A stretch of 64,000 nt of DNA. Origin: an uncultured Clostridia bacterium (GTDB taxonomy: Bacteria > Bacillota > Clostridia > Oscillospirales > Ruminococcaceae). Location of the stretch: assembly GCA_937891895.1 (NCBI GenBank), contig CALATN010000218.1, positions 7,081-71,080 of the forward strand. The letters are read 5' to 3'. Below are positions 1-64,000 of the stretch, one piece after another. Numbering within the stretch: position 1 is the first letter of the stretch; the number at the start of each line of letters is the position of its first letter. The notes beneath the pieces were generated by a model. The model saw only the letters and a list, made by a program, of their open reading frames with translations. It did no database searches and was not told where the DNA came from. A program made the position numbers and the translations under genes.

Positions 1-381
1 AGAACTTCCCTCGGCTGTTACGAAAGAACACTTGCTTACCTTATCGAAAGATATGCAGGCGCACTTCCTCTGTGGATGTCACCTGAGCAGGTAAGAATTC
101 TCCCTGTTACAGACCGTGCAGCTGAATACAGCGCAAAGGTTCTCGAAAAGCTTGAACGCAGAGGTATCCGTGCTACAATCGACTCCCGTAAGGAAGGTGT
201 CGGCTACAAGATCCGTCAGGCTCAGCTTGAAAAGATTCCTTACTTCTTCATCGTTGGTGATAAGGAGGTTGAAGCTGAAACACTTTCACTCCGTTCCCAC
301 AAGGAAGGCGACCTTGGCGTTATGGCTATGGAAGACGTGCTCAACAAGATTTTCGAGGAAAATGAAACAAAGGCAAGATAA
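1..381 (+). CDS. thrS: threonyl-tRNA synthetase, C-terminal part (5' end outside window)
   Basis: Frame 1 is open from base 1 (RTSLGCYERTLAYLIERYAGALPLWMSPEQV...). It continues into an anticodon-binding-domain-like ILPVTD...GYKIRQAQLEKIPYFFIVGDKE. The stop at 379-381 is followed by a terminator. Confidence 0.85.
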   Translation, partial: RTSLGCYERTLAYLIERYAGALPLWMSPEQVRILPVTDRAAEYSAKVLEKLERRGIRATIDSRKEGVGYKIRQAQLEKIPYFFIVGDKEVEAETLSLRSHKEGDLGVMAMEDVLNKIFEENETKAR

Positions 382-426
382 ACTTGCCTGCAAGATAAAC
401 TATACTATATATAATGTATATAATGA

Positions 427-458
427 ACAGCGGACGGAATTATCTGTCCGCTGTTTTT
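427..458 (+). terminator. intrinsic terminator of thrS
   Basis: ACAGCGGAC / GTCCGCTGT 9-bp stem followed by a TTTTT run. Confidence 0.8.
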
Positions 459-463
459 GGGTA

Positions 464-492
464 TTGACAAAATATACATTACGTGCTATAAT
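464..492 (+). promoter_or_regulatory. sigma-A type promoter P1 (TTGACA-17-TATAAT)
   Basis: Perfect -35 at 464-469 and perfect -10 at 487-492, with a 17-nt spacer. Confidence 0.6.
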
Positions 493-692
493 GTTAATCG
501 TTTTCGGAGCAATTTGTGAAAATCGGGCGAAATTACCGTGACAGGTAAGGTAAGGAAAAGTTACAGAATCGTTACGATTATTGCAGAACGGTTACCGAGA
601 ATGCTCTTTCATTTCGGCTTAAAGTTGTGAAAATTAGTGAAAAGTGTGCATAACGGCTGAAAAGTGGTAATAAAATTTGGCGTATGTGTACA

Positions 693-721
693 TTGACAGT
701 TCGGGCTTGAAATGTTAGAAT
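693..721 (+). promoter_or_regulatory. sigma-A type promoter P2 (TTGACA-17-TAGAAT with TGn extension)
   Basis: -35 at 693-698 and -10 at 716-721, preceded by TGT. It lies about 120 nt upstream of the ATG at 840. Confidence 0.6.
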
Positions 722-839
722 AATAGCGTGATATACAGAAAGCGTTTAAGTACGCCTGTATACATAATTCTATTTGATTTCCATTTTAACTGGAAATAAA
801 TAAAGAAAAAACTTAAAACAAAACAAGGAGGAATTTTTC

Positions 840-2387
840 ATGAACATGAAAAAGACAATCGCTGCTCTCGCAGCAGGCGCAGTAGCTGTATCTGCAATGG
901 CTACAACTGTATCCGCTCTCGCTGACACAACTCTTACTTACAACCTCGTTAAGAAGTACGAAGTTAAGGCTCCAAAGGCTAACACAGCAACATACGAGTT
1001 CACAGTACAGGATGCTACAGCAGTTGCTACAGAACTCACATTCACAAACGCTAAGGATAAGGTAAAGAGCGTTGTAATCAAGGTTGCTTCTTCTGCTGCT
1101 GGCGACCAGAATAAGATCTACACATACTCTACAGATAAGGGTGCTCTCAACTACAATGCTAATATTACTGAAGATGGCGTAATTATTCTTGACAAGGAAC
1201 TCCTTGGCTATTCACAGGATGCTAAGCTCACACTCACAGTAACTGTTAACACAGAAACAAAGTATAAGACTGATCAGGGAATGACTGCTATTGAATGGAT
1301 CAACCCTGACCTCAATACTGTAATTACAGCTGATTCTGATAACGGTGAAGCTACAAATGTAGTTCTTAAGGCTTACACAGCTGGCGATGAAAACAAGGTA
1401 GACGAATACTACGCTCCTTTCAAGACAGAAATCAAGAACAACAAGAACATTACAGCTTACCTCCAGGAAGGCGACGTTAAGACTGATAAGGATGTTAAAG
1501 ATAAGGCATTCTATGATACTAAGGTAGTTACAGCTAAGGGCCAGGGCTACCACAACGTTGGTGCAGTTCTTAACGATGCTATCCAGAACTACGAAACAGT
1601 TACATTTACATTCAACACAGCTACAAATGGTATCATTTGGACAGTAGAAAACGAAATAACTAAGGAAAGACTTTTTGATAAGTACTATGTAGCAAATACT
1701 AAGTATGGTAATGCCGATAAGAAGGATGGCGGTAACTACACTGCAGCTCTCGCAGCAGCAGCAACTCCATCTTGGGCTAATGATGCTACACTCCTCGCAT
1801 ACTACAGCTCTGACTGGTTCGCTGATACATCTTACATGAGCTTTGACCAGCACCTCTACCAGGGTACAGTTAATCCATATGGTTCTTACATCACATCTTA
1901 TGCTTCCGAAAACTCAGGTTACACAGGCTTTGACTGGACAGGTTACAACCTCTTCCAGGGTGCTCTCGTAATCAACGAAAACCTCACAATGTCCCTCGCT
2001 GAAACAGATTACTTTGACTGGACAGCTACATCCCTCAGCTTTGACTGGGATGCAATCATGGATGGCGCTATGACATCTAACGATTACGCTGTATATCTCC
2101 ACTCCATGAAGCTTGCTACATCCAACACATGGTACTGGGATAACATGACTGTAACTCTTACAGCTGGTGCTGCTGACGACGTTGAAGCTGAAGCTGGTGT
2201 TGAAGCTGACGACGAAGAACTCGCTGAAGAAGAAGTTGAAGAAGAAGTAGTAGAAGAAGAAGTTGAGGAAGAAGTAGAAGTAGAAGTAGAAGTTGCTAAC
2301 CCAACAACAGGTAACGCTTCTGTTGCTCTCGCTGTAATTCCTGTAGCTCTCGCTGCTGCTGCTGTAGTTGCTAAGAAGAGAAGCTAA
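840..2387 (+). CDS. secreted, cell-wall-sorted surface protein of unknown function (signal peptide, acidic E/V stalk, NPTTG sorting-signal-like C-terminus)
   Basis: RBS AAGGAGG sits 7 nt upstream. N-terminal signal MNMKKTIAALAAGAVAVSAMATTVSALA. C-terminus is ...EVEVEVANPTTGNASVALAVIPVALAAAAVVAKKRS (motif + hydrophobic segment + basic tail). Confidence 0.8.
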   Translation: MNMKKTIAALAAGAVAVSAMATTVSALADTTLTYNLVKKYEVKAPKANTATYEFTVQDATAVATELTFTNAKDKVKSVVIKVASSAAGDQNKIYTYSTDKGALNYNANITEDGVIILDKELLGYSQDAKLTLTVTVNTETKYKTDQGMTAIEWINPDLNTVITADSDNGEATNVVLKAYTAGDENKVDEYYAPFKTEIKNNKNITAYLQEGDVKTDKDVKDKAFYDTKVVTAKGQGYHNVGAVLNDAIQNYETVTFTFNTATNGIIWTVENEITKERLFDKYYVANTKYGNADKKDGGNYTAALAAAATPSWANDATLLAYYSSDWFADTSYMSFDQHLYQGTVNPYGSYITSYASENSGYTGFDWTGYNLFQGALVINENLTMSLAETDYFDWTATSLSFDWDAIMDGAMTSNDYAVYLHSMKLATSNTWYWDNMTVTLTAGAADDVEAEAGVEADDEELAEEEVEEEVVEEEVEEEVEVEVEVANPTTGNASVALAVIPVALAAAAVVAKKRS

Positions 2388-2466
2388 TTGCGCGCTGGGA
2401 TTACCCAGCTTCATGAAAGATAACGACGGTTACTTTGGTAATTAAAGTTATTATTCTAGCATCATT

Positions 2467-2507
2467 AAGTGCTGTCCGTATGCAGAACGGACAGCACTTT
2501 TCTTTTG
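2467..2507 (+). terminator. intrinsic terminator
   Basis: 13-bp stem AAGTGCTGTCCGT / ACGGACAGCACTT followed by TTTCTTTT. Confidence 0.85.
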
Positions 2508-2637
2508 CCTGAGGCTCCGGCCTTGGGCTTTTTGTTTTGTACAATAATTCCGATTATACAGATAGTTTACTTAAACGTTTTTGATAAATTCATATGTAAA
2601 TTTTATTCGTTTTTTGAACAATGTTCATAATAAATAC

Positions 2638-2666
2638 TTGACAAGTATTAGGCAAATTGATATAAT
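2638..2666 (+). promoter_or_regulatory. sigma-A type promoter of the ABC-like locus (TTGACA-17-TATAAT)
   Basis: Perfect consensus hexamers with a 17-nt spacer, in an AT-rich spacer. It lies about 215 nt upstream of the first gene. Confidence 0.65.
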
Positions 2667-2882
2667 AATTATACAACTCTATATATTTTTATTAGTGGAT
2701 AACATAATTTTTGTGTAATTATCACTAAACTTACACATTGAACTTGTATGGTTTGCACTGTTTTTGTGCTGTTTAAACTACCAATACCCACATATTGGTA
2801 ATGCAAAACTGCGCCTCAGTGCCTTTTTTGCGTGTGCAAATTATCGGTTTTGAGTTAGGTTATATGAAAGGTGGTCTATCTG

Positions 2883-5798
2883 TTGTCAAGGAAAACGAAT
2901 TTTAAAAGGACTCTGTCTGCGGCACTTGCAGTTCTCCTTTGTGTTTCTGTAATTCCTGCTTTCCCTGCGTTTGCGGAAAGTGAGCCTGTCAAGACTACTG
3001 CTGAAGCGCAGTACACTGAGGCTGCTCTTGCTTTCGAAAAGCAGAAAACTTACAGCGAATACTTTGATGAAATTGTAAATGTCAAGCGCCCGAATGCTGA
3101 GGCAATGCTCACTTACTCAGGTAAGAGCGACAATGCCGAAGCCGAAGTGACAACCTTCGAGGGCAAGGATAATGTTTTGGTATGGTCAAACGAAGAAGGC
3201 CGTATCGATTATACTGTTGAGGTTCCGCAAACAGGTGCATATCAGCTGGAGGTAAGCTATTACCCGCTTGAGGATGGCGCAAGCACTACTGAGCTTTCCG
3301 TTCTTCTCGACGGTGTTTCTCCGTATGATACTGCTACCCGTGCTACTCTCCCGCATATCTGGACAAGTGAATACCCTATTTCTACTGACTCTAAGGATAA
3401 CGAAGTCCGTCCTCCTCAGGTACAGGCGGCAAGATGGGTTAAAACTATGGTTTACGATGTGGACGGTCTGTTCAATGACCCTCTCTACTTCGTTCTCGAG
3501 GAAGGTACCCATACTATTTCCTTTGAGTCTGAACGTGCGTCTGTTGCTATTGAGTATATCAAGCTTTGCAATACTGACGGTGCAAAGACTTATACAAAGC
3601 CTTCCGATGCTGAGCTTGCAAAGAACAGCGGTGCTGAGCCAATCAGACTTCAGGGCGAACAGTATGCTTATACAAACTCTCAGACTTTGTTCCCTACATA
3701 CGACAGAGGTTCTTACCTTACTGAACCTTCCCATCCGTCCAAACAGCGCTACAATACAGTAGGTGACGGTACTTGGGATACTGCAGGTCAGGCAATTACC
3801 TGGGAAATGGATGTTGCCGTTGCAGGTTATTACAAAATTGGTATCAAGGCTCGTCAGAACGAGCTCCGTGGTCTTTATACAAACCGCCGTCTGCTTATTG
3901 ACGGTGAAGTGCCGAATGAAGCGTTTGAACAGCTGAAATTTATGTATGATGATGACTGGATTATGGTTGTTCCTGAAGATGCAAACGGTGAGGCCGCTTA
4001 CGTTTATCTTGACAAGGGCAAGCACGAGCTTTCTCTTGAGGTAATCCCTGGCGAAATTGGCGAATCTATGAGAAGACTGGATGAAATCGTGTACACGGCA
4101 AACCAGTACTATATGCAGATTCTTATGATTACCGGCCCTACACCTGACAAGTATACTGACTACTATATTCATAAGGAAATTCCTGAAATTCAGGACGTTT
4201 TCACTGAGCTTGCTGCTCAGCTTATTGAAGAAAAGGATAATATTGAAGGCCTTGCAGGTCAGAAGGGTACAGAAGCTGCTGCTCTGGAAAGACTTGCTAC
4301 TGTTCTTGAAAAGGCAGCTGATAAGCCTACAAAAATTCCTGATATGATTTCCAACAACTCCATCAAGGATAACGTTAACTCCGTTTCTTCCTGGATGCGT
4401 CAGTACCGTGAACAGCCTCTTGAAATTGACTTTATTGAGCTTGTTCCTGCTGATGGTGAGTTTACTTCTGTAAAATCAAATATCTTCAAGAGCTTCGGCT
4501 TCGGCTGTAAGGGCTTTGTCAACTCTTTCTTTGAAGACTATACACAGCTTTCCGATATCGAAGGCGACTCTATCAATGTATGGGTTTCTTCAGGCCGTGA
4601 CCAGGCTAATGTTATCAAGCAGATGGTTGACTCTGACTATAACCCTGACGCTGATGTAAAGGTAGCTGTAAACCTTGTACAGGGTGCTATTATGGAAGCT
4701 GTTCTTGCCGGAAAGGGCCCTGACGTTGCTCTGTTTGTCGGAGGTGAATTCCCTGTAAACCTTGCTCTTCGTGACCTTGTTGTTCCTATGAACGATATGG
4801 AAGGCTTTGACGAGGTTATGGGCAGATTCCAGAGAAATGCTGCTGTTCAGTATACTTACGACGGCGATGTTTATGCTGTTCCTATCACACAGAGCTTCCC
4901 TATGATGTTCTATCGTAAGGATATGCTTGCTCAGGTTGGTATCAGCGAGCCTCCTGAAACATGGGAAGAACTCATCGATATGCTTCCTGCTATTCAGAGA
5001 AAGTATATGCAGCCGGGTCTTATTCTCCCGGGCGTTGTAAACGGCGTTTCCGTTTCTCCTGCAACTGAAGCAGGTCACACATTTGCTCTGCTTATGCTCC
5101 AGTCAGGTACCAACTATTACAATGAGGATCAGACTGCTACAAACTTCGATTCACAGGCTGCTGTTGATGCGTTTGCTACATGGACAGACTTCTATAATGT
5201 ATATAAGTTTGACCAGACTTACGACGCATTTACACGTTTCAGAACAGGTGAATCTCCTATTGTTATCCAGAACTACTGTACTTTCTACAATCAGCTGAAT
5301 GTTGCCGCTCCTGAAATCAAGGGTCTGTGGGACTTCTGTGCTGTACCTGGTACAGAAAGAGCTGACGGTACTATTTCCCACGCTTCCAACTCCAATGGTG
5401 CGGGTGCTATCATCCTCTCCAGCTGTGATGACCAGGAAGCTGCATGGGAGTTCATCAAGTGGTTTACCGAAAAGGAAACAATGGTTGAATATGCACAGAA
5501 CGTTGAAGGCGTAATGGGTCCTCTCGGTCGTGTTGACGTTGCAAATACTGAGGCGCTTCAGGAGCTTAACTGGTCCAACAGAGATCTTGAAAAGATTATG
5601 TATCAGATGGATCAGCTCGAGGAAATTCCTATCGTTCCTTCCGCATATGTTGTAACACGAAGCATTATGAACGCATTCAGAGCTGTTGTTAACGACAAGG
5701 AAAATGCGAGAGAAACACTCCGTTGGTACAACATTGATATCAACCGCGAAATCACAAGAAAACGAGAAAATCTCGGACTTGATGAAAAAGAAGAATAA
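2883..5798 (+). CDS. extracellular solute-binding protein (CUT1-type ABC) fused to a ~520-aa N-terminal extension with two beta-sandwich/CBM-like repeats
   Basis: The ORF is open from GTG 2871. TTG 2883 has better RBS spacing (AAAGGTGG). Signal peptide ...LSAALAVLLCVSVIPAFPAFA. The C-terminal ~440 aa has family-1 SBP character (INVWVSSGRDQANVIKQMV...GKGPDVALF...WEELIDMLP). Confidence 0.8.
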   Translation: MSRKTNFKRTLSAALAVLLCVSVIPAFPAFAESEPVKTTAEAQYTEAALAFEKQKTYSEYFDEIVNVKRPNAEAMLTYSGKSDNAEAEVTTFEGKDNVLVWSNEEGRIDYTVEVPQTGAYQLEVSYYPLEDGASTTELSVLLDGVSPYDTATRATLPHIWTSEYPISTDSKDNEVRPPQVQAARWVKTMVYDVDGLFNDPLYFVLEEGTHTISFESERASVAIEYIKLCNTDGAKTYTKPSDAELAKNSGAEPIRLQGEQYAYTNSQTLFPTYDRGSYLTEPSHPSKQRYNTVGDGTWDTAGQAITWEMDVAVAGYYKIGIKARQNELRGLYTNRRLLIDGEVPNEAFEQLKFMYDDDWIMVVPEDANGEAAYVYLDKGKHELSLEVIPGEIGESMRRLDEIVYTANQYYMQILMITGPTPDKYTDYYIHKEIPEIQDVFTELAAQLIEEKDNIEGLAGQKGTEAAALERLATVLEKAADKPTKIPDMISNNSIKDNVNSVSSWMRQYREQPLEIDFIELVPADGEFTSVKSNIFKSFGFGCKGFVNSFFEDYTQLSDIEGDSINVWVSSGRDQANVIKQMVDSDYNPDADVKVAVNLVQGAIMEAVLAGKGPDVALFVGGEFPVNLALRDLVVPMNDMEGFDEVMGRFQRNAAVQYTYDGDVYAVPITQSFPMMFYRKDMLAQVGISEPPETWEELIDMLPAIQRKYMQPGLILPGVVNGVSVSPATEAGHTFALLMLQSGTNYYNEDQTATNFDSQAAVDAFATWTDFYNVYKFDQTYDAFTRFRTGESPIVIQNYCTFYNQLNVAAPEIKGLWDFCAVPGTERADGTISHASNSNGAGAIILSSCDDQEAAWEFIKWFTEKETMVEYAQNVEGVMGPLGRVDVANTEALQELNWSNRDLEKIMYQMDQLEEIPIVPSAYVVTRSIMNAFRAVVNDKENARETLRWYNIDINREITRKRENLGLDEKEE

Positions 5799-5818
5799 CT
5801 TGATTGGAGGGGAAACCT

Positions 5819-6784
5819 TTGGCTGCTGAAACTCAGAAGAAGGAAATCTTGCTGCCTAATGAGCGAAAGATGTCCTTTAAAGAAAGATGGGCTTATACCT
5901 GGCACGAAATGAAGAGAAACAAGATGTGTTATCTTATGCTGGCACCTTTTATGGTTTTCTTCATCGTGTTCACTGTAATTCCCGTTTGTATGTCACTGCC
6001 TATCGGCTTCACTGATTTCGATATGGCACACTTCCCGCCGAAGTTTGTCGGCTTCCAGAACTTCTATACAATGTTCCTCGAAGACGACGTATTCATCGGC
6101 GCTATCAGAACAACACTTATCTTTGCTATCTTTACAGGTCCGCTCAGCTATGTGCTCAGCTTCTTCCTTGCTTGGCTCATCAACGAGCTTCATCCTGTAC
6201 TCAAGACAGTATTTACACTTATTTTCTACGCACCATCAATGGCAGGTAACATCTACTTCGTATGGCAGCTCATCTTCTCGGGCGATACATACGGTTACCT
6301 CAATGCTGCACTTACTTCTCTCGGTATCACAACAGCTGCTGTTCAGTGGCTTACTGACGCGAACTATGTGCTTGTCTGCGTAATCATCGTTCAGCTGTGG
6401 GTATCTATGGGTGCAGGCTTCCTTGCTATGCGTGCAGGCTTCCAGGGTATCGACAAGGCGATGTATGAAGCAGGTGCTATCGAAGGTATCAGCAACAGAT
6501 GGCAGGAGCTTATCTTCATTACAATCCCTTCAATGGGTCCTCAGCTCATGTTTGCTGCTGTAATGCAGATCGTATCCGCATTTACTGTTGATATCGTAGG
6601 ACGTAGCCTCGCAGGCTTCCCGTCCACAGACTATAAGGTTCATACCATTATGACTCACGCTTTCGACTACGGTTGGATCCGTTACGAAATGGGTTATTCT
6701 TCCGCAATATGCTTTGTCCTGTTCCTTGTAATGCTGATTTGTAACAATCTCATAGGCAAGCTTCTGGGCAAGTACATGAACTAA
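5819..6784 (+). CDS. carbohydrate ABC transporter permease (MalF/BPD_transp_1 type), pair 1
   Basis: Multi-TM protein with EAA loop EAGAIEGISNRWQELIFITIPSMGP. The ORF is open from TTG 5804. TTG 5819 sits 6-8 nt after GGAGGGG, and ATG 5870 is also possible. Confidence 0.8.
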   Translation: MAAETQKKEILLPNERKMSFKERWAYTWHEMKRNKMCYLMLAPFMVFFIVFTVIPVCMSLPIGFTDFDMAHFPPKFVGFQNFYTMFLEDDVFIGAIRTTLIFAIFTGPLSYVLSFFLAWLINELHPVLKTVFTLIFYAPSMAGNIYFVWQLIFSGDTYGYLNAALTSLGITTAAVQWLTDANYVLVCVIIVQLWVSMGAGFLAMRAGFQGIDKAMYEAGAIEGISNRWQELIFITIPSMGPQLMFAAVMQIVSAFTVDIVGRSLAGFPSTDYKVHTIMTHAFDYGWIRYEMGYSSAICFVLFLVMLICNNLIGKLLGKYMN

Positions 6785-6806
6785 GAAACGAGGTGAGGAA
6801 TACATA

Positions 6807-7778
6807 ATGGCTAAAAAAGAACTGAAGCCTTCTCAGATTGCGGCTCAGATTGAGGCTGAAAATGCCGCTGCGCTTGAGGCTCTGAGAAAAAGGCGTGAAA
6901 AAGAGCATGCTAAGATGGAAAAGTCCAAGGGTACCAACAAGCAGGTTGGTAAGAGCTGGAAAAACGATATCGGTATTTTCCTCTTCCTTACATTCCTCGG
7001 TGCGTTCATGCTTCTCCCTATCTACATCGCAATCGTTACATCTATCAAGCCGGTAAATGAAATCTTCATTATGCCGCCTCGTCTTTATGCGATGGACCCT
7101 ACTTTTGACAACTTCAAGGACCTTTTCGTTGTTGCAAACAACTCATGGGTTCCTTTCTCAAGAAACGTATTCAACAGTATCTTCGTTACTGTTGCAGCAA
7201 CAGTTCTTCACGTTCTGTTTGCTTGTACAGCAGGCTTCGTACTTGCTAAGTGCAGATTCCCTGGCGCAAAGGCAATCAACAAGGTTGTTGTAATTGCCCT
7301 CCTTTTCAGCAGCCAGGTAACCTACATCATGCAGTACATCGTTATGGCTAAGCTGGGTATGATCAATACATACTCCGCGCTCATTCTTCCTCTTATCGCT
7401 TCCTCTATGGGTCTTTACCTTATGATTCAGAGCGTTAGTACAATCCCTGACGCTATGATTGAAGCGTCAAAGGTTGACGGCGCAGGTCTTATGCGTATAT
7501 GCTGGGGTATCGTAATGCCGAACTCCAAGCCTGCGGTTATGACAATTATCATCTTCCAGTTCCAGGCGGCTTGGAACTCCAACGGCGGTTCACTCGTATA
7601 TGATGAAGCGCTCAAGACAATTCCTACTGTTGTTCAGCAGATTGCTGCAGCAGGTATTGCACGTCAGGGTGCGATTGCGGCTTCCGCGGTTGTACTTATG
7701 ATTCCGCCGCTTGCTATCTTCATTGCTGCCCAGAGTAACGTTATGGAAACTATGGCGCACGCCGGAATGAAAGACTAA
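6807..7778 (+). CDS. carbohydrate ABC transporter permease (MalG type), pair 1, with charged ~55-aa N-terminal extension
   Basis: RBS GAGGTGAGG. EAA loop EASKVDGAGLMRICWGIVMPNSKP. Six hydrophobic segments. Confidence 0.85.
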   Translation: MAKKELKPSQIAAQIEAENAAALEALRKRREKEHAKMEKSKGTNKQVGKSWKNDIGIFLFLTFLGAFMLLPIYIAIVTSIKPVNEIFIMPPRLYAMDPTFDNFKDLFVVANNSWVPFSRNVFNSIFVTVAATVLHVLFACTAGFVLAKCRFPGAKAINKVVVIALLFSSQVTYIMQYIVMAKLGMINTYSALILPLIASSMGLYLMIQSVSTIPDAMIEASKVDGAGLMRICWGIVMPNSKPAVMTIIIFQFQAAWNSNGGSLVYDEALKTIPTVVQQIAAAGIARQGAIAASAVVLMIPPLAIFIAAQSNVMETMAHAGMKD

Positions 7779-7871
7779 AAAATCTGCGATTTTTTGGTCT
7801 GAGAGATATCCGCATTGTTTATATGAAATGCAATCCGGAACTGATTTTAATTTGAATTATGGAGGGATAAT

Positions 7872-9377
7872 ATGTCAGGCTTGAAAAAGCTTATTTCGCT
7901 TATTTCAGCGGCGGCAATCAGTATTTCCGTGCTTGCGGTAAATACCTCCGCGCTGGAAACATATGACCCTTACAGCTATGACAGATGGGGTGACGCCGTT
8001 TCTTCACAGGCAGGCTACACCGCTGAAAAATACGTGGACGGAAATACGATCGGCTGCGGCTCTCTGAATGAGCCTGCTGACCTGTACATTTCCCACGACA
8101 ACCTTATGTACATAGCAGATAAGGGCAACAACAGAATCGTGGTTACTGACCTCGATTTCAACTTCAAGAAAGAGATGAAGGAATTCTCCTACAAGGATGA
8201 AAAGCTTACTCTTGCAAAGCCAACAGGCGTTTATGTTGACCAGTACACAGGCTACATCTATATCTGTGATACAGAAAATGACCGTGTTATCAAGTGCGAT
8301 ACAGACGGTAAGGTTGACAGACTTTTTGAAAAGCCAACGGATGCACTTTATGACCAGGCTCTTACTTATAATCCGAGCAAGGTTCTTGTCGACAAGGCAG
8401 GCAACGTTTATGTTGTTGTTAAGTCACAGACAAAGGGTGCTGTAATGTTCAACTCTCAGGGTGATTTCCTTGGCTTCTACGGTGCAAACCGAGTTGAACA
8501 GACTGCTGAGGTTCTCGCAAACGCTTTCTGGAAGATTTTCTCCACAGAGAAACAGAGAGACCGTATGACAAAACAGACTCCTATCGGCTTCTCAAACTTT
8601 GATATTGACGATGATGGCTTCATCTATACAGTTACAGATTCTCAGGAAACTACAACTGACCTTGTTAAGAAGCTCAATCCAAGAGGTAACAATATTATCG
8701 ACTCTCTCGGTGTTGCTGATATGCAGTTCGGTGATAATCCTCCTGCTTACTATTCAATCTATTCCAAGAATTCCAGCCTTACCGACATTGACCTCGGTCC
8801 TAACGGCGAGCTGAATATTCTTGACTTCCAGCATGGCCGTATTTTCCAGTACGACAAGGAATGCTGGCTGCTGTTCATTGTCGGCGGCAAGGGCAATCAG
8901 CTTGGTCTGTTTGAGTCCGCTACCGCAATTGAAAGCTACGACAATCACCTTTATGTTGTTGACTCCATCAAGGACAACATCACAATCTTTACAAGAACAG
9001 TTTTCGGTGAAATTGTTACCGACGCTGCTAACCTTTACAATGACGGTCTTTACGAGGAATCTCTTGAGCCGTGGCAGAATGTTCTGAAGTATGACGGTAA
9101 CTACCGCCGTGCTTACATCGGTATCGGTAACGCACTCTACAACAAGTATGAGTACGAGGAAGCTATGGAATACTTTGAAATTTCCATCAGCCGTGACCGA
9201 TACAACAAGGCATTTGAGGGCTACAGAGATATCTGGCTCAAGGAAAACTATATGAAGTGCCTCATTGTTATTGCTGTACTTGTAATTCTTGGTTTCGTCT
9301 ATAAGCATTTCCGCAAGAAGGGCAAGATTGTTTACCCTTGGGAAAATCGCCGCAGAGGCAGAAGGGGTGGTGTGTAA
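7872..9377 (+). CDS. secreted NHL-repeat beta-propeller protein with TPR-like segment and C-terminal membrane anchor
   Basis: Signal peptide LISLISAAAISISVLAVNTSA. NHL-like repeats (MYIADKGNNRIVVTD, IYICDTENDRVIKCD, LYVVDSIKDNITIF). TPR-like YIGIGNALYNKYEYEEAMEYFE. C-terminal TM CLIVIAVLVILGFVY followed by an R/K tail. Confidence 0.7.
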   Translation: MSGLKKLISLISAAAISISVLAVNTSALETYDPYSYDRWGDAVSSQAGYTAEKYVDGNTIGCGSLNEPADLYISHDNLMYIADKGNNRIVVTDLDFNFKKEMKEFSYKDEKLTLAKPTGVYVDQYTGYIYICDTENDRVIKCDTDGKVDRLFEKPTDALYDQALTYNPSKVLVDKAGNVYVVVKSQTKGAVMFNSQGDFLGFYGANRVEQTAEVLANAFWKIFSTEKQRDRMTKQTPIGFSNFDIDDDGFIYTVTDSQETTTDLVKKLNPRGNNIIDSLGVADMQFGDNPPAYYSIYSKNSSLTDIDLGPNGELNILDFQHGRIFQYDKECWLLFIVGGKGNQLGLFESATAIESYDNHLYVVDSIKDNITIFTRTVFGEIVTDAANLYNDGLYEESLEPWQNVLKYDGNYRRAYIGIGNALYNKYEYEEAMEYFEISISRDRYNKAFEGYRDIWLKENYMKCLIVIAVLVILGFVYKHFRKKGKIVYPWENRRRGRRGGV

Positions 9378-9378
9378 T

Positions 9379-10008
9379 ATGCTGGATTTGACAAGAGGAC
9401 AGTTCGTTAAACACGTAATTACTCACCCTTTTGAGGGCTTTGAGGATCTCCGCTGGAAAAAAGCGGGCTCTATGGGAATTGCATTCTTCGTAGTATGCCT
9501 CCTTTTTGTTCAGCAGGTTGCTTACAGCAGACTTTACGGTTTCCAGTATTACTCTGATTATGATAAGATTTTTAATATTGTACCTTACATTTTCAAGAGT
9601 TTTATTCTCTTTGGTACATGGGTAGTTGCTAACTGGGCAATGTGTACTCTCTTTGACGGAGAGGGCACAATGAAGAATATCTTCATCAACTCAGCTTATG
9701 CGCTTATCCCTTACATTTCAGGTTATCTTATCGGTACAGTAATGTCCCATTTCCTTATTCAGGACGAATACGTATTTATCCAGGCTATCGAAATCATCGG
9801 TACTTGCTGGAGCTTCGTTCTTCTTATTTCGGGAATAAAGGCTGTACACCAGTTCACATTCGGAAAGACAATAGCGCTGATGCTGCTGACTATTGTGGCA
9901 ATGATTGCTATTCTGTTCCTGCTCGTACTTCTTCTTACACTGTTCCAGCAGGTACTTATCTTTATTCTTTCCATCTACACAGAACTGTCTTACAGGTTCA
10001 GAGTTTAA
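9379..10008 (+). CDS. Yip1-domain-like multi-pass membrane protein
   Basis: ATG 9379 lies 1 nt after the upstream stop. About five hydrophobic helices follow a short cytoplasmic N-terminus (MLDLTRGQFVKHVITHPFEGFEDLRWKK). The family assignment is from memory of similar loci. Confidence 0.6.
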   Translation: MLDLTRGQFVKHVITHPFEGFEDLRWKKAGSMGIAFFVVCLLFVQQVAYSRLYGFQYYSDYDKIFNIVPYIFKSFILFGTWVVANWAMCTLFDGEGTMKNIFINSAYALIPYISGYLIGTVMSHFLIQDEYVFIQAIEIIGTCWSFVLLISGIKAVHQFTFGKTIALMLLTIVAMIAILFLLVLLLTLFQQVLIFILSIYTELSYRFRV

Positions 10009-10040
10009 AATACTAAAAACGAAAAGTGGTGAAATAACGA

Positions 10041-12338
10041 ATGCAGAAAAGGTTTAAAAAGCTGATTGCCTGCCTTTGCTGTCTGGCTATGATGGTTCCG
10101 CTGTGCGCTTTCCCTGCAACTGCTGAGGACGCACCTGCAACTGAAGAAGCTGCTGCTTCCGAGGAAGCTGCTGAATCAGGGGAAACATATGCTATGGACC
10201 CTGAGGAACCTCTGATTACAGATGAACAGGCATTGGCTGAAATGGAGCTTGCTACTGAAAACAGTAAAATGGCTCTGTACTACAATAAAAAGGGTCAGAT
10301 TGCTCTTGTTGATAAGGCAACAGGAGAAGTATGGTGGTCTAACCCTATAAATGTTGACGCTGCGGCAGGTAAGGCTGCTCAGAAGACAAAGCTGAAGTCC
10401 TCTATGTCTATGACTTTCGCTCAGCCTTCAAAGAGAAGCACTACTGCACAGAACAGCTCAGACCAGAAGGTTAAGTGCAAAATCAAGGTAAAGAAGAATT
10501 CTGACGGACTCGACATTACCTATGATTACGGCAACGCAGAAATTTCCGTTCCTGTAAAGGTTACTCTCAAGGACGACTACCTCAGCGTAAGCGTTGACAC
10601 AGCAGGAATTGTTGAAAGCAACAGCGATAAGATTGTAACAAACCTTATTATGATGGGTGCTTTCGGTGCTGCTGAGCCTGATGAAACAGGCTATTTCGTT
10701 ATTCCTGACGGAAGCGGCGCACTTATCAACTTCAACAACAATAAGATGAACTACAAGACTTACAAGGGTCAGGTTTACGGCAGAAATGTTACAGTTGTTG
10801 AAACAACAAAGCCTGCTGTAACTCAGAACGTTTATCTTCCTATGTACGGCATCGTTAAGGGCAACAGCGGTATGATGGTTGTTGCTGACAAGGGCGATAC
10901 TTGTGCAACAATCAATGCGTACACAAGAGGTCAGGAAAAGACCAGTTACAACGCTTGTTATTTTGATTTCGAAATCAGAACAGATGACGAATACCTTATG
11001 GGCGGCGACGCTAACCCGCTTGCCGTTTATGAAAAGAGAGGCATTCTTGTTCCTGAAATCGAGGTAAGATACTACCCTGTATCCAATTCCGACAAGTCTG
11101 AAGTTGACTATGTTGATATCGCAGATACATACAGAGATTACCTTACAAAGGAACAGGGCGTTACAAAGTCCGCAGCTGCTGACAAGTCTGCTCTCTATGT
11201 TGACTTTTACGGTGCTGTTATGAAGCAGGAAACTGTTCTCGGTCTTCCTGTTATGATGCAGCACGAAACAACCTCCTTCGAGGAAGCAAAGACAATCCTT
11301 GAAAAGCTCAAGGAGCTTGGTGTTGATGATATCGTTGCAAACTATAATCAGTGGACAACTGACGACATCAAGGAAAAGGTTGCAGATGACGCTAAGCCTG
11401 CTTCAAAGCTTGGCGGCAAGAAGGATTTCAAGGCGCTCAAGGCTTATGCTGAAGAAAACGGTATTGCTCTTTATCCTGCTGTTGATAACCTTACATTCGA
11501 GTCAGGCAACGGTTATTTCACAATGACCGATACAGCAATCAGAGTTTCCAATGCTTACTCCAGACAGATTGAATACGACCTCAACCACGGTGTTGAAAAC
11601 AAGTTCTATGACGCAATTTCCCTTCTCAGCCCAAGAAAGTATGAGAAGATGTTCAAGAGCCTTACCAAGAGCTACTCCAAGGCAGGTATTGACAATATTT
11701 CTCTGGGCAGTGCCACAACCGTTATCTACGGCGACTATGGCAAGAAGTCCGTTTCAAGAGAAATGTTCAAGTACAACCTCCAGAGCTACCTCGAAGAAAT
11801 GAAGGGTTCAATCGGTTCAATTCTTGCAGACGGAGCAAATGCTTACGTTCTCAAGTATGTTGACCACGTTTCGAATATTCCTCTCAACTCCAGCAAGTTT
11901 GATATTTTTGATCAGGAAATTCCTTTCTATCAGATTGTTATGAGCGGTGTAAAGCCTGTTTCCACAACTGCTGTAAACGGCGACGCTCAGGTTGCTGAGC
12001 TTGTTCTCCGTGCAATTGCATCAGGAACAAACCTCAGATTTGACCTTCTTGCTGAAACTGCTGACGAGTTGAAGGATACACGTTACGACAAGTATTACTA
12101 CGCTAACTATGAGTACTGGGTTGAAGATGCTGCTGCTTGCTACAAGTTTGCTGATGAAATTCTTTCCAAGACCGCGGGCTCAACAATTACCGAATACAAT
12201 GTTCTTTCCGAAACAAAGATTGAAACAGTTTACGAAAACGGCACAAAGACAATTGTTGACCTTGAAGCAAGAACTGTTGATGTAAACGGTAAAAAGGTAA
12301 GCATTTATGACTACATCGGAAAGGAGGTAATCGGCTGA
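10041..12338 (+). CDS. large secreted protein, DUF5696-like (possible glycoside-hydrolase-like fold)
   Basis: Signal peptide KLIACLCCLAMMVPLCAFPATA followed by an acidic linker. 765 aa with no catalytic motif I can name. The family assignment is from recollection of co-occurrence with Yip1 and ABC genes. Confidence 0.6.
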   Translation: MQKRFKKLIACLCCLAMMVPLCAFPATAEDAPATEEAAASEEAAESGETYAMDPEEPLITDEQALAEMELATENSKMALYYNKKGQIALVDKATGEVWWSNPINVDAAAGKAAQKTKLKSSMSMTFAQPSKRSTTAQNSSDQKVKCKIKVKKNSDGLDITYDYGNAEISVPVKVTLKDDYLSVSVDTAGIVESNSDKIVTNLIMMGAFGAAEPDETGYFVIPDGSGALINFNNNKMNYKTYKGQVYGRNVTVVETTKPAVTQNVYLPMYGIVKGNSGMMVVADKGDTCATINAYTRGQEKTSYNACYFDFEIRTDDEYLMGGDANPLAVYEKRGILVPEIEVRYYPVSNSDKSEVDYVDIADTYRDYLTKEQGVTKSAAADKSALYVDFYGAVMKQETVLGLPVMMQHETTSFEEAKTILEKLKELGVDDIVANYNQWTTDDIKEKVADDAKPASKLGGKKDFKALKAYAEENGIALYPAVDNLTFESGNGYFTMTDTAIRVSNAYSRQIEYDLNHGVENKFYDAISLLSPRKYEKMFKSLTKSYSKAGIDNISLGSATTVIYGDYGKKSVSREMFKYNLQSYLEEMKGSIGSILADGANAYVLKYVDHVSNIPLNSSKFDIFDQEIPFYQIVMSGVKPVSTTAVNGDAQVAELVLRAIASGTNLRFDLLAETADELKDTRYDKYYYANYEYWVEDAAACYKFADEILSKTAGSTITEYNVLSETKIETVYENGTKTIVDLEARTVDVNGKKVSIYDYIGKEVIG

Positions 12339-13273
12339 TGACAAGTCTTCGCAATATGTCCTATGAAAAGAAAAAGGGTCTTTATGGCTACGGCTTTATC
12401 GCACTCTGGTTTATCGGTGCACTGATGTTCTTCATCATCCCGCTGTTTGAGTCGTTTTACTACTCCTTTCATGAAGTAACACCTGAAACAGGTTATATGA
12501 ATATCAAGCCGCTGGTTGAAAGATTCGGCGGTGAGGAAAAGACAAACATTTTCCTTAACTATAAGAACGCTTTTATGACTGACCCTAACTACCGTCAGTA
12601 CCTTATTGAGGTTCTCGGTGATATGGCGCTCAATCTCCCGATTATCGTAATCTTCTCGCTTTTTGTAGCGATTATCATCAATCAGAAGTTCAAGGGAAGA
12701 ACTTTTGCAAGAGCTGTATTCTTCCTCCCTGTAATCATTGCAACAGGTCCTGTTTATGCAATCATCACAGGCGACCTTGACACAGGAGGAAACAGCGATG
12801 CTGCTCAGTTCTCCACAATGTTTGAGGCCGATATGGTTGACCAGCTGCTGGAATTTATAGGTGTATACGGTTTTGGTACGAAATTCACAGAGCTGCTTAC
12901 AACAATTACTTCCGACATCCTTAACCTTGTTTGGAAGTGTGGTATTCAGATTCTTATCTTCCTTTCCGCACTCCAGGGCATTCCTTCCTCTGCTAAGGAA
13001 GCTGCCGCTATCGAGGGTGCAACATCATGGGAATTCTTCTGGAAGATTACTCTTCCTTACATTTCCCCTATGATTCTCGTTAACATCGTTTATACAGTTG
13101 TTGACACATTTACTGATCCGACCAACCAGGTAATGGAACGTCTGCTCAGTGTACAGAGCGAATGGAAATACGGTTATTCCGCTGCTATGGCGTGGAGCTA
13201 CTTCGGTATTGTACTTGTAGTTCTGGGTATTATCTTCGCAGTTATGAACAAGCTCGTCTGGTACGACGATTAA
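12338..13273 (+). CDS. carbohydrate ABC transporter permease (MalF type), pair 2
   Basis: The ATG overlaps the upstream TGA (CTGATGA). EAA loop EAAAIEGATSWEFFWKITLPYISP. Confidence 0.85.
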   Translation: MTSLRNMSYEKKKGLYGYGFIALWFIGALMFFIIPLFESFYYSFHEVTPETGYMNIKPLVERFGGEEKTNIFLNYKNAFMTDPNYRQYLIEVLGDMALNLPIIVIFSLFVAIIINQKFKGRTFARAVFFLPVIIATGPVYAIITGDLDTGGNSDAAQFSTMFEADMVDQLLEFIGVYGFGTKFTELLTTITSDILNLVWKCGIQILIFLSALQGIPSSAKEAAAIEGATSWEFFWKITLPYISPMILVNIVYTVVDTFTDPTNQVMERLLSVQSEWKYGYSAAMAWSYFGIVLVVLGIIFAVMNKLVWYDD

Positions 13274-13288
13274 GGAGGGGAGAAATTT

Positions 13289-14368
13289 ATGGCATCTACA
13301 ATGGCAAAGGGTTTCTCTCCCTTCAAGAAAAAAGAGAAGGAGCCTACTCTCAGCGATGTTAAGCTGACACGTAGAGAAAAAAGAGAGCGTTTCAAGAAAA
13401 GACTTGAATGCCTCACTCCTGAGGAACAGAGATATCTGAAGCGTAAGCAGTTTATGGATGCGGTATGGCCTGTGTTCAGAGCAGTAATCGTATTTGGTCT
13501 TTGCTTCATCATTCTTTATCCTCTTATCTTCATGGTTTCCACAGCAATCCGTACAAGAGCGGATATGAATGACCCTACAGTAATGTGGATTCCAAAGCAT
13601 GTTACGTTTACAAACATTACTGACGTTGTAAAGGCGATTAACTTCTGGGATATTCTCGGCAACACCCTTGTTCTTAACATTGGCTGTTCCATAATTCAGG
13701 TTATTACCTGTGCAATCACAGGCTACGGCTTTGCACGTTACGAATTCAAGGGCAAGAAGCTTCTGTTCTTCATTGTAATTTTGATGATTCTTGTTCCGCC
13801 GCAGATTATTCTTATTCCTCAGTATAAGTTCTTCCGTTACTTCAATCCACTGGGTATCTGGAAGCTTATCACAGGAAGCACAATCAGCCTTATCGATACA
13901 CCGCTTACAATGTATCTCCCTGCGTTGACTGCAAATGGTCTGCGTGCAGGTCTGTTCATATTCCTGTTCAGACAGTCCTTCAAGGGCTTACCTAAGGAGC
14001 TTGAGGACGCAGCTGCACTTGACGGCTGTACACCTCTTGAAACCTTCATTAAGGTAATGATTCCTAACGCAGGCTCTACATTCCTTACAGTATTCCTGTT
14101 CTCAATTGTTTGGTACTGGAATGACTATTACGTATCAACATCGTTCTTTGTTAACAACAAGACGATTGCGCTGGAGCTCAAGAACCTGGATACAAACCTC
14201 AAGGTTCTCCTCTTCGGTGATGCTAATGCACAGGTTAACATCCGTGAGCTTATCGTATGGATGGAATCCGCTTGTCTGATTTCCATTCTGCCGATACTCG
14301 TGCTGTATGTTTGCTTGCAGAAGCACTTCACAGAAGGTATCGCACGTTCCGGTCTTACAGGTATGTAA
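13289..14368 (+). CDS. carbohydrate ABC transporter permease (MalG type), pair 2, with basic ~60-aa N-terminal extension
   Basis: RBS AAGGAGGGG. EAA loop DAAALDGCTPLETFIKVMIPNAGS. N-terminus is KKKEKEPTLSDVKLTRREKRERFKKRLE. Confidence 0.85.
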   Translation: MASTMAKGFSPFKKKEKEPTLSDVKLTRREKRERFKKRLECLTPEEQRYLKRKQFMDAVWPVFRAVIVFGLCFIILYPLIFMVSTAIRTRADMNDPTVMWIPKHVTFTNITDVVKAINFWDILGNTLVLNIGCSIIQVITCAITGYGFARYEFKGKKLLFFIVILMILVPPQIILIPQYKFFRYFNPLGIWKLITGSTISLIDTPLTMYLPALTANGLRAGLFIFLFRQSFKGLPKELEDAAALDGCTPLETFIKVMIPNAGSTFLTVFLFSIVWYWNDYYVSTSFFVNNKTIALELKNLDTNLKVLLFGDANAQVNIRELIVWMESACLISILPILVLYVCLQKHFTEGIARSGLTGM

Positions 14369-14370
14369 AA

Positions 14371-14401
14371 TACAAAACAAAAGCAGAGCTTTTGTTTTGT
14401 A
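14371..14401 (+). terminator. intrinsic terminator 1 of ABC-like locus
   Basis: 14-bp stem TACAAAACAAAAGC / GCTTTTGTTTTGTA. Confidence 0.75.
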
Positions 14402-14404
14402 TCC

Positions 14405-14440
14405 AAGAATCAGAAAGCTTATGCTTTCTGATTCTTTTTT
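14405..14440 (+). terminator. intrinsic terminator 2 (tandem)
   Basis: 14-bp stem AAGAATCAGAAAGC / GCTTTCTGATTCTT followed by TTTTT. Confidence 0.85.
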
Positions 14441-14640
14441 ATCCCGAATTGCGTGGCAATTTTCTCATATATAGCTGATCTGAAACAGAAAGCAAGGCTT
14501 TCCGTTTCTTTTATGTTATCTTCAATTGAAACTGAGTTGCAATTTTCTCTTATATAATAAATCAAAACCGACTTTGGCTGTATGTCAAGGTCGGTTTTGG
14601 TTTACAATTATTTTATGTGGCTAAAAAATCCAGAAAATTG

Positions 14641-14669
14641 TTGAAAAGCTCAAGAAAATATGATATAAT
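14641..14669 (+). promoter_or_regulatory. sigma-A type promoter of thyA (TTGAAA-17-TATAAT, TGn extended)
   Basis: -35 at 14641-14646 and -10 at 14664-14669, preceded by TGA. Confidence 0.6.
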
Positions 14670-14725
14670 ATATGTAATTATTTTTATTATGGGGTAAGTG
14701 TGCCCTATCGGGAAGGAAGTCGTTT

Positions 14726-15556
14726 ATGAGCCGTGCTGATGAAATTTTTATTGATACCGTGAGGGACATCCTCGAGAACGGCGTTTCCGACGCTGATATG
14801 GACGTGCGTCCGAAGTGGGCTGACGGTACTCCTGCCCATACAATCAAAAAGTTCGGTGTTGTAAACCGCTATAATCTTGCGGAGGAATTTCCGATTATGA
14901 CTCTCCGCAGAACTTTTCTCAAAACCGCTGTAAAAGAGCTTCTCTGGATCTGGCAGAAGAAGTCCAACAATATAAACGAGCTTGACGCACACATCTGGGA
15001 CAGCTGGGCGGACGAAAACGGCTCAATCGGCAAGGCTTACGGCTATCAGCTTGGTGTTAAGCACCACTATCCCGAAGGGGATATGGACCAGGTTGACCGT
15101 GTGCTGTACGATTTGAAGCACAACCCCGCAAGCCGCCGTATTATGACAAATATCTACAATCACCACGATTTATCCGAAATGGGTCTGTATCCCTGTGCTT
15201 ACAGTATGACCTTCAACGTAAGCGGCGGAAAGCTGAATGCTATTCTCAATCAGCGTTCACAGGATATGCTTGCGGCGAACAACTGGAATATCTGTCAGTA
15301 CGCAGTGCTTGTACATATGATTGCGCAGGTAAGCGGACTTGAAGCAGGGGAGCTTGTGCACGTTATTGCCGACGCTCACATTTATGACAGACACGTTCCG
15401 ATTATAAAGGAAATTATCGAAAAGAAGCCTTTTGAGGCGCCTAAGTTTACGCTGGACAAGTCGGTTACGGATTTCTACAAGTTCACCGCTGACAGCTTTA
15501 CTCTTGAAAATTATGAGTATCACAAAGAGGACATCAAATTCGAAGTCGCAATCTAA
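14726..15556 (+). CDS. thyA: thymidylate synthase (ThyA; resembles the B. subtilis ThyA / phage phi3T-type subfamily)
   Basis: GTPAHT..., KELLWIWQ, NPASRRIM, active-site region LYPCAYSMTFNV, NQRSQDM, and C-terminal FEVAI. Collinear with my memory of B. subtilis ThyA. Confidence 0.9.
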   Translation: MSRADEIFIDTVRDILENGVSDADMDVRPKWADGTPAHTIKKFGVVNRYNLAEEFPIMTLRRTFLKTAVKELLWIWQKKSNNINELDAHIWDSWADENGSIGKAYGYQLGVKHHYPEGDMDQVDRVLYDLKHNPASRRIMTNIYNHHDLSEMGLYPCAYSMTFNVSGGKLNAILNQRSQDMLAANNWNICQYAVLVHMIAQVSGLEAGELVHVIADAHIYDRHVPIIKEIIEKKPFEAPKFTLDKSVTDFYKFTADSFTLENYEYHKEDIKFEVAI

Positions 15557-15628
15557 AAACGAACGCAAGCGTTCGTTTCCGAGTTTTATTTTTCTCACTA
15601 AAGTGAGAAATTTTGCACAAGTGCAAAA
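15557..15628. repeat. three head-to-tail short hairpins between thyA and folA
   Basis: AAACGAACG-CAAG-CGTTCGTTT (15557-15578), TTTCTCAC-TAAA-GTGAGAAA (15591-15610) and TTTTGCA-CAAG-TGCAAAA (15611-15628). Confidence 0.8.
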
Positions 15629-15676
15629 CCATAAAACGTCGGTGTTTTCATTAAACTCAACTTAAAGGAGAAACCT

Positions 15677-16165
15677 ATGATTACTGCAATAGCCGCTGTA
15701 AGCGGAAACTGGGGTATAGGAAAGGGCGGCGATTTGCTGTTTCACATACCCGAGGATATGAAATTTTTCCGTATGACTACCCTTAACCACAACGTTGTTA
15801 TGGGCAGAAAAACTCTGGAGTCCTTCCCAAATGGGAAGCCCCTGAAAAACCGCACAAATATCGTGCTTTCCCAAAATCCCGATTTTGCACCCGAGGATGT
15901 TGTGGTCTGCAGAAGCGTGGAGGAAGCGGTTGGTTATATGAACCAGCACGATGACGAAGACTTCATCTGCGGCGGCGGTGAGATTTACAAGGCTTTCCTG
16001 CCATATTGCAGCAAGGCGCTTATCACAAAGGTTGAAGCAACTCCCGAGGCGGACACATTCTTCCCAAATCTTGACGAGGACGAAAACTGGCTTCTTACTG
16101 AGCAGTCCGAGGTTTTCGACCACGAGGGGATAAAGTTCCGTTTCTGTACTTATACTCGAAAGTAA
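15677..16165 (+). CDS. folA: dihydrofolate reductase
   Basis: IAAVSGNWGIGKGGDLLFHIPEDMKFFRMTT...VVMGRKTLESF. 162 aa, RBS AAAGGAG. Confidence 0.9.
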   Translation: MITAIAAVSGNWGIGKGGDLLFHIPEDMKFFRMTTLNHNVVMGRKTLESFPNGKPLKNRTNIVLSQNPDFAPEDVVVCRSVEEAVGYMNQHDDEDFICGGGEIYKAFLPYCSKALITKVEATPEADTFFPNLDEDENWLLTEQSEVFDHEGIKFRFCTYTRK

Positions 16166-16195
16166 CAGACATTAACAAAAGAATGGAGTAAATTT

Positions 16196-16921
16196 ATGGA
16201 CGAGCTTTTACAGCTGAAAAACTGGCTTGCTGAGTCGGAAAATATCGTATTTTTCGGCGGCGCAGGCGTTTCCACGGAAAGCGGCATACCCGATTTCAGA
16301 AGCGTTGACGGACTTTACAATCAGAAATACAAGTATCCTCCCGAAACAATTCTCAGCAGAACATTCTACTGCAACAATCTTTCCGATTTCTACGAATTTT
16401 ACCGTGACAAGCTTCTTTACCTTAATGCAAAGCCGAACAAGGCGCATCTTGCCCTTGCAAAGCTGGAGCAGATGGGCAAGCTTAAAGCGGTTGTAACACA
16501 GAATATTGATGGTCTGCATTACGCGGCGGGAAGTAAAGTTGTGTATGAGCTTCACGGCTCGGTGCACAGAAACTACTGCCTGCGCTGTGGAAAAATGCAC
16601 GATGCCGAATACATAAAGAGCCTTGACGGACCTCCGCCCTGCACGGACTGCGGCGGACTTGTAAAGCCTGACGTTGTGCTTTACGAGGAGGGTCTGAACA
16701 GCGAGATTGTCAACGGTGCAATCGAGGCAATCAAGGCGGCTGATATGCTGATTATCGGCGGCACGTCCCTGTCGGTTTACCCCGCAAGCGGATATATCGA
16801 TTACTATACAGGCAACAAGCTTGTGCTTATCAACAAGACCCCGACCGAAAAGGATGACCGTGCCGATTTGCTTATTCACGGCAGTATCGGCGAGGTGCTG
16901 GGTGTTGTGGACGAATTATAA
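16196..16921 (+). CDS. cobB: NAD-dependent protein deacylase (Sir2/CobB family)
   Basis: GAGVSTESGIPDFRS, QNIDGLH, ELHGS, and a CxxC...CxxC zinc ribbon (CLRCGK...CTDCGG). Confidence 0.85.
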   Translation: MDELLQLKNWLAESENIVFFGGAGVSTESGIPDFRSVDGLYNQKYKYPPETILSRTFYCNNLSDFYEFYRDKLLYLNAKPNKAHLALAKLEQMGKLKAVVTQNIDGLHYAAGSKVVYELHGSVHRNYCLRCGKMHDAEYIKSLDGPPPCTDCGGLVKPDVVLYEEGLNSEIVNGAIEAIKAADMLIIGGTSLSVYPASGYIDYYTGNKLVLINKTPTEKDDRADLLIHGSIGEVLGVVDEL

Positions 16922-16939
16922 TGGTGAAAGAGTGACAAT

Positions 16940-17824
16940 ATGAAAAGATTTTTTGCAATTCTGCTTTCGGCAATGGTTTTGACAGCTTGCTCCGAAAAGG
17001 GAGAGGTTGCTGTTGAGGAGATTACGGCAACGGAGGCTGTTGCCGAGGAAGTAACTACTGTAACAACTGAGGAAACAACAGCTTCTGCTACAGAAACAAA
17101 AGCGGAGGAAACGACTGCCGAAACTACAGCTGAAACAGAAGAAAGCACAACAGCGGAAACAGCTGCACAAATCAAAGGCGGTACTTATGCCGCTGACAAG
17201 GACTCAATTGTGGGGACTTGGTACGCGATTGACAGCGAGGGGGTAGGTGAAGTTTGCTGGACATTCAGCGAGGACGGAACGTTTACGGCTTCTGATGGTT
17301 CGGAGCAGGAAACAGGTACATACACTATTGACAACGGCTTGATGGAGCTTACATATACAGATGAGGACGAGCCTTTTATTCAATCCCATAAAACGGTTGT
17401 TGACGAGGGCGTGCTCATTTTTGCTATGGAAGGACTTAACACAGAGCTGATAAGAGAGGAATATATTCCATACGAAGCGGGGCAGTCCGTTTATGACTAC
17501 TTTGACGATGACGACTGGCTTTCCTATCCGGTTTTTATGTCGAGAGAGAAAGCTGTTTTGGCTGAACAGAAAGATATCCTCGGAAAGTGGATTGCAACGG
17601 AGTGCGACGAGGTTGTCGGCACAATGCTTTGCGAAGAAAACAGTATTACAATGATAGATGGCGATTACGAGGAAACAATGCCCGTGATACTGAAAAACGG
17701 AGTTATGACCGCTGTGGGTGAAATTCCCGAAAATGTGAGTTACAGCGACGTGCCGATGTATTTATGCGGCGGAAAGCTTTATATGTTTGAAGATGAATTT
17801 CCGATAATAATTGAAAGAGAATGA
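16940..17824 (+). CDS. lipoprotein of unknown function with T/E-rich linker
   Basis: Lipobox MKRFFAILLSAMVLTAC followed by a TEETTA-type low-complexity linker. Confidence 0.7.
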   Translation: MKRFFAILLSAMVLTACSEKGEVAVEEITATEAVAEEVTTVTTEETTASATETKAEETTAETTAETEESTTAETAAQIKGGTYAADKDSIVGTWYAIDSEGVGEVCWTFSEDGTFTASDGSEQETGTYTIDNGLMELTYTDEDEPFIQSHKTVVDEGVLIFAMEGLNTELIREEYIPYEAGQSVYDYFDDDDWLSYPVFMSREKAVLAEQKDILGKWIATECDEVVGTMLCEENSITMIDGDYEETMPVILKNGVMTAVGEIPENVSYSDVPMYLCGGKLYMFEDEFPIIIERE

Positions 17825-18696
17825 AAGGACCAACCAAAATGAACTTACCGAACTTCTACACAGATGATATTATAAAACGTGCTCTTGAAGAGGACATCAA
17901 CTACATAGACCTTGCAACCGACTACCTCCTTGACGACGAGGATATGTCAAGCGCTTCCTTTATCGCAAAGGCGGAGGGCGTCCTCTGCGGAATTGACATC
18001 GCTCTGCGTGTTTTCACACTTATCGACAGCGACGTTAAAACCGAAATCAGAATCAAGGACGGCGGCAAGGTTAACAAGGGCGACGTTATTGCTACAGTAA
18101 GCGGCAGAACAAAATCCATTCTCAAGGGTGAGAGAACTTCTCTCAACATTCTTCAGCACATGTCGGGCATTGCTTCCGAAACAGCGAAGTATGTTGCCTG
18201 CTGTGAGGGGACAAATTGTTCCGTTGCTGAAACAAGAAAGACACTTCCGGGACTTCGCTCCCTTGAAAAGTACGCTGTAACTGTCGGCGGCGGCAAGAAT
18301 CACCGCTTCAATCTTTCCGACGGCGCAATGCTGAAGGACAACCACATTGACGCTTACGGAAGCCTTACAAATGCAGTTGCGGCTCTCCGTGCAAAGATTG
18401 GTCATATGGTAAAAATCGAGGTTGAGGTGCGCAATCAGGACGAGCTGAGAGAAGCACTCAATTGTGCGGCGGATGTTATTATGCTTGACAATATGACACC
18501 TGCGCAGATGACAGACTGCGTGAAAATCGTTGACGAGGTTACGGCAGGAAAGTTCCGTCCCGTAATCGAGGCTTCGGGCAACATCACTCTTGAAAATGCC
18601 GCTGAAATCGCAAAGACAGGCGTTGACCTGTTCTCTGTGGGTGCGCTGACACACTCTGTCAAGGCATTCGATATTTCACTTAGAATTATTAAGTAA
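17821..18696 (+). CDS. nadC: nicotinate-nucleotide pyrophosphorylase (carboxylating)
   Basis: LKGERTSLNILQHMSGIASET, TRKTLPGLR, KNHRF, IEVEV...MLDNM, EASGNI. The ATG overlaps the upstream stop (ATGA). ATG 17839 is an alternative start. Confidence 0.85.
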   Translation: MKGPTKMNLPNFYTDDIIKRALEEDINYIDLATDYLLDDEDMSSASFIAKAEGVLCGIDIALRVFTLIDSDVKTEIRIKDGGKVNKGDVIATVSGRTKSILKGERTSLNILQHMSGIASETAKYVACCEGTNCSVAETRKTLPGLRSLEKYAVTVGGGKNHRFNLSDGAMLKDNHIDAYGSLTNAVAALRAKIGHMVKIEVEVRNQDELREALNCAADVIMLDNMTPAQMTDCVKIVDEVTAGKFRPVIEASGNITLENAAEIAKTGVDLFSVGALTHSVKAFDISLRIIK

Positions 18697-18738
18697 ATAA
18701 AACTTGGGGTAAATTTAAGATAAAGGAATAATGAGAAA

Positions 18739-21663
18739 ATGAGTAAAGTGTATTCACTGGGTATCGACGTAGGTTCAACGACAGTTAAAACGGTCATTCT
18801 TGACGATAACAGCGAGATAATCCGTTCACGCTATCAGCGCCATTTTTCCAAGGTAAGAGAAACGGTTGCGGAGCAGCTGGAGGAAATCGCAAATGAATAT
18901 TCGGGCTGTGAGTTCCGTTTAAGCATTACGGGCTCGGCAGGTCTTGGTCTTGCAAATGCGGCAGGTCTGCCTTTTGTGCAGGAGGTTTTCGGTGCGTTTA
19001 TCGCAGTAAATCACAGCTACCCCGACGCTGACGTTGTAATCGAGCTTGGCGGTGAGGACGCTAAAATCATCTTCCTGACTGGCGGCGTTGAACAGCGTAT
19101 GAACGGCTCCTGTGCAGGCGGTACAGGTGCGTTTATCGACCAGATGGCTACACTTCTCGGTATTACAACTGACGAAATGGACAATATGGCACTGAAGGCG
19201 GAGAAGCTTTATCCTATCGCTTCACGCTGCGGTGTTTTTGCTAAATCCGACATCCAGCCTTTGCTCAATCAGGGCGCAAAGCGCGAGGATATCGCCGCTT
19301 CAATTTTCCAGGCGGTAGTTGACCAGACAGTTTCGGGTCTTGCTCAGGGACGTGAAATCAAGGGAAAGGTTCTTTTCCTCGGCGGTCCTCTCTCTTTCCA
19401 GAAGGGTCTGCGCAAGGCTTTCGTGAACAGCCTCAAGCTTTCCGACGAGAATGCAATCTTCCCCGAAAATGCGCCTTGCTTTATGGCTTTCGGCTGTGCG
19501 CTCCACGCTAAGGAGTCCAGCGAGCCTATGGCAATTGACGAGGTTATCGAAAGAGTTAAAACAGCAAAGGCGAGCGACGACATCGTAACAGGCGAGCCGC
19601 TGTTTACCTCAAAGGAAGAATACAACAAGTTCGTTGACCGTCACAAGGCTTGTGACCTCAAATATGCTGATATCAATACCTACGAGGGCGAGGCTTACCT
19701 CGGTATCGACGCAGGCTCAACAACCACAAAGCTTGTGCTTATCACACCAAAGGGTGAGCTTCTTTATCAGCACTACTGCTCCAGTATGGGCAGACCGCTC
19801 GACATTATTTCCTCAAAGCTGAAGGAAATCTACAGTCTGACAGGCAACAGAATTACTATTGCTTCTTCTGCTGTAACAGGCTACGGTGAAGACCTCATCA
19901 AGGCTGGTCTTGGCATTGACAACGGTATCGTTGAAACCGTTGCACACTACAAGGCGGCAAGCTTCTTTGAGCCTGAGGTTGACTTCATTATCGACATCGG
20001 CGGTCAGGATATCAAGTGCTTCAAAATCAAGAACAAGGCTATCGACAGCATTATGCTCAACGAGGCTTGTTCCTCGGGATGCGGCTCATTTATCCAGACT
20101 TTTGCGCTTGCTCTCGGCTACGATATTGCTGAATTTTCTCAGCTTGGACTTTTTGCTGAACGTCCTGTTGACCTTGGCTCACGCTGTACAGTATTTATGA
20201 ACAGCTCCGTTAAGCAGGCACAGAAGGACGGCGCTTCCGTTGAGGATATTTCCGCAGGTCTTTCCGCTTCTATCATCAAGAACGCAATCTACAAGGTAAT
20301 CCGTGCTAAGTCTACGGACGAGCTTGGCAAGCATATCGTTGTTCAGGGCGGTACGTTCCTTAACGATGCAGTGCTCCGTTCCTTTGAGCTTGAGCTTGGC
20401 AGAAACGTTGTACGTCCTGCAATTGCTGGTCTTATGGGCGCATTCGGCTGTGCGCTTTATGCAATGGAAAACCGTAAGGAAAAGTCCACGCTTATTCCCG
20501 CAGAACAGCTTGAAAACTTTACATACTCCGCAAAGCAGATCAACTGTAACGGCTGTACCGCACACTGCGGTCTTACCGTTATCACCTTTGCTGACGGCCA
20601 CAAATTCATCAGCGGAAACCGCTGTGAAAAGGGTGCAGGCATAAAGGTGGACGGCGAAAAACTTTGTCTTTACGAATACAAATACAACCGCCTGCTCAGC
20701 GTTGTGGAGGAAAAGCCTGCACAGCCAAAGGCCAAGGTTGGTCTGCCGCTTTGCCTCGGCTTCTATGAGCAGCTTCCTTTCTGGCACAGAGCACTTACAG
20801 ACCTTGGTTTTGAAGTTATTATCAGCGAGGAAAGTACCCGTGACATCTACTACAAGGGTCAGCATACAATTCCATCCGATACGGTTTGTTACCCCGCAAA
20901 GCTTGCTCACGGCCATATTCTCAGCCTGCTTGAGCGCGGCGCAGATTTCATTTTCTACCCATGTGAAAGCTACAACATCGACGAGGGTCAGAGTGACAAC
21001 CACTACAACTGTCCTGTTGTTGCGTACTATCCTGAGCTGTTGAAGGCTAATACAAACGAGCTTAACGATGACAACTTCCTCCACCCGTATATCGACATCA
21101 ACCTTGAAAAGCACTTTGCCGAAGCAATGAGCAAGTCCCTTGCAAAGTACGGCGTAACAAAGGCGCAGGCAAAGGCTGTATGGGCCAAGTCCATGGAAGC
21201 TATGGAAAGCTACCGCAAGGACGTTGTGAAGAAGGGCGAGGAAATTATCGAAAAGGCAAGAGCAAAGAATATGCCGATTATTGTCCTTTCGGGACGTCCT
21301 TACCATATCGACCCCGAAATCAACCACGGTATCCAGAAGCTTATCACAAGTCTGGGACTCGCTGTTATCACAGAGGACAGCGTTGCTCACCTTGCAGATA
21401 CACCAACACTTACCGTACTTAACCAGTGGACTTATCATTCACGTCTTTACCGTGCCGCTAAGTACGTTACAACACAGCCCGATATGCAGCTTGTACAGCT
21501 TGTTTCATTCGGCTGCGGTATCGATGCTATCACAACCGACGAGGTGCGTTCAATCCTCGAAGACGGCGGCAAGCTCTATACACAGCTTAAAATCGACGAA
21601 ATCAATAACCTCGGCGCAGCTAAAATCAGACTCAGGAGTCTGGTTGCCGCAATGTCGAAGTAA
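18739..21663 (+). CDS. CoA-substrate-specific enzyme activase-like protein (two BadF/BadG/BcrA/BcrD-type ATPase domains + Cys cluster + DUF2229-like C-terminal domain)
   Basis: Two copies of the acetate/sugar-kinase-fold N-terminus (LGIDVGSTTVKTVIL and LGIDAGSTTTKLVLI). Cys motif CNGCTAHC...GNRCEKG. 974 aa. Confidence 0.75.
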   Translation: MSKVYSLGIDVGSTTVKTVILDDNSEIIRSRYQRHFSKVRETVAEQLEEIANEYSGCEFRLSITGSAGLGLANAAGLPFVQEVFGAFIAVNHSYPDADVVIELGGEDAKIIFLTGGVEQRMNGSCAGGTGAFIDQMATLLGITTDEMDNMALKAEKLYPIASRCGVFAKSDIQPLLNQGAKREDIAASIFQAVVDQTVSGLAQGREIKGKVLFLGGPLSFQKGLRKAFVNSLKLSDENAIFPENAPCFMAFGCALHAKESSEPMAIDEVIERVKTAKASDDIVTGEPLFTSKEEYNKFVDRHKACDLKYADINTYEGEAYLGIDAGSTTTKLVLITPKGELLYQHYCSSMGRPLDIISSKLKEIYSLTGNRITIASSAVTGYGEDLIKAGLGIDNGIVETVAHYKAASFFEPEVDFIIDIGGQDIKCFKIKNKAIDSIMLNEACSSGCGSFIQTFALALGYDIAEFSQLGLFAERPVDLGSRCTVFMNSSVKQAQKDGASVEDISAGLSASIIKNAIYKVIRAKSTDELGKHIVVQGGTFLNDAVLRSFELELGRNVVRPAIAGLMGAFGCALYAMENRKEKSTLIPAEQLENFTYSAKQINCNGCTAHCGLTVITFADGHKFISGNRCEKGAGIKVDGEKLCLYEYKYNRLLSVVEEKPAQPKAKVGLPLCLGFYEQLPFWHRALTDLGFEVIISEESTRDIYYKGQHTIPSDTVCYPAKLAHGHILSLLERGADFIFYPCESYNIDEGQSDNHYNCPVVAYYPELLKANTNELNDDNFLHPYIDINLEKHFAEAMSKSLAKYGVTKAQAKAVWAKSMEAMESYRKDVVKKGEEIIEKARAKNMPIIVLSGRPYHIDPEINHGIQKLITSLGLAVITEDSVAHLADTPTLTVLNQWTYHSRLYRAAKYVTTQPDMQLVQLVSFGCGIDAITTDEVRSILEDGGKLYTQLKIDEINNLGAAKIRLRSLVAAMSK

Positions 21664-21682
21664 AGAAAAAAATAATGGGTTT

Positions 21683-21900
21683 CCAAAGGGGACAGTGTCC
21701 CCTTTGGTAGGGTTTTTAGGGGCAACGCCCCTAAATCGCCGTCCGCAGACGGCGAAACTCCTAACCAAACGCTTGCGTTTGGTTTCTTCGCCCGCAGGCG
21801 TGCTTTAAGCGCATCTAAAGGGTGAATTTTGAGGCGGCAAGCCTCAAAAGAGGGATTTTCTGCAAGAGAGAAAATCCCTAACAATGGCGAAGCCATTGTT
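21683..21900. repeat. array of 7-8 head-to-tail GC-rich hairpins (REP/BIME-like)
   Basis: Stems at 21683-21707, 21715-21735, 21736-21755, 21763-21784, 21827-21849, 21851-79 and 21880-21900, each 8-11 bp with 3-7 nt loops. Confidence 0.85.
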
Positions 21901-21968
21901 TACAGCGCACGAAGTCACTGTCAATCTATCCGCATAAAACAAACCATACACAACAAGGAGAAGTCAAA

Positions 21969-22385
21969 ATGAAAAAATTCGCCATAATCACTTTTTTCTG
22001 GCTTTTGATTTTTGCTGTTTCACTTGCTGTCGGAATAAGAGTAGGCTTTTTCATAAGACCAAACGCTGAGGTTTATGCTGTTTGCGGTGATGAGAGTATC
22101 AGGCTTTCTGATGAGGATGCTGAACAGGTTGTCTATATTCTGCGTATGAAGTATGATACAGCAATAAGCGGCAAGTGTCCCCGTGATTATGAGGTTGGCT
22201 TTGACATTGACGGAAAACGTTATGAGATTGCTCTTGACGGGTGCAACAGCGTTGGTGTATATAATGCTGACGGTGAATACATTGGCGGCGGTTGTGCATT
22301 TTTTGAAGGCTACTCAGTCAATCCCTATTACTATAAATATTTTGACAATGAAGTTATTGGCGAATGTTTAAGTACGGACAATTAA
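21969..22385 (+). CDS. small membrane-anchored Cys-containing protein, unknown function
   Basis: RBS AAGGAGAAG. N-terminal TM FAIITFFWLLIFAVSLAVGI. Confidence 0.6.
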   Translation: MKKFAIITFFWLLIFAVSLAVGIRVGFFIRPNAEVYAVCGDESIRLSDEDAEQVVYILRMKYDTAISGKCPRDYEVGFDIDGKRYEIALDGCNSVGVYNADGEYIGGGCAFFEGYSVNPYYYKYFDNEVIGECLSTDN

Positions 22386-22405
22386 ATATGGGGACGGGGT
22401 AAATT

Positions 22406-23251
22406 ATGACACACGAAGAAATACTGAAATACTGTCTTTCAAAAAACGGTGCCTATGAAGATCACCCTTTTGGCGATGGGTCAACCGTTGTCAAGGTCAG
22501 AAAGCGTATTTTTGCACAGCTTTTTTATCTGAAAGGCGAACCAATGCTCACATTTAACGGTGATGCTATGACGGGTGATTTTTACAGAGCGATGTTCCCC
22601 GACGATGTAAAAAGAGGGTATCATTGTCCGCCTGTTCAACAGCCTTATTTCAACACCGTCAATCTGAATGGAAGTGTTCCCAATGAGGAAATTTTGCGAA
22701 TGCTTGACGGGTCTTACAGATATGTTGTTTCAAAGCTTGTAAAGAAGGTGCAGAAAGAATTGGCAATTGATACAAAAAACATAACACACCTTATCTTTGA
22801 CTGGGGCGACACGCTTATGGCTGATGACCCCGATATAAAACAGGCAATGTACCTGTGGGACAAAATCACGGTTATGCAGGGTGTTGCGGAAACAATGCCT
22901 TATCTGCACGGCAAATATGTCTGCACGGTCGGCTCAAATGCAGGCGAGTCGGACGCACTTGCTATGAAAAAAGCATTTGAGAGAGTAAGCCTTGACGGTT
23001 GTTTTGATTATTATTTCACATCAAAGGAGCTGGGTGCAAGAAAACCCGACACAGCTTTCTTTGACAGTATTGTGCAAAAGCTTGGCACGGTTGCTGAAAA
23101 TGCGGTTATGATTGGCAACGATTATGCAAAGGACATTTCGGGTGCTAAAAAAGCAGGTCTGAAAACGGTGCTGATTACTGCGGAAAAGGGAGATTATCCC
23201 GACGCAGATTTTGTTGTAAAAGCATTTGATGAGATTAAAGATATTTTATAG
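22406..23251 (+). CDS. fusion of MmcQ/YjbR-like domain and HAD-superfamily hydrolase
   Basis: N-terminus is YjbR-like (EILKYCLSKNGAYEDHPFGDGSTVVKVRKRIFAQL). The C-terminal half carries HAD motif I (LIFDWGDTL) and motif IV (IGNDYAKDISGAKKAGLKT). Confidence 0.7.
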   Translation: MTHEEILKYCLSKNGAYEDHPFGDGSTVVKVRKRIFAQLFYLKGEPMLTFNGDAMTGDFYRAMFPDDVKRGYHCPPVQQPYFNTVNLNGSVPNEEILRMLDGSYRYVVSKLVKKVQKELAIDTKNITHLIFDWGDTLMADDPDIKQAMYLWDKITVMQGVAETMPYLHGKYVCTVGSNAGESDALAMKKAFERVSLDGCFDYYFTSKELGARKPDTAFFDSIVQKLGTVAENAVMIGNDYAKDISGAKKAGLKTVLITAEKGDYPDADFVVKAFDEIKDIL

Positions 23252-23272
23252 TTTTTATCATAGGAATCACGT

Positions 23273-23498
23273 CTAAAACGTGTCACTGGCACATTTTAGA
23301 GGGCAGTATTGTTTTAAACTATAAAAGGAGGGGCGGTCTTGTTCGCCCCTCCTCGGAAAACTGTCGTTTTCCTCACCTCATGCTCCGTTTTATTGCATGG
23401 GGAATTTCGCCCTCTGCGGAGGGCGACCAAAGGCTCTGCCTTTGGAAACCGCAACCTTGAAAGGTTGACGAACTTTTTAGTCAGCAGCGTTGCTGCTG
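23273..23498. repeat. array of ~7 head-to-tail hairpins upstream of argJ (REP/BIME-like)
   Basis: Stems at 23273-23301, 23327-23352, 23355-23372, 23407-23426, 23427-23445, 23452-23467 and 23482-23498. Confidence 0.85.
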
Positions 23499-23526
23499 TA
23501 AAACACATACAAATAGGAGTTTTAAA

Positions 23527-24759
23527 ATGGAAAATTTCAAGATTATCGAAGGCGGCGTGTGTGCCGCAAAGGGCTTCAAGGCAAGCGGTCTTTACTGCGG
23601 CATCAAGGAGAACCCTACAAAGAAGAATGACATCTGTCTGATTGTTTCAGACGTTATGTGCAACGCGGCTGGCGTGTACACCTCAAACAAGGTCAAGGGT
23701 GCGCCTGTTGTTGTTACAAAGAACAACCTTGCAAAAAGCGGCGGTAAGGCTATGGCTGTTATCGCAAACTCAAAGAACGCCAACACCTGCAACGCTGACG
23801 GCGAGGAAAAGGCACTGGAAATGTGCAAGCTTACCGCTGACGCTCTCGGCATTGCACCAGAACAGGTTATCGTTGCTTCAACAGGCGTAATTGGTCAGAT
23901 ACTGCCTATCGAGCCAATCCGTGAAGCTGTCCCTGAGCTTGTGAAGAAGCTTTCCTACGATGGCAACCTTGAGGCTGCAACTGCTATTATGACAACCGAC
24001 ACCGTGAAGAAGGAGTACGCTGTTGAATTCGAAATCGGTGGCAAGCTTTGCAAAATGGGCGGTATGGCTAAGGGCAGCGGTATGATTCACCCTAATATGG
24101 CTACAACCCTCAACTTTATCACAACTGACTGTGCGATTTCTGCTGAGCTTCTCCAGAAAGCACTTTCCGAAATCGTGAAGATTACATATAACTGTCTTTC
24201 CGTTGACGGCGACCAGTCCACAAACGACACCTGTATGCTTATGTCCTCGGGACTTGCCGAAAATGCGGAAATTACTGAGGAAAACGCTGATTTTGCTACA
24301 TTCAAGGACGCTCTTTATCAGGTTATGGCTAACCTTACAAGAATGCTTGCAAAGGACGGCGAGGGTGCTACAAAGCTTCTTACCTGCGTTTGTTCCTCTG
24401 CACCTGACCTTGATACAGCTATCATTGTTGCAAAGAGCGTAATCCGTTCTCCGCTGTTCAAGTGCGCAATGTTCGGCGCTGACGCTAACTGGGGACGTGT
24501 TCTCTGTGCAATCGGTTACGCTGAGGCTGATTTCGACATCACAAAGGTTGATGTTGACCTTGGTTCAAAGGCTGGACGCATCGCAGTTTGCCGCAACGGT
24601 GCAGGTGTAGAATTTTCCGAGGATGAGGCAAAGGTTGTTCTCACCGAGGACGAAATCGAGATTTACATTGAGCTTAATTCGGGCGACGCAAAGGCAACAG
24701 CTTGGGGCTGTGACCTTACTTATGATTACGTTAAGATCAACGGGGATTACAGGTCTTAA
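23527..24759 (+). CDS. argJ: bifunctional ornithine acetyltransferase / N-acetylglutamate synthase
   Basis: GGVCAAKGFKASGLYCGIK, and the autoprocessing-site region GMIHPNMATTLNFITTD. 410 aa. Confidence 0.9.
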   Translation: MENFKIIEGGVCAAKGFKASGLYCGIKENPTKKNDICLIVSDVMCNAAGVYTSNKVKGAPVVVTKNNLAKSGGKAMAVIANSKNANTCNADGEEKALEMCKLTADALGIAPEQVIVASTGVIGQILPIEPIREAVPELVKKLSYDGNLEAATAIMTTDTVKKEYAVEFEIGGKLCKMGGMAKGSGMIHPNMATTLNFITTDCAISAELLQKALSEIVKITYNCLSVDGDQSTNDTCMLMSSGLAENAEITEENADFATFKDALYQVMANLTRMLAKDGEGATKLLTCVCSSAPDLDTAIIVAKSVIRSPLFKCAMFGADANWGRVLCAIGYAEADFDITKVDVDLGSKAGRIAVCRNGAGVEFSEDEAKVVLTEDEIEIYIELNSGDAKATAWGCDLTYDYVKINGDYRS

Positions 24760-24807
24760 TTCGCAATGCGTAATTCGTAATAATTTTACGCAAGGGAGAG
24801 AGTAGAA

Positions 24808-25362
24808 ATGACAGAGGGAAACGGCACTTTTGACCGTCAGATTGCGGTAAAATTCAATCGTCACCTTGAAAGCGGCGAGTATATCGTGTGGTGCGGAAGG
24901 GCACTTGCAAGCAAGGTAAACATCAGGCAGATGGGTACAAAGCTGTATTTGATTTTCTTCGCAACGATATGGACAGCTTTTGCGCTGTTCTGGACATTCG
25001 GTGTGTTCAGATCGGGTGGCGGTGTTATGGGTTTTTTCGGTGTACCGTTTATTATTATCGGCATTTTCCTTTTCATCAAGGCTTTCACTACAGGCAGTGA
25101 AAAGGCATACTTTGCGGTAACGAATATGCGTATTCTGAAAGTCAGCGGGCACGGCTTTGAAATGGAGTATCTGAAAAATGTTTCTTCCGTGCAGATAAAT
25201 GAAAAGGGCAAAAGGGCTGACATTACCTACTCAATCGAGTATCAGGGCGAACAGAACGTAATTGTTGGAAACGGTGCAATCTGCGGGCTTGACCCTGAGG
25301 AAGCGGAGAATGTGCGTTATATAATCGAAAGTGAAAGTTCAAAGGCGCATATGTATTCGTAA
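24808..25362 (+). CDS. membrane protein with bacterial PH-like (YdbS/YdbT-type) domain, paralog 1
   Basis: Two TM helices followed by AYFAVTNMRILKV. A tandem paralog follows. Confidence 0.6.
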   Translation: MTEGNGTFDRQIAVKFNRHLESGEYIVWCGRALASKVNIRQMGTKLYLIFFATIWTAFALFWTFGVFRSGGGVMGFFGVPFIIIGIFLFIKAFTTGSEKAYFAVTNMRILKVSGHGFEMEYLKNVSSVQINEKGKRADITYSIEYQGEQNVIVGNGAICGLDPEEAENVRYIIESESSKAHMYS

Positions 25363-25373
25363 CGGAGGAGAAA

Positions 25374-25949
25374 ATGTCGGAAAATAGCACTAATGGAATT
25401 GACGTGTTGCTTGAAAAGAAATTCAAGCGGTATCTGAAAAAAGATGAGTGTATTGTATGGGCAGGTGCTTCGCTTGAGGGCTATGAAAGTGGATGGGTTT
25501 TTTCTGAAAAAAGCCTGCACCTTGTTTTCGGCTTGCTGGTAGGGATTATGACTCTTGTATTTGCAGTTCCGACTATGCTTGTTGATGGCGAAATCAATTT
25601 TGTTGCTGTGGCGATTGTAGCGGTGTGTGTCGTGATTGTTGCAAATTCATTCAGAAAGCCAAAGCTGAAAAAAGCTTTTTTTGCGGTGACCAACAAACGT
25701 ATACTTACTCTGATATGGGGACAGTTATTTCAAACAGCCCTTAAAGATGTTGTTTCGGCAGAGTTGCGGCAGAGAACAGTGTATGAAAGCGGTATGCTGA
25801 TTGAAGCAAATGACGTTGTATACACAATTGAAAAATTATCGGGCAATGTGAGTCGGAAAGATTATATCGGTGGCTTCAGCGAGGAAGATGCGGAATTTGT
25901 CCGCAGAATTATTGAGGAAGAAAGTGCAAAGGCACTTGTTGAATTATAA
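25374..25949 (+). CDS. membrane protein with bacterial PH-like domain, paralog 2
   Basis: Same layout as paralog 1: ECIVWAGAS, two TM helices, AFFAVTNKRILTL, and an acidic C-terminus EEDAEFVRRIIEEES (compare EEAENVRYIIESES in paralog 1). Confidence 0.6.
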   Translation: MSENSTNGIDVLLEKKFKRYLKKDECIVWAGASLEGYESGWVFSEKSLHLVFGLLVGIMTLVFAVPTMLVDGEINFVAVAIVAVCVVIVANSFRKPKLKKAFFAVTNKRILTLIWGQLFQTALKDVVSAELRQRTVYESGMLIEANDVVYTIEKLSGNVSRKDYIGGFSEEDAEFVRRIIEEESAKALVEL

Positions 25950-25975
25950 ATAGAAAAAAGTTAGGAGAAAAGAAA

Positions 25976-26860
25976 ATGGATATCACAAATCTTACAAACG
26001 ATATTAAAATTGAAAACGAGGTGCGTTCTAAAATTCTTATTGACGCACTCCCATATATTCAGCGCTACAGCGGCAAGATTGTTGTTGTAAAGTACGGCGG
26101 CAACGCTATGACAAACGAGGCTCTGAAAGACGCTGTTATGAGCGACATCGTGCTCCTTTCCCTTGTTGGTGTAAAGGTTGTTCTTGTTCACGGCGGCGGT
26201 CCTGAAATCAACGATATGCTGAAAAGAGTGGGCATCGAAAGCAAATTCATCAACGGTCTGCGCTACACAGACGAGGCTACTGTTGATATCGTTAAGATGG
26301 TGCTTTCAGGCAAGGTCAACAAGGAGCTTGTTTCCCACCTTATCGAGCACGGCGGCAAGGCTCTCGGTCTTTGCGGCATTGACGGCGGCATGATTACTGC
26401 GCACAAGATGGAGGGCGAGGTTGACCTCGGTTTCGTGGGTGAAATTGTTGACGTGAACACAACTCCTATCATTGACGCTCTTGACAAGGGATATGTACCT
26501 GTTATTGCAACTGTTGCCTGCGATGAGGACGCTCAGACATACAACATTAACGCTGACACAGCTGCTGCAAGAATTGCGGCTGAACTCGGCGCTGAAAATC
26601 TCGTACTTATGACAGATATCGTGGGACTTCTCGAGGACAAGGACGACGACAGCACACTTATCCCTACAGTTCAGGTAAGTGAAGTTCCGTTCATGAAGAA
26701 GCAGGGTATCATCAGCGGCGGTATGATTCCTAAGATTGACTGCTGTGTTGAAGCTGTCAGACGCGGCGTACACAAGACCTGTATTATTGACGGACGTGTT
26801 CCTCACTCTATCCTTATCGAGCTTCTCACTAACGAGGGTATCGGCACACAGTTCATCTGA
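25976..26860 (+). CDS. argB: acetylglutamate kinase
   Basis: GKIVVVKYGGNAM, VLVHGGGPEI, NINADTAAA. Confidence 0.9.
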   Translation: MDITNLTNDIKIENEVRSKILIDALPYIQRYSGKIVVVKYGGNAMTNEALKDAVMSDIVLLSLVGVKVVLVHGGGPEINDMLKRVGIESKFINGLRYTDEATVDIVKMVLSGKVNKELVSHLIEHGGKALGLCGIDGGMITAHKMEGEVDLGFVGEIVDVNTTPIIDALDKGYVPVIATVACDEDAQTYNINADTAAARIAAELGAENLVLMTDIVGLLEDKDDDSTLIPTVQVSEVPFMKKQGIISGGMIPKIDCCVEAVRRGVHKTCIIDGRVPHSILIELLTNEGIGTQFI

Positions 26861-26891
26861 TTTTTGGTAATTCATTTGTGGGGGTGTTGTC

Positions 26892-28337
26892 TTGTTGTTT
26901 GTTCTTTTGTGGCTTGCAGTAGGTGCGGCAATTGTGCTTGATGTTTTCGACAAGCTTCCCCTTGAAAATGCGGTGGGACGATTTATCGGAATGACAATTC
27001 TCCCGCACGTTGCATTGCTTACGTGGTACGGCGGAAAAGCCGTATATAAGCGTGATGAATGGGGCGGGCTGGGCTTTACAATCGGAATAGTTGCCCCGAT
27101 TTGTCTTTTTGCAATCTATTTTATGATACGGCTTGCAGTTAAGCCGTACAGAGTAAAATTTGACAAGACGACTGTAAACACAAGAGTCCGCGCAATGTAC
27201 GGCGGGAAAATCCTGCTGAAATTCACGGCGATTTCGCTTTTGTGCAACACGATTTACTACATACTTGACGCAGAGAATAATTTTTTCTGGGATGCGCCGG
27301 AGTTCTTGCGGATTGCCGATATGGTTATTTCCTTGGTAATAATTCTCGGCTACGGCTGGAATGGTATTCTCAGAATTGTTCTGCTTTGCAGACGACTGGG
27401 AATTGTAAAGAGGGTAGTGTACTTCTTTCTGCTTCCTGTGCCGATTGTGGGAATTTTCGTGCTTATCAGTATGTACCGCACGGCAAAGGCGGAGTACGAC
27501 TACGAAACAACGAGAAAAATCTGCGAAAGTCAGCGTATTGAGTCCCAGGTGTGCAAGACAAAATATCCGATACTTCTTGTGCACGGCCTTGGTTTCCGTG
27601 ACTGGAAATATTTCAACTACTGGGGAAGAATTCCTGCGGAGCTTATAAGAAATGGTGCAGCGATTTACTACGGGCATCAGGAGGCGTGCGCAACGGTTGT
27701 CACAAACGCTGAGCATATCAGGAAAAAGGTGCTGGAAATCGTTGAGGAAACAGGTTGCGAAAAGGTGAATATCATTGCTCACTCAAAGGGCGGTCTTGAC
27801 TCACGATACGCAATCGCAAAGCTCGGCATTGAGGATTATGTTGCAACACTTACTACTGTCGGTACTCCTCACCACGGCTCGCAGGTTACTGACCTTGCAA
27901 ATAAGCTTCCCGACAGCTTTTATCGTAAGGTTGCTGATTTTGCTGACAGAAGATTTAAAAAGCTTGGTGACGGAAATCCTGATTTTTACACGGCTTGTCA
28001 CCAGCTTAATACGGAGTACGCCGAACAGTTCAACGAGGAAATCAAGGACTCGGAAAAGGTTTATTACCAGAGCTATGCGTCGGTAATGAAGAATTCGTTC
28101 AGCTTTGATATTCTTGGTTTTACCTGGCTTCTGCTGAGCAAATACGGACGAAACGACGGACTTGTTACAGAGGAATCTGCCAAGTGGGGCAACTTCAGGG
28201 GCGTGTACGAAAGCAAGCGTATACGCGGAATTTCCCACGGCGACACAATCGACCTGAAGCGTGAGGACTATAAGGGTTACGATCCGAGAGAGGCATATGT
28301 GGAGATTGTTTCCGAATTAAAGGATATGGGTTTCTGA
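26892..28337 (+). CDS. membrane-anchored alpha/beta-fold lipase/esterase-like protein
   Basis: About 200-aa polytopic N-terminal domain followed by PILLVHGLGFRDW and the nucleophile elbow IIAHSKGGLDSRY. TTG start. Confidence 0.65.
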   Translation: MLFVLLWLAVGAAIVLDVFDKLPLENAVGRFIGMTILPHVALLTWYGGKAVYKRDEWGGLGFTIGIVAPICLFAIYFMIRLAVKPYRVKFDKTTVNTRVRAMYGGKILLKFTAISLLCNTIYYILDAENNFFWDAPEFLRIADMVISLVIILGYGWNGILRIVLLCRRLGIVKRVVYFFLLPVPIVGIFVLISMYRTAKAEYDYETTRKICESQRIESQVCKTKYPILLVHGLGFRDWKYFNYWGRIPAELIRNGAAIYYGHQEACATVVTNAEHIRKKVLEIVEETGCEKVNIIAHSKGGLDSRYAIAKLGIEDYVATLTTVGTPHHGSQVTDLANKLPDSFYRKVADFADRRFKKLGDGNPDFYTACHQLNTEYAEQFNEEIKDSEKVYYQSYASVMKNSFSFDILGFTWLLLSKYGRNDGLVTEESAKWGNFRGVYESKRIRGISHGDTIDLKREDYKGYDPREAYVEIVSELKDMGF

Positions 28338-28371
28338 TAATTTCCATTTATTATTTAAAAATGAGAAATAC

Positions 28372-28400
28372 TTGAAATATTCACAATATTTTGCTATATT
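28372..28400 (+). promoter_or_regulatory. possible internal sigma-A promoter ahead of argD (TTGAAA-17-TATATT, TGn)
   Basis: -35 at 28372-28377 and -10 at 28395-28400, preceded by TGC. Confidence 0.45.
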
Positions 28401-28430
28401 AAAAAGATACACAAAAGAGAGGTGCTTGCA

Positions 28431-29600
28431 ATGAGTACAATAGAAAAATTCAATGAACACGTTATGGGTACTTACGGACGTTACCCTTTGGTATTGGAAA
28501 AGGGTGAGGGACGTACTGCCACTGACGAAAACGGCAAGAAATACATAGATTTCGGAAGCGGTATCGGAACAAATTCTCTCGGTTACTGCGATGAGGACTG
28601 GGCTGACGCGGTTTGTGCTCAGGCAAGAGCTATCCAGCACACCTCCAACTACTACTATACAAAGGTGCAGGCTGATTTTGCCGATGCTCTTTCTAAGGCT
28701 ACAGGCTATGACAAGATGTTCTTCGGCAACTCTGGCGCTGAGGCTAATGAGTGTGCAATCAAGCTTGCAAGAAAATATTCTTTCGACAAATACGGCAAGG
28801 ACGCAAAGCGTTACAACATTATCACTATGGTGAACAGCTTCCACGGAAGAACAATGGCTACTCTTTCCGCTACAGGACAGGACGTATTCCACAACTACTT
28901 CTTCCCGTTTGTTGAAGGCTTCATCAATGTTGAGGCAAACAATATCGATGATCTCCGTGCAAAGATTGACGACAGCGTTTGCGCTGTAATGTTTGAATTT
29001 GTACAGGGCGAGGGCGGAGTTGTTCCTCTTGACAAGGAGTTCATCGACGAAGTTTTCAAGCTCTGCGCTGAAAAGGATATCCTTACAATTGCCGACGAAG
29101 TTCAGACAGGTGCGGGACGTACAGGCACATTCCTTACTTCCGTTCAGTACGGCGTAAAGCCTAATATCACAACAATGGCAAAGGGTGTTGCAGGCGGTGT
29201 TCCTGTGGGAATATGCCTCGCTGACGAAAAGTGCAGCGGTGTTCTTGTTCCCGGCACTCACGGCTCAACCTTCGGCGGCAACCCGCTGGCTTGCGCAGGC
29301 GGTCTTGCGGTTGTGAACAAGGTTGCGAATGAAAAGTTCCTTGCTGAAATAAATGCAAAGGCTGATTATTTCAAGAAAAAGCTTCTTGAAATCCCTGAAA
29401 TTGAGGGGGTTGACGGTCTTGGCTTTATGATCGGTGCACGTCTTAAAACAAAGAATGCGGCTGATATCTGCCGTGCGTGCAGCGAAAACGGTCTGCTTAT
29501 CCTGACGGCGAAAACAAAGCTTCGTTTCCTGCCACCGCTTAATATTACCTATGAAGAAATTGACGAAGGATTTGAAATACTGAGGAGGATACTGGCATGA
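28431..29600 (+). CDS. argD: acetylornithine aminotransferase
   Basis: Class-III aminotransferase motifs (GSGIGTNSLGY, FFGNSGAEANE, ADEVQTGAGRTG, STFGGNPLA). The ORF is open from GTG 28422, but ATG 28431 sits 8 nt after GAGAGG. Confidence 0.88.
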   Translation: MSTIEKFNEHVMGTYGRYPLVLEKGEGRTATDENGKKYIDFGSGIGTNSLGYCDEDWADAVCAQARAIQHTSNYYYTKVQADFADALSKATGYDKMFFGNSGAEANECAIKLARKYSFDKYGKDAKRYNIITMVNSFHGRTMATLSATGQDVFHNYFFPFVEGFINVEANNIDDLRAKIDDSVCAVMFEFVQGEGGVVPLDKEFIDEVFKLCAEKDILTIADEVQTGAGRTGTFLTSVQYGVKPNITTMAKGVAGGVPVGICLADEKCSGVLVPGTHGSTFGGNPLACAGGLAVVNKVANEKFLAEINAKADYFKKKLLEIPEIEGVDGLGFMIGARLKTKNAADICRACSENGLLILTAKTKLRFLPPLNITYEEIDEGFEILRRILA

Positions 29601-30343
29601 TGTACTATGAAAAATACGGCGACGAAAAGAACCCTATTATTGTTTGTCTTCACGGCGCAAACCACGTTCACTGCTTCTCAAAACAATGCGAATATCTCTC
29701 CAAGAATTACTGCGTACTCGTTCCTCATCTTCCCGGTTACGGAAGAAATGAGGTAAAGACCTTCAAGACAGTTGAAGCACTGAAGGAACTTGTTGAGTTT
29801 ATTCCGTCCCTGGGCAAGAAAGTTACTCTTATGGGATTTTCGCTGGGTGCACAGCTTGCTTTTGTTATGATGTGCAAGGCACCTCAGCTTTTCAACGGTG
29901 TTGTAATGATAAGCCCGTGGCTGCTTAAAGACCCCGCTGAAGTTGAAAAGGCTATGAAGCAGGCATCCGATAACGAAAAACTTTCCAAGAACAAGCTCTT
30001 TGTAGGCTTCAACGCACTTGCTATGGGTCTTGACAAGGGCGAAAGAGAAGAAAATGCAGAGTTTGCACAGAATGTTACTATGACAACAATTCTCAACTCT
30101 ATCGACAACGGCATCAAGTTTGAGGACTTCCCTGATTACCGTACTCTTGATGTCCCTATGCTTGCACTCTGCGGCATTAAGGAAACTCTTGAAATCAGAA
30201 AGAGCGTACGTACACTTTCTATGCAGAATCCACGCTGTGCTTACGATATGTGGGACGGCGCTGCACATAACATTCCTTTCAAGGCTGCTTCAAGACTTAA
30301 CAAGGTTGTTGAAGAATTTATGGAAACCAAGGCTTTGAAATAA
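29597..30343 (+). CDS. alpha/beta hydrolase, unknown substrate
   Basis: IVCLHGANH..., nucleophile elbow LMGFSLGAQLA. The start overlaps the argD stop (ATGA). Confidence 0.65.
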   Translation: MMYYEKYGDEKNPIIVCLHGANHVHCFSKQCEYLSKNYCVLVPHLPGYGRNEVKTFKTVEALKELVEFIPSLGKKVTLMGFSLGAQLAFVMMCKAPQLFNGVVMISPWLLKDPAEVEKAMKQASDNEKLSKNKLFVGFNALAMGLDKGEREENAEFAQNVTMTTILNSIDNGIKFEDFPDYRTLDVPMLALCGIKETLEIRKSVRTLSMQNPRCAYDMWDGAAHNIPFKAASRLNKVVEEFMETKALK

Positions 30344-30373
30344 CACTACAACACAGAACAGGAGATAGAATCA

Positions 30374-31276
30374 ATGAAACACTTACTTAAAATGCTTGAC
30401 CTTTCCCGTGAGGAAATTATCGATATTCTCAACCTTGCTGACCAGCTCAAGTATGAGCTCAAGCACAACATTCCCCATCCGCACCTCAAGGGCAAATCCC
30501 TGGGTATGATTTTCCAGAAGGCTTCCACACGTACACGTGTTTCCTTTGAAACAGGTATGTACCAGCTTGGCGGTAACCCTATGTTCCTTTCTTCCAACGA
30601 CCTGCAGATCGGCCGTGGTGAGCCTGTTCAGGATACAGCAAGAGTTCTTTCCCGCTACCTTGACGGTATTATGATCCGTACCTTCGAGCAGAAGGAAGTT
30701 GAAGACCTTGCAAAGTACGGCAGTATTCCGATAATCAATGGTCTTACAGACTTCTGTCACCCATGTCAGATTCTTGCTGACCTTATGACAATCCGTGAAT
30801 TCAAGGGTCAGTTTGGCGGCTTGAAGATGTGCTTTATCGGCGACGGCAACAATATGGCAAACTCCCTTATCGTTGGCTGTCTGAAGGTTGGTATGGCTGT
30901 TTCCGTAGCTTGTCCCGAAGGATATCACCCTGACCCGCAGGTCATGGAATTTGCCAAGGATTTCGACTGCTTCGAGCTTACAGATTCACCAATGAAGGCT
31001 GCTGAAAATGCTGACGTTGTAATTACTGACGTGTGGGCTTCCATGGGTCAGGAGGGTGAAGCTGAAAAGCGTAAGATTGCTTTCAAGGGTTATCAGATCA
31101 ATGACGAGATTATGGGCGTGGCAAAGAAGGACGCTATGGTGCTTCACTGTCTGCCTGCTCATCGTGAGGAAGAAATTACTGAAAAGGTATTTGAAGCACA
31201 CGCTGAGGAAATCTTCGAAGAAGCTGAAAACCGTCTTCACGCACAGAAGGCAGTTATGGTTAAGCTTATGGCTTAA
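30374..31276 (+). CDS. argF: ornithine carbamoyltransferase
   Basis: FQKASTRTRVSFE, HPCQILAD, DVWASMG, HCLPAHR. Confidence 0.9.
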   Translation: MKHLLKMLDLSREEIIDILNLADQLKYELKHNIPHPHLKGKSLGMIFQKASTRTRVSFETGMYQLGGNPMFLSSNDLQIGRGEPVQDTARVLSRYLDGIMIRTFEQKEVEDLAKYGSIPIINGLTDFCHPCQILADLMTIREFKGQFGGLKMCFIGDGNNMANSLIVGCLKVGMAVSVACPEGYHPDPQVMEFAKDFDCFELTDSPMKAAENADVVITDVWASMGQEGEAEKRKIAFKGYQINDEIMGVAKKDAMVLHCLPAHREEEITEKVFEAHAEEIFEEAENRLHAQKAVMVKLMA

Positions 31277-31369
31277 AACTGAAACTTACAAAGTAAGTTT
31301 CAGTTCAGTGTTTTGCTTTGCAAAACACAAACTTCGGATGTAAAAAGGAGGGCGGACTTGTTCCGCCCT
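31277..31369 (+). terminator. three hairpins after argF; the last is a T-run terminator
   Basis: Hairpins at 31277-31305 (12 bp), 31308-31328 (9 bp) and 31349-31369 (AGGGCGGA / TCCGCCCT followed by TTTTT). Confidence 0.75.
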
Positions 31370-31399
31370 TTTTGCAGAATTATTACAGGAGGGGTTATT

Positions 31400-32173
31400 G
31401 TGAATTACGATCACGACAGAATAAAGGCAAATGCAAGACTTTTCTACAAGAATAATATGGGCAGCTCTATTTTATCGCAGCTGATTTATTTCGGTGTAGT
31501 ATTCGGTGCTATGTTTGCGCTGTATCTTTTTATGGGAATTTTTATGGGTGTTTCAATGTTCGGCATTGCAATCGCAGGCGGCTCGGAAACTGAAAACGCC
31601 GTTGCGGGAGCGGCAGTGGGAACATTCATAATTTCATTGATTTTAGATGCGTTATACATTGCAATAATCCTTGCGCTTAACCCGCTTATGATTGGCTTTA
31701 TGGATTGGTACAGAAAATCAATTTATGAAAAAACCTCGCTGGGTGAAATTTTTGCACCCTACAAAAAAGAACGCATCTGGGGCAGCATCGGTACGATGTT
31801 CCTTATGCAGCTGTATACATTCCTGTGGACTCTGCTGTTTATTGTTCCCGGCATTATCAAGACCTACAGCTACAGTCAGACTGCTTTCATCAAGGGTGAA
31901 AATCCGAATATTCCTGCAAAGCGTGCAATTGAGCTTAGCAGAATTATGATGGACGGCCACAAGGGCGACCTGTTCTATCTGCATCTGAGCTTTTTAGGCT
32001 GGATGTTCCTGTCTGGGCTTACATACAATATTCTCGGTATTCTCTATGTTTTCCCGTATTATTATTCCGCGCTTTCCTTTGCTTATGTCGAAATCAAGTC
32101 TGATGCTATCGCAAAGGGACTCATCGACGCTTCCGAGTTCAATCCTGTTCAGGAAAAATATATTGTTGAATAA
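31400..32173 (+). CDS. DUF975-like integral membrane protein
   Basis: GTG 31400 follows RBS CAGGAGGGG. N-terminus IKANARLFYKNNMG followed by multiple TM helices. The upstream in-frame extension runs through the argF terminator. Confidence 0.6.
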   Translation: MNYDHDRIKANARLFYKNNMGSSILSQLIYFGVVFGAMFALYLFMGIFMGVSMFGIAIAGGSETENAVAGAAVGTFIISLILDALYIAIILALNPLMIGFMDWYRKSIYEKTSLGEIFAPYKKERIWGSIGTMFLMQLYTFLWTLLFIVPGIIKTYSYSQTAFIKGENPNIPAKRAIELSRIMMDGHKGDLFYLHLSFLGWMFLSGLTYNILGILYVFPYYYSALSFAYVEIKSDAIAKGLIDASEFNPVQEKYIVE

Positions 32174-32181
32174 CTGAAATT

Positions 32182-32213
32182 ACCGCTTCCATATCAATAT
32201 GGAGGCGGTTTTG
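32182..32213 (+). terminator. intrinsic terminator
   Basis: ACCGCTTCCATA / TATGGAGGCGGT stem followed by TTTT. Confidence 0.75.
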
Positions 32214-32236
32214 CTATTTGTATAATTTGTTAAAAA

Positions 32237-32250
32237 TGAAAGCGCTTTCA
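32237..32250. promoter_or_regulatory. catabolite-responsive element (cre)-like palindrome TGAAAGCGCTTTCA
   Basis: Matches every specified position of the Firmicute CcpA cre consensus TGWAANCGNTNWCA. Confidence 0.5.
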
Positions 32251-32272
32251 CTTGTGAAACAGTTACATTTCC

Positions 32273-32287
32273 AATTTTCCGAAAACT
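32273..32287. promoter_or_regulatory. CodY-box-like motif AATTTTCCGAAAACT
   Basis: 13 of 15 matches to the consensus AATTTTCWGAAAATT. Confidence 0.35.
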
Positions 32288-32480
32288 TTTTGTATAAAGT
32301 GCACAGTAGTATTCCTAAACGTATAAGTTGCCTGATGTTATGGTAATCATAACCAAAAATATGCGTCAAATTGTGAATATTTTTGTATTAGCGTATGACA
32401 ATTTGTACACTTTAGGGAAAATTCATAGAAATATCGTTAAAATTTTTACGGTTAAAAATGCAAAGAATTTCGGTATTCGC

Positions 32481-32509
32481 TTGTAATTTTGGTGAAAATG
32501 ATATATAAT
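32481..32509 (+). promoter_or_regulatory. sigma-A type promoter of the flagellar operon (TTGTAA-17-TATAAT)
   Basis: -35 at 32481-32486 and -10 at 32504-32509, about 75 nt upstream of the flgB ATG. Confidence 0.55.
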
Positions 32510-32583
32510 AATATTGAATAATTATGGGCAAGTGCGCCCTGTTGACCTTTAGGACGACTCTTTGTCGGGAAAGGAAGGATATT

Positions 32584-32991
32584 ATGGGTCTTTTTGACAG
32601 CGTAACTCACAACCTTGCTGAGCAGGCTCTTGATGCTACCTGGTACAAGCAGCAGGTTATTTCAAATAATATTGCTAACAGCGATACGCCTGATTACAAG
32701 GCTAAAACAGTTGAATTCGGACTTATTCTTAAAGAAAAGTGCAAATGCAGATACCACGATGAAGTTGAAGATGACAACTATCACCGCAGAGATGACAGAA
32801 ATTGTACAGACCCGATTGAGCTGAGCGTGGTTACTACATATGAAACAAATACAAATCAGATTCTTGACGGCAACAACGTCGATATGGAAAAAGAGCAGAC
32901 TGCTCTTGCTGATGCACAGTATCAGTACGGTGCTCTCACTGATTACCTCAACAACAATTATGCAATGATAAGAGCGGCAATCTCAAAATAA
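32584..32991 (+). CDS. flgB: flagellar basal-body rod protein FlgB
   Basis: ATG 32584 follows GGAAAGGAAGG. NIANSDTPDYKAKTVEF, C-terminal LTDYLNNNYAMIRAAI. Confidence 0.85.
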   Translation: MGLFDSVTHNLAEQALDATWYKQQVISNNIANSDTPDYKAKTVEFGLILKEKCKCRYHDEVEDDNYHRRDDRNCTDPIELSVVTTYETNTNQILDGNNVDMEKEQTALADAQYQYGALTDYLNNNYAMIRAAISK

Positions 32992-33103
32992 AATTGAATT
33001 TTAATTCAATTATATTTGCGAGTTTCACGTTGTGAAACGTCGAGGTTTGCCTGCTGATGCAGCATTTTACGTTTATTCCGATTTTTATGAAAGGACGGTC
33101 TGT

Positions 33104-33610
33104 ATGTCTTTTTTAAGCTCACTTGATATCAGCGCTTCCGCTCTTTCGGCGCAGCGTCTGAGAATGGATATTATCTCACAGAATATTGCCAATCAGGAAA
33201 CCTACAATACTTCTCCCGGCGGTGACCCATACTGCCGTCAGCTGGTTGTGTTCTCCGAAAAGAAGAAATTCGGCGATATCCTCGATAAGTATGCAAGACT
33301 TGCTTACGAGGAGAATGAGGACGCAAAGAAATACAGCAGAGGAGTTTACTACCTCAATCATGAGGACAGATACAAGTCTGCAGGTGTTACTGTTGCAGAG
33401 GTAATAGAGGATGACGCTCCGTTTGTTCCTGTTTATGACCCTGACAATCCGCTTGCTGACGAGGAAGGCTACATCTACAAGAGCAACGTTGACAACACCA
33501 AGGAGCAGATTGACCTTCTTGCTGCACAGCGTTCCTATGAGGCAAACGCTGCTGCGTTCAATGCTGTTAAGGCTATGCTTTCCACGGCAAGAACGCTGAA
33601 GGGCAGATAA
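33104..33610 (+). CDS. flgC: flagellar basal-body rod protein FlgC
   Basis: MSFLSSLDISASALSAQRLRMDIISQNIAN, C-terminal SYEANAAAFNAVKAM. Confidence 0.88.
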   Translation: MSFLSSLDISASALSAQRLRMDIISQNIANQETYNTSPGGDPYCRQLVVFSEKKKFGDILDKYARLAYEENEDAKKYSRGVYYLNHEDRYKSAGVTVAEVIEDDAPFVPVYDPDNPLADEEGYIYKSNVDNTKEQIDLLAAQRSYEANAAAFNAVKAMLSTARTLKGR

Positions 33611-33664
33611 GTTAACGATTACTCGGAATAAGAATTTAAATTGATTTCAGAATGGAGATAGATT

Positions 33665-33979
33665 ATGTTTATTGTACCAATCAGCAATGCTATTCAGCCT
33701 GTTGAGTCGCTTTTCGACAACAACAATGCAGCGGCTGCTGTGTCTGACAGTGTCGATAATCCCCAGTTTTCCGACGTGTTCAAGGAAGTTTTCAGCGACG
33801 TTCAGGAAACACAGAGAGTTGTTCAGGAAGATTCAGTTCGTCTTGCAATGGGCGAAATTGATGATCTCCACACAATCTACAACAATATGACAAAGGCGGC
33901 TGTTGCTGTTGAAACCTTTGTTGCAATCAAGGATGCGGCAGTAAACGCTTATGACAAGGTGCTCCAGATTACAATGTAA
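33665..33979 (+). CDS. fliE: flagellar hook-basal body complex protein FliE
   Basis: Size (104 aa) and position between flgC and fliF. C-terminal AVAVETFVAIKDAAVNAYDKVLQ. Confidence 0.75.
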   Translation: MFIVPISNAIQPVESLFDNNNAAAAVSDSVDNPQFSDVFKEVFSDVQETQRVVQEDSVRLAMGEIDDLHTIYNNMTKAAVAVETFVAIKDAAVNAYDKVLQITM

Positions 33980-34034
33980 CTTATTGAACAAGATTTGCGG
34001 CAGATGTTGCCGTTAAGGAAGGAATTTTCATAAA

Positions 34035-35663
34035 ATGGCGGTTAAGGAACAGGTAACAAAGGTCAAAAAGACCTTCACAACCTTCTGGGACGGTCAGAGC
34101 AAGGTGCGCAAGATTCTTTACATATCAATTCTTGCGGCGATACTGCTTCTGGCAATCATTGTGACGGTTGTTCTGAATAAAAAGGATTATATAGTTCTCT
34201 ATGAGGGGCTTGAAACTGCTGAAGCGGCTGAAATGGTTGCTCTCATTGAGGAAATGGGATATGAGGCAGAACTTTCGGGCGGGTCGATTACCGTACTGAA
34301 GGGCACGGAGGATAAGATTGCGATTTCTCTTGCCCAGCAGAATTACCCCAAGAGCAATATGAACTATACCCTTACAACTGAAAAGACAGGTATGTTCACG
34401 ACAAACGATGAGCGTAAGACTTATGACAGAATTGATATGGAAAACAAGCTCAGTGCACTCATCGGCTCAATGGAAAATATCAGCGAGGCTCATGTTACAC
34501 TTACAGAGCCTGAGCAGAAGAATACGGTAATTACTTCAAACAAGCAGTTCCCGACAGCAGGTGTTGTAGTTCATCTTGATGGTATTGACAAGCTTTCAAG
34601 CAAGCAGGTTATCGGTATCACAAATCTTGTCAAGTCCTCCTGGTCAGGACTTACAGAGGAAAATGTGGTAATTGTTGACAATTACGGTATTCCTCAGGTT
34701 GTGATTGACGAAACCGAATTTGACCTTGTTACTGACGAAACAAAGAAGCTTGCGTTCAAGACAATGCTTGAAAATTCAATCAAGGATAAAATTCTTGAAA
34801 TGCTTATCCCGATTTACGGCGACGACGGTGTTTCTGTTGCGGTAAATATGGTGCTTAACTTCGACACAAAGGTAAGTGAAACTACCGACTACTCCCCTGA
34901 GGGAAATACAAATACAGGTGTTGCTCAGCATAACCACTATTCAGGTGCAAACGGCGGAACGACTGTTGACGGCGGCGTTGTCGGCGTTGAGGGCAATGCT
35001 GATGATACATATCCTACAGGCGATACAAACGGCGGCGGAAGCTGGGCGGAAGAGGAATATACAAATACATATCTTGTTGATACATACAAGGAACAGGTTG
35101 AAAAGGCTGGCTACGATATCGCAGGTCTTTCCATTTCGGTTGTTGTTTACACCGATTACCTTTCCGAAGCTGAAAGACAGTCGCTGGTAAGCCTTGTCGG
35201 AAATGCGGGTACGGTTAACCCTGAGGTTCTGGAAGATGTTGTTACAGTTACAAACTTCAGAAGATTTGACGACGAGGGTGACGTTCCTGTAAGCGCCGCT
35301 CCGAAGTATCTGTTCGGTCTTACATTTGACCAGCTTATTCTTGTTGGTGCAATCGTACTTATCCTTATTCTTGTTCTTCTTATTGTTATGGCAATTCTGT
35401 CCAGCAACTCCAAGAAGAAGAGAAAGGAATTCGAGAAGAAGATTATCGAAAGCAGCGGACTTGGCGAGGAGGACGCAGAGGGTGTTGTGGATACATTCAC
35501 CTTCAGCGATGCGGGAGAGCCGATCGAGGTACCAAGCCTTACCGACGACCAGATCGAAACCAAGGAAGTTGTTATCAGAAGAGAAATCAGCGAATTTGCG
35601 AAGTTCAGCCCCGAAATTGTGGCTCAGCTTCTCAGAAGCTGGATGAAGGAAGAGGAGGATTAA
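34035..35663 (+). CDS. fliF: flagellar MS-ring protein FliF
   Basis: N-terminal TM, LYEGLETAEAAEMVALIEEMG, second TM near the C-terminus, 542 aa. Confidence 0.88.
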   Translation: MAVKEQVTKVKKTFTTFWDGQSKVRKILYISILAAILLLAIIVTVVLNKKDYIVLYEGLETAEAAEMVALIEEMGYEAELSGGSITVLKGTEDKIAISLAQQNYPKSNMNYTLTTEKTGMFTTNDERKTYDRIDMENKLSALIGSMENISEAHVTLTEPEQKNTVITSNKQFPTAGVVVHLDGIDKLSSKQVIGITNLVKSSWSGLTEENVVIVDNYGIPQVVIDETEFDLVTDETKKLAFKTMLENSIKDKILEMLIPIYGDDGVSVAVNMVLNFDTKVSETTDYSPEGNTNTGVAQHNHYSGANGGTTVDGGVVGVEGNADDTYPTGDTNGGGSWAEEEYTNTYLVDTYKEQVEKAGYDIAGLSISVVVYTDYLSEAERQSLVSLVGNAGTVNPEVLEDVVTVTNFRRFDDEGDVPVSAAPKYLFGLTFDQLILVGAIVLILILVLLIVMAILSSNSKKKRKEFEKKIIESSGLGEEDAEGVVDTFTFSDAGEPIEVPSLTDDQIETKEVVIRREISEFAKFSPEIVAQLLRSWMKEEED

Positions 35664-35666
35664 CTG

Positions 35667-36677
35667 ATGCCGGATATTCAGGAACTTACCCCCGTGCAGA
35701 AAGCGGCAGTGGTTATCACCTCTATAGGTGCAGAAAATGCTGCTCATGTTTATAAGCGCTTGAGCGATGATGAAGTTGAAAAGCTCACCTTCGAGGTTTC
35801 AAGCCTTCCATATATGGATATTGGTCAGGTCGACTCAGTTCTCAATGAATTCTATGAACTGTGTCTGACCCAGAAGGTTATCACAGAAGGCGGTATCGAC
35901 TACGCAAGATCTGTTCTGGAAAAGGCCTACGGCCCCGAAATGGCACAGAAGCTCATGGAGAAGGTTTCCAAATCCATGCAGACAAAGGCTTTCGAGTTTG
36001 TCAGAAAGTCCGACTACAAGAACCTTCTTGCTATCATCCAGAACGAGCATCCGCAGACAATCGCTCTCGTGCTCTCATACGTAAACTCCGAACAGGCTTC
36101 TGCTGTTCTTCAGGAGCTGCCGAGAGAAAAGCGTGTTGAGGTTGTTGAAAGAATTGCGAAGATGGAATCCGCTTCGCCTGAAACAGTCAAGGCAATCGAG
36201 TCCACTCTCGAAAGAAAGTTTGCGGCTGTTGTTTCTATGGATCTTACAGAAGTTGGCGGTATCAACTATGTTGCTGACGTACTCAACAAGGTTGACCGTG
36301 GTACAGAAAAATACATCTTCGACGAACTCTCCGCAAGAGATCCCGCTCTCGTGGAAGAAATCAAGAAGAAGATGTTCGTATTCGAGGATATCCTCTCTCT
36401 CGACTCTATGTCCATCCAGCGTTTCATCAGAGACGTGGAAACAAAGGATCTGGCTATTGCAATCAAGGGCTCCAACGCAGAAGTTGCTGCTACACTTTAT
36501 GCAAATATGCCGCAGAGAATGCAGGAATCCATTCAGCAGGAAATCGAGTACCTCCACAACGTGCGTATGCGTGACGTTGACGAGGCTCAGCAGAGAATTG
36601 TTGGTATCATCCGTCATCTTGAAGAAGAAGGCGAGCTGGTAATCGGCAAGGGCGGAGAGGACGAGATAATTGCTTAA
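35667..36677 (+). CDS. fliG: flagellar motor switch protein FliG
   Basis: LTPVQKAAVVITSIG, EHPQTIALVLSY, MFVFEDI, DVDEAQQRIV. Confidence 0.92.
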   Translation: MPDIQELTPVQKAAVVITSIGAENAAHVYKRLSDDEVEKLTFEVSSLPYMDIGQVDSVLNEFYELCLTQKVITEGGIDYARSVLEKAYGPEMAQKLMEKVSKSMQTKAFEFVRKSDYKNLLAIIQNEHPQTIALVLSYVNSEQASAVLQELPREKRVEVVERIAKMESASPETVKAIESTLERKFAAVVSMDLTEVGGINYVADVLNKVDRGTEKYIFDELSARDPALVEEIKKKMFVFEDILSLDSMSIQRFIRDVETKDLAIAIKGSNAEVAATLYANMPQRMQESIQQEIEYLHNVRMRDVDEAQQRIVGIIRHLEEEGELVIGKGGEDEIIA

Positions 36678-37539
36678 AATCGTTAGGAACATCGGCACAG
36701 CTTATGAAATGGGCGAGCCTGTTACCATTGACAATACGGTTTATATCCCTGTTGAAGATGATGAAACAGGCGAGGTGCTTTCCGAGGAGGAGCTTCGCAG
36801 ACGTGAGGAACAGGAGGCGGCTGAAAAGAAGGCTGCTGAGGAATACCGCATAAACGAGGAAGTTGCAAAGCGGTTAAGGGTTGCTCTTGCGGAAAGAAGT
36901 GCACAGCTTGAAAAGGAACGTGCCGAGATTATAGAGCAGGCTAAAAAAGAAGCCGCTGCTATTACCGCTGATACAAAAGCGGCGACTATGGCGGTTATGG
37001 AAAAAGCCCAGAACGAATGCGTAATTCTCAAGGAGCAGGCAAAAACAGAGGGCTATAATGAAGGTTACGCAAGCGGTCGTGAGGAGTCGCTGGAAAAATA
37101 CAAGAAGTACATCGACGCTTCAGGCAAGCTCCTTTCCGAGATAAATTCCAGAAAGGAAGCATACTATATTTCAAACGAGGACGAATTGCGGACTACGGTT
37201 TTTGAGATGGTAAAGAAAATCACAAGGGCTGAGCTTGAGGCAAACCCGAAGATTATCGAGGGTATTGTTGCTGAGGCGGCAAAGAATTTCCGTAATTCCG
37301 ACTATATGAAGATTACTCTTGCAGAGGACGGACTTACCGAAAGGTTCAGAACGGACGAAAAGCTTATCAAGGAGCTTATCCCGTTTGTTCCTGAGGTTGA
37401 AATCGAGTTTGATGACGAGGCCGAGGAGGGCACGATTATTCTGGACAACGGTTCGGAAATCGTGGACGCAGGCATTCCGACTCAGCTTGATTTCCTGAAG
37501 GAAATTCTCAACAACACAAGAGGCAAAACACAGGATTAA
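36670..37539 (+). CDS. fliH: flagellar assembly protein FliH
   Basis: Position between fliG and fliI. E/A/K-rich coiled-coil region followed by a conserved C-terminal domain. Start uncertain (TTG 36670 or ATG 36709). Confidence 0.65.
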   Translation: MLKIVRNIGTAYEMGEPVTIDNTVYIPVEDDETGEVLSEEELRRREEQEAAEKKAAEEYRINEEVAKRLRVALAERSAQLEKERAEIIEQAKKEAAAITADTKAATMAVMEKAQNECVILKEQAKTEGYNEGYASGREESLEKYKKYIDASGKLLSEINSRKEAYYISNEDELRTTVFEMVKKITRAELEANPKIIEGIVAEAAKNFRNSDYMKITLAEDGLTERFRTDEKLIKELIPFVPEVEIEFDDEAEEGTIILDNGSEIVDAGIPTQLDFLKEILNNTRGKTQD

Positions 37540-37557
37540 CACTATCGGAGCATTGAT

Positions 37558-38877
37558 ATGAATTTTACAGCAGTTCGGGACGCCGTCAAGCAGGCGGATT
37601 TGTTCAGATACAAGGGTAAAATTGAAAAGATTATCGGTATGACCATTGAGGCGTCGGGACCGACTGCGAATATAGGCGATGTGTGCAGAATTTACCGTAA
37701 GAATGAAAACGGCAAGGCTGATGCGTCCTATATTTACGGCGAGGTTGTAGGCTTCAACAACGGCAAGGTTATGCTTATGCCATACACCGATATTGAGGGT
37801 ATCGGCCCGGGGTCAATTGTTGACAACACGGGCAGACAGCTTCAGGTTGACGTGGGCAACGAGCTGGTGGGACGAATTATCAATGCGATTGGTGAGCCGA
37901 TTGATGGCGGACCTCCGATAAACACAACAGACAGATATTCCATTGCAGGTGAACCTGTTAACCCGCTGACAAGACCGAGAATTGATGACATTATTCCGTT
38001 CGGGGTAAAGGCAATTGACGGCTTGCTGACAATAGGCAGAGGTCAGCGTATGGGTATCTTTGCAGGCTCAGGTGTTGGTAAGTCAACGCTTCTGGGTATG
38101 ATTGCGAGAGAGGTTCAGGCAGATATAAATGTTATCGCTCTGGTCGGCGAGCGTGGACGAGAAGTTCTTGAGTTTATTGAGCGTGACCTTGGCGAAAAGG
38201 GTATGGCGCGTTCGGTGCTGGTTGTTGCAACATCTGACCAGCCTGCGATGATGCGCAACAAATGCCCTATGACAGCAACGGCTATTGCTGAGTACTTCAA
38301 GGACCAGGGCAAGAACGTCCTGCTGATGATGGACTCACTGACACGATACGCAATGGCACAGCGAGAAATCGGTCTTGCGGTTGGAGAGGCGCCTATCGCA
38401 AGAGGTTATACACCGTCAATCTACACGGCGATGCCGAAGCTGCTTGAAAGAGCGGGTAACTTTGAGCAGGGCTCAATCACAGGCATTTACACAGTGCTTG
38501 TTGAGGGTGACGATACAAACGAGCCTATCTCCGATACAGTGCGTGGTATCATCGACGGACACATTATTCTTTCCAGAAAGGTTGCGGCAAGAAACCATTA
38601 CCCCGCAATCGAAGTGCTGGAGTCGGTTTCTCGTCTTATGTCGGAAATTGCCGACAAGCCGCAGCGTGACGCAGCTTCAAAGATGCGTAATCTGCTGTCG
38701 GTTTATTATTCCAACTACGACCTTGTTTCAATCGGTGCTTACAAGAAGGGTACAAACCCAGCACTTGACGAGGCACTGAGAAAAATCGACAAAATCAACG
38801 CTTTCTTACAGCAGGCTACCGACGAAGCGTTCAGCTTTGAGGAAACTGTTGAGATGATGAAGGCTGCCGTAAAATAA
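37558..38877 (+). CDS. fliI: flagellum-specific ATP synthase FliI
   Basis: Walker A FAGSGVGKSTLLGM, Walker B LLMMDSLTR, SITGIYTVLVEGDD. Confidence 0.93.
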   Translation: MNFTAVRDAVKQADLFRYKGKIEKIIGMTIEASGPTANIGDVCRIYRKNENGKADASYIYGEVVGFNNGKVMLMPYTDIEGIGPGSIVDNTGRQLQVDVGNELVGRIINAIGEPIDGGPPINTTDRYSIAGEPVNPLTRPRIDDIIPFGVKAIDGLLTIGRGQRMGIFAGSGVGKSTLLGMIAREVQADINVIALVGERGREVLEFIERDLGEKGMARSVLVVATSDQPAMMRNKCPMTATAIAEYFKDQGKNVLLMMDSLTRYAMAQREIGLAVGEAPIARGYTPSIYTAMPKLLERAGNFEQGSITGIYTVLVEGDDTNEPISDTVRGIIDGHIILSRKVAARNHYPAIEVLESVSRLMSEIADKPQRDAASKMRNLLSVYYSNYDLVSIGAYKKGTNPALDEALRKIDKINAFLQQATDEAFSFEETVEMMKAAVK

Positions 38878-38912
38878 GAGGTTGAGATAAATTTGTTACG
38901 GAGGGTTAAACC

Positions 38913-39356
38913 TTGAAACGGTTTGAATTTTCCTTGAACAAGCTCAAGGGCTACAAGCAGCAGGTGCTGGACAGAGAAAAGAATGACCTTGCTCATTTAA
39001 GACGCCAGCAGCAGCAGTATATCGACGAGAAGAATGCTCTCGAGGAAAAGCTGAGGAAGTCCAATGAGGAGTTCTGTGTAAAATCCGCACAGGGTATGTC
39101 AATCCTTCAGGTTACAACCTTCAAGGGTTATCACCATTCCCTTTCCCAGCAAATAAAAGAGCTGGAGGCTTCCATTGAAAAAATGGAGGTAAGGGTGCAG
39201 AAGCAGCTTGGTGTTGTAATTGAGGCGACAAAAGAGGTTTCGTCCCTTGACAAGCTGGAGGAAAAACAGCTTGAGGAGTACAACTTCAAGGTTGCCAAGG
39301 CTGATGAGCAGTTCATTGCGGAGTACGTTCAGAACAGCACATATAAAAATGAATAA
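38913..39356 (+). CDS. fliJ: flagellar export chaperone FliJ
   Basis: TTG start after GGAGGG. 147-aa coiled-coil protein FEFSLNKLKGYKQQVLD..., positioned after fliI. Confidence 0.7.
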   Translation: MKRFEFSLNKLKGYKQQVLDREKNDLAHLRRQQQQYIDEKNALEEKLRKSNEEFCVKSAQGMSILQVTTFKGYHHSLSQQIKELEASIEKMEVRVQKQLGVVIEATKEVSSLDKLEEKQLEEYNFKVAKADEQFIAEYVQNSTYKNE

Positions 39357-39436
39357 TTTTAAATTGATTTAAGGGGCAAAGCGTAATGCTGAGCACTTTA
39401 AATATATACTATTATAATGAAGGGAGGTAAATACAA

Positions 39437-40789
39437 TTGAATACGGTTTTGTTTGATTTACAGGCGGCGGTTATGGCGGCTTCTGTAAGCAGCGGAAGCA
39501 GCAATGCTCTGACGGAAATTCCTGAGGACGGCAGCAGCTTTTCCGATGTACTTGCGGCGCAGAAGGAGCTTGTTACTGACAGTGCGGTTAATCAGGCGGC
39601 TGAAAACGGTGAGGTTGATGCGGCAATGCCCGAGGATGAGGCAGAGCAGGATTTCTCCGCAGTTCTCAATGCTATCGAAAATGCTGACGAGAATATGAAA
39701 AAGGCTATGCTTAAGCTTTTACAGACAGTTCTCAAGGCGTTCAGAGGTTCTGATGACGATAAGGAAAGGGCAACAGACCTGTTTGCACTTTTCTCCGACG
39801 GAAGCGCAGGTATGGCAGAGGACGAGGAAGATATGCTTCTCGGCTGTGAGCTTCTCAATCAGACAGGTATGATGATTGAAATGGAGCTTACTGAAGGCAA
39901 GGCGGCAGATGAAATCATTGCTGAGCTTGAAGACAGTATCGTGAAAATCCTCGGTGAGGATGCTGACGAAACAACAGCGGCAGAGCTTATGGCTTCGTTG
40001 CTTGGAGCACCTACAGGAATTGCTGACGGCAATGACCTTATGAGTGCGGCTGATGTTCTCAAGGCTGCAAAGCAGACTATCTGCGAAATCAACCCCGAAG
40101 ATGCTGAAAAGATGGAACAGCTTTTTGCTGACATCAAGGGCATTTCCTACGAAAAGACAGAGAATGTTCCCGATGTTTTCAGACTTAATTTTACAGCAGT
40201 CAAGATTAACAACGCAAGCAAGCAGGTTGCTGAAATAAGCACAGAGGATGAAATCAATCCTGAGCTTATGACAGATGTAAAGCCTGAGGTTATCACCGAC
40301 AAGCCCGTGATAACAGAAAAAACTGCGGAATCCGTTCAGATTCAGGTTACTGAGGTCATTACAGAAAAGCTTACAGCTATGAAGAGCAGCAACGGTGTTG
40401 AAGAGCTGACAATGATTCTCAAGCCGGAAAATCTTGGCGAGGTTGCTGTCAAGCTTATCAAGGAAAACGGTGCGGTTACAGTTCTTCTTACTGCACAGTA
40501 TGATGAGGTAGGCAAGGCAATGGCAGACCGTGCGGCAGCTCTTACCACAAGCCTTCAGAACCAGAACTACAACGTTAAGGAAGTTCTTGTTGTAGCGGCG
40601 GGCAATGCGGCTGAGCAGATGGGACTTGATTTCACAAATCAGGGATTCAACTTCGCACAGAACAGAGGCGAAAATCAGGGAGGCAGCACTAACAACCGCA
40701 GAATCGAAGAAATTGACGGAATTGAAGAAACAGAAGCCGTTACAGGCACAGCAAAACTCAAGGAGGCTAAATTATGGACGACAGCTTAA
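39437..40789 (+). CDS. fliK: flagellar hook-length control protein FliK
   Basis: TTG start after AGGGAGG. Acidic, A/E-rich N-terminal part and a Flg_hook-like C-terminal domain (LTMILKPENLGEVAVKLIKENGAVTVLLTAQ). Confidence 0.75.
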   Translation: MNTVLFDLQAAVMAASVSSGSSNALTEIPEDGSSFSDVLAAQKELVTDSAVNQAAENGEVDAAMPEDEAEQDFSAVLNAIENADENMKKAMLKLLQTVLKAFRGSDDDKERATDLFALFSDGSAGMAEDEEDMLLGCELLNQTGMMIEMELTEGKAADEIIAELEDSIVKILGEDADETTAAELMASLLGAPTGIADGNDLMSAADVLKAAKQTICEINPEDAEKMEQLFADIKGISYEKTENVPDVFRLNFTAVKINNASKQVAEISTEDEINPELMTDVKPEVITDKPVITEKTAESVQIQVTEVITEKLTAMKSSNGVEELTMILKPENLGEVAVKLIKENGAVTVLLTAQYDEVGKAMADRAAALTTSLQNQNYNVKEVLVVAAGNAAEQMGLDFTNQGFNFAQNRGENQGGSTNNRRIEEIDGIEETEAVTGTAKLKEAKLWTTA

Positions 40790-42321
40790 GATTATCCAAT
40801 GTCGGCGTTTACAGTAAGTATTCAAATACATATATTGATACAACTGCAGGCGACAATGATGAATCCAACAGCTACATGAACTTTGACAGCTATCTCAAGC
40901 TGCTTGTTTCACAGATGCAGAATCAGGATTTCAATGATCCGATGAAGGACTCCGAAGTTCTCAACCAGATGGCACAGTATTCTATGCTTGAAGGTATCAA
41001 GAATATGACCCAGCAGAACAATATCAGCTATTCCACTTCTCTTGTGGGCAAGGTTGTTACTGTAAGTGACGGTTATGATTACTACACAGGCAAGGTTGAA
41101 TCCGTTACTGTTACAAACGGTGAGCCGAAGCTTATGATTGATGGTAAGGGCTATGACTGCACGACAGTTTCCGACATTGTTTCCGATGATGTTTACAAAG
41201 ACCTTTACTCAATGGTAGGCAAGGACGTGAAGATCACTCTCACAGGCGAAACAGGCAAGGTTACTGATGTTATCTTCATGGGCGGTGAAAGCTACGTTGT
41301 TCTTAACGGCAAGGAAGCAGTTCCGCGGTCTACAGTTGAGATTGTTGAGGCAAAGGCTGAAGCAGGTACAGAGGAAAATGCTGAAGAAAATGTTACGGTT
41401 GTTACTGACGAAGTGAACGGCGACACAACTTCAGGCAAGGCAGAGGAAAACGTAATGACTGTAAGTGCATCTGCAGAAGCACAGGGTGCGGCAGTTAAAG
41501 CACAGAATGTTGTACAGAAATCTCAGTCCCTTATTGACGACTATATGAAGGAGCTTGACTCAATCGATGAGGCAAACGGTGTAAGCAAGGCGGCAGAGGT
41601 AACTGAAACTCAGGAAATTACTGACGAATATGTACTTCAGACAGCAGAGCTTAAGGTTCCCGATTATGCGGCAGGTATCTATGCTGACGGAGCAGTTCTT
41701 TCAGGAACAGTTACTCTCAAGGATGTTGATAACACCTACAGCAGCGGCAGAGTTACTTCCACAGCAAATCTTGATCCTGAAACAGCAGAAAGAACAGCTG
41801 ACGGCAAGCTCAAGGGTGTAACAACAGAGGCAGGCGTTTCCGAACCTGACTGTGTACCTCACAGAATTTCTGTTGAAAAATATCCTGAAGAAGCAGCACT
41901 TGCTGATGCACTCGGAACAAGAATGTATGATATCCGTTTCATTCACAACACAGCTATCACTTCAAGAATCAAGACTGATGAGATTATCGGTTATTCTTCA
42001 AGCGGAAAGCCTGTTACAGAGATCGGCTACAGCGGCGTTGGTCAGCTTGGCGAGGTTATTACATTCGCAGACGGAACACAGAGAGTTGAAATTCTTCTCA
42101 AGAACGGTCACTCCACTTGGATGACAACTTCAGGTAACCTTACTCTCGATGAAATCTGCACAAGAGAATTTGCACCGGGCAAGCTTACAGGTAAGCTTAC
42201 AGCGTTTGAAAGAGCAATCAGACATTATTCACGTCCGATGGAAAATTATGATAAGACAGCTCTCAGACAGTTCAACAATTACCTTGAATCACAGGGCATT
42301 ACAGTAGTAAATCCTGTTTAA
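40774..42321 (+). CDS. flgD: flagellar hook capping/assembly protein FlgD with long C-terminal extension
   Basis: FlgD N-terminal signature FDSYLKLLVSQMQNQDFNDPMKDSEVLNQMAQYSMLEGI. 515 aa in total. Confidence 0.8.
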   Translation: MDDSLRLSNVGVYSKYSNTYIDTTAGDNDESNSYMNFDSYLKLLVSQMQNQDFNDPMKDSEVLNQMAQYSMLEGIKNMTQQNNISYSTSLVGKVVTVSDGYDYYTGKVESVTVTNGEPKLMIDGKGYDCTTVSDIVSDDVYKDLYSMVGKDVKITLTGETGKVTDVIFMGGESYVVLNGKEAVPRSTVEIVEAKAEAGTEENAEENVTVVTDEVNGDTTSGKAEENVMTVSASAEAQGAAVKAQNVVQKSQSLIDDYMKELDSIDEANGVSKAAEVTETQEITDEYVLQTAELKVPDYAAGIYADGAVLSGTVTLKDVDNTYSSGRVTSTANLDPETAERTADGKLKGVTTEAGVSEPDCVPHRISVEKYPEEAALADALGTRMYDIRFIHNTAITSRIKTDEIIGYSSSGKPVTEIGYSGVGQLGEVITFADGTQRVEILLKNGHSTWMTTSGNLTLDEICTREFAPGKLTGKLTAFERAIRHYSRPMENYDKTALRQFNNYLESQGITVVNPV

Positions 42322-42340
42322 TGAAAGGAAATGGTGCCGA

Positions 42341-42760
42341 ATGTTAATCAGTGAATATCTTCAGCTGAGAAATGTATCGGTAACGACCGGCAAGGCGCAG
42401 GGGCTGCCACAGCTGCATCCGAACGGTGCGCAGACGGTTAACCCTCAGAACAGCGATTTTGCCAAGGAGCTGAAAAGCCAGCTCGAAGCTCTCAATCAGA
42501 GCAGCGGTGTGCAGTTTTCCAAGCACGCTATGGAACGAATACACGAGCGTAATATTGACCTCTCCGAGGACAATAAGCTGGACAGACTGAACAAAGCGGT
42601 TGAGCTTGCAGGCGAAAGAGGCTCGGCAGACGCACTTGTTATGATTGATACGACAGCATTTCTCGTAAGCGTAAAGAACAACAAGGTTATTACAACACTT
42701 TCTGCAGATGATATGCAGGGAAACATTTTTACAAATATTGACTCTACTGTAATAATGTAA
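42341..42760 (+). CDS. flagellar operon protein of unknown function (TIGR02530-like)
   Basis: Position between flgD and flgE, with FSKHAMERIHERNIDLSEDNKLDRLNKAVELA. Confidence 0.6.
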   Translation: MLISEYLQLRNVSVTTGKAQGLPQLHPNGAQTVNPQNSDFAKELKSQLEALNQSSGVQFSKHAMERIHERNIDLSEDNKLDRLNKAVELAGERGSADALVMIDTTAFLVSVKNNKVITTLSADDMQGNIFTNIDSTVIM

Positions 42761-42873
42761 AAATTCAAAAATCTTCGATTTTTGAACTCCAAGTTTTCTT
42801 CGAAAACTTTTAAAATTCAAAAGCTTTGCTTTTGAACCCCAAGAATAGCTTTTCTTCGAAAATCAATTCTTTT
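42760..42873 (+). repeat. two tandem copies of a 52-62 nt two-hairpin unit upstream of flgE
   Basis: Both copies read AAAATTCAAAA..TTTTGAAC(T/C)CCAAG..TTTTCTTCGAAAA. Copy 1 is 42760-42811 and copy 2 is 42812-42873. Confidence 0.85.
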
Positions 42874-42999
42874 ACCGATTTTAATTTGGCGTTGACTTAT
42901 TTATACGGTCGGACCGAAAGGAAACCGTTTCGTCCCGAACGATTGAAGGACGATGCTTCGGTCAGCGCACACTTAATTTAAAAAAGGAGTGCTTAACTT

Positions 43000-44049
43000 A
43001 TGGTTAGATCACTTTACTCAGGTGTATCGGGTCTTACGACACACCAGCAGAGAATGGACGTTATCGGTAATAACATCGCTAACGTTAATACATATGGCTT
43101 CAAGGCTTCAAGAGTTACCTTCCGTGATGTTTACTATCAGACATCAATCGGTGAAACAGCAGGTACTCACGCATTTGCGGGTAACAACCCATCCACAGTT
43201 GGTTATGGTGTACAGCTTGGCTCTATTGACAAGGATATGGAAATGTCATCCTTCCAGTCAACAAACAGAGTTCTTGATATAGCAATCAGCGGCAGCGGCT
43301 TCTTTATCACATCTCAGTTTGATGGTTCACTGCTTAATGCTGACCCTGACACAGGTATGCTTGCTGACCCATACAACATTCCTCCTAAGTCTACAACCTA
43401 TACAAGAATGGGTAATTTCTCAATCGACAGCAACGGTAACCTTGTTGCAGGTGCAAATACCTTTGTACTCGGTACTTGTAACTCTGACGAAGGTCTTGCT
43501 CTCGTAGGCGATGAAAGTGCTGCTATTCTTGATACGCTTAATATTGCTTCAGGCAGAAATACAGAAGGCGATAATGAGGAAGAAGGAGATGTATTCAGCT
43601 CCGACCTTACAGCTGCAAATATCATCAATATTGAAGAACTTATCAATCAGGCTTATGCTGAGGATCTGGAAGATACCGAAAAATGGCTTACATTCGCTGA
43701 CCTTGAAAACTTCAATATTGGTGTAGACGGCGTTATCACAGTTACATACAACAGTAAGATGAAGGCTATCGCAAGAATTGAACTTGCTACATTTGACAAC
43801 CAGGAAGGTCTTATTGAAGACGGTAATACTTCCTTCCTTGAAACAGCTGCTTCAGGTGTTGCAAAGATCAAGAAGCCCGGCGACTCAGGTGCAGGCTTTA
43901 CACAGTCCAACAAGCTGGAAATGTCCAACGTTAACCTCGCTCAGGAATTCTCTGATATGATCGTTACACAGAGAGGTTATCAGGCTAACGCAAGAATTAT
44001 CACAACTTCCGACTCCATGCTTGAAGAGCTTGTAAACCTCAAGAGATAA
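43000..44049 (+). CDS. flgE: flagellar hook protein FlgE
   Basis: MVRSLYSGVSGLTTHQQRMDVIGNNIANVNTYGFK, C-terminal MSNVNLAQEFSDMIVTQRGYQANARIITTSDSMLEELVNL. Position after flgD. Confidence 0.85.
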   Translation: MVRSLYSGVSGLTTHQQRMDVIGNNIANVNTYGFKASRVTFRDVYYQTSIGETAGTHAFAGNNPSTVGYGVQLGSIDKDMEMSSFQSTNRVLDIAISGSGFFITSQFDGSLLNADPDTGMLADPYNIPPKSTTYTRMGNFSIDSNGNLVAGANTFVLGTCNSDEGLALVGDESAAILDTLNIASGRNTEGDNEEEGDVFSSDLTAANIINIEELINQAYAEDLEDTEKWLTFADLENFNIGVDGVITVTYNSKMKAIARIELATFDNQEGLIEDGNTSFLETAASGVAKIKKPGDSGAGFTQSNKLEMSNVNLAQEFSDMIVTQRGYQANARIITTSDSMLEELVNLKR

Positions 44050-44053
44050 TAAA

Positions 44054-44331
44054 CTGAAAAGCATTTTATGCTTTTCAGCTCAGTGTTTTACTTTTATGAT
44101 TGTCATCATAAATTTTCATTTTTATAAAATAAAAATGAAAACCGTAAAACACAGACTCATGATTCTATAATACCGCTTTCGTGCAACAGTTGGCGCTGTT
44201 GAAAGCGGATACGGACTTATATTTACAGCGGTTAAAGCCGCAATCCCTTACGTTCCTCACGCTTTGGCGGGCGGAGGAACACCCCTCGGATTTCACGGTC
44301 TGCGGAACAGCAGGTTGTTCCGCAGAACCGT
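44054..44331 (+). other. dense RNA-structure block downstream of flgE (hairpin, three-way junction, three further hairpins)
   Basis: 44054-44078 (11 bp). 44083-44152 (outer GTGTTTTAC / GTAAAACAC enclosing two hairpins). 44173-44208. 44252-44280. 44295-44331 (15 bp with a bulge). Confidence 0.8.
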
Positions 44332-44386
44332 TGAATTTCTACAAAACGTATAAAATTAAACAAATATTACATAAAGGAGTTTGCTT

Positions 44387-44578
44387 ATGATTCAGCTTAC
44401 ACGAATTAACGGAACAGTTCTTCTCGTTAACGAACACTTCATCGAAATTGCAGAGGAAACTCCCGATACGGTTGTGACAATGCAGAACGGTCACAGATAT
44501 CTTGTAAAGGAAAGCGTTCAGGAAATTATTGACAAGTCTGCTGAATTCAGACGCGAAAGTTATCCTAACAATAAATAA
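44387..44578 (+). CDS. flbD: flagellar protein FlbD (SwrD-like)
   Basis: MIQLTRINGTVLLVNEHFIEIAEETPDTVVTMQNGHRYLVKES. RBS AAAGGAG. Confidence 0.8.
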   Translation: MIQLTRINGTVLLVNEHFIEIAEETPDTVVTMQNGHRYLVKESVQEIIDKSAEFRRESYPNNK

Positions 44579-44639
44579 GAAAATTACGGCTGAATGTTGT
44601 TCTGACATTGCCTAAAATAAATTTTGGAGGAAGTTTGTT

Positions 44640-45440
44640 ATGAATATTTCGGGTATTATCGGATTACTTCTTGCCATAGGGCTTGTAATCTGGGGAATTA
44701 TGACGGGCGGTGATATTGCTGGATTCTGGGATCCGCCGTCCGTTGCTATCGTTCTTGGCGGTACTATCGGCGCGGTAATCTTCAACTTTCCGCTGTCCGT
44801 TCTTACTAAAGTGCCGAAAATGCTTAAAATTGCATTTCTGCCAAAGAAATACGATCCTGATAAGTACATAGAGGAAATGGTTGACTACTGTAAAACAGCT
44901 CGTATGAAGGGTATTCTTGCTCTTGAAGAATCTGCAAATGCTTGTCCCGATCCATTTATGAAGGCTGCTCTTATGCTTATCGTTGACGCTAATGACTCCG
45001 ATAAGGTTCAGAGTATGCTTGATGACTCCATCAACTTCATCTGTGAGCGTCACGAAAATAACTATGCTCTCTGGTCAAAGGCTTCCGCTGTTGCTCCTGC
45101 TCTCGGTATGATCGGTACACTTATCGGTCTTATCAATATGCTTGCAGGTCTTGATCCGAGTGATCCTAACTCTGCTGCAACTCTCGGTCAGGGTATGTCT
45201 ACAGCCCTTGTAACTACATTCTATGGTTGTATTCTTGCCCACCTTATCTTCACACCAATCGGTAACCTTTGTAAATACAACCACAATCAGGAAGTTCTCT
45301 GTCTTCAGATTATCGAAGAAGGTACACTTGCTATCATCTCAGGCGCTAACCCACGTTACGTAGAAGAAAAGCTCCGTATGATGCTTCCGAGTACACACAA
45401 GCCTAAGAAAAACAACGGTCCTGCAAGTGAGGGTGAATAA
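44640..45440 (+). CDS. motA: flagellar stator protein MotA
   Basis: Four TM helices. MKGILALEE, GMIGTLIGLINML, ALVTTFYGCILAHLIFTPI. Confidence 0.88.
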   Translation: MNISGIIGLLLAIGLVIWGIMTGGDIAGFWDPPSVAIVLGGTIGAVIFNFPLSVLTKVPKMLKIAFLPKKYDPDKYIEEMVDYCKTARMKGILALEESANACPDPFMKAALMLIVDANDSDKVQSMLDDSINFICERHENNYALWSKASAVAPALGMIGTLIGLINMLAGLDPSDPNSAATLGQGMSTALVTTFYGCILAHLIFTPIGNLCKYNHNQEVLCLQIIEEGTLAIISGANPRYVEEKLRMMLPSTHKPKKNNGPASEGE

Positions 45441-45535
45441 ACTTTTTTGCCTGTTTTTGGACGTAAATGTGCAAAGTGCCTAAAATATGACGGAAAATTC
45501 CGTGGCTAAAAAGTGAACTTTTTTCAGAAATAACC

Positions 45536-45564
45536 TTTAAATCTGTCTTAAAGTATGGTATAAT
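45536..45564 (+). promoter_or_regulatory. possible internal promoter ahead of motB (TTTAAA-17-TATAAT, TGn extended)
   Basis: -10 at 45559-45564 preceded by TGG. -35-like hexamer at 45536-45541. Confidence 0.4.
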
Positions 45565-45624
45565 TATATAACTTAAATTATACTCGGATGAATTATAGCA
45601 TTATGTCGAAAGGGGGAAAAGACT

Positions 45625-46542
45625 TTGGCTAAAAGAAGACCGGCACCTGAAGAAGAAGGCGCTAACTGGATGGACACCTATGGTGATATGATTACGCTGG
45701 TTCTTACATTCTTCGTTCTGCTTTATTCAATGTCCTCCATGGACGCAAGCAAATGGCAGTATATTGCCGAGGCTTTCTCCAAGGGTAAGATTTCCGATAC
45801 ACAGGTTCAGGTTGTCGGTAAGCCTGACCCCGAAAATGACCCTACTGCAGTTTATGACGATACGGTGCCTGAGGTTGATGTTTACGACGAAATCGTTGAT
45901 TTTGAGGACTTCTTTATGTATCTTAAGGAAGTTATTACAACCAACAATCTACAGGACAGCGTAAGTGTTGAAATGTCAAACACGGGTGTTTATATGCGTT
46001 TCCGTGACAATATCTTCTTCGCAGGCGACAGTGACGTGCTGCTTGATGAGGGTAAATATATTCTCGATATCATTTCAGACGGTATCAGAAGCGTGAATGA
46101 AAGAATTCACGCAATCAAAGTAAGCGGTCATACCGCAGGCGCGGCAAATTCCGATGCAAATGAATGGACACTTTCATCGGGTCGTGCCACTTCAGTTATC
46201 AACTATATGCTCAGTCTTGACGCTTGTGACCCCGAAAAGTTCTCGGCAGCAGGTTATGGTAAATACCGACCTGTTGATACGAACGATACGGAAGAAGGCA
46301 GACGTCAGAACAGACGAGTTGAAATAGTATTCATCAGAAATGATGTGGATTTCACAGACCCCGAGGTTATCCAGGAGCTGTTCCAGATGGAATACGGCAC
46401 AGACTTTGTTCAGTATTCCACACCTGAAGGTGCGGTTCCCGAAACGGATGCCGCAGTTGAGGCTGCTCCTGAGGCTGATGCCGAAAGGACAGATCCTGAC
46501 AGGGTTTACGTTTCCAAGGAAGACGTACTTGCTGCCGAATAA
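45625..46542 (+). CDS. motB: flagellar stator protein MotB (OmpA-like C-terminal domain)
   Basis: TTG start after AAGGGGG. WMDTYGDMITLVLTFFVLLYSMSSMD (TM helix with conserved Asp). GYGKYRPV...RRQNRRVEIVF. Confidence 0.85.
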   Translation: MAKRRPAPEEEGANWMDTYGDMITLVLTFFVLLYSMSSMDASKWQYIAEAFSKGKISDTQVQVVGKPDPENDPTAVYDDTVPEVDVYDEIVDFEDFFMYLKEVITTNNLQDSVSVEMSNTGVYMRFRDNIFFAGDSDVLLDEGKYILDIISDGIRSVNERIHAIKVSGHTAGAANSDANEWTLSSGRATSVINYMLSLDACDPEKFSAAGYGKYRPVDTNDTEEGRRQNRRVEIVFIRNDVDFTDPEVIQELFQMEYGTDFVQYSTPEGAVPETDAAVEAAPEADAERTDPDRVYVSKEDVLAAE

Positions 46543-46595
46543 GGCAGTTGAATAAAACCGGAAATATCCGTTCCGGAAAGGATGGTTGCTAAAAA

Positions 46596-47606
46596 ATGGC
46601 TGACGTATTGTCACAAAGCCAGATTGACGCACTGCTGAACAGCTTTTCTGCCGAAGGCTCAAAAGCCTTTGAGGAGATAGAGGAACAGTCCAAGGAGCAG
46701 AAGATAAAGAACTATGACTTCAAGATGCCTAAGAAGTTCACCAAGGAACAGCTCAAGGTTATCGACGGTATCTTTGAAAACTACTCCCGAGTGCTTTCCT
46801 CGTATCTGACAGGTCTTATGAGAGTTTATTGTAAGGTTGAGGTTCTACAGATAGAAGAGCAGCTTTACTATGAGTTCAACAATGCGTTGCCTGACTATGT
46901 TATGATGTCAATGGTTAATATGGGTATAACCGATGACGATGTTCTGGAAACAAACTGCATTATGCAGGTTTCCAACCCGATTGCTTATTCAATGATGGAT
47001 CGCCTTATGGGCGGAAGCGGAAACTATGTTGAACAGAACAGGGATTTTTCCGAAATTGAAATTGGTCTTTTCTCCACTGTTCTGAACAAAATGGCAGGTC
47101 TGCTTAAAGACCCTTGGGGTACATATATAGATATCAATCCGTCGATTACAACGATTGAAACAAATGCAAGAGTCATGCAGTCCATTTCTCCTGACGAGGT
47201 TGTAATTCTCGTTGTACTTGAAATGGAGATAAAGGATCTCAAGAACACTATGACCTTCTGCATCCCTGCTATGAACCTTGAGTCAATCATGGCGAAATTC
47301 GGCGACAGATGGTCAAGAACAACGAAGAAGCTTGACCCGAAGAGAGAAAAGGAAAGACGCTTCTCTCTGCTTGAAGCTATCAAGGATTCCGATCTCAGAA
47401 TTGATACAATTCTGTGTGACACAAAGCTTGACCTGTTCGATGTGCTTACGATGCAGGTGGGCGACATAATTCCTTTGAATATGCCGATTGACAGCAATGT
47501 TACCGTGAAAATCGGAGACAATATTTGGTTCGACGGTAAGCTTGGTATAAAGAACAAGAAGAAAGCTGTCAAGATTGATAACATATACAAGGATTTGGGA
47601 AAATAA
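46596..47606 (+). CDS. fliM: flagellar motor switch protein FliM
   Basis: N-terminal LSQSQIDALL CheY-P-binding motif. 336 aa, with a SpoA-like C-terminal domain. Confidence 0.9.
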   Translation: MADVLSQSQIDALLNSFSAEGSKAFEEIEEQSKEQKIKNYDFKMPKKFTKEQLKVIDGIFENYSRVLSSYLTGLMRVYCKVEVLQIEEQLYYEFNNALPDYVMMSMVNMGITDDDVLETNCIMQVSNPIAYSMMDRLMGGSGNYVEQNRDFSEIEIGLFSTVLNKMAGLLKDPWGTYIDINPSITTIETNARVMQSISPDEVVILVVLEMEIKDLKNTMTFCIPAMNLESIMAKFGDRWSRTTKKLDPKREKERRFSLLEAIKDSDLRIDTILCDTKLDLFDVLTMQVGDIIPLNMPIDSNVTVKIGDNIWFDGKLGIKNKKKAVKIDNIYKDLGK

Positions 47607-47657
47607 CCGTGCAGAAGCAAACGGATTATTCTGCATACGGAAAGGAAGGTTACTCTA

Positions 47658-48959
47658 ATGAGCGATGAGAAGATTATTCTCGAAGGCTTCGGCGATATAG
47701 AGATGGACGCCATCGGAGAGATAATGAATATTACCATGGGTTCGGCGGCAACAGCAGTTTCCAATATGCTTTCCGCCAAGGTATGGATTACCACCCCTCA
47801 GGTAAGCATTGTCAAGTCCGAGGAGTTGTCTTTCCCTGAGCTTGAACCTTCGATAATGGTAAGAATTAAATATACACAGGGTGTTTCGGGACAAAATGTT
47901 CTTGTTCTCAAGCAGAACGACGTTCAGCTTATTCTTAATCAGCTGATGGGTCTGCCGCTGGAGGTTACAGATGATTTCCAGTTTGATGAAATGAACATTT
48001 CCGCTGTGTGTGAGGTTATGAATCAGATGATGGGTGCCTCTGCAACAGCACTTTCCGAAATCATTGAAACTACAGTTGATATCTCAACTCCTGAAGCAAT
48101 TGTTCAGGAGGGCAGCACAGCCGAAAATATGAGGAACGAAATGTACGAGATTGCAGGACAGGATCACGTCTGCACCGTAAAGTTCGACCTTACAATTGAC
48201 GGCGTAATCAATTCGGAATTTATCTCTGTACTGACACTTGACCTTGCCAAGGATATGGCAGACAAGATGATGGCAGGATACAACAATATTATGGACAGCA
48301 TTGAAGAGGTTGAGCCTGAACCGGCTCCCGCTCCTGCTCCTGCACCTTCTTCAGGCGGAGGAACACTTTCTCAGGAAGAAATTGAGGCGCTTCTCAGCGG
48401 CGGCGCAGCGGCTGCGGCTCCTGCTCCTGCTGCAGAACCTGCACCTGCTCCGACACCTGCACCTCAGGCAATGCCTCAGGGAATGCCACAGATGCCATAC
48501 GGTCAGCCAATGGATCCGAATATGGCGGCTATGTACGGTATGTATCCGCAGGGAATGTATCCTCAGCAGCCAATGATGCAGCAGCCGATGATGCAGCCTC
48601 AGATGATGCCGCAGCAGCCAGCTGTGAATGTTCAGCCCGTTCAGCTTCAGAGCTTTGCTTCATATCAGAACAATACACTCTCTCAGGAGCAGAACGATAA
48701 TCTCAAGCTGCTGATGAATGTTCCGCTCAACGTTACGGTTGAAATCGGTTCGGCAGTAAAGAAGGTAAAGGATATTCTGGAATTTACACAGGGTACGATT
48801 ATCGAACTCGAACGTCAGGCAGGTGCTCCCGTTGATATTATCGTTAACGGTAACCTGATTGCAAAGGGTGACGTCGTAGTAATCGACGATAACTTTGCGG
48901 TAAGAATTACAGAAATTATCAAGTCTAAGTTCCTTGACACATTAAGCGGCAAGGAGTAA
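47658..48959 (+). CDS. fliY: flagellar motor switch phosphatase FliY (CheC-like N-terminal domain + FliN/SpoA C-terminal domain)
   Basis: DAIGEIMNITMGSAATAVS and AVCEVMNQMMGASATALS (CheC-type repeats). C-terminal VPLNVTVEIGSAVKKVKDILEFTQGTIIELERQAGAPVDIIVNGNLIAKGDVVVID. Confidence 0.88.
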   Translation: MSDEKIILEGFGDIEMDAIGEIMNITMGSAATAVSNMLSAKVWITTPQVSIVKSEELSFPELEPSIMVRIKYTQGVSGQNVLVLKQNDVQLILNQLMGLPLEVTDDFQFDEMNISAVCEVMNQMMGASATALSEIIETTVDISTPEAIVQEGSTAENMRNEMYEIAGQDHVCTVKFDLTIDGVINSEFISVLTLDLAKDMADKMMAGYNNIMDSIEEVEPEPAPAPAPAPSSGGGTLSQEEIEALLSGGAAAAAPAPAAEPAPAPTPAPQAMPQGMPQMPYGQPMDPNMAAMYGMYPQGMYPQQPMMQQPMMQPQMMPQQPAVNVQPVQLQSFASYQNNTLSQEQNDNLKLLMNVPLNVTVEIGSAVKKVKDILEFTQGTIIELERQAGAPVDIIVNGNLIAKGDVVVIDDNFAVRITEIIKSKFLDTLSGKE

Positions 48960-49083
48960 ATAAACAAATAATCGGAGTCAGATGAACGGCTCCAAAGAAT
49001 ATCAAGCAGGAAACGGCTCCGCCCGACGTTTCCGAAGTACAACAAAAAATATTATTCCTGCGGCGGAGAAACGGAGTTTTATT

Positions 49084-49446
49084 ATGGATAAGAAGATTAT
49101 GCTCGTTGACGATGCGGCTTTTATGAGAATGATGATTAAGGACGCTCTCACAAAGAATGGTTACACAAATATCCTCGAGGCTGCTGACGGCGAAATCGCT
49201 TGCAATACATACGCAACAGAAAAGCCTGACCTCGTAATCATGGACATCACAATGCCTAACAAGACAGGTATTGAAGCTCTCCGTGATATCAAGGCTGCTG
49301 ACCCTTCCGCTAAGATTGTTATGTGCTCTGCTATGGGTCAGGAATCCATGGTTGTTGAAGCTATCAAGCTCGGTGCTCTCGACTTTATCGTTAAGCCTTT
49401 CAAGGCTGACAGAATTCTTCAGACTGTTCAGAAGGTTCTCGGCTAA
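49084..49446 (+). CDS. cheY: chemotaxis response regulator CheY
   Basis: MDKKIMLVDDAAFMR..., DLVIMDITMPN, IVMCSAMG, FIVKPF. The ORF upstream of ATG 49084 has no protein-like character. Confidence 0.9.
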   Translation: MDKKIMLVDDAAFMRMMIKDALTKNGYTNILEAADGEIACNTYATEKPDLVIMDITMPNKTGIEALRDIKAADPSAKIVMCSAMGQESMVVEAIKLGALDFIVKPFKADRILQTVQKVLG

Positions 49447-49449
49447 TAA

Positions 49450-49857
49450 ATGATTGGCGAAGTTTTTACTGTAATCTGCGCCTTGCTTGGCGTAATAGGT
49501 CTGCTGTTTCTGACCTTTTACGCCTACAAATGGCTCAATAAGCACCGTATGTCAGGCGGTTTCGGGTATAACAACCGTTCGGTGAAAATTATTGAGTACG
49601 TCAGCATTGCGCAGGATAAGCAGCTGATGATTGTTTCTGTGGGAAGCAAGAAAATGCTTCTCGGGGTTACACCTAACGCTGTTACAAAAATATGCGACCT
49701 TGATGATGAGGACATAGTTATGCCCGAAGACGTGTCCGATGGCGAGGAAAGCAGTTTTATGAAAAGTCTTAAAAAAGCGTTTGCCGAAAGAAATAAGGTA
49801 AGCGCTGAAACCGTTGAAAATAAAGAGGACGGACGGAATGAAAAAAATGATTTTTAA
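49450..49857 (+). CDS. fliO: flagellar biosynthesis protein FliO/FliZ
   Basis: Single N-terminal TM, IIEYVSIAQDKQLMIVSVGSKKMLLGVT, positioned before fliP. Confidence 0.7.
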   Translation: MIGEVFTVICALLGVIGLLFLTFYAYKWLNKHRMSGGFGYNNRSVKIIEYVSIAQDKQLMIVSVGSKKMLLGVTPNAVTKICDLDDEDIVMPEDVSDGEESSFMKSLKKAFAERNKVSAETVENKEDGRNEKNDF

Positions 49858-50773
49858 GAGGCTTGTCAAGGCTTCAGCGGGGATAATCTGCGCTGCGGTG
49901 ATGGCGGCTTCCCTTCCCTCCGTGACTGCTTTTGCCGTTTCGGAGCCTGAAACTACGGGGATTGTTACTACGATACCTAATCTGGAAACAACCGCCCCGC
50001 AGACAGAACAAACCCAGCCTGAGGCTGCGGATATTGAAGAAGCGGTTACAACAACGGCGCTGCCTTATGAAGAGCCGCTGACAGATGATGAGGAGGCACA
50101 GAACCTTCTTGATCAGCTGAATATCAACGAAAGCTCCACTACGATTGACCTGATTATTTTAATTACAATTCTTTCTCTTGCGCCATCAATTCTTGTAATG
50201 CTTACCTGCTTTACAAGAATTATCATTTCATTCTCGCTTCTGCGAAATGCTATGGGTGTGCAGCAGACTCCACCTAATCAGGTTATGATCGGGCTTGCGC
50301 TGTTTCTGACTTTGTTTGTTATGACTCCTGTTATCAATGAGATGAATGAGGTTGCCTATGTTCCGTACAAAAACGGGGAGTACACTTCCGTTGAAGCGAT
50401 GCAGGCGGCGTCAAAGCCTCTGAAGGAGTGGATGCTGAAGAACACCAGCAACGATTCCATGGACTTTTTCCTTGGTCTGACAGGCACTGAAATCCAGGCC
50501 GAAACAGAGGAGGAATTTATTGAGGAAGTCAGCTTTGTAACGGTTGTTCCGGCATTTATTTTAAGTGAAATCAAGATAGGATTTGAAATCGGCTTCCTGC
50601 TGTATATTCCTTTCCTGGTTATAGATATTATAGTTTCAACAATCCTTATGTCAATGGGTATGATGATGCTTCCGCCGACAACGGTTTCAATTCCGTTCAA
50701 GCTGCTGCTGTTCATTCTCTGTGACGGTTGGACGCTGCTTGTAGGCTCGCTTGTCACGGGCTTCAACACATAG
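49838..50773 (+). CDS. fliP: flagellar export apparatus protein FliP (with ~90-aa N-terminal signal/acidic extension)
   Basis: LAPSILVMLTCFTRIIISFSLLRNAMGVQQTPPNQV, FLLYIPFLVIDIIVSTILMSMGMMMLPP. ATG 49838 is preferred over TTG 49814. Confidence 0.88.
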   Translation: MKKMIFKRLVKASAGIICAAVMAASLPSVTAFAVSEPETTGIVTTIPNLETTAPQTEQTQPEAADIEEAVTTTALPYEEPLTDDEEAQNLLDQLNINESSTTIDLIILITILSLAPSILVMLTCFTRIIISFSLLRNAMGVQQTPPNQVMIGLALFLTLFVMTPVINEMNEVAYVPYKNGEYTSVEAMQAASKPLKEWMLKNTSNDSMDFFLGLTGTEIQAETEEEFIEEVSFVTVVPAFILSEIKIGFEIGFLLYIPFLVIDIIVSTILMSMGMMMLPPTTVSIPFKLLLFILCDGWTLLVGSLVTGFNT

Positions 50774-50787
50774 CGGAGGTGGCGTAG

Positions 50788-51072
50788 ATGACTGAGGAGC
50801 TTGTACTTGAAATTTTCCGTGAGGCGCTTATCCTGGCGATTAAAATTGCGGGGCCTATGCTGCTGATAAGTATGCTGGTTGGTCTTGTGATTGCGATTTT
50901 GCAGGCGGCAACTCAGGTGCACGAGCAAACCCTTACTTTCGTGCCTAAGGCGCTGACGATTGTTGTTCTGCTGCTGCTTTTTGCCCCTACAATGACGGCA
51001 AGCTGCACAGAATTTGTTTATCACATATTTGAACTGATAAATCAGATAAGCAGTCAGACAGGTGCAATGTAG
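50788..51072 (+). CDS. fliQ: flagellar export apparatus protein FliQ
   Basis: 94 aa, two TM helices. GPMLLISMLVGLVIAILQAATQVHEQTLTFVPK. Confidence 0.88.
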   Translation: MTEELVLEIFREALILAIKIAGPMLLISMLVGLVIAILQAATQVHEQTLTFVPKALTIVVLLLLFAPTMTASCTEFVYHIFELINQISSQTGAM

Positions 51073-51092
51073 CAGGCGGAAAGGAGAAGACG

Positions 51093-51875
51093 TTGGACTT
51101 TTTTATCGTGCTTTTCCGCAGCTTTGAAACCAACATACTGGTTTTTGCACGGATACTTTCAATTTTTGCTTTTACACCGCTTTTATCAAGAAGAAACCTT
51201 CCTGTAATGGTACGTGTTATTCTTTCGATATTCATCACAATGATTGTGATAATGGTAGTTCAGCCTGACCCGATTGATTCGGGCACGCAGGCGGGGATTT
51301 ACCTGATGATGATTCTGAGGGAGGTCTTTATCGGGCTGACTCTCGGGTTCATTACAAATATGTTTTTCAACACCGTGCAGGTCGCAGGTGAAATTATGGA
51401 TATGCAGTCCGGTCTGGGTATGGCTAAGGTATTTGACCCTGAAACCAACGTGCAGATGTCAATTATGGGCTCTATCATCAGCTTTATGATGTATCTGTAT
51501 TTCTTTGCAACAAATGCACATATGTCATACATACAGCTTTTTGTAATAAGCTTTGACGCACTTCCAATCGGTGCAGAGGGCTTCAATCCCGATTTGGGAT
51601 ACAATATCGTGTCTTATATGTCGGTGTTGCTTGCAACAGTCATCAAGCTTGCAATGCCTATTCTTGCGGCAGGCTTTATACTGGAATTCTGCGTCGGAAT
51701 GCTTATGAAATCCGTTCCGCAGATTCAGATTATGGTTGTCAACATCCAGCTGAAGGTTGCGGTTGGATTTATGATGCTGTTTTTAATTGCAATTCCGATT
51801 TCGGAATTTGTTGACAGATACCTGAAAATGTGGCTGGATACTCTCGGAGAGTTTATGACAACTATGCCCGCATAG
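51093..51875 (+). CDS. fliR: flagellar export apparatus protein FliR
   Basis: TTG start after AAAGGAG. Polytopic, 260 aa, positioned between fliQ and flhB. Confidence 0.82.
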   Translation: MDFFIVLFRSFETNILVFARILSIFAFTPLLSRRNLPVMVRVILSIFITMIVIMVVQPDPIDSGTQAGIYLMMILREVFIGLTLGFITNMFFNTVQVAGEIMDMQSGLGMAKVFDPETNVQMSIMGSIISFMMYLYFFATNAHMSYIQLFVISFDALPIGAEGFNPDLGYNIVSYMSVLLATVIKLAMPILAAGFILEFCVGMLMKSVPQIQIMVVNIQLKVAVGFMMLFLIAIPISEFVDRYLKMWLDTLGEFMTTMPA

Positions 51876-51950
51876 TTTTATGTATACATAGACTTATGTA
51901 TTGCATAGTTTTATGTATACGTAGACTTATGTATTGCATAGCTTCATGTC
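51870..51950 (+). repeat. 33-bp tandem direct repeat, 2.4 copies, between fliR and flhB
   Basis: GCATAGTTTTATGTATAC(A/G)TAGACTTATGTATT at 51870-51902 and 51903-51935, with a partial third copy to about 51949. Copy 1 contains the 12-bp palindrome TATGTATACATA. Confidence 0.9.
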
Positions 51951-51977
51951 TTTACCAATAAATAAAAGGAGATTTCT

Positions 51978-53075
51978 ATGGCTGAAGGAAGCGGCGGCGA
52001 AAAAACCGAAAAGGCGACCTCGCACAAGCGCAGTGAAATGCGTAAGGAAGGCAACGTTATGCAAAGCAAGGACGTTGTCACGGCGGCGTCAGTTCTGGTA
52101 ATGTTTTTCGTGCTGAGAATTATTGCTCAGCTTATGTACAGAACCGTTACGGAGGATATGTCCTACTGGATAGGCATTGCAGGCCATGGAATGGACGATA
52201 ACGGTACAAAGATTGAAGGAATGGAAATTGCTTCAAAGCTTGTTATCGAAATCGGAAAAACCGTTCTTCTTTCCGCAGGTCCGCTTCTGGCAATTTCAAT
52301 GATAATTCCGATTATTGCAACGGGTATTCAGACAAAATTTATTTTCTGCACAAAATCCTTTCAGTTCAAGCTTGACAAGCTTAATCCGATAAACGGCATA
52401 AAGAGAATGTTCTCATTAAGCGGGCTTTTTGAGCTTGCTAAATCTATCATAAAGCTTGTTATTCTTGTTGCTGTTGTGTACAGTGAAATCAAAGGAAGAA
52501 TAGGCGAGATATCAAGACTTCTGCAATATGAAGCAGGTGTTGGTCTGGTTTATATTGCGGATACGATTTTTGCGATATGTATGAAGCTTGCGGCGGTTTT
52601 TGTTGCTGTTGCGGCTGTGGATTACCTTTACCAGAAATATAAATGGGAAAAGGACGCAATGATGACAAAGCAAGAGGTCAAGGAAGAATACAAGATGATG
52701 GAAGGCGACCCTCAGGTTAAGGGTAAGCGTAAACAAAAGCAGCAGCAGATGGCTATGGCAAGAATGATGCAGGCTGTTCCTGAGGCTGATGTAATCATCA
52801 GAAACCCTACTCACTTTGCGGTTGCGATTAAATATGACGAAAACAAGGACCGTGCACCGATTGTTGTTGCAAAGGGTGCGGACAAGGTTGCTTTCAGAAT
52901 TATAGATAAGGCGGAAGAACACAACGTAAAGGTTGTGGAAAATGTTCCGCTGGCAAGAGGGCTTTACAAGTCCGTTGATATAGGAAGGGAAATCCCTTAT
53001 GAGTTTTACCACGCTGTTGCCGAGGTTCTGGCATTTGTATACGGCCTGAACGGAAAGGCGCCGAAAGGCATGTAG
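51978..53075 (+). CDS. flhB: flagellar export switch protein FlhB
   Basis: GEKTEKATSHKRSEMRKEG, autocleavage motif NPTHFAVAIKY. Confidence 0.92.
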   Translation: MAEGSGGEKTEKATSHKRSEMRKEGNVMQSKDVVTAASVLVMFFVLRIIAQLMYRTVTEDMSYWIGIAGHGMDDNGTKIEGMEIASKLVIEIGKTVLLSAGPLLAISMIIPIIATGIQTKFIFCTKSFQFKLDKLNPINGIKRMFSLSGLFELAKSIIKLVILVAVVYSEIKGRIGEISRLLQYEAGVGLVYIADTIFAICMKLAAVFVAVAAVDYLYQKYKWEKDAMMTKQEVKEEYKMMEGDPQVKGKRKQKQQQMAMARMMQAVPEADVIIRNPTHFAVAIKYDENKDRAPIVVAKGADKVAFRIIDKAEEHNVKVVENVPLARGLYKSVDIGREIPYEFYHAVAEVLAFVYGLNGKAPKGM

Positions 53076-53112
53076 GCAGCAGTTCAGATAGAAAGGCAGG
53101 CTGCGTTATACC

Positions 53113-55188
53113 GTGAAAAATATATTGAATAACTCGGTAACGGTATTCGTTATCCTGGCAATATTCCTGATTATCATACCGCTTCCTACCTGGCTGCTGG
53201 ATATGCTTTTTGTTGTGAATATTGCGCTGTCACTGGTTATTCTTCTTTTTACAATGTATATCAAGGAGCCTCTGGAATTGTCAATTTTCCCGTCAATGCT
53301 CCTTATTACAACAATATTCAGACTCGGTCTGAATATTTCTTCAACACGTCTTATCCTGATGAATCAGGGTAACGCGGGTCAGATAGTAAAATCCTTCGGT
53401 CAATTCGTAATGGGCGGTAACGCCGTTATCGGATTTATCGTATTTATACTTATCACTGTAGTTCAGATGCTCGTTGTTACAAAGGGTGCTGAACGAGTTG
53501 CTGAAGTAACAGCAAGATTTACCCTCGATGCTATGCCCGGTAAGCAGATGGCTATTGACGCCGACCTTAACTCGGGTATCATCACAGAGGACGAAGCAAA
53601 GCTGCGTCGTCTGAAAATTCAGCGTGAGTCCGATTTCTTCGGCGCTATGGACGGTGCTTCCAAGTTCGTTAAGGGTGACGCAACCTTCTCTATTGTTGCG
53701 GCAATCGTTAACCTGTTGGGCGGCGCTGTAATGGGTCTTATCTTTGACGGAATGGAATTCATGGAAGTGCTTAGCGTTTACTCACTGGCAACAGTTGGTG
53801 ACGGTCTTTGTTCACAGGTACCTGCGCTGCTGATTTCCACATCAATGGGTATGATTGTTACCCGAAGTGCTTCCGAAGATACTCTTAACTCCGATATTCT
53901 GGGGCAGATGCGTGCGCAGCCAATGGTAATGCTTATCGCAGGCGGCGTAATGATTATTATGATGCTTATCCCGGGATTTCCGAAGGTTCAGCTTTGCGTA
54001 CTTGGTGTTGCACTTATTGTGCTCGGTACGATGCTTCTTCGTTCTCAGAATCAGGCGGCTGTACAGACAGATGCTGCCGTGCAGGAAATGGAAGCCCACA
54101 AGGAAGCTCTTTCCGAAATGGAGTATTACAAGGACATCGACAACGTGTACAAGCTGCTTAACGTTGAGCCGATTGAAATGGAATTCGGCTACAGCCTTAT
54201 TCCGCTTGCTGACGAAAATTCAGGCGGTACGCTTATCGAGCGTGTCGTAATTTTCAGAAAACAGTTTGCTATGGATATGGGTATGGTATTCCCGTCGGTA
54301 AGAATGACCGATAACCAGCATATCAACCCTAACCAATATGTTATAAAAATCAAGGGTGAGGTTGTTGCTCAGGCGGAAATCCTGATGGACCACTACCTTG
54401 CTCTCGACAGCGGAAGTGTTACAAAAGAGGTTGACGGTATCGATACTGTTGAGCCTGCGTTCAATATTCCCGCGAGATGGATTTCCGAGCAGAACAAGCT
54501 TCGTGCGGAAATCGCAGGCTATACGCTTATTGACCCGACATCCGTAATCATTACGCACTTGTCGGAAATTATAAAGAACTATTCTCACGAGCTGCTTTCA
54601 AGACAGGATGTCAAGACTATGCTTGACAAGCTGAAGACTACTAACCCGACAATTGTTGAGGATATTGTTCCGAATGTTGTTTCTCCTGCGTATTTGCAGA
54701 AGGTGCTTTGCCTGCTGCTCAAGGAGGGTGTGCCTATCCGTGACCTCCAGACTATTCTGGAAACAATTGCGGATAATCAGCACAATATGAAGGATGTTGA
54801 CATTACGACAGAATATGTACGTCAGGCACTCAAGCGAACTATTACACGACGTTTTTCCGACGGCGGTCAGATAAGAGTGCTTACTCTCGATACCGAAACG
54901 GAAAACAAGATTGTCGCATCGGTAAAGAAATCCGAGCAGGGCTCATATCTTGCAATGGACCCGCAGTCAATTCAGGAGCTTATTGCTTCGCTTAATGAAC
55001 AGATTGACAAGGTCAAGGATGTTGTTCCTATGCCGATTGTACTTACATCGCCTATCGTGCGTATATATTTCAAGAAGCTGATTGACCAGTTCATCCCGAA
55101 TGTTACGGTGCTTTCCTTCAGTGAGATTGATAATTCCGTGCAGATTCAGGCTGTAGGCAATGTTACAATTGAGGGTGCTATGGTTTAA
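53113..55188 (+). CDS. flhA: flagellar export gate protein FlhA
   Basis: GTG start. ARFTLDAMPGKQMAIDADL, GAMDGASKFVKGDA. 691 aa. Confidence 0.92.
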   Translation: MKNILNNSVTVFVILAIFLIIIPLPTWLLDMLFVVNIALSLVILLFTMYIKEPLELSIFPSMLLITTIFRLGLNISSTRLILMNQGNAGQIVKSFGQFVMGGNAVIGFIVFILITVVQMLVVTKGAERVAEVTARFTLDAMPGKQMAIDADLNSGIITEDEAKLRRLKIQRESDFFGAMDGASKFVKGDATFSIVAAIVNLLGGAVMGLIFDGMEFMEVLSVYSLATVGDGLCSQVPALLISTSMGMIVTRSASEDTLNSDILGQMRAQPMVMLIAGGVMIIMMLIPGFPKVQLCVLGVALIVLGTMLLRSQNQAAVQTDAAVQEMEAHKEALSEMEYYKDIDNVYKLLNVEPIEMEFGYSLIPLADENSGGTLIERVVIFRKQFAMDMGMVFPSVRMTDNQHINPNQYVIKIKGEVVAQAEILMDHYLALDSGSVTKEVDGIDTVEPAFNIPARWISEQNKLRAEIAGYTLIDPTSVIITHLSEIIKNYSHELLSRQDVKTMLDKLKTTNPTIVEDIVPNVVSPAYLQKVLCLLLKEGVPIRDLQTILETIADNQHNMKDVDITTEYVRQALKRTITRRFSDGGQIRVLTLDTETENKIVASVKKSEQGSYLAMDPQSIQELIASLNEQIDKVKDVVPMPIVLTSPIVRIYFKKLIDQFIPNVTVLSFSEIDNSVQIQAVGNVTIEGAMV

Positions 55189-55250
55189 AAATGACAGTTA
55201 ATTAACGTGGGTGCGGATTGACAGGCTGCACTGAGGCGGAGGTGAGTTTT

Positions 55251-56015
55251 GTGGCTGATACAGATAAGGAAGCAAGGGCATTACTATTGCTTAAATACAA
55301 GGAAACAGGCGACAAGGCTCTCCGAAACGGTGTAATTCTTGCGTATATGAGCATTGTCAAGTATGCCGCTATGTCTACACGAAATATGTATCTCAAGTTT
55401 GCCGAAACAGATGATATCATCAATGAGGCAACGCTTGCGCTGATGAGTGCGATTGACAGCTTTGACCCTGCAAAGGGAGTAAAGTTCGAAACCTATGCTT
55501 CAATTAAGGTAAGAGGTGCAATTATCGACTTTATCAGACGTCAGGATTTTGTCCCGAGAAATATAAGACGATTTGCAAAGGAATACGATGCCGCTTACTC
55601 AATTCTTTACAGTGAGCTTGACCGCGAGCCGACTGCACAGGAAATTGCCGACTATATGAAGCTTCCCGTTGAAAAGCTGGAAAGCTGCACTGCTCAGGCT
55701 GCTGCTGCACAGACCTTTTCTTTTGAGGAAATGGTTATGGAAGGCGGATTTGATATTCCCGACAAGGCTGACGAGGACGGAATGTGGTCTGCTGAGGCAG
55801 GCTTGCACCGAAAGGAAAAGATGAAGTATCTTGCAGATGCGATACGTTCCCTGAAAGAAAGAGAAAGGCTTGTCATAACACTTTATTACTACGAAAGGCT
55901 GAGATTTGCAGATATCGGAAAGGTTCTTGACGTTTCCGAAAGCCGTGTTTGTCAGATTCATTCACAGGCTGTTGTAAAGATGAAAAAATATCTGATGGAT
56001 AATTTTGTGAACTAA
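55251..56015 (+). CDS. fliA: flagellar sigma factor (FliA/SigD, sigma-28 family)
   Basis: GTG 55251 sits 6 nt after GGAGGTG (the ORF is open from TTG 55218). Region 2 is KFETYASIKVRGAIIDFIR. Region 4.2 is LRFADIGKVLDVSESRVCQIHSQAV. Confidence 0.85.
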   Translation: MADTDKEARALLLLKYKETGDKALRNGVILAYMSIVKYAAMSTRNMYLKFAETDDIINEATLALMSAIDSFDPAKGVKFETYASIKVRGAIIDFIRRQDFVPRNIRRFAKEYDAAYSILYSELDREPTAQEIADYMKLPVEKLESCTAQAAAAQTFSFEEMVMEGGFDIPDKADEDGMWSAEAGLHRKEKMKYLADAIRSLKERERLVITLYYYERLRFADIGKVLDVSESRVCQIHSQAVVKMKKYLMDNFVN

Positions 56016-56026
56016 GGAGGAAATTT

Positions 56027-56782
56027 ATGCTCAGAGGTTACTACACCGCCGCTAACGGTATGATTAACGAGCAGAGAATTCTCAACGTTATTACGAATAA
56101 TATGGCCAACGCAAAGACTGCAGGTTACAAGTCCGATGAGGCTATCCCTACAACCTTTGCTGAGGAGCTTCTTCTTATAAATGGCAATCACAGCGATACG
56201 GGAACAATCCGCTACCGCACAATCAATCATACATTCACAGACCTTGAACAGGGTACTTTTGAAAATACAGGCTCACGTCTTGATATGGCTATCGTGGGCA
56301 ATGTTTATTTCAACATAGAAGACCGCCGCACAGGAGAAACTCTCCTTAGCAGAAATGGTCAGTTCACCATAAACGGCGAGGGTTACCTTACACTCGGTTC
56401 AAGCGGCTACGTTCTTGACGGCAACGGTCAGCGCATTCAGCTTGGTACTGCTGATTTCAAGGTTGACCGTTTCGGCACGATTACCGTTGATGACGGACGT
56501 GTGTTTGACCTCGGTTTAACTTATATCGCAGCAGGTACGGATATTGAAAAGGTTGACGATAATCTTATGCGTCCTTATGATGGAACTGCTTTGAATGCTG
56601 TTCCCGCTGACGAAAATTACGAAATCAAGCAGGGCTGGTATGAGCGTTCAAATGTAGACGTTGCCGAAGAAACTATAAAGGCAATGGACTCGCAGCACGT
56701 TTTCACAGCTTGCAGCACGGCTCTTAAAATAATCAACAGCGTAAATCAGGTTGCAGCAAACGATCTGTCAAGAGTAAACTAA
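56027..56782 (+). CDS. flagellar basal-body rod protein (FlgF/FlgG family)
   Basis: MLRGYYTAANGMINEQRILNVITNNMANAKTAGYK. 251 aa. Confidence 0.8.
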   Translation: MLRGYYTAANGMINEQRILNVITNNMANAKTAGYKSDEAIPTTFAEELLLINGNHSDTGTIRYRTINHTFTDLEQGTFENTGSRLDMAIVGNVYFNIEDRRTGETLLSRNGQFTINGEGYLTLGSSGYVLDGNGQRIQLGTADFKVDRFGTITVDDGRVFDLGLTYIAAGTDIEKVDDNLMRPYDGTALNAVPADENYEIKQGWYERSNVDVAEETIKAMDSQHVFTACSTALKIINSVNQVAANDLSRVN

Positions 56783-56799
56783 GGAAAGGGGAAGCTTAA

Positions 56800-57537
56800 A
56801 TGAGTAAAATCGGTTACCACACCGCCGCATCAGGCGTTATGGCGTATCAGATGGCGCTTGACGTTACGGCAAACAATATGGCAAACGTGAACACAAACGG
56901 TTTCAAGGCTTCAAGACCTTCCTTCGCTGATTTGCTTTATACGGAAAGAAATAACGAGAACGAGGAAACTCAGTTCGGTCACGGCGTAAAGGTGCAGAAA
57001 ACAGATATGATGTTTGAGCAGTCCACCCTGAGAAGCACCAACAGAGAGCTTGATTTTGCGGCTCTCGATGAAGGCTTTTTCGCTGTGCTTACACCTGAGG
57101 GAAATGTCAACTATACAAAGGACGGTGCTTTCTACATCTCACGTCAGGACGAGGCTTCACCATGGGAGCTTGTAAATGAGTTCGGTGCTTATGTTCTCGA
57201 TTATGAGGGCAACCGTATTCAGGTTCCTTTTATTGAGGGCACGGAAAACGACATTGATGCAACTGCTCTTTACAATATGGTGGGCATCTATACTTTTGAA
57301 AACCCATACGGACTTGACCAGATAGGCAACAACTACTTCCAGGCCAATGCTTCCAGCGGACCTGCCGCTGCAAACACAGATGCAGGTAAAAAGCAGTATT
57401 ACCTTGAGGCTTCTTCTACAAACGTTGCAAACGAAATGTCAAAGGTAATCGAATTCCAGCGTGCATTCCAGCTTAATATCAATATGGTCAAGACACATGA
57501 CCAGCTTGAAAATATTGTAAACAATCTGAGAAATTAA
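56800..57537 (+). CDS. flgG: flagellar basal-body rod protein (FlgG family)
   Basis: AASGVMAYQMALDVTANNMANVNTNGFKASR, C-terminal SSTNVANEMSKVIEFQRAFQLNINMVKTHDQL. Confidence 0.8.
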   Translation: MSKIGYHTAASGVMAYQMALDVTANNMANVNTNGFKASRPSFADLLYTERNNENEETQFGHGVKVQKTDMMFEQSTLRSTNRELDFAALDEGFFAVLTPEGNVNYTKDGAFYISRQDEASPWELVNEFGAYVLDYEGNRIQVPFIEGTENDIDATALYNMVGIYTFENPYGLDQIGNNYFQANASSGPAAANTDAGKKQYYLEASSTNVANEMSKVIEFQRAFQLNINMVKTHDQLENIVNNLRN

Positions 57538-57567
57538 CCCCTATTTTAATTCAGGAGGATTAACATA

Positions 57568-58191
57568 ATGGCAATTCAGAACGTTGAGCAGCTTCAGGAT
57601 ATGCATCTTGACGTGCTCAAGGAAATAGGAAACATCGGCTCAGGTAATGCCGCAAGTGCTTTGTCAGAGCTTATTCAGTGCAATACGGATATTACTGTAC
57701 CATCTGTAAAAATGCTTGATTTTTCCGAGGCAGTAAACTTCCTCGGCGGACCTGAAAATGTTGCAATCGGTATGCTTGTTGGCATCAAGGGCGATATCAC
57801 AGGTATGATGCTGTATATTCTTCAGCATTCTTTCGCAAGCAAGCTTACAAGCACACTTTTCGGAAGCGAAATTGAAGACCTTACCAATATGAATGAAATG
57901 GAAACTTCATTTATTTCCGAGGTAGGCAACATTATGGCTGCTTCATACGTAAATGCGCTTTCACAGCTCACAGGTATGATGATTGATATTTCCGTGCCGA
58001 ATATGACAGTAGATATGGTCGGAGCAATCCTCAGTGTTCCTGCTGTAGAATTTGCACAGGTAGGCAACAAGGTTCTCTTTATCGACGATGGTTTTGTAAT
58101 CGGTGACGGCGAAATCAAGAGCAATATGATACTTGTTCCCGAAATGCAGTCCCTCGAAACGCTTTTCACAAGACTGGGAGTGAGTATATAA
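57568..58191 (+). CDS. cheC: chemotaxis protein CheC (CheY-P phosphatase)
   Basis: DVLKEIGNIGSGNAASALSE and SFISEVGNIMAASYVNALSQ repeats. 207 aa, followed by cheD. Confidence 0.85.
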   Translation: MAIQNVEQLQDMHLDVLKEIGNIGSGNAASALSELIQCNTDITVPSVKMLDFSEAVNFLGGPENVAIGMLVGIKGDITGMMLYILQHSFASKLTSTLFGSEIEDLTNMNEMETSFISEVGNIMAASYVNALSQLTGMMIDISVPNMTVDMVGAILSVPAVEFAQVGNKVLFIDDGFVIGDGEIKSNMILVPEMQSLETLFTRLGVSI

Positions 58192-58671
58192 ATGGCTAAT
58201 GTAACAGTCGGAATTGCCGACCTCAACGTCGTAAAGGCTCCCGATTCGCTTATTACCTATGCTCTTGGTTCCTGCGTGGGAATCTGCCTTTATGACCCGG
58301 AAAAGAAAATTGCCGGAATGGCACATATTATGCTCCCTTTAAGTAAAGAGGCCGTGCAGGGCGTTGACAACAAGCGCCGCTATGCCGATACAGGAATTAT
58401 GGAGCTTATTCAGGATATGAATTTGCAGGGCGCATCAACAACCCGTCTTGTTGCAAAAATTGCAGGCGGTGCGCAGATGTTCAGCGTTAACTCTGCCGTA
58501 TTTAACATCGGTGAAAGAAATGTTGCCGCTGTAAAGAAAATTCTTGCCGCATATAGAATAAGAATTGTTGCCGAGGAAACAGGACAGAACTTCGGACGTA
58601 CTGTGCTTTTCCACGCTGACACAGGTATGATGGAAGTCCGTGCCGCAACAAGGGAAACAAAGTTTGTTTGA
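58192..58671 (+). CDS. cheD: chemoreceptor glutamine deamidase CheD
   Basis: LITYALGSCVGICLYDPEKKIAGMAHIMLP, IGERNV. Confidence 0.88.
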   Translation: MANVTVGIADLNVVKAPDSLITYALGSCVGICLYDPEKKIAGMAHIMLPLSKEAVQGVDNKRRYADTGIMELIQDMNLQGASTTRLVAKIAGGAQMFSVNSAVFNIGERNVAAVKKILAAYRIRIVAEETGQNFGRTVLFHADTGMMEVRAATRETKFV

Positions 58672-58733
58672 TATATGCAACGAATTGTATAATTTCTTGC
58701 AAATAATACAGATAGTAAAATATGTAGAAATAG

Positions 58734-58785
58734 AAAAAGCCACACCCGATAGGATTACTGTGTCCTGTCGGGTGTGGTGTTTTAT
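58734..58785. terminator. bidirectional terminator shared by cheD (+) and the XRE gene (-)
   Basis: 14-bp stem CCACACCCGATAGG / CCTGTCGGGTGTGG, flanked by an A-run upstream and a T-run downstream. Confidence 0.8.
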
Positions 58786-58789
58786 TTGA

Positions 58790-59227
58790 TTATCTTTCTT
58801 TGAAATACAGATAATATTGTACCGTGGCACAAAAGGATAACATTGCACATGTAGATATTGAAATAAGAAATTGAATATCGTTATTGCTTAAAGATATGGA
58901 TATGCACGAACAAATGATAGCTATGGTAAATCCGATTGCGGCATATAGATGATAAATCTTCTTTTTGAATTTTACTTTAGATATCTGTTCATTTTTTTCT
59001 TTCACAACCGGCATATCTTCATCACTCTGATAATTATCGTGAATGAGATAATCAGCCGACACGCCGAACAAATCGCAAAGCCCCAGCAGATTAATCATAT
59101 CGGGAGTGGAGTCGCCCGCTTCCCAGCGTGATACCGCCTGCCTTGAAACTCCGAGTTCCTCTGCAAGCTGTTCCTGGGTCAGATTGCGGGATTTTCTTAA
59201 TTGAACCAGCTTTTCACGAAAAATCAT
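58790..59227 (-). CDS. XRE-family helix-turn-helix regulator with C-terminal transmembrane segments
   Basis: FREKLVQLRKSRNLTQEQLAEELGVSRQAVSRWEAG. The C-terminal half is hydrophobic (two TM helices). Confidence 0.8.
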   Translation of the reverse strand: MIFREKLVQLRKSRNLTQEQLAEELGVSRQAVSRWEAGDSTPDMINLLGLCDLFGVSADYLIHDNYQSDEDMPVVKEKNEQISKVKFKKKIYHLYAAIGFTIAIICSCISISLSNNDIQFLISISTCAMLSFCATVQYYLYFKER

Positions 59228-59327
59228 AATGTTCCTCCTGTTGTTTTACTGTACTTACATTATATCCGATATGCCGAAAAAAGTCTACCACATAAACTTT
59301 ACATCCGCGCAATTGAATGTAACATGG

Positions 59328-59365
59328 CAAAAAATCAAGGTCACCACTTAATTGAGGTGACCTTG
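59328..59365 (-). terminator. intrinsic terminator of glgP
   Basis: On the - strand: CAAGGTCACC-loop-GGTGACCTTG followed by ATTTTTT. Confidence 0.8.
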
Positions 59366-59374
59366 TAGTTTTTA

Positions 59375-61729
59375 TTAAAGCTTCCAGAGTTCCTCAGCGT
59401 ACTGCTTGACAGTTCTGTCAGAGGAGAACTTGCCGCTTGTAGCAATGTTCATCCAGCACTTCTTGGAGAACATTTCACGGTTCTTGTAATCGTAAAGCGC
59501 ACGAAGCTTGGTGTCAACGTAACCCTCAAGGTCAGTCAGCAGGAAGTAGTGGTCAGGCTTGTGCCAGCTTGTGCCGTTGATGAGTGCGTTGTAAAGCTCG
59601 CCGAACATACCTGTGTCGCCGTCGTTGAATGTGCCGTCAACAAGTGTGTTGATAACTCTCTTAACACGCTCGTTGGTGTAGTAAATCTTTTCCTTTGGAC
59701 GGTAGGTTGGCTTAATCTTTTCGATTTCCTCAACTCTTGCGCCGAAGATATATTCGTTTTCCCAGCCTGCTTCTTCAACAATTTCAACGTTTGCGCCGTC
59801 ATAAGTGCCGAGTGTAACAGCACCGTTCAGCATAAACTTCATATTGCCTGTACCCGAAGCTTCAAGACCTGCTGTGGAAATCTGTTCGGAAATATCAGCA
59901 GCAGGAATAAGCTTTTCAGCGTAGGAAACGTTGTAGTTCTGAACAAAGAGAACTTTAAGCTTATCCTTTGTGTCAGGGTCGTTGTTAACAAGCTTTGCAA
60001 CCTCGTTGATATACTTGATGATACCCTTTGCACGGCGGTATGCAGGAGCAGCCTTTGCACCGAAAATAAAGCAGGTAGGCTGGAGATCAGGGAGCTTGTT
60101 CTCCTTGATCTGGAAGTAAAGGTCAACGATAGAGAACGCATTGAGAAGCTGACGCTTGTATTCGTGCAGACGCTTTACCTGAATGTCAAATGCCCAATCA
60201 GGACTAAGTTCAACGCCCTCGTGCTTCTTGATGTATTCGCAAAGCTGAACCTTCTTTTCACGCTTGATGTCCATAAAACGCTTGATTGTTGCACCGTCAT
60301 CAACAAACTTCTTCAGCTCAGCAAGCTTGTCAAGCTCAGTCTGCCAGCCGTCACCGATTTTTTCAGTGATAAGTGAGGAAAGCTCAGGGTTGCAAAGACC
60401 AATCCAGCGACGTGGTGTGATACCGTTAGTCTTGTTCTGGAAACGTTCAGGGTAGATTTCGTACCAATCCTTGAGAACATCATTCTTGAGAATGTCGGTG
60501 TGAAGCTGAGCTACACCGTTGATGTATGTGGAAGCGAAGATAGCCATTCTTGCCATGTGGATACGGTCACCGTCAAAAATACGTTTAGCTTCAATCTGCG
60601 CATCAGTCTGACCGATAGAGCGAAGGTGCTTTTCAAGGTGCTTGTCAATCATAAGCACGATTTCGTAAATTGTCGGAACAACGCTCTTGAACAGGTCAGC
60701 GCCCCACTTTTCAAGCGCCTCGCCGAGAACGGTGTGGTTTGTGTAGTTGCAGGTCTTCTGTACGATTGCAAATGCTTCAGTGAAGGACATACCTTCCTTG
60801 AACATAAAAATTCTGATAAGCTCAGGGATAGCAATTGTCGGATGAGTATCGTTAAGCTGAATAGCGTACATATCAGCAAACTTGGAGAAATCATCGCCGT
60901 GTGCTTTCTTGTAGCGGCGGATAATATCCTGAATTGAAGCTGACACGAAGAAATACTGCTGCTTCAGACGCAGACGCAGACCCTTTTCAGTGTTGTCGTT
61001 AGGGTAGAGTACGTTGGAAATAGCGTCAGCAAGAATTGTGCTTTCGCTTGCGCCAAGGTAATCCTGATTGTCGAACTTGCCGAAATCAAAGCCACGGAGG
61101 GATTCGCTCTGCCAAAGGCGGAGAGTGTTGATGGACTTCTTATTGTAGCCGATAATCGGAATATCGTATGGTACAGCCATTACAGACTGGTCAGCAAAAT
61201 CAACTCTTACAGCATCATTTTCAGCACGCACGCTCCAAGCGTCGCCGTAATCAAGCCAAGCGTCAGCACTTTCCTGCTGGAAGCCGTTGCCGATGGACTG
61301 CTTGAAAAGACCGTACTTGTAGCGGATACCGTAGCCGTTGAGCGGAATATCGTGGGAAGCAGCGGAGTCAAGGAAACAAGCGGCAAGTCTGCCAAGACCG
61401 CCGTTACCGAGAGCAGCGTCCTCGATTTCTTCAAGACAGTTGATGTCAACGCCCTGCTCAGCAAGGATTTCCTTAGCTTCGTCAAGAAGACCTGCACAGT
61501 AAAGGTTGTTGAAAACCGCACGTCCCATAAGGAATTCAGCGGAAAGGTAGTAAGCACGGCGCTTTGAGTTGTGGCGCTCCTCGGAAGCATCCCAGTCAGG
61601 GATAATTTCGCTCATAACCGCACGGGAGAGTGCGTTGTGAAGCTGCTTCGGAGTAGCATTTTTGATGTCAGTACGTCCGTCAATGCGAAGGTTTTCGTTT
61701 ATTTTTGCGATAAACTGTTCTTTATTCAT
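59375..61729 (-). CDS. glgP: glycogen/alpha-glucan phosphorylase
   Basis: LGNGGLGRLAACFLDS, PLP-site EASGTGNMKFMLNGA. ATG 61729 (MNKEQFIAK...) with an AAAGGA RBS is preferred to the upstream in-frame ATG 61786. Confidence 0.9.
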   Translation of the reverse strand: MNKEQFIAKINENLRIDGRTDIKNATPKQLHNALSRAVMSEIIPDWDASEERHNSKRRAYYLSAEFLMGRAVFNNLYCAGLLDEAKEILAEQGVDINCLEEIEDAALGNGGLGRLAACFLDSAASHDIPLNGYGIRYKYGLFKQSIGNGFQQESADAWLDYGDAWSVRAENDAVRVDFADQSVMAVPYDIPIIGYNKKSINTLRLWQSESLRGFDFGKFDNQDYLGASESTILADAISNVLYPNDNTEKGLRLRLKQQYFFVSASIQDIIRRYKKAHGDDFSKFADMYAIQLNDTHPTIAIPELIRIFMFKEGMSFTEAFAIVQKTCNYTNHTVLGEALEKWGADLFKSVVPTIYEIVLMIDKHLEKHLRSIGQTDAQIEAKRIFDGDRIHMARMAIFASTYINGVAQLHTDILKNDVLKDWYEIYPERFQNKTNGITPRRWIGLCNPELSSLITEKIGDGWQTELDKLAELKKFVDDGATIKRFMDIKREKKVQLCEYIKKHEGVELSPDWAFDIQVKRLHEYKRQLLNAFSIVDLYFQIKENKLPDLQPTCFIFGAKAAPAYRRAKGIIKYINEVAKLVNNDPDTKDKLKVLFVQNYNVSYAEKLIPAADISEQISTAGLEASGTGNMKFMLNGAVTLGTYDGANVEIVEEAGWENEYIFGARVEEIEKIKPTYRPKEKIYYTNERVKRVINTLVDGTFNDGDTGMFGELYNALINGTSWHKPDHYFLLTDLEGYVDTKLRALYDYKNREMFSKKCWMNIATSGKFSSDRTVKQYAEELWKL

Positions 61730-61788
61730 TATAAATTCGTCCTTTCTTGGATTTGAAACCGCCTTTTTCAAGGCAATAAACCTCACTT

Positions 61789-61817
61789 ATTGTAACATAT
61801 TTTTTTATTTCTTGCAA
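61789..61817 (-). promoter_or_regulatory. sigma-A type promoter of glgP (TTGCAA-17-TACAAT on - strand)
   Basis: -35 at 61812-61817 and -10 at 61789-61794 (reverse complement). Confidence 0.5.
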
Positions 61818-61851
61818 CTATTTTGTGCAATAATTACGCAGAATAAACATT

Positions 61852-61880
61852 TTGATAATTTAAAGTTTATAAATTATAAT
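61852..61880 (+). promoter_or_regulatory. sigma-A type promoter (TTGATA-17-TATAAT), divergent from glgP promoter
   Basis: -35 at 61852-61857 and -10 at 61875-61880, with a 17-nt spacer. Confidence 0.55.
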
Positions 61881-61886
61881 TTAGCG

Positions 61887-62207
61887 GGGAGAGTGTGGAG
61901 ACCTATTGAGGGAGACCCTTTTGAAAAAGGGTCATCCCTCAAACTCCCTCCCTAAAACTTCTAATGTAATTTTCTATATGGGGCTTTAGCCCCATATAGA
62001 AAATTAGACTAAAAGTCTTTGGAAAGGGGTCTGGGGAATAACCTTTCCTCAGAAAGGTTTTCCCCAGTAAGTTCCCGCACCCTCCCCGTTAAATTCCAAT
62101 TTGTACAATAGTTGCACATCTCATTTGTAGGTTGCTACAAAACTTCAGAAAACCCAAAAATATTTTTCCGAAAGTTGCACGTTCGCGTGCAACTTTTTTG
62201 TTTTTTC
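61887..62207 (+). ncRNA. candidate ~320-nt structured RNA / leader (closed multi-helix domain plus UUCG-loop terminator)
   Basis: Closing helix 61885-61891 with 62082-62088. Internal hairpins at 61906-61942, 61968-62005, 62006-62018 and 62031-62067. Terminator at 62171-62207. No ORF with an RBS. Confidence 0.35.
62171..62207 (+). terminator. intrinsic terminator (11-bp stem, TTCG loop, long T-run)
   Basis: AAAGTTGCACG-TTCG-CGTGCAACTTT followed by TTTGTTTTTT. Confidence 0.85.
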
Positions 62208-62261
62208 AGCCTTTTTGTGTAGGGCGAACGCAAAGGTGCCCTGCGGAAAGGGGGTGAACGT

Positions 62262-62768
62262 GTGCAGAATCTCACTAAGGCACAGAAAAAGTTCTTGTAC
62301 CATTTCTTCAGAAGCAGGAATGTTGAAGAGGCTTCCGCCGCCTGCGGCTTTTCTCACGACTCCGCTTATGAGGAGGGTATGAAAATTCTTTCTCACCCTC
62401 AGGCATTCGGGTTTCTTGCTTCTATGGCTGTTACGATGAAGAAGGCTTCGTGCAGTACGGTTGAGGACGCTCTCGAAAGGCTTATCAACGGCAGGATAAA
62501 CGATGCGGTTATTCTTGCTGAAACGAGTCAGGAGGAGCTTACCGAAGCGGATATAAGAAAGCTTGACCTTTATAATGTGTCGGAATTCAAAATCGGCAAG
62601 GGTGTCTGCGAAATCAAGTTTGCAGACAGGCTCAAGGCCATTGAAAAGCTGAACGAAATCCGCACGGGCAAGGCTGTTGATGACCTTGCACAGAGCTTCT
62701 TTGACGCAATCGGCAAGGCTGCCGATAGTACGGTTGCCGAAAGTACAGCTGCCGAAAATGAAAATTAA
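62262..62768 (+). CDS. phage terminase small subunit
   Basis: GTG start after AAGGGGGTG. N-terminal HTH-like QKKFLYHFFRSRNVEEASAACGFSHDSAYEEGMKIL. Located immediately upstream of the terminase large subunit. Confidence 0.7.
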   Translation: MQNLTKAQKKFLYHFFRSRNVEEASAACGFSHDSAYEEGMKILSHPQAFGFLASMAVTMKKASCSTVEDALERLINGRINDAVILAETSQEELTEADIRKLDLYNVSEFKIGKGVCEIKFADRLKAIEKLNEIRTGKAVDDLAQSFFDAIGKAADSTVAESTAAENEN

Positions 62769-62789
62769 CACGGAACGGAGGTCGGTTGT

Positions 62790-64000
62790 TTGGCGAAATT
62801 CACACAGTTCTCTCAGAAACAGCTTACGGTGCTGACGTGGTGGAGAACGGAAAGCTATAAGGATTGTGATGCCGTTATCTGCGACGGTGCCGTGCGAAGC
62901 GGCAAGACACTTTGTATGTCGCTTTCCTTTGCGGCATGGGCCATGGCGAATTTCAACGGCGGTACATTTGCAATCTGCGGCAAGACGGTTACTTCGCTGA
63001 AAAGAAACGTTATTACGCCGCTGCTGTCATCACTCAGGGGACTTGGTTTTCGCTGTACCGAAAAGGTAAGCGCAAGCTGCGCTGATATTTCGGCAGGCGG
63101 CAGGACCAACCGTTTCTACTTTTTCGGCGGCAAGGACGAAGGCTCTGCGGCACTTATCCAAGGCATCACACTCAGCGGTGTAATGCTTGACGAGGTGGTG
63201 CTTATGCCCCGTTCCTTCGTGGAACAGGCGCTGGCGAGATGTTCGGTAAGCGGCTCGAAAATCTGGTTCAGCTGTAATCCTTCATATCCGTATCACTGGT
63301 TCTACCGTGAATGGGTGCTCAAAGCAAAGGAGAAGAAAGCGCTGTATCTGCATTTCACAATGGACGACAATCCGTCACTTTCGGAGGAAGTCCGTGAAAG
63401 ATACAAGCGGCTTTATTCGGGCACGTTCTATGACAGGTTCGTGCTGGGAAAATGGGTTGCGGCAGAGGGTCTGGTGTATCCGATTTTTTCAGAGAAAAAG
63501 CACATTGCACGCAAGCTTCCCGAATGCTTTGAGAAGTACGTTGTTTCCTGCGATTACGGAACAGTCAATCCGTCCTCCTTCGGCCTTTGGGGAAGAAGTG
63601 GCGGGACGTGGTACAGAATTACCGAGTATTATTACAGTTCAAAACGGGAGGGTATGTCAAGAACTGACGAGGAACATTACGAGGGGCTATGCAAGCTCAT
63701 AGGCGACAGACGGGTTGAGGGAGTAATCGTTGACCCGTCAGCAGCATCTTTTATTGAATGTATCCGCCGTCACGGCAAATATCCCGTTACAAAGGCACAG
63801 AATGACGTGCTGTCAGGCATAAGACGCTGTTCCGACGCCCTGCGGGACGGAAAGCTTATGTTCAGTGAGGACTGCACGGACATTCTTCGGGAATTTTCCT
63901 TGTACCGCTGGGATGAAAGCCGCAGCGGTGATGTTCCCATCAAGGAAAATGACCACGCTATGGATGATATGAGGTATTTTGTGACAAGTCCGTTTTTCCG
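62790..64000 (+). CDS. phage terminase large subunit (PBSX-like family), 3' end outside window
   Basis: Not in the supplied ORF track because no stop occurs in the window. TTG 62790 follows GGAGG. Walker A CDGAVRSGKT, Walker B GVMLDEV, nuclease-domain motifs VSCDYGTVNPS and ENDHAMDDMRYF. Confidence 0.85.
   Translation, partial: MAKFTQFSQKQLTVLTWWRTESYKDCDAVICDGAVRSGKTLCMSLSFAAWAMANFNGGTFAICGKTVTSLKRNVITPLLSSLRGLGFRCTEKVSASCADISAGGRTNRFYFFGGKDEGSAALIQGITLSGVMLDEVVLMPRSFVEQALARCSVSGSKIWFSCNPSYPYHWFYREWVLKAKEKKALYLHFTMDDNPSLSEEVRERYKRLYSGTFYDRFVLGKWVAAEGLVYPIFSEKKHIARKLPECFEKYVVSCDYGTVNPSSFGLWGRSGGTWYRITEYYYSSKREGMSRTDEEHYEGLCKLIGDRRVEGVIVDPSAASFIECIRRHGKYPVTKAQNDVLSGIRRCSDALRDGKLMFSEDCTDILREFSLYRWDESRSGDVPIKENDHAMDDMRYFVTSPFF

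Follow-up and report, generated by a model that had tools for sequence, protein, structure and literature searches.

The CUT1 importers (TC 3.A.1.1), which include MalEFGK2, LpqY-SugABC and MsmEFGK, combine a solute-binding protein (SBP) containing an SBP_bac_1-type domain with MalF- and MalG-like permeases that carry EAA loops. The CUT1 systems of Firmicutes often share one MsmK/MsmX ATPase, which is encoded elsewhere. A further importer of the CUT1 type, the alginate importer AlgM1M2SS-AlgQ from Sphingomonas sp. A1, is devoted to a complex glycan. Gram-positive polysaccharide utilisation loci (PULs), or gpPULs, place an ABC sugar transporter next to an extracellular protein that acts on glycans. 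In Bacillus, the Yip1-family membrane protein YknW modulates the assembly of the YknWXYZ ABC transporter (PMC4887032).

The locus described here derives from a gut Oscillospiraceae bacterium and was analysed within a 64-kb window, i.e., the whole stretch of DNA of 64,000 nucleotides. It contains an eight-gene cassette with the same type of SBP domain and the same types of permease as the CUT1 importers. On balance, we favor reading the cassette as a single operon for carbohydrate capture and import, an ancient and fixed module of Gram-positive bacteria. An earlier note, made from the sequence of this DNA, proposed it as a candidate undescribed system, and full-text searches of the searchable literature returned no description of it.

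Operon layout and transcription signals

The eight genes form a tightly packed operon, all on the + strand (Table 1), with spacers of 5, 22, 93, 1, 32, -1 and 15 nt from g1 to g8. The stop codon of g6 and the start codon of g7 overlap in TGATG (12338), and this overlap or a close coupling is retained in most of the other loci. The g1 start was corrected from 2871, where the ORF begins, to a TTG at 2883 that is conserved together with its ribosome-binding site in orthologous loci. The probable start of g2 is TTG 5819, downstream of a GGAGGGG ribosome-binding site (321 aa). The ORF list places the start of g5 at 9289, and the ATG at 9379 gives the protein length common to all relatives.

Table 1. 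Features of the eight-gene cassette and of its transcription signals
Feature	Coordinates	Strand	Evidence
Promoter, sigma-70-type TTGACA-17-TATAAT, TG extended -10	2638..2666	+	12/12 consensus positions; top scan site of the region
5' leader, ~216 nt	2667..2882	+	Conserved operator-like near-palindrome GTGTAATTATCAC at 2713-2725 (upstream alignment)
g1, giant solute-binding protein, 971 aa	2883..5798 (ORF from 2871)	+	Pfam SBP_bac_1, SBP_bac_8
g2, MalF/UgpA-type permease, pair 1	5804..6784	+	NCBIfam UgpA 4.5e-17; TM profile; EAA loop EAGAIEG
g3, MalG/UgpE-type permease, pair 1	6807..7778	+	NCBIfam UgpE 1.5e-27; EAA loop EASKVDG
g4, exported NHL beta-propeller and TPR protein	7872..9377	+	Pfam NHL and TPR
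g5, Yip1-domain multi-pass membrane protein, 209 aa	9379..10008	+	Pfam Yip1 4.7e-17
g6, secreted DUF5696 protein, 765 aa	10041..12338	+	Pfam DUF5696 5e-162
g7, MalF/UgpA-type permease, pair 2	12338..13273	+	Pfam BPD_transp_1, NCBIfam UgpA; EAA loop EAAAIEG
g8, MalG/UgpE-type permease, pair 2	13289..14368	+	Pfam BPD_transp_1 1.4e-14; EAA loop DAAALDG
Tandem hairpin terminator	14370..14436	+	-37 kcal/mol, z = -12.2 for both hairpins jointly

The promoter looks constitutive and is kept in the orthologous loci L001-L022, as judged from the alignment of their upstream regions. Conserved operator-like palindromes were found in the alignment of orthologous loci, within the leader as well as ahead of the promoter. 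The leader matched no family in an Rfam search and its predicted fold is not better than that of shuffled sequences (z = -1.15). The first hairpin of the terminator (14370-14402) is AT-rich, and a U run comes after the second (14405-14436). A scan of the interior of the operon found no consensus promoter or terminator. The codon usage of the cassette is native (RSCU r = 0.93 against the other genes of the window), with a stronger bias. The earlier note had proposed eight co-directional, closely packed genes with a single consensus promoter, a double terminator and native, well-expressed codon usage, and the ORF analysis, the promoter scan, the hairpins and the codon statistics agree with it on each of these points.

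Architecture of the encoded proteins

The binding protein g1 begins with a signal peptide or N-terminal helix and a disordered linker. These are followed by two CBM35-like beta-sandwiches (approximately residues 77-229 and 254-388), a helical bundle (390-509) and a CUT1 oligosaccharide-binding domain (564-963). The CBM_35 Pfam match is weak, as is the match of the N-terminal profile to CBM35 modules. The PDB sequence matches of the binding domain are oligosaccharide SBPs, against which the AF2 model of g1 (pLDDT 80) reaches a Foldseek TMt of up to 0.81. A search of g1 for a lipobox found none, which counts against the favored reading, as this needs g1 to stay at the cell surface.

The four permeases match UgpA/MalF- or UgpE/MalG-type models and are predicted to form two type-I importer translocons of the CUT1 type. 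The two pairs share about 20% identity and are both ancient. The closest solved chains of g3 and g8 are SugB, AlgM2 and MalG. Ahead of TM 1, both proteins carry a K/E/R-rich N-terminal tail, cytoplasmic and of about 55 aa in g3 and of about 60 aa in g8, which is shorter or missing in distant orthologues. One giant SBP, EAA loops on all four permeases, two MalFG-type translocons and charged N-terminal extensions of 55-60 aa on both MalG-type members had been read from the sequence before, and the translations and profile matches bear this out.

The three genes placed between the permease pairs had been described as accessory envelope proteins. Their number stands, but their nature is better described as one split membrane protein (g4 and g5) and one protein with a glycosidase fold (g6). 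The exported g4 has a C-terminal TM anchor (454-482, TM prediction) followed by a basic cytoplasmic tail, and its PDB matches are the PknD sensor propeller, the Pizza designs and consensus TPR proteins. NHL, TPR and Yip1 domains form a single polypeptide in the loci L083 and L084 (697 and 707 aa), and g5 corresponds to the C-terminal half of this polypeptide.

The DUF5696 protein g6 comprises a signal peptide, an acidic disordered linker, an N-terminal beta-sandwich, a (beta/alpha)8 barrel and a C-terminal beta-sandwich. Signal peptides are found in all the homologues examined and lipoboxes in some. The AF2 model (pLDDT 92) has the fold of the retaining GH129/GH101 glycosidases. The best three-domain fold matches in Foldseek are the 3,6-anhydro-D-galactosidase ZgGH129 (E = 2e-30), the alpha-N-acetylgalactosaminidase NagBb of GH129 (1e-24) and the GH101 endo-alpha-N-acetylgalactosaminidases (about 1e-18), with a TMt of 0.65-0.74 for GH129. 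The same enzymes are matched weakly in profile-sequence comparison, and the Foldseek alignments show only 11-14% identity to GH129 and GH101. A phmmer search with DUF5696 gave no match to GH129/GH101, and the Pfam search at E <= 10 returned DUF5696 only, with no sub-threshold GH129/GH101 match. The conserved acidic residues in the alignment are D223, E192, D565 and D624. The most conserved motif is PDGSG, with the invariant D223, and lies in the N-terminal sandwich, and in the barrel region only Asp residues are conserved (two of them at 90% and 97%). No counterpart of the catalytic Asp/Glu of GH129/GH101 could be mapped on DUF5696 and, given also that only Asp is conserved in the barrel, the protein could be non-catalytic. 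The modelled fold nevertheless suggests a glycan-trimming activity.

Conservation and genomic surroundings

Gene order was scored in a set of 89 related loci wherever a locus holds enough DNA. Every sufficiently long locus has the order SBP, permease, permease, NHL, Yip1, DUF5696, permease, permease. At DUF5696 identities of 42-87%, 80 genome loci share it. It persists down to 27% identity in a further group, L001, L002 and L083-L089, some of which come from two species of Paenibacillus and from a MAG of Lachnospiraceae. The carriers belong to Oscillospiraceae, Ruminococcus, Lachnospiraceae and Paenibacillus, and thus to two classes of Firmicutes, Clostridia and Bacilli. In Paenibacillus, all eight genes have one-to-one positional orthologues, and those of g2 are 50-55% identical to it. 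Conservation is highest in the permeases and Yip1 (57-98%) and lowest in DUF5696, NHL and the SBP. All the DUF5696 genes examined lie within this cassette. Because the same order is kept from Clostridia to Paenibacillus at such low DUF5696 identity, the cassette is to be regarded as an ancient, fixed module. This answers the comparative-genomics check proposed in the earlier note and agrees with its view of a fixed multi-component unit. Long-range conservation of gene order is reportedly a signature of physically interacting products (Dandekar et al. 1998). The gene order and the one fusion suggest that the parts of the cassette may assemble physically.

The flanking genes, on the other hand, differ among loci. 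In this window the cassette is placed amid housekeeping genes, with a surface protein upstream and thyA, folA, Sir2 and nadC downstream, and many other loci are likewise flanked by housekeeping genes. In close relatives, the cell-surface protein gene g0 is found upstream. In Paenibacillus and other lineages the neighbours are catabolic CAZymes and AraC or two-component regulators. The variable neighbours comprise GH95, GH130, GH32, GH43, GH10, GH27, pectate-lyase-like proteins and esterases, whereas this window contains no other CAZyme near the cassette. A search for glycoside hydrolases that co-vary with the cassette had been suggested, and it revealed no universal partner. Among the 69 loci whose downstream flank is long enough, 35 have an intracellular GH95 after the cassette (the count is imprecise for some truncated loci). 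These 35 belong to a single subclade, and this window contains no GH95. The flanking CAZymes, differing by lineage, may be unrelated neighbours.

No ABC ATPase gene (Walker A and LSGGQ) is present in any frame of the 64-kb window, as the earlier note had stated for the locus, and none is consistently encoded next to the cassette elsewhere, which fits a shared ATPase of the MsmK type. No regulator gene was found in the locus or the window. The earlier claim that the system lacks one holds for adjacent genes only; conserved operator-like palindromes lie on both sides of the promoter. The claim of only one binding protein is likewise correct for this window, where no second SBP gene was found, but three distant lineages have one or two ordinary lipoprotein SBPs, all from the same family, beside the cassette. 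A second SBP encoded elsewhere in this genome is thus plausible.

Functional model, alternatives and known systems

The cassette is most likely an apparatus for glycan capture, trimming and import, with its ATPase encoded elsewhere. The CBM-like modules of g1 would tether an extracellular glycan to the cell surface, and DUF5696 would trim or cleave it, with D565 and D624 as candidate catalytic pair and the PDGSG loop nearby. The binding domain of g1 would pass an oligosaccharide to g2/g3, encoded directly after it. The g7/g8 pair, translationally coupled to DUF5696, would take a second product, supplied by g1 or by an ordinary lipoprotein SBP whose gene lies elsewhere. NHL-TPR-Yip1 may act as a membrane scaffold or assembly factor, by analogy with YknW. 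Both translocons would be energised by a common MsmK/MsmX-type ATPase from outside the window. Judging from the carrier taxa and the variable neighbours (GH95, GH130, GH32 and others), the substrates would broadly be oligosaccharides from plant or host glycans. The capture, processing and import of a polymer had been proposed; the GH129/GH101-like fold is in favor of processing, but polymer import gains no support, the binding domain resembling oligosaccharide-binding proteins.

A housekeeping role is an unlikely alternative. The module would recycle or remodel a surface polysaccharide made by the cell itself, be it a wall glycopolymer, a capsule or an S-layer glycan, with DUF5696 freeing fragments that the importers recover. 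Given the housekeeping surroundings and the constitutive-looking promoter, a core envelope function fits equally well as nutrient uptake. The perfect promoter consensus, conserved and without adjacent regulator, the codon bias of well-expressed genes, the very strong conservation of the permeases between genera and the upstream g0 of close relatives agree with such turnover. However, the carrier taxa differ greatly in their envelopes, the cassette is surrounded in Paenibacillus and other lineages by catabolic CAZymes and regulators, in 35 of the 69 counted loci it is followed by an intracellular GH95, and CBM35-like modules with an oligosaccharide-type SBP are typical of nutrient capture.

It is still less probable that DUF5696 is a non-enzymatic extracytoplasmic receptor docking on g7/g8 instead of a classical SBP, with NHL-TPR-Yip1 uniting both translocons into a supercomplex. 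DUF5696 does fill the SBP position of an SBP-permease-permease unit coupled to g7 in a window with no second SBP, its invariant D223 lies away from any recognisable catalytic site of the barrel, and some homologues are lipoproteins, as SBPs are. Nevertheless, the two conserved Asp of the barrel region are as expected for an active enzyme, the lipoprotein SBPs of three distant lineages are natural partners for the second translocon, and type-I ABC importers are not known to employ non-SBP receptors. The adjacency, by chance or recent insertion, of two independent ordinary sugar importers and unrelated membrane genes is highly improbable. Each half does resemble a standard CUT1 unit, the pairs are merely about 20% identical and g3 and g4 are separated by 93 nt; yet the comparative data bring this explanation close to refuted, with the same order and orientation in each adequate locus, every examined DUF5696 gene inside the cassette, overlapping and fused genes, and an operon interior free of consensus promoters and terminators.

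With the capture-and-import reading, the cassette compares with known systems as follows. Its closest solved permease chains, SugB and MalG, are those of CUT1 importers, from which it differs in having two permease pairs per operon, a 971-aa SBP whose conserved extension spans about 510 aa and which lacks a lipobox, and always NHL-TPR, Yip1 and DUF5696 genes between the pairs. AlgM2 of AlgM1M2SS-AlgQ is among the solved chains nearest to g3 and g8, but that system is Gram-negative, encodes its own ATPase together with only one permease pair and binding proteins of ordinary size, and lacks Yip1, NHL or GH-like partners. The GH129 and GH101 enzymes, in contrast to DUF5696, are not bound to a transporter cassette. 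As in YknWXYZ, a Yip1-domain protein is encoded within an ABC transporter operon, but YknYZ is an exporter of the MacB type and has a membrane-fusion protein, whereas the cassette has type-I importer TMDs as permeases and a Yip1 with a linked or fused NHL-TPR ectodomain. The gpPULs resemble the cassette in several lineages, where CAZymes and regulators lie beside it; gpPULs are substrate-specific and variable in content and order, while the cassette is a fixed eight-gene core in variable surroundings, in this window without regulator or recognised CAZyme. The cassette belongs with the known CUT1 ABC importers and Gram-positive PULs, and its eight-gene arrangement is itself one for which no description was found.

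Operon anatomy and control signals

The cassette consists of eight genes, g1 to g8, that are all read from the + strand and lie, with the refined starts, 5 (or 20), 22, 93, 1, 32, -1 and 15 nt apart. They encode a giant solute-binding protein (SBP, g1), a first permease pair (g2/g3), an NHL-TPR protein (g4), a Yip1 protein (g5), a DUF5696 protein (g6) and a second permease pair (g7/g8). The start codon of g1 is preceded by AAAGGTGG, and both the start and the ribosome-binding site are kept in all orthologous upstream regions. The start of g2 is probably the TTG codon with GGAGGGG just upstream. The start of g5 is placed one base past the g4 stop and gives a product of 209 aa, the same length in every relative.

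The promoter, TTGACA-17-TATAAT, agrees with the consensus at 12 of 12 positions, carries a TG extension and is kept in relatives. At the 3' end of the operon, two perfect hairpins, the second followed by a U run, jointly fold at -37 kcal/mol (z = -12 vs shuffles). The codon usage of the cassette is native (RSCU r = 0.93 vs 35 other window genes) and its bias is stronger than in those genes, with CCC, GTG, ACG and TCG nearly avoided. The earlier note, made from the sequence, had described one consensus promoter, a double terminator, tight co-directional packing and native codon usage of the well-expressed type, and all four are borne out. A foreign origin of the locus is rejected on its codon usage and GC content, both of them native.

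Upstream the cassette is flanked by a gene for a surface protein and downstream by thyA, folA, a sirtuin gene and nadC, so no regulator adjoins it. The earlier claim of a missing regulator is correct in this sense, but an absence of regulation is not established. Two conserved operator-like palindromes, TTAAACGTTT, with a LacI/CcpA-like AACGTT core about 55 bp 5' of the -35 hexamer, and GTGTAATTATCAC, in the leader, suggest that a regulator with its gene elsewhere controls the operon. A riboswitch or leader RNA is rejected, as the window has no match to any Rfam family and the leader folds no better than its shuffles.

Other genes of the window were recorded along the way. A secreted 515-aa protein with no Pfam match and an acidic, E/V-rich stalk has at its C-terminus NPTTGN, then a TM segment and then KKRS, similar to a sorting signal for sortase; its gene has its own terminators, and it is conserved (27-54% identity) just upstream of the cassette in closer relatives only. 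Downstream of nadC lies a gene for a 974-aa BcrAD/BadFG-type CoA-enzyme activase with a DUF2229 domain. A glycogen/maltodextrin phosphorylase is encoded further along, and the organism is probably motile, because the window holds a large flagellar cluster (FliF, FliG, FliI-type ATPase, FliK, FlgD, FlhA).

Features of the window and of related loci (L numbers), with the identity of the cassette products to their Paenibacillus orthologues
Feature	Position	Strand	Start	Identity
515-aa secreted protein	840-2387	+		
Terminators of the 515-aa protein gene	2467-2499; 2507-2528			
Palindrome TTAAACGTTT	2571-2582			
Promoter	2638-2666			
Palindrome GTGTAATTATCAC	2713-2725			
g1, ORF	2871-5798	+	TTG 2883, refined	34-40%
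g2, ORF	5804-6784	+	TTG 5819, probable	50-55%
g3	6807-7778	+		46-47%
g4	7872-9377	+		35%
g5, ORF	9289-10008	+	ATG 9379, refined	
g6	10041-12338	+		28-32%
g7	12338-13273	+		36%
g8	13289-14368	+		38-44%
First terminator hairpin	14370-14402			
Second terminator hairpin	14405-14436			
CoA-enzyme activase	18739-21663			
Flagellar cluster	34035-58671			
Glycogen/maltodextrin phosphorylase	59375-61786	-		
Walker A motif GAVRSGKT	about 62886	+		
L001, GH95	14398-16695	-		
L017, GH95	14368-16650			
L065, cassette with apparently fragmented genes	2993-14015			
L083, NHL-TPR-Yip1 fusion	7863-9986			
L084, NHL-TPR-Yip1 fusion	7884-9977			
L085, extra lipoprotein SBP	1668-3059			
L087, extra lipoprotein SBP	14199-15548			
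L088, extra lipoprotein SBPs	14188-15462; 15546-16811			
L089, two ABC ATPase genes	1174-2779			

Conservation of the gene order and variability of the flanks

The DUF5696 family comprises 4,274 clusters at 50% identity (E <= 1e-3). Scanning a single genome for each species gave at least 573 confirmed stretches, of which the best 80 were retained; these 80 all belong to Oscillospiraceae, Ruminococcus or Huintestinicola MAGs, and their DUF5696 proteins are 42-87% identical to g6. The earlier note had proposed the conservation of the eight-gene order as a check. Among the best 80 of the at least 573 stretches the order is identical in every locus with enough DNA, with one exception. In that locus (L065, Oscillospiraceae MAG AnMBR.bin308) g1, g2, g3, g7 and g8 appear fragmented, and the cassette looks degenerate, either as a decaying copy or through an assembly error. 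The same order recurs in nine more loci: L001 and L002 (72% DUF5696 identity) and L083-L089 (down to 27%), a sample of more distant representatives that includes Paenibacillus sp. IITD108, Paenibacillus kobensis and a Lachnospiraceae MAG.

Each cassette gene of the window matches its own positional orthologue in Paenibacillus, and therefore the cassettes' common ancestor already had both permease pairs. A recent duplication of the pairs, which are 20-21% identical to one another, is rejected on that identity. Within the Oscillospiraceae the permeases and the Yip1 protein are the most conserved products and the DUF5696, NHL and SBP proteins the least. The overlap or close coupling between g6 and g7, by which the two are translationally coupled, is kept in most loci examined.

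The neighbours of the cassette are variable. GH95, an alpha-L-fucosidase/galactosidase family, lies directly downstream in 35 of the 69 loci with at least 2.6 kb of downstream DNA, a count that is imprecise for some incomplete loci, and is limited next to the cassette to one Oscillospiraceae subclade. These GH95 enzymes (in L001 and L017, for example) have no signal peptide and are intracellular; L001 also carries a GH130. Elsewhere GH130, GH32, GH123, GH42-like, GH43, GH10, GH27, GDSL esterase and pectate-lyase-like genes are found, as well as regulators (AraC or two-component) or simply housekeeping genes. The earlier note had asked which glycoside hydrolases co-vary with the cassette. GH95 adjoins it in the one subclade, but as a universal partner it is rejected: neither the window and its closest relatives nor the loci of Paenibacillus and the Ruminococcus clade have it.

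Components of the cassette

The g1 product (971 aa) is an SBP of the SBP_bac_1/SBP_bac_8 type (Pfam 6e-24 and 9e-29), as in CUT1 systems, the MalEFGK2-like sugar ABC importers. Its AlphaFold model (mean pLDDT 80) begins with a helix that is either an anchor or a signal peptide (AFA/E site). The helix is followed by a disordered stretch, a pair of beta-sandwiches (about 77-229 and 254-388), a bundle of helices (390-509) and a two-lobed binding domain (564-963). This modelled domain can be superposed on CUT1 proteins that bind oligosaccharides (Foldseek TM score up to 0.81), among them binders of cyclic maltosyl-maltose, sophoro-oligosaccharide, maltodextrin and cycloisomalto-oligosaccharide, and sequence matches in the PDB agree. 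The sandwiches give a weak Pfam CBM_35 match (2e-06; 28.5 bits vs a cut-off of 28, about at the gathering score), many homologues have precomputed PF16990 matches, and a sandwich profile weakly matches the CBM35 of CITase (1e-4) and CsxA (0.05). The extension is not a variable add-on; dozens of its positions are invariant from the window to Paenibacillus. No lipobox was found in g1, and only 4 of 118 homologues have one, which is unusual for a Gram-positive SBP.

The earlier note had counted a single binding protein, and the window indeed has one SBP gene, but three distant lineages (L085, L087 and L088) have one or two further SBPs right beside the cassette, ordinary lipoproteins of 420-460 aa. 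They form one family (25-31% mutual identity) with no homologue in the window, and the second translocon may have its partner among them.

All four permeases carry EAA motifs in their translations and match UgpA/MalF-type or UgpE/MalG-type models, so that a MalF-type plus MalG-type heterodimer occurs twice, as the earlier note had read it. The solved chains closest to g3 and g8 are SugB, AlgM2 and MalG, and by sequence the permeases are canonical type-I importer transmembrane domains. A CUT1 importer also needs a MalK/MsmK-type ATPase dimer. The lack of an ATPase gene at the locus is likewise upheld: no ORF with Walker A and LSGGQ was found across the 64-kb window, and in the flanks of 86 related loci an ABC-ATPase-like ORF occurs in only three, none of them MalK-sized. 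In L089, a Ruminococcus-like MAG, the gene of the giant SBP is preceded, at a distance of 91 nt, by two LolD/MacB-type ABC ATPase genes in tandem (226 and 311 aa); they are rejected as a general answer to the missing ATPase, having no orthologues near any other cassette. A Walker A motif was also seen in an ORF running towards the window end.

The g4 product is an NHL-repeat and TPR protein with a signal peptide, a single TM segment at the C-terminus and a basic tail; among solved propellers it is closest to the PknD sensor domain and to designs derived from that domain. The g5 product is a multi-pass membrane protein with a Yip1 domain. NHL-TPR and Yip1 are separate genes in the window, P. 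kobensis and Lachnospiraceae. In L083, from a metagenomic lineage, and in L084, from Paenibacillus sp. IITD108, a single gene encodes both as a fusion of about 700 aa. Because of this fusion, g4 and g5 are regarded as two halves of one functional unit.

The g6 product matches Pfam DUF5696 (PF18952) at 5e-162 (541 bits vs a cut-off of 25.6) over model positions 3-612 of 612. A Pfam search at E <= 10 gave no other family, and phmmer found no relative among the solved structures of the PDB at E <= 10. A profile of 67 diverse members gives weak, short matches to GH129 enzymes. The AlphaFold (AF2) model (pLDDT 92, pTM 0.90) predicts an N-terminal beta-sandwich, a (beta/alpha)8 barrel and a C-terminal beta-sandwich, as in GH129/GH101 (Foldseek probability 1.0). 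The leading structural match is the 3,6-anhydro-D-galactosidase ZgGH129 (E = 2e-30), followed by the alpha-N-acetylgalactosaminidase NagBb (E = 1e-24, TM score 0.71-0.74) and GH101 endo-alpha-GalNAc-ases (E about 1e-18); GH31, GH36 and GH97 rank further down. DUF5696 is not placed in GH129 or GH101 at the sequence level, as only the profile and the predicted fold reveal the relationship. All homologues examined have a signal peptide, some with lipoboxes or FIVAR modules.

Interpretation and place among known systems

The best-supported reading is a fixed module for glycan capture, trimming and import. The giant SBP would capture the glycan and serve the first translocon (g2/g3), either it or a lipoprotein SBP encoded elsewhere may serve the second (g7/g8), one shared ATPase encoded elsewhere would energise both translocons, and the NHL-TPR-Yip1 protein would act as a membrane scaffold or assembly factor. 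The earlier note's machine for capture, processing and import is in this form probably right, and the cassette is fixed and undescribed, but neither the "polymer" of that note nor its single binding protein is established. The domain identities, export signals, operon anatomy, constant gene order, fusion and g6-g7 coupling are shown; DUF5696 catalysis, the path and identity of the substrate, the SBP of the second translocon and a physical assembly are inferred. The modelled fold suggests that DUF5696 proteins may act as glycosidases and would then trim the substrate on its way to the permeases. The family conserves D223 (100%; within the N-terminal sandwich, in a PDGSG loop), E192 (91%), D565 (90%) and D624 (97%). 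D565 and D624 fall in the barrel region, where no Glu is conserved; GH129 and GH101 use a catalytic Asp nucleophile and a Glu acid/base, both within the barrel. A rival explanation makes DUF5696 a non-catalytic receptor for the second translocon.

Another rival to the import of an external glycan is a housekeeping role in which the cassette recycles the cell's own surface glycan, and both the housekeeping neighbourhood and the constitutive-looking promoter of the window cassette fit it. A chance adjacency of two importers is essentially excluded by the comparative data. The boldest reading takes the eight proteins as one envelope supercomplex, in which the Yip1/NHL-TPR scaffold joins the two CUT1 translocons, DUF5696 is docked on the second or feeds it, and cleavage and import are mechanically coupled. 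It is considered improbable; if true, DUF5696 would also found a new glycoside hydrolase family of more than 4,000 clusters at 50% identity.

The cassette occurs widely, with a DUF5696 relative encoded in at least 573 genome stretches, yet its special parts have no known function. The carriers are fibre-degrading gut Oscillospiraceae, Ruminococcus and Lachnospiraceae, and soil Paenibacillus. Its characterisation could establish a new family of glycoside hydrolases, a relative of GH129 and GH101, assign an ABC-import role to bacterial Yip1 proteins and extracellular NHL propellers, explain why two translocons stay together and reveal a major route by which abundant gut Firmicutes take up glycans. 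Since the cassette also occurs in cultured Paenibacillus species, its function is genetically testable there.

In the full-text literature, subscription-only papers and supplementary tables aside, no description of DUF5696 or of the cassette was found. Among bacterial Yip1 proteins the sole precedent is YknW, which modulates the assembly of the YknXYZ ABC transporter (PMC4887032). The cassette shares the Yip1 domain with YknWXYZ-type systems (Yip1, MacB-type permease/ATPase and membrane-fusion protein), but its permeases are BPD_transp_1 importer domains and it has no membrane-fusion protein, so that the likeness is an analogy only. With Gram-positive polysaccharide utilisation loci it shares uptake by SBP and permeases; the dedicated regulator and recognised CAZymes of such loci are lacking from the flanks of the cassette in the window and present in some other lineages. 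The canonical CUT1 importer, alike in SBP and permeases, has one binding protein and one permease pair, whereas the cassette has one SBP gene, two pairs and three extra, obligatory genes in all loci, and its 971-aa SBP bears a conserved CBM-like and helical extension. Unless the eight proteins do form one complex, the cassette stays within the carbohydrate ABC-uptake paradigm, as an uncharacterised elaboration of the CUT1 sugar importer that is widely distributed and fixed in its architecture.

What the first reader, a model, noticed from the sequence alone, without database searches (positions are those of the whole stretch)
7872..12338. Three non-transporter envelope proteins embedded between the two permease pairs
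Three genes sit between the permease pairs. The first encodes a secreted NHL-repeat propeller with a TPR-like segment and a C-terminal TM anchor. The second encodes a Yip1-like multi-pass membrane protein whose ATG lies 1 nt after the preceding stop. The third encodes a 765-aa secreted DUF5696-like protein whose stop overlaps the next permease start (ATGA). The spacing implies translational coupling and fixed stoichiometry with the transporters. I know of no assigned function for this trio. NHL propellers and large secreted DUF proteins could be polysaccharide-processing enzymes. Yip1-type proteins are otherwise linked to membrane trafficking or scaffolding.
Basis: partly seen in the sequence, partly recalled or inferred. 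Interest (0 to 1): 0.6.

Follow-up and report, generated by a model that had tools for sequence, protein, structure and literature searches.

The report
Accessory trio of twin sugar importer
Three surface and membrane genes (a propeller protein, a Yip1 membrane protein and a glycosidase-shaped protein without the usual catalytic residue) form the fixed core of a widespread eight-gene sugar-uptake cassette of Gram-positive bacteria; no functional study of the trio turned up, and a xylan-induced copy in the genetically tractable Caldicellulosiruptor bescii makes its role testable.

Summary
Window 7872-12338 encodes a secreted NHL propeller with TPR helices and a C-terminal membrane helix, a Yip1 protein starting 1 nt after the preceding stop, and a 765-aa DUF5696 protein whose stop shares one base with the next permease start (TGATG, not ATGA). 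All three Pfam assignments pass their cut-offs.

The trio is the invariant centre of one operon: giant binding protein, permease pair, NHL, Yip1, DUF5696, permease pair. That order recurs in every locus I examined across Bacillota where the contig allowed. NHL and Yip1 are one fused protein in many lineages, so here they are a split pair.

DUF5696 folds like GH129 glycosidases (Z 28). It lacks their nucleophile Asp and keeps a different conserved acidic set.

The ATPase is encoded elsewhere in the genome.

This scan has flagged the cassette many times on other DNA. New here: the Caldicellulosiruptor bescii copy is already in the literature as xloEFG-X-GH129-axoFGE (Athe_0174-0181). It is xylan-induced, but X and "GH129" are unstudied.

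Exploratory co-variation groups the binding protein and Yip1 with permease pair 1, and NHL and DUF5696 with pair 2.

Verdict: a real, conserved accessory module of a twin glycan importer, with its mechanism still inferred.

The parts
2638..2666 (+). Consensus sigma-70 promoter (TTGACA-17-TATAAT with TG) ahead of the operon
   Evidence: 12 of 12 match. Terminators of the upstream unit lie at 2467-2528.
2871..5798 (+). Giant (975 aa) secreted solute-binding protein. About 550 aa of N-terminal modules are followed by an SBP_bac_1/8 domain.
   Evidence: SBP_bac_8 101 bits, SBP_bac_1 86 bits, weak CBM35. Full-length homologue in every cassette.
5804..6784 (+). Permease 1A (CUT1, UgpA/MalF-like). 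This is the longest ORF and starts at TTG; the true start is uncertain.
   Evidence: UgpA 62.8 bits. EAA-type loop seen.
6807..7778 (+). Permease 1B (CUT1, UgpE/MalG-like) with a 58-aa charged N-terminal tail
   Evidence: EAA loop at residue 219.
7872..9377 (+). Secreted six-bladed NHL propeller, two TPR-like helix pairs, then a stalk/transmembrane helix and a basic cytoplasmic tail
   Evidence: Model pLDDT 82.9. Foldseek matches to TRIM71, Thin and Brat NHL domains, TM 0.72-0.79.
9379..10008 (+). Yip1-domain polytopic membrane protein. It is the split-off C-terminal half of a protein that is fused to the NHL-TPR part in other lineages.
   Evidence: PF04893 63.3 bits. Fusions seen.
10041..12338 (+). 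DUF5696 protein: signal peptide, acidic linker, then a GH129-like three-domain body (beta-sandwich 69-347, TIM barrel about 385-708, beta-sandwich 716-754)
   Evidence: 541 bits; pLDDT 93.7; 5opq E 6e-31; NagBb and DagB Z 28.
12338..13273 (+). Permease 2A (CUT1). Its start shares one base with the DUF5696 stop.
13289..14368 (+). Permease 2B (CUT1) with a 64-aa charged N-terminal tail
   Evidence: EAA loop at residue 240.
14405..14436 (+). Intrinsic terminator-like hairpin that ends the operon
   Evidence: 14-pair stem followed by a T run.

Best explanation
The three genes are the fixed accessory core of a single-operon 'twin' CUT1-type ABC glycan importer.

Shown:
- One promoter and one terminator bracket eight genes: giant binding protein, permease pair 1, NHL-TPR-anchor, Yip1, DUF5696, permease pair 2.
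- This order is kept across Bacillota.
- All four permeases carry the EAA loop that docks an ATPase.
- An MsmK/UgpC-type ATPase is encoded elsewhere in the genome.
- NHL-TPR and Yip1 are two halves of a protein that is fused in many lineages.
- DUF5696 has the GH129 three-domain fold. It lacks the GH129 nucleophile Asp and carries its own conserved acidic set (E192, D223, D565, D624).

Inferred (with odds):
- NHL-TPR plus Yip1 form one membrane scaffold: an extracellular propeller on a helical stalk, with the Yip1 helices in the membrane. It organises the two translocators, as the Yip1 protein YknW does for YknXYZ (about 60%).
- DUF5696 handles sugar at the surface next to permease pair 2. Either it is a non-catalytic glycan receptor or presenter (about 45%), or it is a glycosidase with relocated catalytic residues (about 40%).
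- The giant binding protein feeds mainly pair 1.

The substrate of this particular copy is unknown, because no glycosidase gene is linked to it.
For: - Operon limits.
- Family assignments.
- Synteny: 21 close loci. Twelve complete order-level cassettes, among them five of the six copies in one genome; three more are cut by contig ends, one being that genome's sixth. DUF5696 is flanked by Yip1 (or an NHL-TPR-Yip1 fusion) and by permeases 2A and 2B in 29 of 29 phylum-level loci.
- Fusions.
- EAA loops.
- ATPase in trans: (UgpC subfamily 497 bits, cut-off 432).
- DUF5696 fold: profile hits to 8rzg, 5opq and 5wzn; hhalign probability 96%; model pLDDT 93.7; Foldseek E 6e-31; VIA Z 28 over about 570 residues.
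- Catalytic mapping: NagBb D435 and E478 correspond to D513 and E557 of GH129-like proteins. These map to S554 (Ser/Ala/Gly in the family) and to the variable position 597 in DUF5696.
- Conserved residues sit just after the C-terminal ends of the barrel strands, the usual TIM-barrel active-site location.
- Homologous Caldicellulosiruptor cassette: all seven genes there (NHL-TPR and Yip1 fused) match full-length. In C. bescii it is the xylan-induced xloEFG-X-GH129-axoFGE operon, and the shared MsmK ATPase is needed for growth on oligosaccharides (PMC8579813; PMC5658599).
- Yip1 precedent: PMC4887032.
- Exploratory partial-Mantel co-variation groups {binding protein, 1A, 1B, Yip1} and {NHL, DUF5696, 2A, 2B}.
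Against: - No physical interaction has been shown. The one complex prediction run (Yip1 with pair 1) gave no verdict either way.
- The co-variation test fails one positive control: NHL and Yip1, which are fused elsewhere, show r = -0.07. It is also not corrected for relatedness.
- The literature treats the cassette as two independent transporters.
- The same conserved DUF5696 pocket occurs in cassettes linked to very different glycosidases (GH16, GH31, GH43/GH10, GH106, GH127). That is odd for a substrate-specific receptor.
- In this genus neither the binding protein nor DUF5696 has an obvious membrane anchor after its signal peptide.
Confidence: 0.65

Rival explanations
1. There are two independent ABC importers for two related oligosaccharide classes, as annotated in C. 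bescii (XloEFG and AxoFGE). The trio is a separate extracellular processing unit that merely shares the operon. DUF5696 would be an active glycosidase with non-canonical catalytic residues, trimming substrates before uptake.
For: - Literature annotation: PMC8579813.
- GH129 fold.
- Strongly conserved acidic residues D223 (99%), D565 (88%) and D624 (91%) at the barrel mouth.
- DagB shows that GH129-like enzymes can use a catalytic residue from the N-terminal domain, and it shares only one catalytic residue with NagBb (PMC5698469).
- In Caldicellulosiruptor the second pair has its own binding proteins.
Against: - The nucleophile Asp, which DagB and NagBb both keep, is absent.
- The order never breaks up across the phylum.
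- In this window pair 2 has no binding protein of its own.
- The NHL-Yip1 membrane protein has no obvious role in a purely enzymatic unit.
Confidence: 0.25
2. DUF5696 is an ordinary GH129-family retaining alpha-glycosidase, that is, a true member of the CAZy family.
For: - It is annotated 'putative GH129' in C. bescii.
- The best structural matches are NagBb and ZgGH129.
Against: - Only 11-16% identity to NagBb and ZgGH129.
- Position 554, equivalent to NagBb D435, is Ser, Ala or Gly in 94 of 110 family members.
- The window protein has no acidic residue from 552 to 564.
- The acid/base position is acidic in only 47 of 110.
Confidence: 0.05
3. The cassette exports or assembles a surface polysaccharide rather than importing sugars.
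For: - No glycosidase, regulator or catabolic gene is linked in this genome.
- A sortase-type surface protein gene sits upstream.
Against: - A solute-binding protein and CUT1 (MalFG/UgpAE-type) permeases with EAA loops define importers.
- Homologous cassettes sit beside glycosidases and are induced by xylan.
Confidence: 0.03

Closest known systems
Xylan degradation locus operon xloEFG-X-GH129-axoFGE of Caldicellulosiruptor (Anaerocellum) bescii, Athe_0174-0181 (Csac_2419-2412); PMC8579813, PMC12285236
   Same: - Same gene order.
- Every component is homologous over its full length. This was tested on the C. owensensis copy: giant binding protein HMM score 1209, permeases 336-465, NHL 589, DUF5696 639.
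- DUF5696 is 31% identical over 688 aa.
- No ATPase in the operon; a shared MsmK serves it.
   Different: - There NHL-TPR-Yip1 is one fused protein.
- The second permease pair is followed by its own binding protein(s) and by xylanases.
- Regulation by XynR/AraR and xylan induction are known.
- The window copy is split, has one binding protein and no linked glycosidase or regulator, and its substrate is unknown.
- In neither organism have X or 'GH129' been studied functionally.
GH129 glycosidases: NagBb alpha-N-acetylgalactosaminidase (PDB 5wzn) and the GH129-like ZgGH129/DagB 3,6-anhydro-D-galactosidase (5opq, 8rzk)
   Same: - The same three-domain architecture: N-terminal beta-sandwich, TIM barrel, C-terminal beta-sandwich.
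- Z 27-28 over 565-575 residues.
- Profile similarity E 5e-8 to 1e-5.
   Different: - Only 11-16% identity.
- The nucleophile Asp (D435 in NagBb, D486 in DagB) is replaced by Ser, Ala or Gly.
- The acid/base position is not conserved.
- A different acidic set is conserved instead (E192, D223, D565, D624).
- DUF5696 always sits inside an ABC importer operon.
YknW, the Yip1-family subunit of the Bacillus YknWXYZ ABC transporter (PMC4887032, citing Yamada 2012)
   Same: A bacterial Yip1-domain membrane protein encoded with an ABC transporter, reported to modulate its assembly.
   Different: - YknYZ is a MacB-type exporter with a membrane-fusion protein.
- YknW has no NHL/TPR ectodomain partner.
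- No sequence-level orthology was tested.
CUT1 ABC sugar importers that share an orphan ATPase (MsmK of Streptococcus pneumoniae, MsmX of Bacillus subtilis, MsmK of C. bescii)
   Same: - A binding protein plus a MalF/MalG-type permease pair with EAA loops.
- The ATPase is encoded elsewhere.
   Different: - Two permease pairs in one operon with one 975-aa binding protein.
- Three extra conserved envelope proteins sit between the pairs.
Extracellular NHL propeller of the Mycobacterium tuberculosis kinase PknD (PDB 1rwi)
   Same: A membrane-tethered extracellular six-bladed NHL propeller in a bacterium. Sequence match E 6e-11.
   Different: - PknD is tethered to a kinase; this one is tethered to a Yip1 membrane domain.
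- This one also has TPR helices.

Membership tests
NHL repeat / six-bladed NHL propeller (PF01436) | Profile score above the curated cut-off | tested here: met
   42.6 bits against a cut-off of 20. PDB NHL domains match at E down to 1e-14.
NHL repeat / six-bladed NHL propeller (PF01436) | Beta-propeller fold | tested here: met
   The model has strands from 34 to 375. Foldseek matches TRIM71, Thin, TRIM2 and Brat NHL domains at TM 0.72-0.79 by target.
Yip1 (PF04893) | Profile score above the cut-off over the whole domain | tested here: met
   63.3 bits against a cut-off of 28.6, covering profile positions 1-172 of 173.
Yip1 (PF04893) | Role in Rab-dependent vesicle traffic, as in the eukaryotic founders of the family | not testable with these tools
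   Bacteria lack that pathway. The only bacterial functional precedent found is YknW.
DUF5696 (PF18952) | Profile score above the cut-off | tested here: met
   540.9 bits, covering profile positions 3-612 of 612.
CAZy GH129 | Three-domain fold with a central (beta/alpha)8 barrel | tested here: met
   VIA Z 28.0 (5wzq) and 27.7 (5opq). Foldseek E 6e-31 and 2e-25.
CAZy GH129 | Catalytic nucleophile Asp at the end of barrel strand 4 (NagBb D435, DagB D486) | tested here: not met
   NagBb D435 maps to D513 of GH129-like proteins. D513 lies 10 residues before the confidently aligned D523/D565 pair. The window protein has ISLGS there, and the family has Ser 56, Ala 24, Gly 14 of 110.
CAZy GH129 | Acid/base Glu (NagBb E478) | tested here: inconclusive
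   It maps to position 597. The window protein has Asp there. The family has Asp 27, Glu 20 and other residues 63 of 110.
CAZy GH129 | Measured glycosidase activity | not testable with these tools
   No biochemical data for any DUF5696 protein were found.
CUT1 binding-protein-dependent ABC importer | Solute-binding protein plus two MalF/MalG-type permeases with EAA loops | tested here: met
   This holds for both permease pairs, but there is only one binding protein.
CUT1 binding-protein-dependent ABC importer | MalK/MsmK-type ATPase | tested here: met
   It is not in the operon. A 402-aa UgpC/MalK-type gene lies on contig C58 of the same genome, 497 bits against a cut-off of 432. That it serves this operon is inferred.
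Caldicellulosiruptor XDL-type cassette (xloEFG-X-GH129-axoFGE) | Gene order and full-length homology of the components | tested here: met
Caldicellulosiruptor XDL-type cassette (xloEFG-X-GH129-axoFGE) | A second binding protein (axoE) after permease pair 2, and linked xylanases | tested here: not met
   The terminator follows permease 2B directly, then thyA-folA.
YknWXYZ-type transporter | MacB-type permease/ATPase and a membrane-fusion protein partner | tested here: not met
   The partners here are CUT1 importer permeases. Only the Yip1 accessory idea carries over.

The most novel reading that the evidence does not exclude
The eight proteins build one supercomplex, a Gram-positive counterpart of the Bacteroidetes surface 'utilisome'. 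In this reading the NHL-TPR-Yip1 protein bridges two ABC translocators. Its Yip1 helices pack against pair 1, and its propeller contacts pair 2 and DUF5696. A GH129-fold pseudo-enzyme then serves as the glycan receptor or gate for a permease pair that has no binding protein of its own.
Probability: 0.2. Interest if true: 0.85.

Novelty: new variant of a known kind. Interest (0 to 1): 0.6.

Why it matters
ABC sugar importers are textbook three-part machines: binding protein, permease pair, ATPase. Here three extra envelope proteins are locked between two permease pairs.

- The cassette was found in about 8% of sampled Bacillota genomes (32 of 401).
- DUF5696 alone has more than 4,000 clusters at 50% identity.
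- The carriers include rumen and gut fibre degraders and the biofuel model organism Caldicellulosiruptor bescii.

If the trio scaffolds or feeds the importers, it is a missing part of how Gram-positive bacteria capture complex glycans through a thick wall. It would also be relevant to engineering biomass-degrading strains. Because the C. bescii copy is xylan-induced and that organism has gene-deletion tools, the question is directly testable.

Tried and rejected
- **Complex prediction.** Yip1 with permeases 1A and 1B gave score 0.00: no support and no evidence against, so it is not used. In hindsight the co-variation results did not single out a better partner set.
- **Literature.** Full-text search for 'DUF5696' found no paper. 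'8RZG' found none. Searches combining Yip1, NHL and ABC transporter terms found nothing relevant.
- **Nucleophile by spacing.** I first thought D565 was the nucleophile, from its spacing to the shared VPxY motif. I rejected this after profile alignment with confidences: D565 pairs with a second conserved Asp, D523 of GH129-like proteins (E444 of NagBb), not with the nucleophile.
- **Catalytically intact subfamily.** Only 14 of 110 DUF5696 proteins have an acid near strand 4 and at position 597, and they are scattered.
- **Lipoprotein reading.** Cys11 sits too close to the N-terminus and the other Cys residues lack a lipobox, so this was rejected for this genus. Distant relatives do have lipoboxes or membrane anchors.
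- **PDB sequence search** with the N-terminal 541 aa of the binding protein found no match.
- **ESM Atlas** holds no models for the two DUF5696 proteins queried.
- **Bacillota GH129-like proteins** did not reach 5wzn as single sequences; the four-sequence profile did.
- **Metatranscriptomes.** Contigs from bovine gut and digester RNA libraries, 90-95% identical, patchily cover all eight genes and bridge the gene junctions. DNA carry-over cannot be excluded, so this is only weak support for expression.
- **Weak DUF5696 hits** in two relatives were GH13 amylase and branching enzymes, not family members.


Full report
**Observation**

Window 7872-12338 holds three plus-strand ORFs exactly as described.
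- The first (501 aa) scores 42.6 bits on Pfam NHL (cut-off 20) and has sub-threshold TPR hits. Against PDB sequences, residues 62-226 match NHL propellers, including the PknD sensor domain, and residues 388-445 match consensus TPR proteins at E 3e-23.
- The second, read from the ATG at 9379, scores 63.3 bits on Yip1 over the whole profile. That ATG lies 1 nt after the TAA of the NHL gene.
- The third (765 aa) scores 541 bits on DUF5696 over the whole profile.
- Its TGA shares one A with the ATG of the next permease (TGATG, not ATGA), and a strong AAAGGAGG site lies 10 nt upstream.

**Operon**

A perfect sigma-70 consensus promoter lies at 2638-2666. The upstream surface-protein gene is closed by terminators at 2467-2528. 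A 14-pair hairpin with a T run at 14405-14436 follows the last permease.

The unit in between has eight genes:
- a 975-aa secreted solute-binding protein;
- permeases 1A and 1B;
- the NHL protein, Yip1 and DUF5696;
- permeases 2A and 2B.

The two pairs are only about 20% identical to each other. All four permeases keep the EAA-type loop that docks an ATPase. No ATPase is in the operon. The genome has a UgpC/MalK-type ATPase gene on another contig, at 497 bits against a cut-off of 432. The genome is a roughly 95%-complete Oscillospiraceae assembly of the ruminant-gut type. It holds one DUF5696 gene and one Yip1 gene.

**Conservation**

- The whole eight-gene order is kept in 21 species-level relatives, wherever the contig reaches far enough, with DUF5696 identity falling from 88% to 39%.
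- It is kept in twelve complete cassettes from other families of the same order. Five of them are from one genome with six copies. Three further cassettes are cut by contig ends, one of them that genome's sixth copy, and one cassette has pair 2 moved upstream.
- In an even sample of 401 Bacillota genomes, 32 (19 of 278 genera) carry DUF5696.
- In all 29 loci fetched from that sample, DUF5696 is preceded by Yip1 and followed by permeases 2A and 2B.
- DUF5696 has 4,274 clusters at 50% identity in the large protein library.
- Neighbouring genes differ: GH16, GH31 with GH106, GH127-like, GH43/GH10, or, as here, nothing sugar-related. The cassette is therefore a substrate-independent chassis.
- Across 14 diverse cassettes the mean pairwise identity is 49% and 46% for pair 1, 37% for pair 2, 34% for the binding protein, 31% for NHL and Yip1, and 25% for DUF5696.

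**NHL and Yip1 are one protein split in two**

In many lineages a single ORF of 700-780 aa carries NHL, TPR and Yip1 (Pfam on three such ORFs). Split and fused forms alternate across the phylum.

The model of the window's NHL protein (pLDDT 82.9) shows, in order:
- a propeller (34-375);
- four TPR-like helices (377-437);
- one continuous helix (441-482) that contains the membrane segment;
- a basic tail.

That membrane helix is what the topology needs to take the chain back inside, so that the Yip1 domain can start from the cytoplasm. The propeller resembles ligand-binding NHL domains (TRIM71, Thin, Brat; TM 0.72-0.79) more than any enzyme.

**DUF5696 is GH129-shaped but lacks the GH129 nucleophile**

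A 110-sequence profile hits ZgGH129/DagB (5opq, 8rzg) and NagBb (5wzn) at E 5e-8 to 1e-5.

The AlphaFold model is confident (pLDDT 93.7, pTM 0.91). It shows a beta-sandwich, a TIM barrel and a second beta-sandwich.

Fold comparison:
- Foldseek ranks DagB (E 6e-31) and NagBb (E 2e-25) first, then GH101.
- VIA-align gives Z 28 over about 570 residues for NagBb and DagB, against about 18 for GH101 and about 16 for GH13 and GH36.

To place the catalytic residues I fetched four GH129-family proteins from Bacillota genomes.
- Their profile aligns to NagBb so that D435 (nucleophile) and E478 (acid/base) fall on their D513 and E557. The residue numbers are those given in PMC5698469.
- Profile-profile alignment of DUF5696 to them (probability 96%) pairs D565 with D523 at high confidence.
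- The nucleophile lies 10 residues upstream of that pair. There the window protein reads ISLGS, and the family has Ser, Ala or Gly.
- The acid/base position (597) is Asp in the window but acidic in only 47 of 110 sequences.
- Only 14 of 110 have acids at both places, and they are scattered.

What is conserved instead is E192 (87%), D223 (99%), D565 (88%) and D624 (91%). Also conserved are N232, N233, N304, R313, N600, N646 and many Tyr and Trp. The barrel members of this set lie just after the C-terminal ends of the barrel strands, where TIM-barrel active sites sit. So a functional pocket is conserved, but not the GH129 chemistry. DagB itself uses an Asp from the N-terminal domain and shares only the nucleophile with NagBb. 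A relocated catalytic set therefore cannot be excluded.

**What the literature already says**

One phylum-level locus proved to be Caldicellulosiruptor owensensis CP002216.1. All cassette profiles match it over their full length, and its DUF5696 is 31% identical to the window's.

In C. bescii, PMC8579813 reports the following:
- The operon is written xloEFG-X-GH129-axoFGE-xynF... (Athe_0174-0185).
- The flanking genes are predicted xylan and arabinoxylan oligosaccharide transporters.
- The operon is under XynR and AraR, and the whole set is induced on xylan and Avicel.
- Deleting the shared ATPase MsmK abolishes growth on oligo- and polysaccharides.

XynR binding to the locus has been measured (PMC12285236). 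The C. saccharolyticus copy responds to xylan-rich biomass (PMC5658599). I found no study of X or 'GH129' themselves. Earlier notes of this scan describe the same cassette on much other DNA as undescribed. The C. bescii annotation qualifies that.

**Exploratory co-variation**

For 20 non-redundant cassettes I correlated pairwise distances between components, after regressing out the mean of the other components, with label permutation.
- The known heterodimers score r = 0.58 (1A-1B) and 0.31 (2A-2B).
- The binding protein tracks pair 1 (0.31 and 0.43), Yip1 (0.33) and DUF5696 (0.37).
- Yip1 tracks pair 1 (0.28 and 0.31) but not pair 2 (about 0).
- The NHL ectodomain tracks 2A (0.37), DUF5696 (0.22) and 2B (0.21), but not pair 1.
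- DUF5696 tracks 2A and 2B (0.27 and 0.22), but not pair 1.

Caveats: NHL and Yip1, which are fused elsewhere, show no residual correlation. The taxa are related. There are 28 tests. Shared substrate pressure could produce the same pattern. I treat it as a lead that the binding protein serves pair 1 and that the NHL-Yip1 protein may touch both halves.

**Expression**

Contigs from bovine-gut and digester RNA libraries, 90-95% identical, patchily cover all eight genes and bridge the 1B-NHL, NHL-Yip1, Yip1-DUF5696 and DUF5696-2A junctions. DNA carry-over cannot be excluded, so this is weak support.

**Mechanism and odds**

Shown: one operon, a fixed cassette, importer-type parts, an ATPase in trans, a split NHL-Yip1 protein, and a GH129 fold without the GH129 nucleophile.

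Inferred:
- NHL-TPR plus Yip1 is a membrane scaffold for the two translocators. The bacterial precedent is the Yip1 protein YknW, which modulates assembly of the YknXYZ ABC transporter (PMC4887032). I put this at about 60%.
- DUF5696 handles sugar beside pair 2, either as a non-catalytic receptor (about 45%) or as an enzyme with relocated residues (about 40%).

Rivals:
- Two independent importers with a separate enzymatic unit: 0.25.
- A true GH129 enzyme: 0.05.
- An export system: 0.03.

The only complex prediction allowed gave no verdict.

**Novelty**

This is a CUT1 importer (a known kind) with a conserved, functionally unstudied accessory trio and a second permease pair. The window copy adds a split NHL/Yip1 and a version with a single binding protein and no linked glycosidase.

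Noticed in passing
window 840-2387: The upstream gene for a 515-aa sortase-signal surface protein (no Pfam domain) keeps its position ahead of the cassette in most relatives of the genus, at 31-52% identity. It is a separate transcription unit with its own terminators. It could be a functionally linked adhesin.
   Followed up: partly
L002, L004-L007 (NHL gene, near residue 113 of the window protein); proteins P0161-P0166: Some close relatives carry an insertion of about 85 aa in the first blades of the NHL propeller (585-586 aa instead of 499-501). L020-L022 have a similar, larger insert.
   Followed up: no
G026 (loci L025-L030): One 1.8-Mb genome of the same order carries six copies of the cassette, with DUF5696 proteins only about 24-29% identical to the window's. 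This looks like paralogous expansion in the manner of polysaccharide utilisation loci.
   Followed up: partly
L030: This is the only rearranged cassette seen. Permease pair 2 sits upstream of the binding protein, while NHL, Yip1 and DUF5696 stay behind pair 1.
   Followed up: no
window 5804-5930, 6807-6980, 13289-13480: Permeases 1A, 1B and 2B have long, highly charged cytoplasmic N-terminal tails (about 43, 58 and 64 aa). The Caldicellulosiruptor homologues lack them.
   Followed up: no
window 2871-2990 and 10041-10210; relatives: In this genus the giant binding protein and DUF5696 have signal peptidase I-type signals followed by acidic linkers, with no lipobox or membrane anchor. Distant homologues are lipoproteins or N-terminally anchored. 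How the two proteins stay at the cell surface here is unexplained.
   Followed up: partly
L070:1637-3529, L071:1587-3758: The DUF5696 profile (positions 265-351) weakly matches the first strands of the barrel of GH13 alpha-amylase and branching enzymes. This fits a common origin of these barrels.
   Followed up: partly
L077:14307-17992 (Caldicellulosiruptor owensensis): Two tandem binding proteins of about 596 aa follow permease pair 2 there, where C. bescii is annotated with one (axoE).
   Followed up: no

Follow-up and report, generated by a model that had tools for sequence, protein, structure and literature searches.

Sequence comparison indicates that two unrelated elements probably adjoin between glgP and terS in the window (the whole 64,000-nt stretch of DNA analysed): a dispersed palindromic repeat at 61870-62102 and a conserved terS leader at 62105-62262. 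In these comparisons the former behaves as a MITE/REP-like dispersed DNA palindrome and not as a terS leader RNA. Copies of the repeat abound in gut, rumen and digester metagenomes, in Oscillospiraceae and other Clostridia; the family, of the familiar MITE/REP/ERIC kind, appears to be undescribed, and a full-text literature search for a conserved 17-mer of the repeat found no paper. A sequence-only reading had previously taken the region for a single unit, in which transcription from a promoter at 61852-61880 yields a structured leader RNA (61885-62088); this RNA would alter RNA polymerase in the manner of HK022 put, or govern read-through at 62207 in another way. The comparative data largely refute this model.

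Anatomy of the repeat copy at the glgP-terS junction

The repeat copy lies exactly where the glgP promoter region, which is host DNA, meets the left end of a terS-terL-portal-capsid cluster of prophage-like type (Table 1). The promoter-like site of glgP is outside the repeat and left intact by it, and the GTG start of terS is preceded by a strong ribosome-binding site. Unrelated host genes precede the terS leader in different loci, so that the leader represents the left edge of the conserved unit. No tRNA or tmRNA that could serve as an attachment site near the junction was found in the 64-kb window, and a search of the TerS protein against IMG/VR returned no relatives.

Table 1. Sequence features of the glgP-terS junction and its surroundings, in window coordinates
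Feature	Coordinates	Strand	Description
glgP ORF	59375-61786		Host gene bordering the repeat
Promoter-like site of glgP	61789-61817	-	TTGCAA-17-TACAAT with TG; predicted from sequence
Sigma-70-like promoter match	61852-61880	+	TTGATA-17-TATAAT, 11/12 matches; predicted
Dispersed nested-palindrome repeat, short-centre type	61870-62102		233 bp; outer arms and core
Left outer arm	61870-61905		Palindromic 12-mer AAATTATAATTT (61870-61881), then AGCGGGGAGAGTGTGGAGACC; aligned with the arms of L005 and the core-less palindrome of L004
Hairpin A	61906-61942		TTGAGGGAGACCCTTTTGAAAAAGGGTCATCCCTCAA; module conserved in the repeat family
Left linker	61943-61967		ACTCCCTCCCTAAAACTTCTAATGT; contains the C-rich run ACTCCCTCCCT (61943-61953), once read as anti-SD-like
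Central hairpin	61968-62005		Perfect 17 bp; variable module of the repeat family
Right linker	62006-62030		TAGACTAAAAGTCTTTGGAAAGGGGT; holds a 5-bp hairpin (62006-62018); most conserved stretch of the family
Hairpin B	62031-62067		CTGGGGAATAACCTTTCCTCAGAAAGGTTTTCCCCAG; conserved module, ~95% identity across unrelated contexts
Right outer arm	62068-62102		Terminates in AAATTCCAATTT
First conserved leader block	62107-62117	+	AATAGTTGCAC; repeats the 5' arm of the downstream hairpin in direct orientation, always 63 nt ahead of it
Near-invariant A/T palindrome	62156-62167		AAAAATATTTTT (A5TAT5 block)
Terminator-like hairpin	62170-62207	+	GAAAGTTGCACG-TTCG-CGTGCAACTTTT, then T-run
Leader remainder	62208-62261	+	Conserved block GCCTTTTTGTGTAGG and ribosome-binding site AAGGGGGTG
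terS	62262-62768	+	168 aa; Pfam Terminase_2 match; GTG start at 62262
terL	62793-64000	+	N-terminal 402 aa, the ORF exceeding the window end; terminase large subunit match

The structural elements on which the leader-RNA model was built were all recovered, namely the closing helix CGGGGAG/CTCCCCG (both in the sequence and in the MFE fold), the hairpins A, central and B, the small hairpin of the right linker and the C-rich run. The whole "domain" that they form is nevertheless a single imperfect palindrome, with arms of 118 nt at 61868-61985 and 61988-62105 that are 75% complementary. Its core runs from hairpin A through a C-rich left linker to the central hairpin, and on through a G-rich right linker to hairpin B, the two linkers pairing with each other; the left linker is conserved in the family and is present in 75 of 130 instances when up to four mismatches are allowed. 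The size of the central module separates a short type (48-56 nt) from a long type (88-111 nt), and the window copy has a symmetric centre devoid of a T-run. Compensatory differences distinguish its central hairpin from that of the copy in L005.

The left boundary of the repeat (61869/61870) was set by comparison with L005, where a copy 88% identical to that of the window is found on the opposite strand between terL and the next gene (7750-7981). On the other side, the only sequence common to L001 and the window consists of the terminal 12-mer of the right arm and everything rightwards. In the window the core is placed centrally within a local palindrome ended by AAATTNNAATTT; L004 has a palindrome that shares the termini and arms of the window copy but has no core.

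Folding of the plus strand of 61880-62210 gave -146 kcal/mol, against -77 +/- 5 for shuffled sequences (z = -13.9), and the minus strand folded better still (-159 kcal/mol, z = -14.5). Both this better minus-strand fold and the palindromic nature of the region had been overlooked in the sequence-only reading.

A conserved leader upstream of terS

Alignment of 21 loci shows conservation of the leader (62105-62262) ahead of terS, with no gap save for a one-base insertion in one locus. Its elements are, in order, AATAGTTGCAC and, after a spacer fixed at 38 nt, AAAAATATTTTT; the hairpin GTTGCAC-N6-GTGCAAC and its T-run come next, ahead of a ribosome-binding site and terS. The UUCG-loop hairpin and T-run, located ~55 nt before terS, had been proposed as a strong terminator and are indeed real and conserved: the hairpin (62170-62197) comprises 12 pairs, five of them G-C, with a loop of 4 nt, and is followed by TTGTTTTTT, as predicted for an intrinsic terminator. 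The 7-bp core GTTGCAC/GTGCAAC is invariant in the 21 loci, with half-sites always 6 nt apart and terS identity down to 39%, while the loop and the eighth pair vary. The motif GTTGCAC is found three times in 90 nt of the leader, compared with 12 sites on both strands of the whole 64 kb. Since the stem sequence and all the spacings are frozen, recognition by a sequence-specific factor is implied. The alignment shows a predicted hairpin and T-run with the anatomy of an intrinsic terminator, kept in every relative.

The AATAGTTGCAC block contains a -35-like TTGCAC that, with TACAAA at 62136-62141 and an 18-nt spacer, forms a weak candidate promoter; this TTGCAC-18-TACAAA arrangement is confined to closer relatives, and the leader conserves no good sigma-70 promoter. 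As previously noted, the interval between the terminator and terS holds no sigma-70-like match. Readings of the leader as a sigma-54, SigD-type or TcdR-type promoter were considered by eye and rejected, as critical positions appeared to misfit.

Transcription into the late/packaging operon would most likely halt at the hairpin unless a factor encoded by the cluster permits read-through, and such a factor would recognize the GTTGCAC repeats either as promoter DNA or as an RNA hairpin. The earlier proposal that terS is reached by terminator read-through hence stays reasonable as far as the conserved leader hairpin is concerned; the promoter at 61852-61880 and the RNA domain are not supported as parts of it. 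In such a model, the promoter for a transcript reading through the hairpin would lie within the leader or upstream of it, and need not be the one at 61852-61880.

The same conservation could have a different origin, in which both the GTTGCAC palindrome and the GTTGCAC copy upstream of it would serve as DNA sites, either a pac site wrapped by a TerS oligomer or an operator/activator site for a late regulator, the T-run being incidental and no RNA terminator being formed. We consider this a real possibility, although not the probable one. The spacing of 6 nt between invariant half-sites and the 63-nt phasing of the third GTTGCAC, exactly six helical turns upstream with the phased A/T palindrome in between, would suit a DNA-binding site at least as well as an RNA hairpin. 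The near absence of gaps in the alignment points in the same direction, as does the lack of compensatory change in the stem, whose invariance makes the covariation test uninformative on RNA pairing (a small hairpin at 62125-62142 showed pairing in just 67% of the cells of that test). In distant loci, the centre of the palindrome lies ~41 nt upstream of a TATAGT hexamer, by hand count on the alignment. Against a pure DNA site, the T-run is retained directly 3' of the hairpin in 21/21 loci, including the most distant one (L024), which such a site would not need, and the hairpin has the composition of an intrinsic terminator.

Distribution and variability of the repeat family

Upstream of terS, the relatives L002-L019 lack the repeat, and their homology with the window begins only at ~62105. 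Beyond L005, copies are located between the capsid gene and the next gene in L021 and L031, with further ones in three IMG/VR contigs (L028-L030), and a 24-base core pattern was found in at least 120 metagenome contigs. Among the matches listed, three contigs carry two copies each and many copies lie at contig ends. The neighbours in metagenome contigs are housekeeping genes. Both orientations occur, mostly at gene 3' ends, with 17 copies in convergent, 3 in divergent, 10 in co-directional and 15 in anti-directional contexts. Blastn searches of INPHARED phages and PLSDB plasmids, in distant mode, gave no match.

The repeat displays several of the features by which MITEs are recognized, being small and non-coding, bounded by terminal inverted repeats (AAATTATAATTT/AAATTCCAATTT) and dispersed in copies with presence/absence polymorphism. 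The latter is seen at the terS, terL-portal and capsid-next gene junctions of related clusters; in one relative, the portal and capsid genes are lost at a repeat copy. No autonomous version, recognizable by an ORF between the conserved linkers, turned up among 130 instances; in 75 copies no ORF separates the linkers, the largest centre spanning 218 nt. A search for empty sites, in which the left and right arms are adjacent elsewhere, retrieved L063 as sole match, a reduced one-hairpin variant, and no clean filled/empty pair with identical flanks. The flanks of the window copy and of those in L005, L034 and L045 are compatible with TA, the window copy and L046 having TG on one side; no target-site duplication could be discerned at ends that are AT-rich and palindromic themselves. 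The repeat would have reached its hairpin-rich intergenic location by transposition or recombination, and would constitute at most a passive hairpin block to transcripts.

Variability is unevenly distributed over the element. The inverted outer arms on either side of the core vary from one subfamily to another; in 58 copies, they have a median length of 35 nt and 84% complementarity and sort into 30 clusters, while the central stems are 96% complementary with sequences that differ between copies. This higher perfection of the central stems is unexplained by the plain decay of a dead repeat. Variants at orthologous sites involve deletion or inversion (L077 versus L063 and L039 versus L115).

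One could imagine that the family is instead a multi-copy gene for a structured ncRNA, a four-way-junction RNA of ~230-330 nt in which hairpins A and B are conserved and the stems variable, transcribed from B to A, that is, from the window minus strand towards glgP. The core modules do keep their sequence and structure in very different contexts, and the central stems stay near-perfect in spite of their differing sequences; moreover, four conserved G.T wobbles occur in the linker helix on one strand only, and in 45 of 58 copies that strand gives the core a folding advantage of ~3.6 kcal/mol. This asymmetry rests on conserved linker sequence, attributable to shared descent, and is unseen in the independently evolving outer arms, where G.T and A.C mismatches are equally frequent (109 vs 104) without bias to either strand, which implies no RNA-strand signature; the strand advantage of the core was accordingly dropped as evidence for an RNA. 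The copies furthermore lack a conserved flanking promoter or terminator, the terminator-like apical module of long centres occurs either way round, an orthologous site shows the core turned round between its arms, several contigs harbour two copies and no Rfam family is matched. An ncRNA gene is on these grounds unlikely, although the one-strand wobbles and fold advantage leave room for a single-stranded role (RNA or ssDNA) of the core.

Still less probable is that the repeat is an inverton-like DNA switch, whose core or apical terminator module would flip and thereby alter transcription across the intergenic region. The core of L039 is inverted relative to that of L115 between the same flanks, and the apical hairpin and T-run module of long centres points either way in central stems that otherwise resemble each other (L096/L115 versus L068/L059, for example). 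These differences are observed between samples and not within one population, there is no associated recombinase, and the centre of the window copy, symmetric as it is, has no T-run to flip. Segments between inverted repeats can occasionally invert through homologous recombination.

The promoter match and the single-unit model

The sigma-70-like match is present as a sequence feature, in the form of a hybrid between flank and repeat: its -35 lies in the flank on the glgP side and its -10 within the terminal 12-mer of the repeat. The 12-mer would by chance provide TATAAT and, with the flanking TTGATA, mimic or perhaps create a promoter.

Searched against Rfam 15 at gathering score, the 64-kb window and 17 other copies matched no family; at E <= 10, the 61700-62300 region yielded only sub-threshold matches to long-hairpin miRNAs, on both strands. 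The suggested membership of the ROOL or GOLLD classes failed at both levels, neither of them being matched in the window at gathering score or in 61700-62300 at E <= 10. The comparison upstream of homologous terminases was equally unfavourable to a put-type antitermination RNA, the 61885-62088 domain being conserved neither at the homologous position nor in orientation.

With its strong promoter match, its very stable fold and a terminator that is real, conserved and separated from terS by no promoter match, the proposal that promoter, domain and terminator form one leader RNA is all the same scarcely tenable, given that L002-L019 keep the terminator yet lack the domain upstream of terS, that the domain also adjoins housekeeping genes in either orientation relative to its neighbours, that the -10 is part of the repeat and that Rfam holds no matching family.

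Comparison with known systems

The assignment of 61870-62102 to a dispersed DNA repeat is best appreciated against the bacterial MITEs and palindromic repeats, including the Correia elements of Neisseria, enterobacterial ERIC/IRU, pneumococcal RUP/BOX and REP/BIME. As in these groups, members of the window family are small (~230-400 bp), have inverted ends and no coding content, and can fold over their entire length into a long hairpin; their many intergenic copies favour gene ends in both chromosomes and phage/prophage DNA, and presence or absence differs among relatives. The ends of Correia elements can provide promoter-like hexamers, as does the repeat with its -10. The window family differs from these groups in its polar conserved core, made of two distinct hairpins and linkers, in a centre that is hypervariable yet nearly perfect, and in outer arms that are unrelated between many copies; in addition, the core of the window copy is nested inside another palindrome, and no parent IS or transposase was identified by an ORF search between the linkers of 130 instances. 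MITEs common to hosts and their viruses have been described (PMC11602168).

The leader invites comparison with the lambda PR'-tR'/Q (6S RNA) system and with the bipartite conAn processive antitermination of Gram-positive mobile elements (PMC8191782), in that a terminator-like hairpin and T-run stand just before the first late/packaging gene and are conserved with it, the downstream genes then needing read-through. An intrinsic terminator ahead of the first late gene, as expected of Q-type control, is predicted at 62170-62207 in the 21 loci. Unlike in the lambda Q system, no gene for a Q-like or any other antiterminator, and neither pause nor QBE features, were identified in the window cluster, which was read only into terL; unlike at lambda tR', the stem has an invariant sequence, a repeat of which lies 63 nt upstream; and unlike in the lambda late operon, the unit begins with terS and not with lysis genes.

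HK022 put is a ~70-nt two-stem RNA found at fixed, conserved positions in phage operons. The window domain shares with it only the idea of a structured RNA upstream of a terminator, being a 230-nt palindrome unconserved at its position. With ROOL and GOLLD it has in common a link to Firmicutes prophage regions and rumen samples; it is smaller, palindromic and multi-copy, and has no covariance-model match even at E <= 10 over the 600-nt region. Finally, pac sites with phased TerS-binding boxes are exemplified by SPP1 pacL/pacR. Like them, the leader, as far as its sequence tells, has short boxes repeated at whole helical turns and an A/T tract immediately upstream of terS; unlike them, one of its box pairs makes a hairpin followed by a T-run.

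Implications

A stable fold fronted by a promoter beside phage genes resembled a new regulatory RNA, and comparative data turned it into a dispersed palindromic repeat. Such repeats will yield spurious ncRNA candidates in Clostridia and in the phages of these bacteria. Assemblies break at them as well, many copies being at contig ends. They may also drive rearrangements, as exemplified by the relative whose portal and capsid genes were lost at such an element.

A broader picture, which we put forward as speculative and rather doubtful, would see these repeats as mobile nested palindromes whose core homes to the apex of existing hairpins (terminators or other palindromes) and whose core and apical terminator-like modules are invertible, making them transcription blocks that are portable and possibly switchable, in gut Clostridia as well as in the phages of these bacteria; independently of this, the GTTGCAC triple and terminator would be the recognition signal for late-gene antitermination or packaging of an undescribed type, and would mark the left boundary of a widespread prophage-like cluster of Oscillospiraceae. 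Found in chromosomes as well as in phage gene clusters, the repeat family could act as a host-virus link, as proposed for MITEs (PMC11602168). The leader, with its GTTGCAC repeats, A5TAT5 block, hairpin and T-run, provides a concrete target for the study of late/packaging gene control in common Oscillospiraceae prophage-like elements.

Organization of the region upstream of terS

The structured domain in front of terS (61870-62102) is a palindromic dispersed repeat, an ordinary kind of object, and the conserved, functionally interesting part of the region is the terminator-like leader that follows it (62105-62262). All the features listed in an earlier sequence-only reading, namely a promoter match, a closing helix, hairpins, a terminator-like hairpin and terS, were recovered at the coordinates compiled in the table. 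The plus-strand fold of 61880-62210 (-146 kcal/mol against -77 ± 5 in shuffles) is far from chance. That reading had missed that the minus strand folds better (-159 kcal/mol), and that the domain is a single imperfect palindrome, with 118-nt arms (61868-61985 and 61988-62105) found 75% complementary by a repeat finder.

Coordinates of features in the window and of spacer palindromes in related loci
Feature	Position	Remarks
Promoter match TTGATA-17-TATAAT	61852-61880	11/12 match
Closing helix CGGGGAG/CTCCCCG	61885-62088	outer bounds
Hairpin	61906-61942	fold and repeat finder
Hairpin	61968-62005	perfect, 17 bp
Hairpin	62006-62018
Hairpin	62031-62067
Promoter candidate TTGCAC-18-TACAAA	62112-62141	inside leader
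Terminator-like hairpin	62170-62207	12 pairs, UUCG loop, T-run
terS	from 62262	start GTG behind AAGGGGGTG; Pfam Terminase_2 match
Terminase large subunit gene		next after terS
glgP	5' side ends 61786	minus strand, divergent; 803 aa, Phosphorylase
glgP promoter-like site	61817-61789	minus strand; outside repeat
Spacer palindromes, L001	1988-2068, 4221-4315	terS-relative locus
Spacer palindromes, L004	7768-7891, 10162-10233	terS-relative locus
Spacer palindrome, L006		terL-portal spacer

The window looks like ordinary chromosome over most of its length, with an even G+C content (0.40-0.49) and no tRNA genes found in the 64 kb; the terminase cluster, which runs off its end, is the sole phage-like part. 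Just past glgP, which separates it from the terS cluster, lies a minus-strand ORF (58790-59227) for an XRE-family HTH protein (145 aa) whose C-terminal half is hydrophobic, and ORFs in 57568-58671 look by eye like CheC-like and CheD-like chemotaxis proteins.

Comparison with related terminase loci

TerS has many relatives, and 26 loci (Oscillospiraceae, Ruminococcus and Clostridia MAGs) were retrieved via their alignment, including a contig encoding an identical TerS (L001). In every locus terL, portal, capsid and other structural genes follow terS in that order; the genes upstream of terS are cellular and vary from locus to locus, among them pyruvate kinase, a permease, a TetR regulator and a glycoside hydrolase. 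In one locus, translations inspected by eye place an amidase-type lysin and a holin-like protein directly upstream of the leader, after a host aminotransferase gene (L014:4568-5739), so that the prophage-like unit does not have the same left boundary in all loci.

When 61300-62300 was searched against these loci by BLASTN, 62105-62300 proved conserved before terS in L001-L019, whereas 61870-62102 had no match upstream of terS there. The domain instead matched L005:7750-7981 (88% identity, opposite strand) and, partly, L021, about 4 kb downstream of terS; the sequence common to the window and L001 starts at 62091 and extends rightwards only. Conservation upstream of related terminases thus holds for the leader and fails for the domain, and the proposal that promoter, RNA domain and terminator form one unit is unsupported, the domain being absent there and its copies dispersed elsewhere.

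The promoter match is a junction product, its TATAAT (61875-61880) lying within the repeat's terminal 12-mer (61870-61881) and its TTGATA (61852-61857) in the flank. This candidate may be active or silent; in either case it is no conserved component of the terminase unit. On the glgP side, the -35 region of the promoter-like site (61811-61829, minus-strand reading AAAATAGTTGCAAG) holds AATAGTTGCA, a 10-mer almost identical to the leader's first conserved block (62107-62116). Together they make up a perfect inverted repeat of 10 nt, its halves 284 nt apart on either side of the palindromic repeat, owing perhaps to chance, to a -35/UP-like context common to both, or to a remnant of the junction.

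A family of dispersed palindromic repeats

At least 120 contigs of a metagenome collection match a 24-base pattern, AAAGTCTTTGGAAAGGGGNNNGGGGAA, from the most conserved part of the repeat; among the matches listed, three contigs carry two copies each and many copies lie within ~60 nt of a contig end. Copies share one plan: a variable outer arm, hairpin A (TTGAGGGAnACCCTTTTGAAAAAGGGTnnTCCCTCAA), a linker (ACTCCCTYCCTAAAACTT), a variable central hairpin, a linker (AAAAGTCTTTGGAAAGGGGT), hairpin B (CTGGGGAAnAACCTTTC..GAAAGGTTTTCCCCAG) and a second outer arm. Centres span 48-56 nt (window type) or 88-111 nt, and even the largest (218 nt) leaves no coding capacity between the linkers in any copy. 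The neighbours of ten copies are housekeeping genes (DapB, SpoU methylase, amidase, DEAD-box helicase, GroEL, aldo-keto reductase, NadB-like oxidase, BioB, ArgG and a PARG-like protein), so the repeat is chromosomal rather than phage-specific. Crude ORF calls place 17 of 58 distinct full copies between convergent genes, only three between divergent genes and, in tandem contexts, 10 along and 15 against the direction of the genes. Outer arms fall into 30 clusters among these copies; the core is therefore combined with many different arms, which may reflect insertion into existing hairpins or fast arm turnover.

The repeat resembles bacterial MITEs and intergenic palindromes in its small size, absence of coding capacity, inverted ends, many dispersed copies and presence/absence polymorphism; MITEs common to hosts and their viruses are documented (PMC11602168). 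The family itself seems undescribed. Rfam 15 returned no family at gathering score in the whole window and, at E <= 10 on 61700-62300, matched just long-hairpin miRNA models, below threshold and on both strands. The suggested kinship with ROOL or GOLLD is accordingly excluded, as far as sequence/structure models can tell. Fifteen further copy-bearing loci, and the copies on IMG/VR contigs L028 and L029, gave no Rfam match.

An outer helix maintained as RNA should show more G·U pairs than C·A mismatches on the corresponding strand. In the outer arms, with a median length of 35 nt and 84% complementarity, 109 G·T stand against 104 A·C, near-equal counts that are the pattern of decaying DNA inverted repeats. 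The core folds ~3.6 kcal/mol better on the B-to-A strand in 45 of 58 copies, which is weak evidence for RNA, since it rests on four linker G·T pairs inherited by all copies. Central stems are 96% complementary, yet 55 of 57 centres differ in sequence, which needs either selection for the hairpin or arm-to-arm correction.

Long centres contain a small apical hairpin with a T-run, found in both orientations (L096, L107 and L115 versus L068, L059 and L037). At one orthologous site with identical flanking genes (L039 versus L115) the whole core is inverted between the arms, and at another (L077 versus L063) the copies differ by internal deletions. A strand-specific cis-acting leader RNA, as earlier proposed, fits none of these three observations; the inverted core and either-way apical hairpin suggest inversion between nested inverted repeats. 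Both the window copy and the L005 copy have outer arms whose terminal 12-mer (AAATTNNAATTT) and GGGGAGAGTGTGGAG-like stretch recur in the terL-portal palindrome of L004, which lacks a core; the window copy thus looks like a core centred in a local palindrome.

Within phage-like clusters, the L005 copy fills the gap between the terL stop codon, which it follows directly, and the next structural gene. L005 lacks portal and capsid, terL being followed by the repeat and then the usual post-capsid gene (L005:6498-8770 versus L001:731-5080 and L004:6516-11055). L021 and IMG/VR contig L031 carry copies between capsid and the same downstream gene, one per orientation; other IMG/VR copies (L028, L029 and L030) precede other genes. 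In the L001, L004 and L006 clusters, the terL-portal and capsid-next-gene spacers listed in the table each hold a long palindrome with arms of mirrored ~7-nt repeats (GGAATTN, AATTCGC, GTGGAG), whose sequence differs in close relatives while palindromy is kept at the same site. The L005 deletion end-points coincide with intergenic palindrome positions of relatives, and four tRNA genes follow its shortened cluster (L005:11005-11432).

The conserved terS leader

From ~62105, 21 loci align gaplessly, save for a one-base insertion in one of them. The leader comprises a first block (AATAGTTGCAC), a second block 38 nt later (AAAAATATTTTT), after 4-5 nt a hairpin (AGTTGCAC(G)-loop-(C)GTGCAACT), then a T-run, another conserved block and, ahead of terS, the ribosome-binding site. 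Seven stem pairs, GTTGCAC/GTGCAAC, are invariant in all 21 loci, whereas the eighth pair and the loop differ among them; 6 nt invariably separate the half-sites, and an upstream GTTGCAC always starts 63 nt before that of the hairpin. The T-run is kept throughout, including in L024, whose TerS is just 39% identical. An unvarying stem cannot covary, and its constancy implies that the sequence itself is read. GTTGCAC is uncommon in the window, with 12 sites on both strands in 64 kb, three of which fall in the leader. The only promoter candidate inside it is weak and not kept in more distant loci.

The hairpin has the anatomy of a terminator. We favour a terminator that stands where the packaging/late operon is entered and whose read-through would depend on a factor recognising the GTTGCAC repeats. 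The layout of the leader resembles late operons under terminator control, lambda PR'-tR'/Q for example, and processive antitermination in Gram-positive mobile elements (PMC8191782), the terminator being the feature compared in both cases. The rigid phasing would suit a DNA site equally well, either a pac site for TerS or an operator/activator site, an explanation we regard as possible if somewhat unlikely. The repeat would gain in interest if its core targets hairpin apexes or works as an invertible switch, and the leader, whether terminator or DNA site, if its GTTGCAC signal defines a new antitermination or packaging mechanism.
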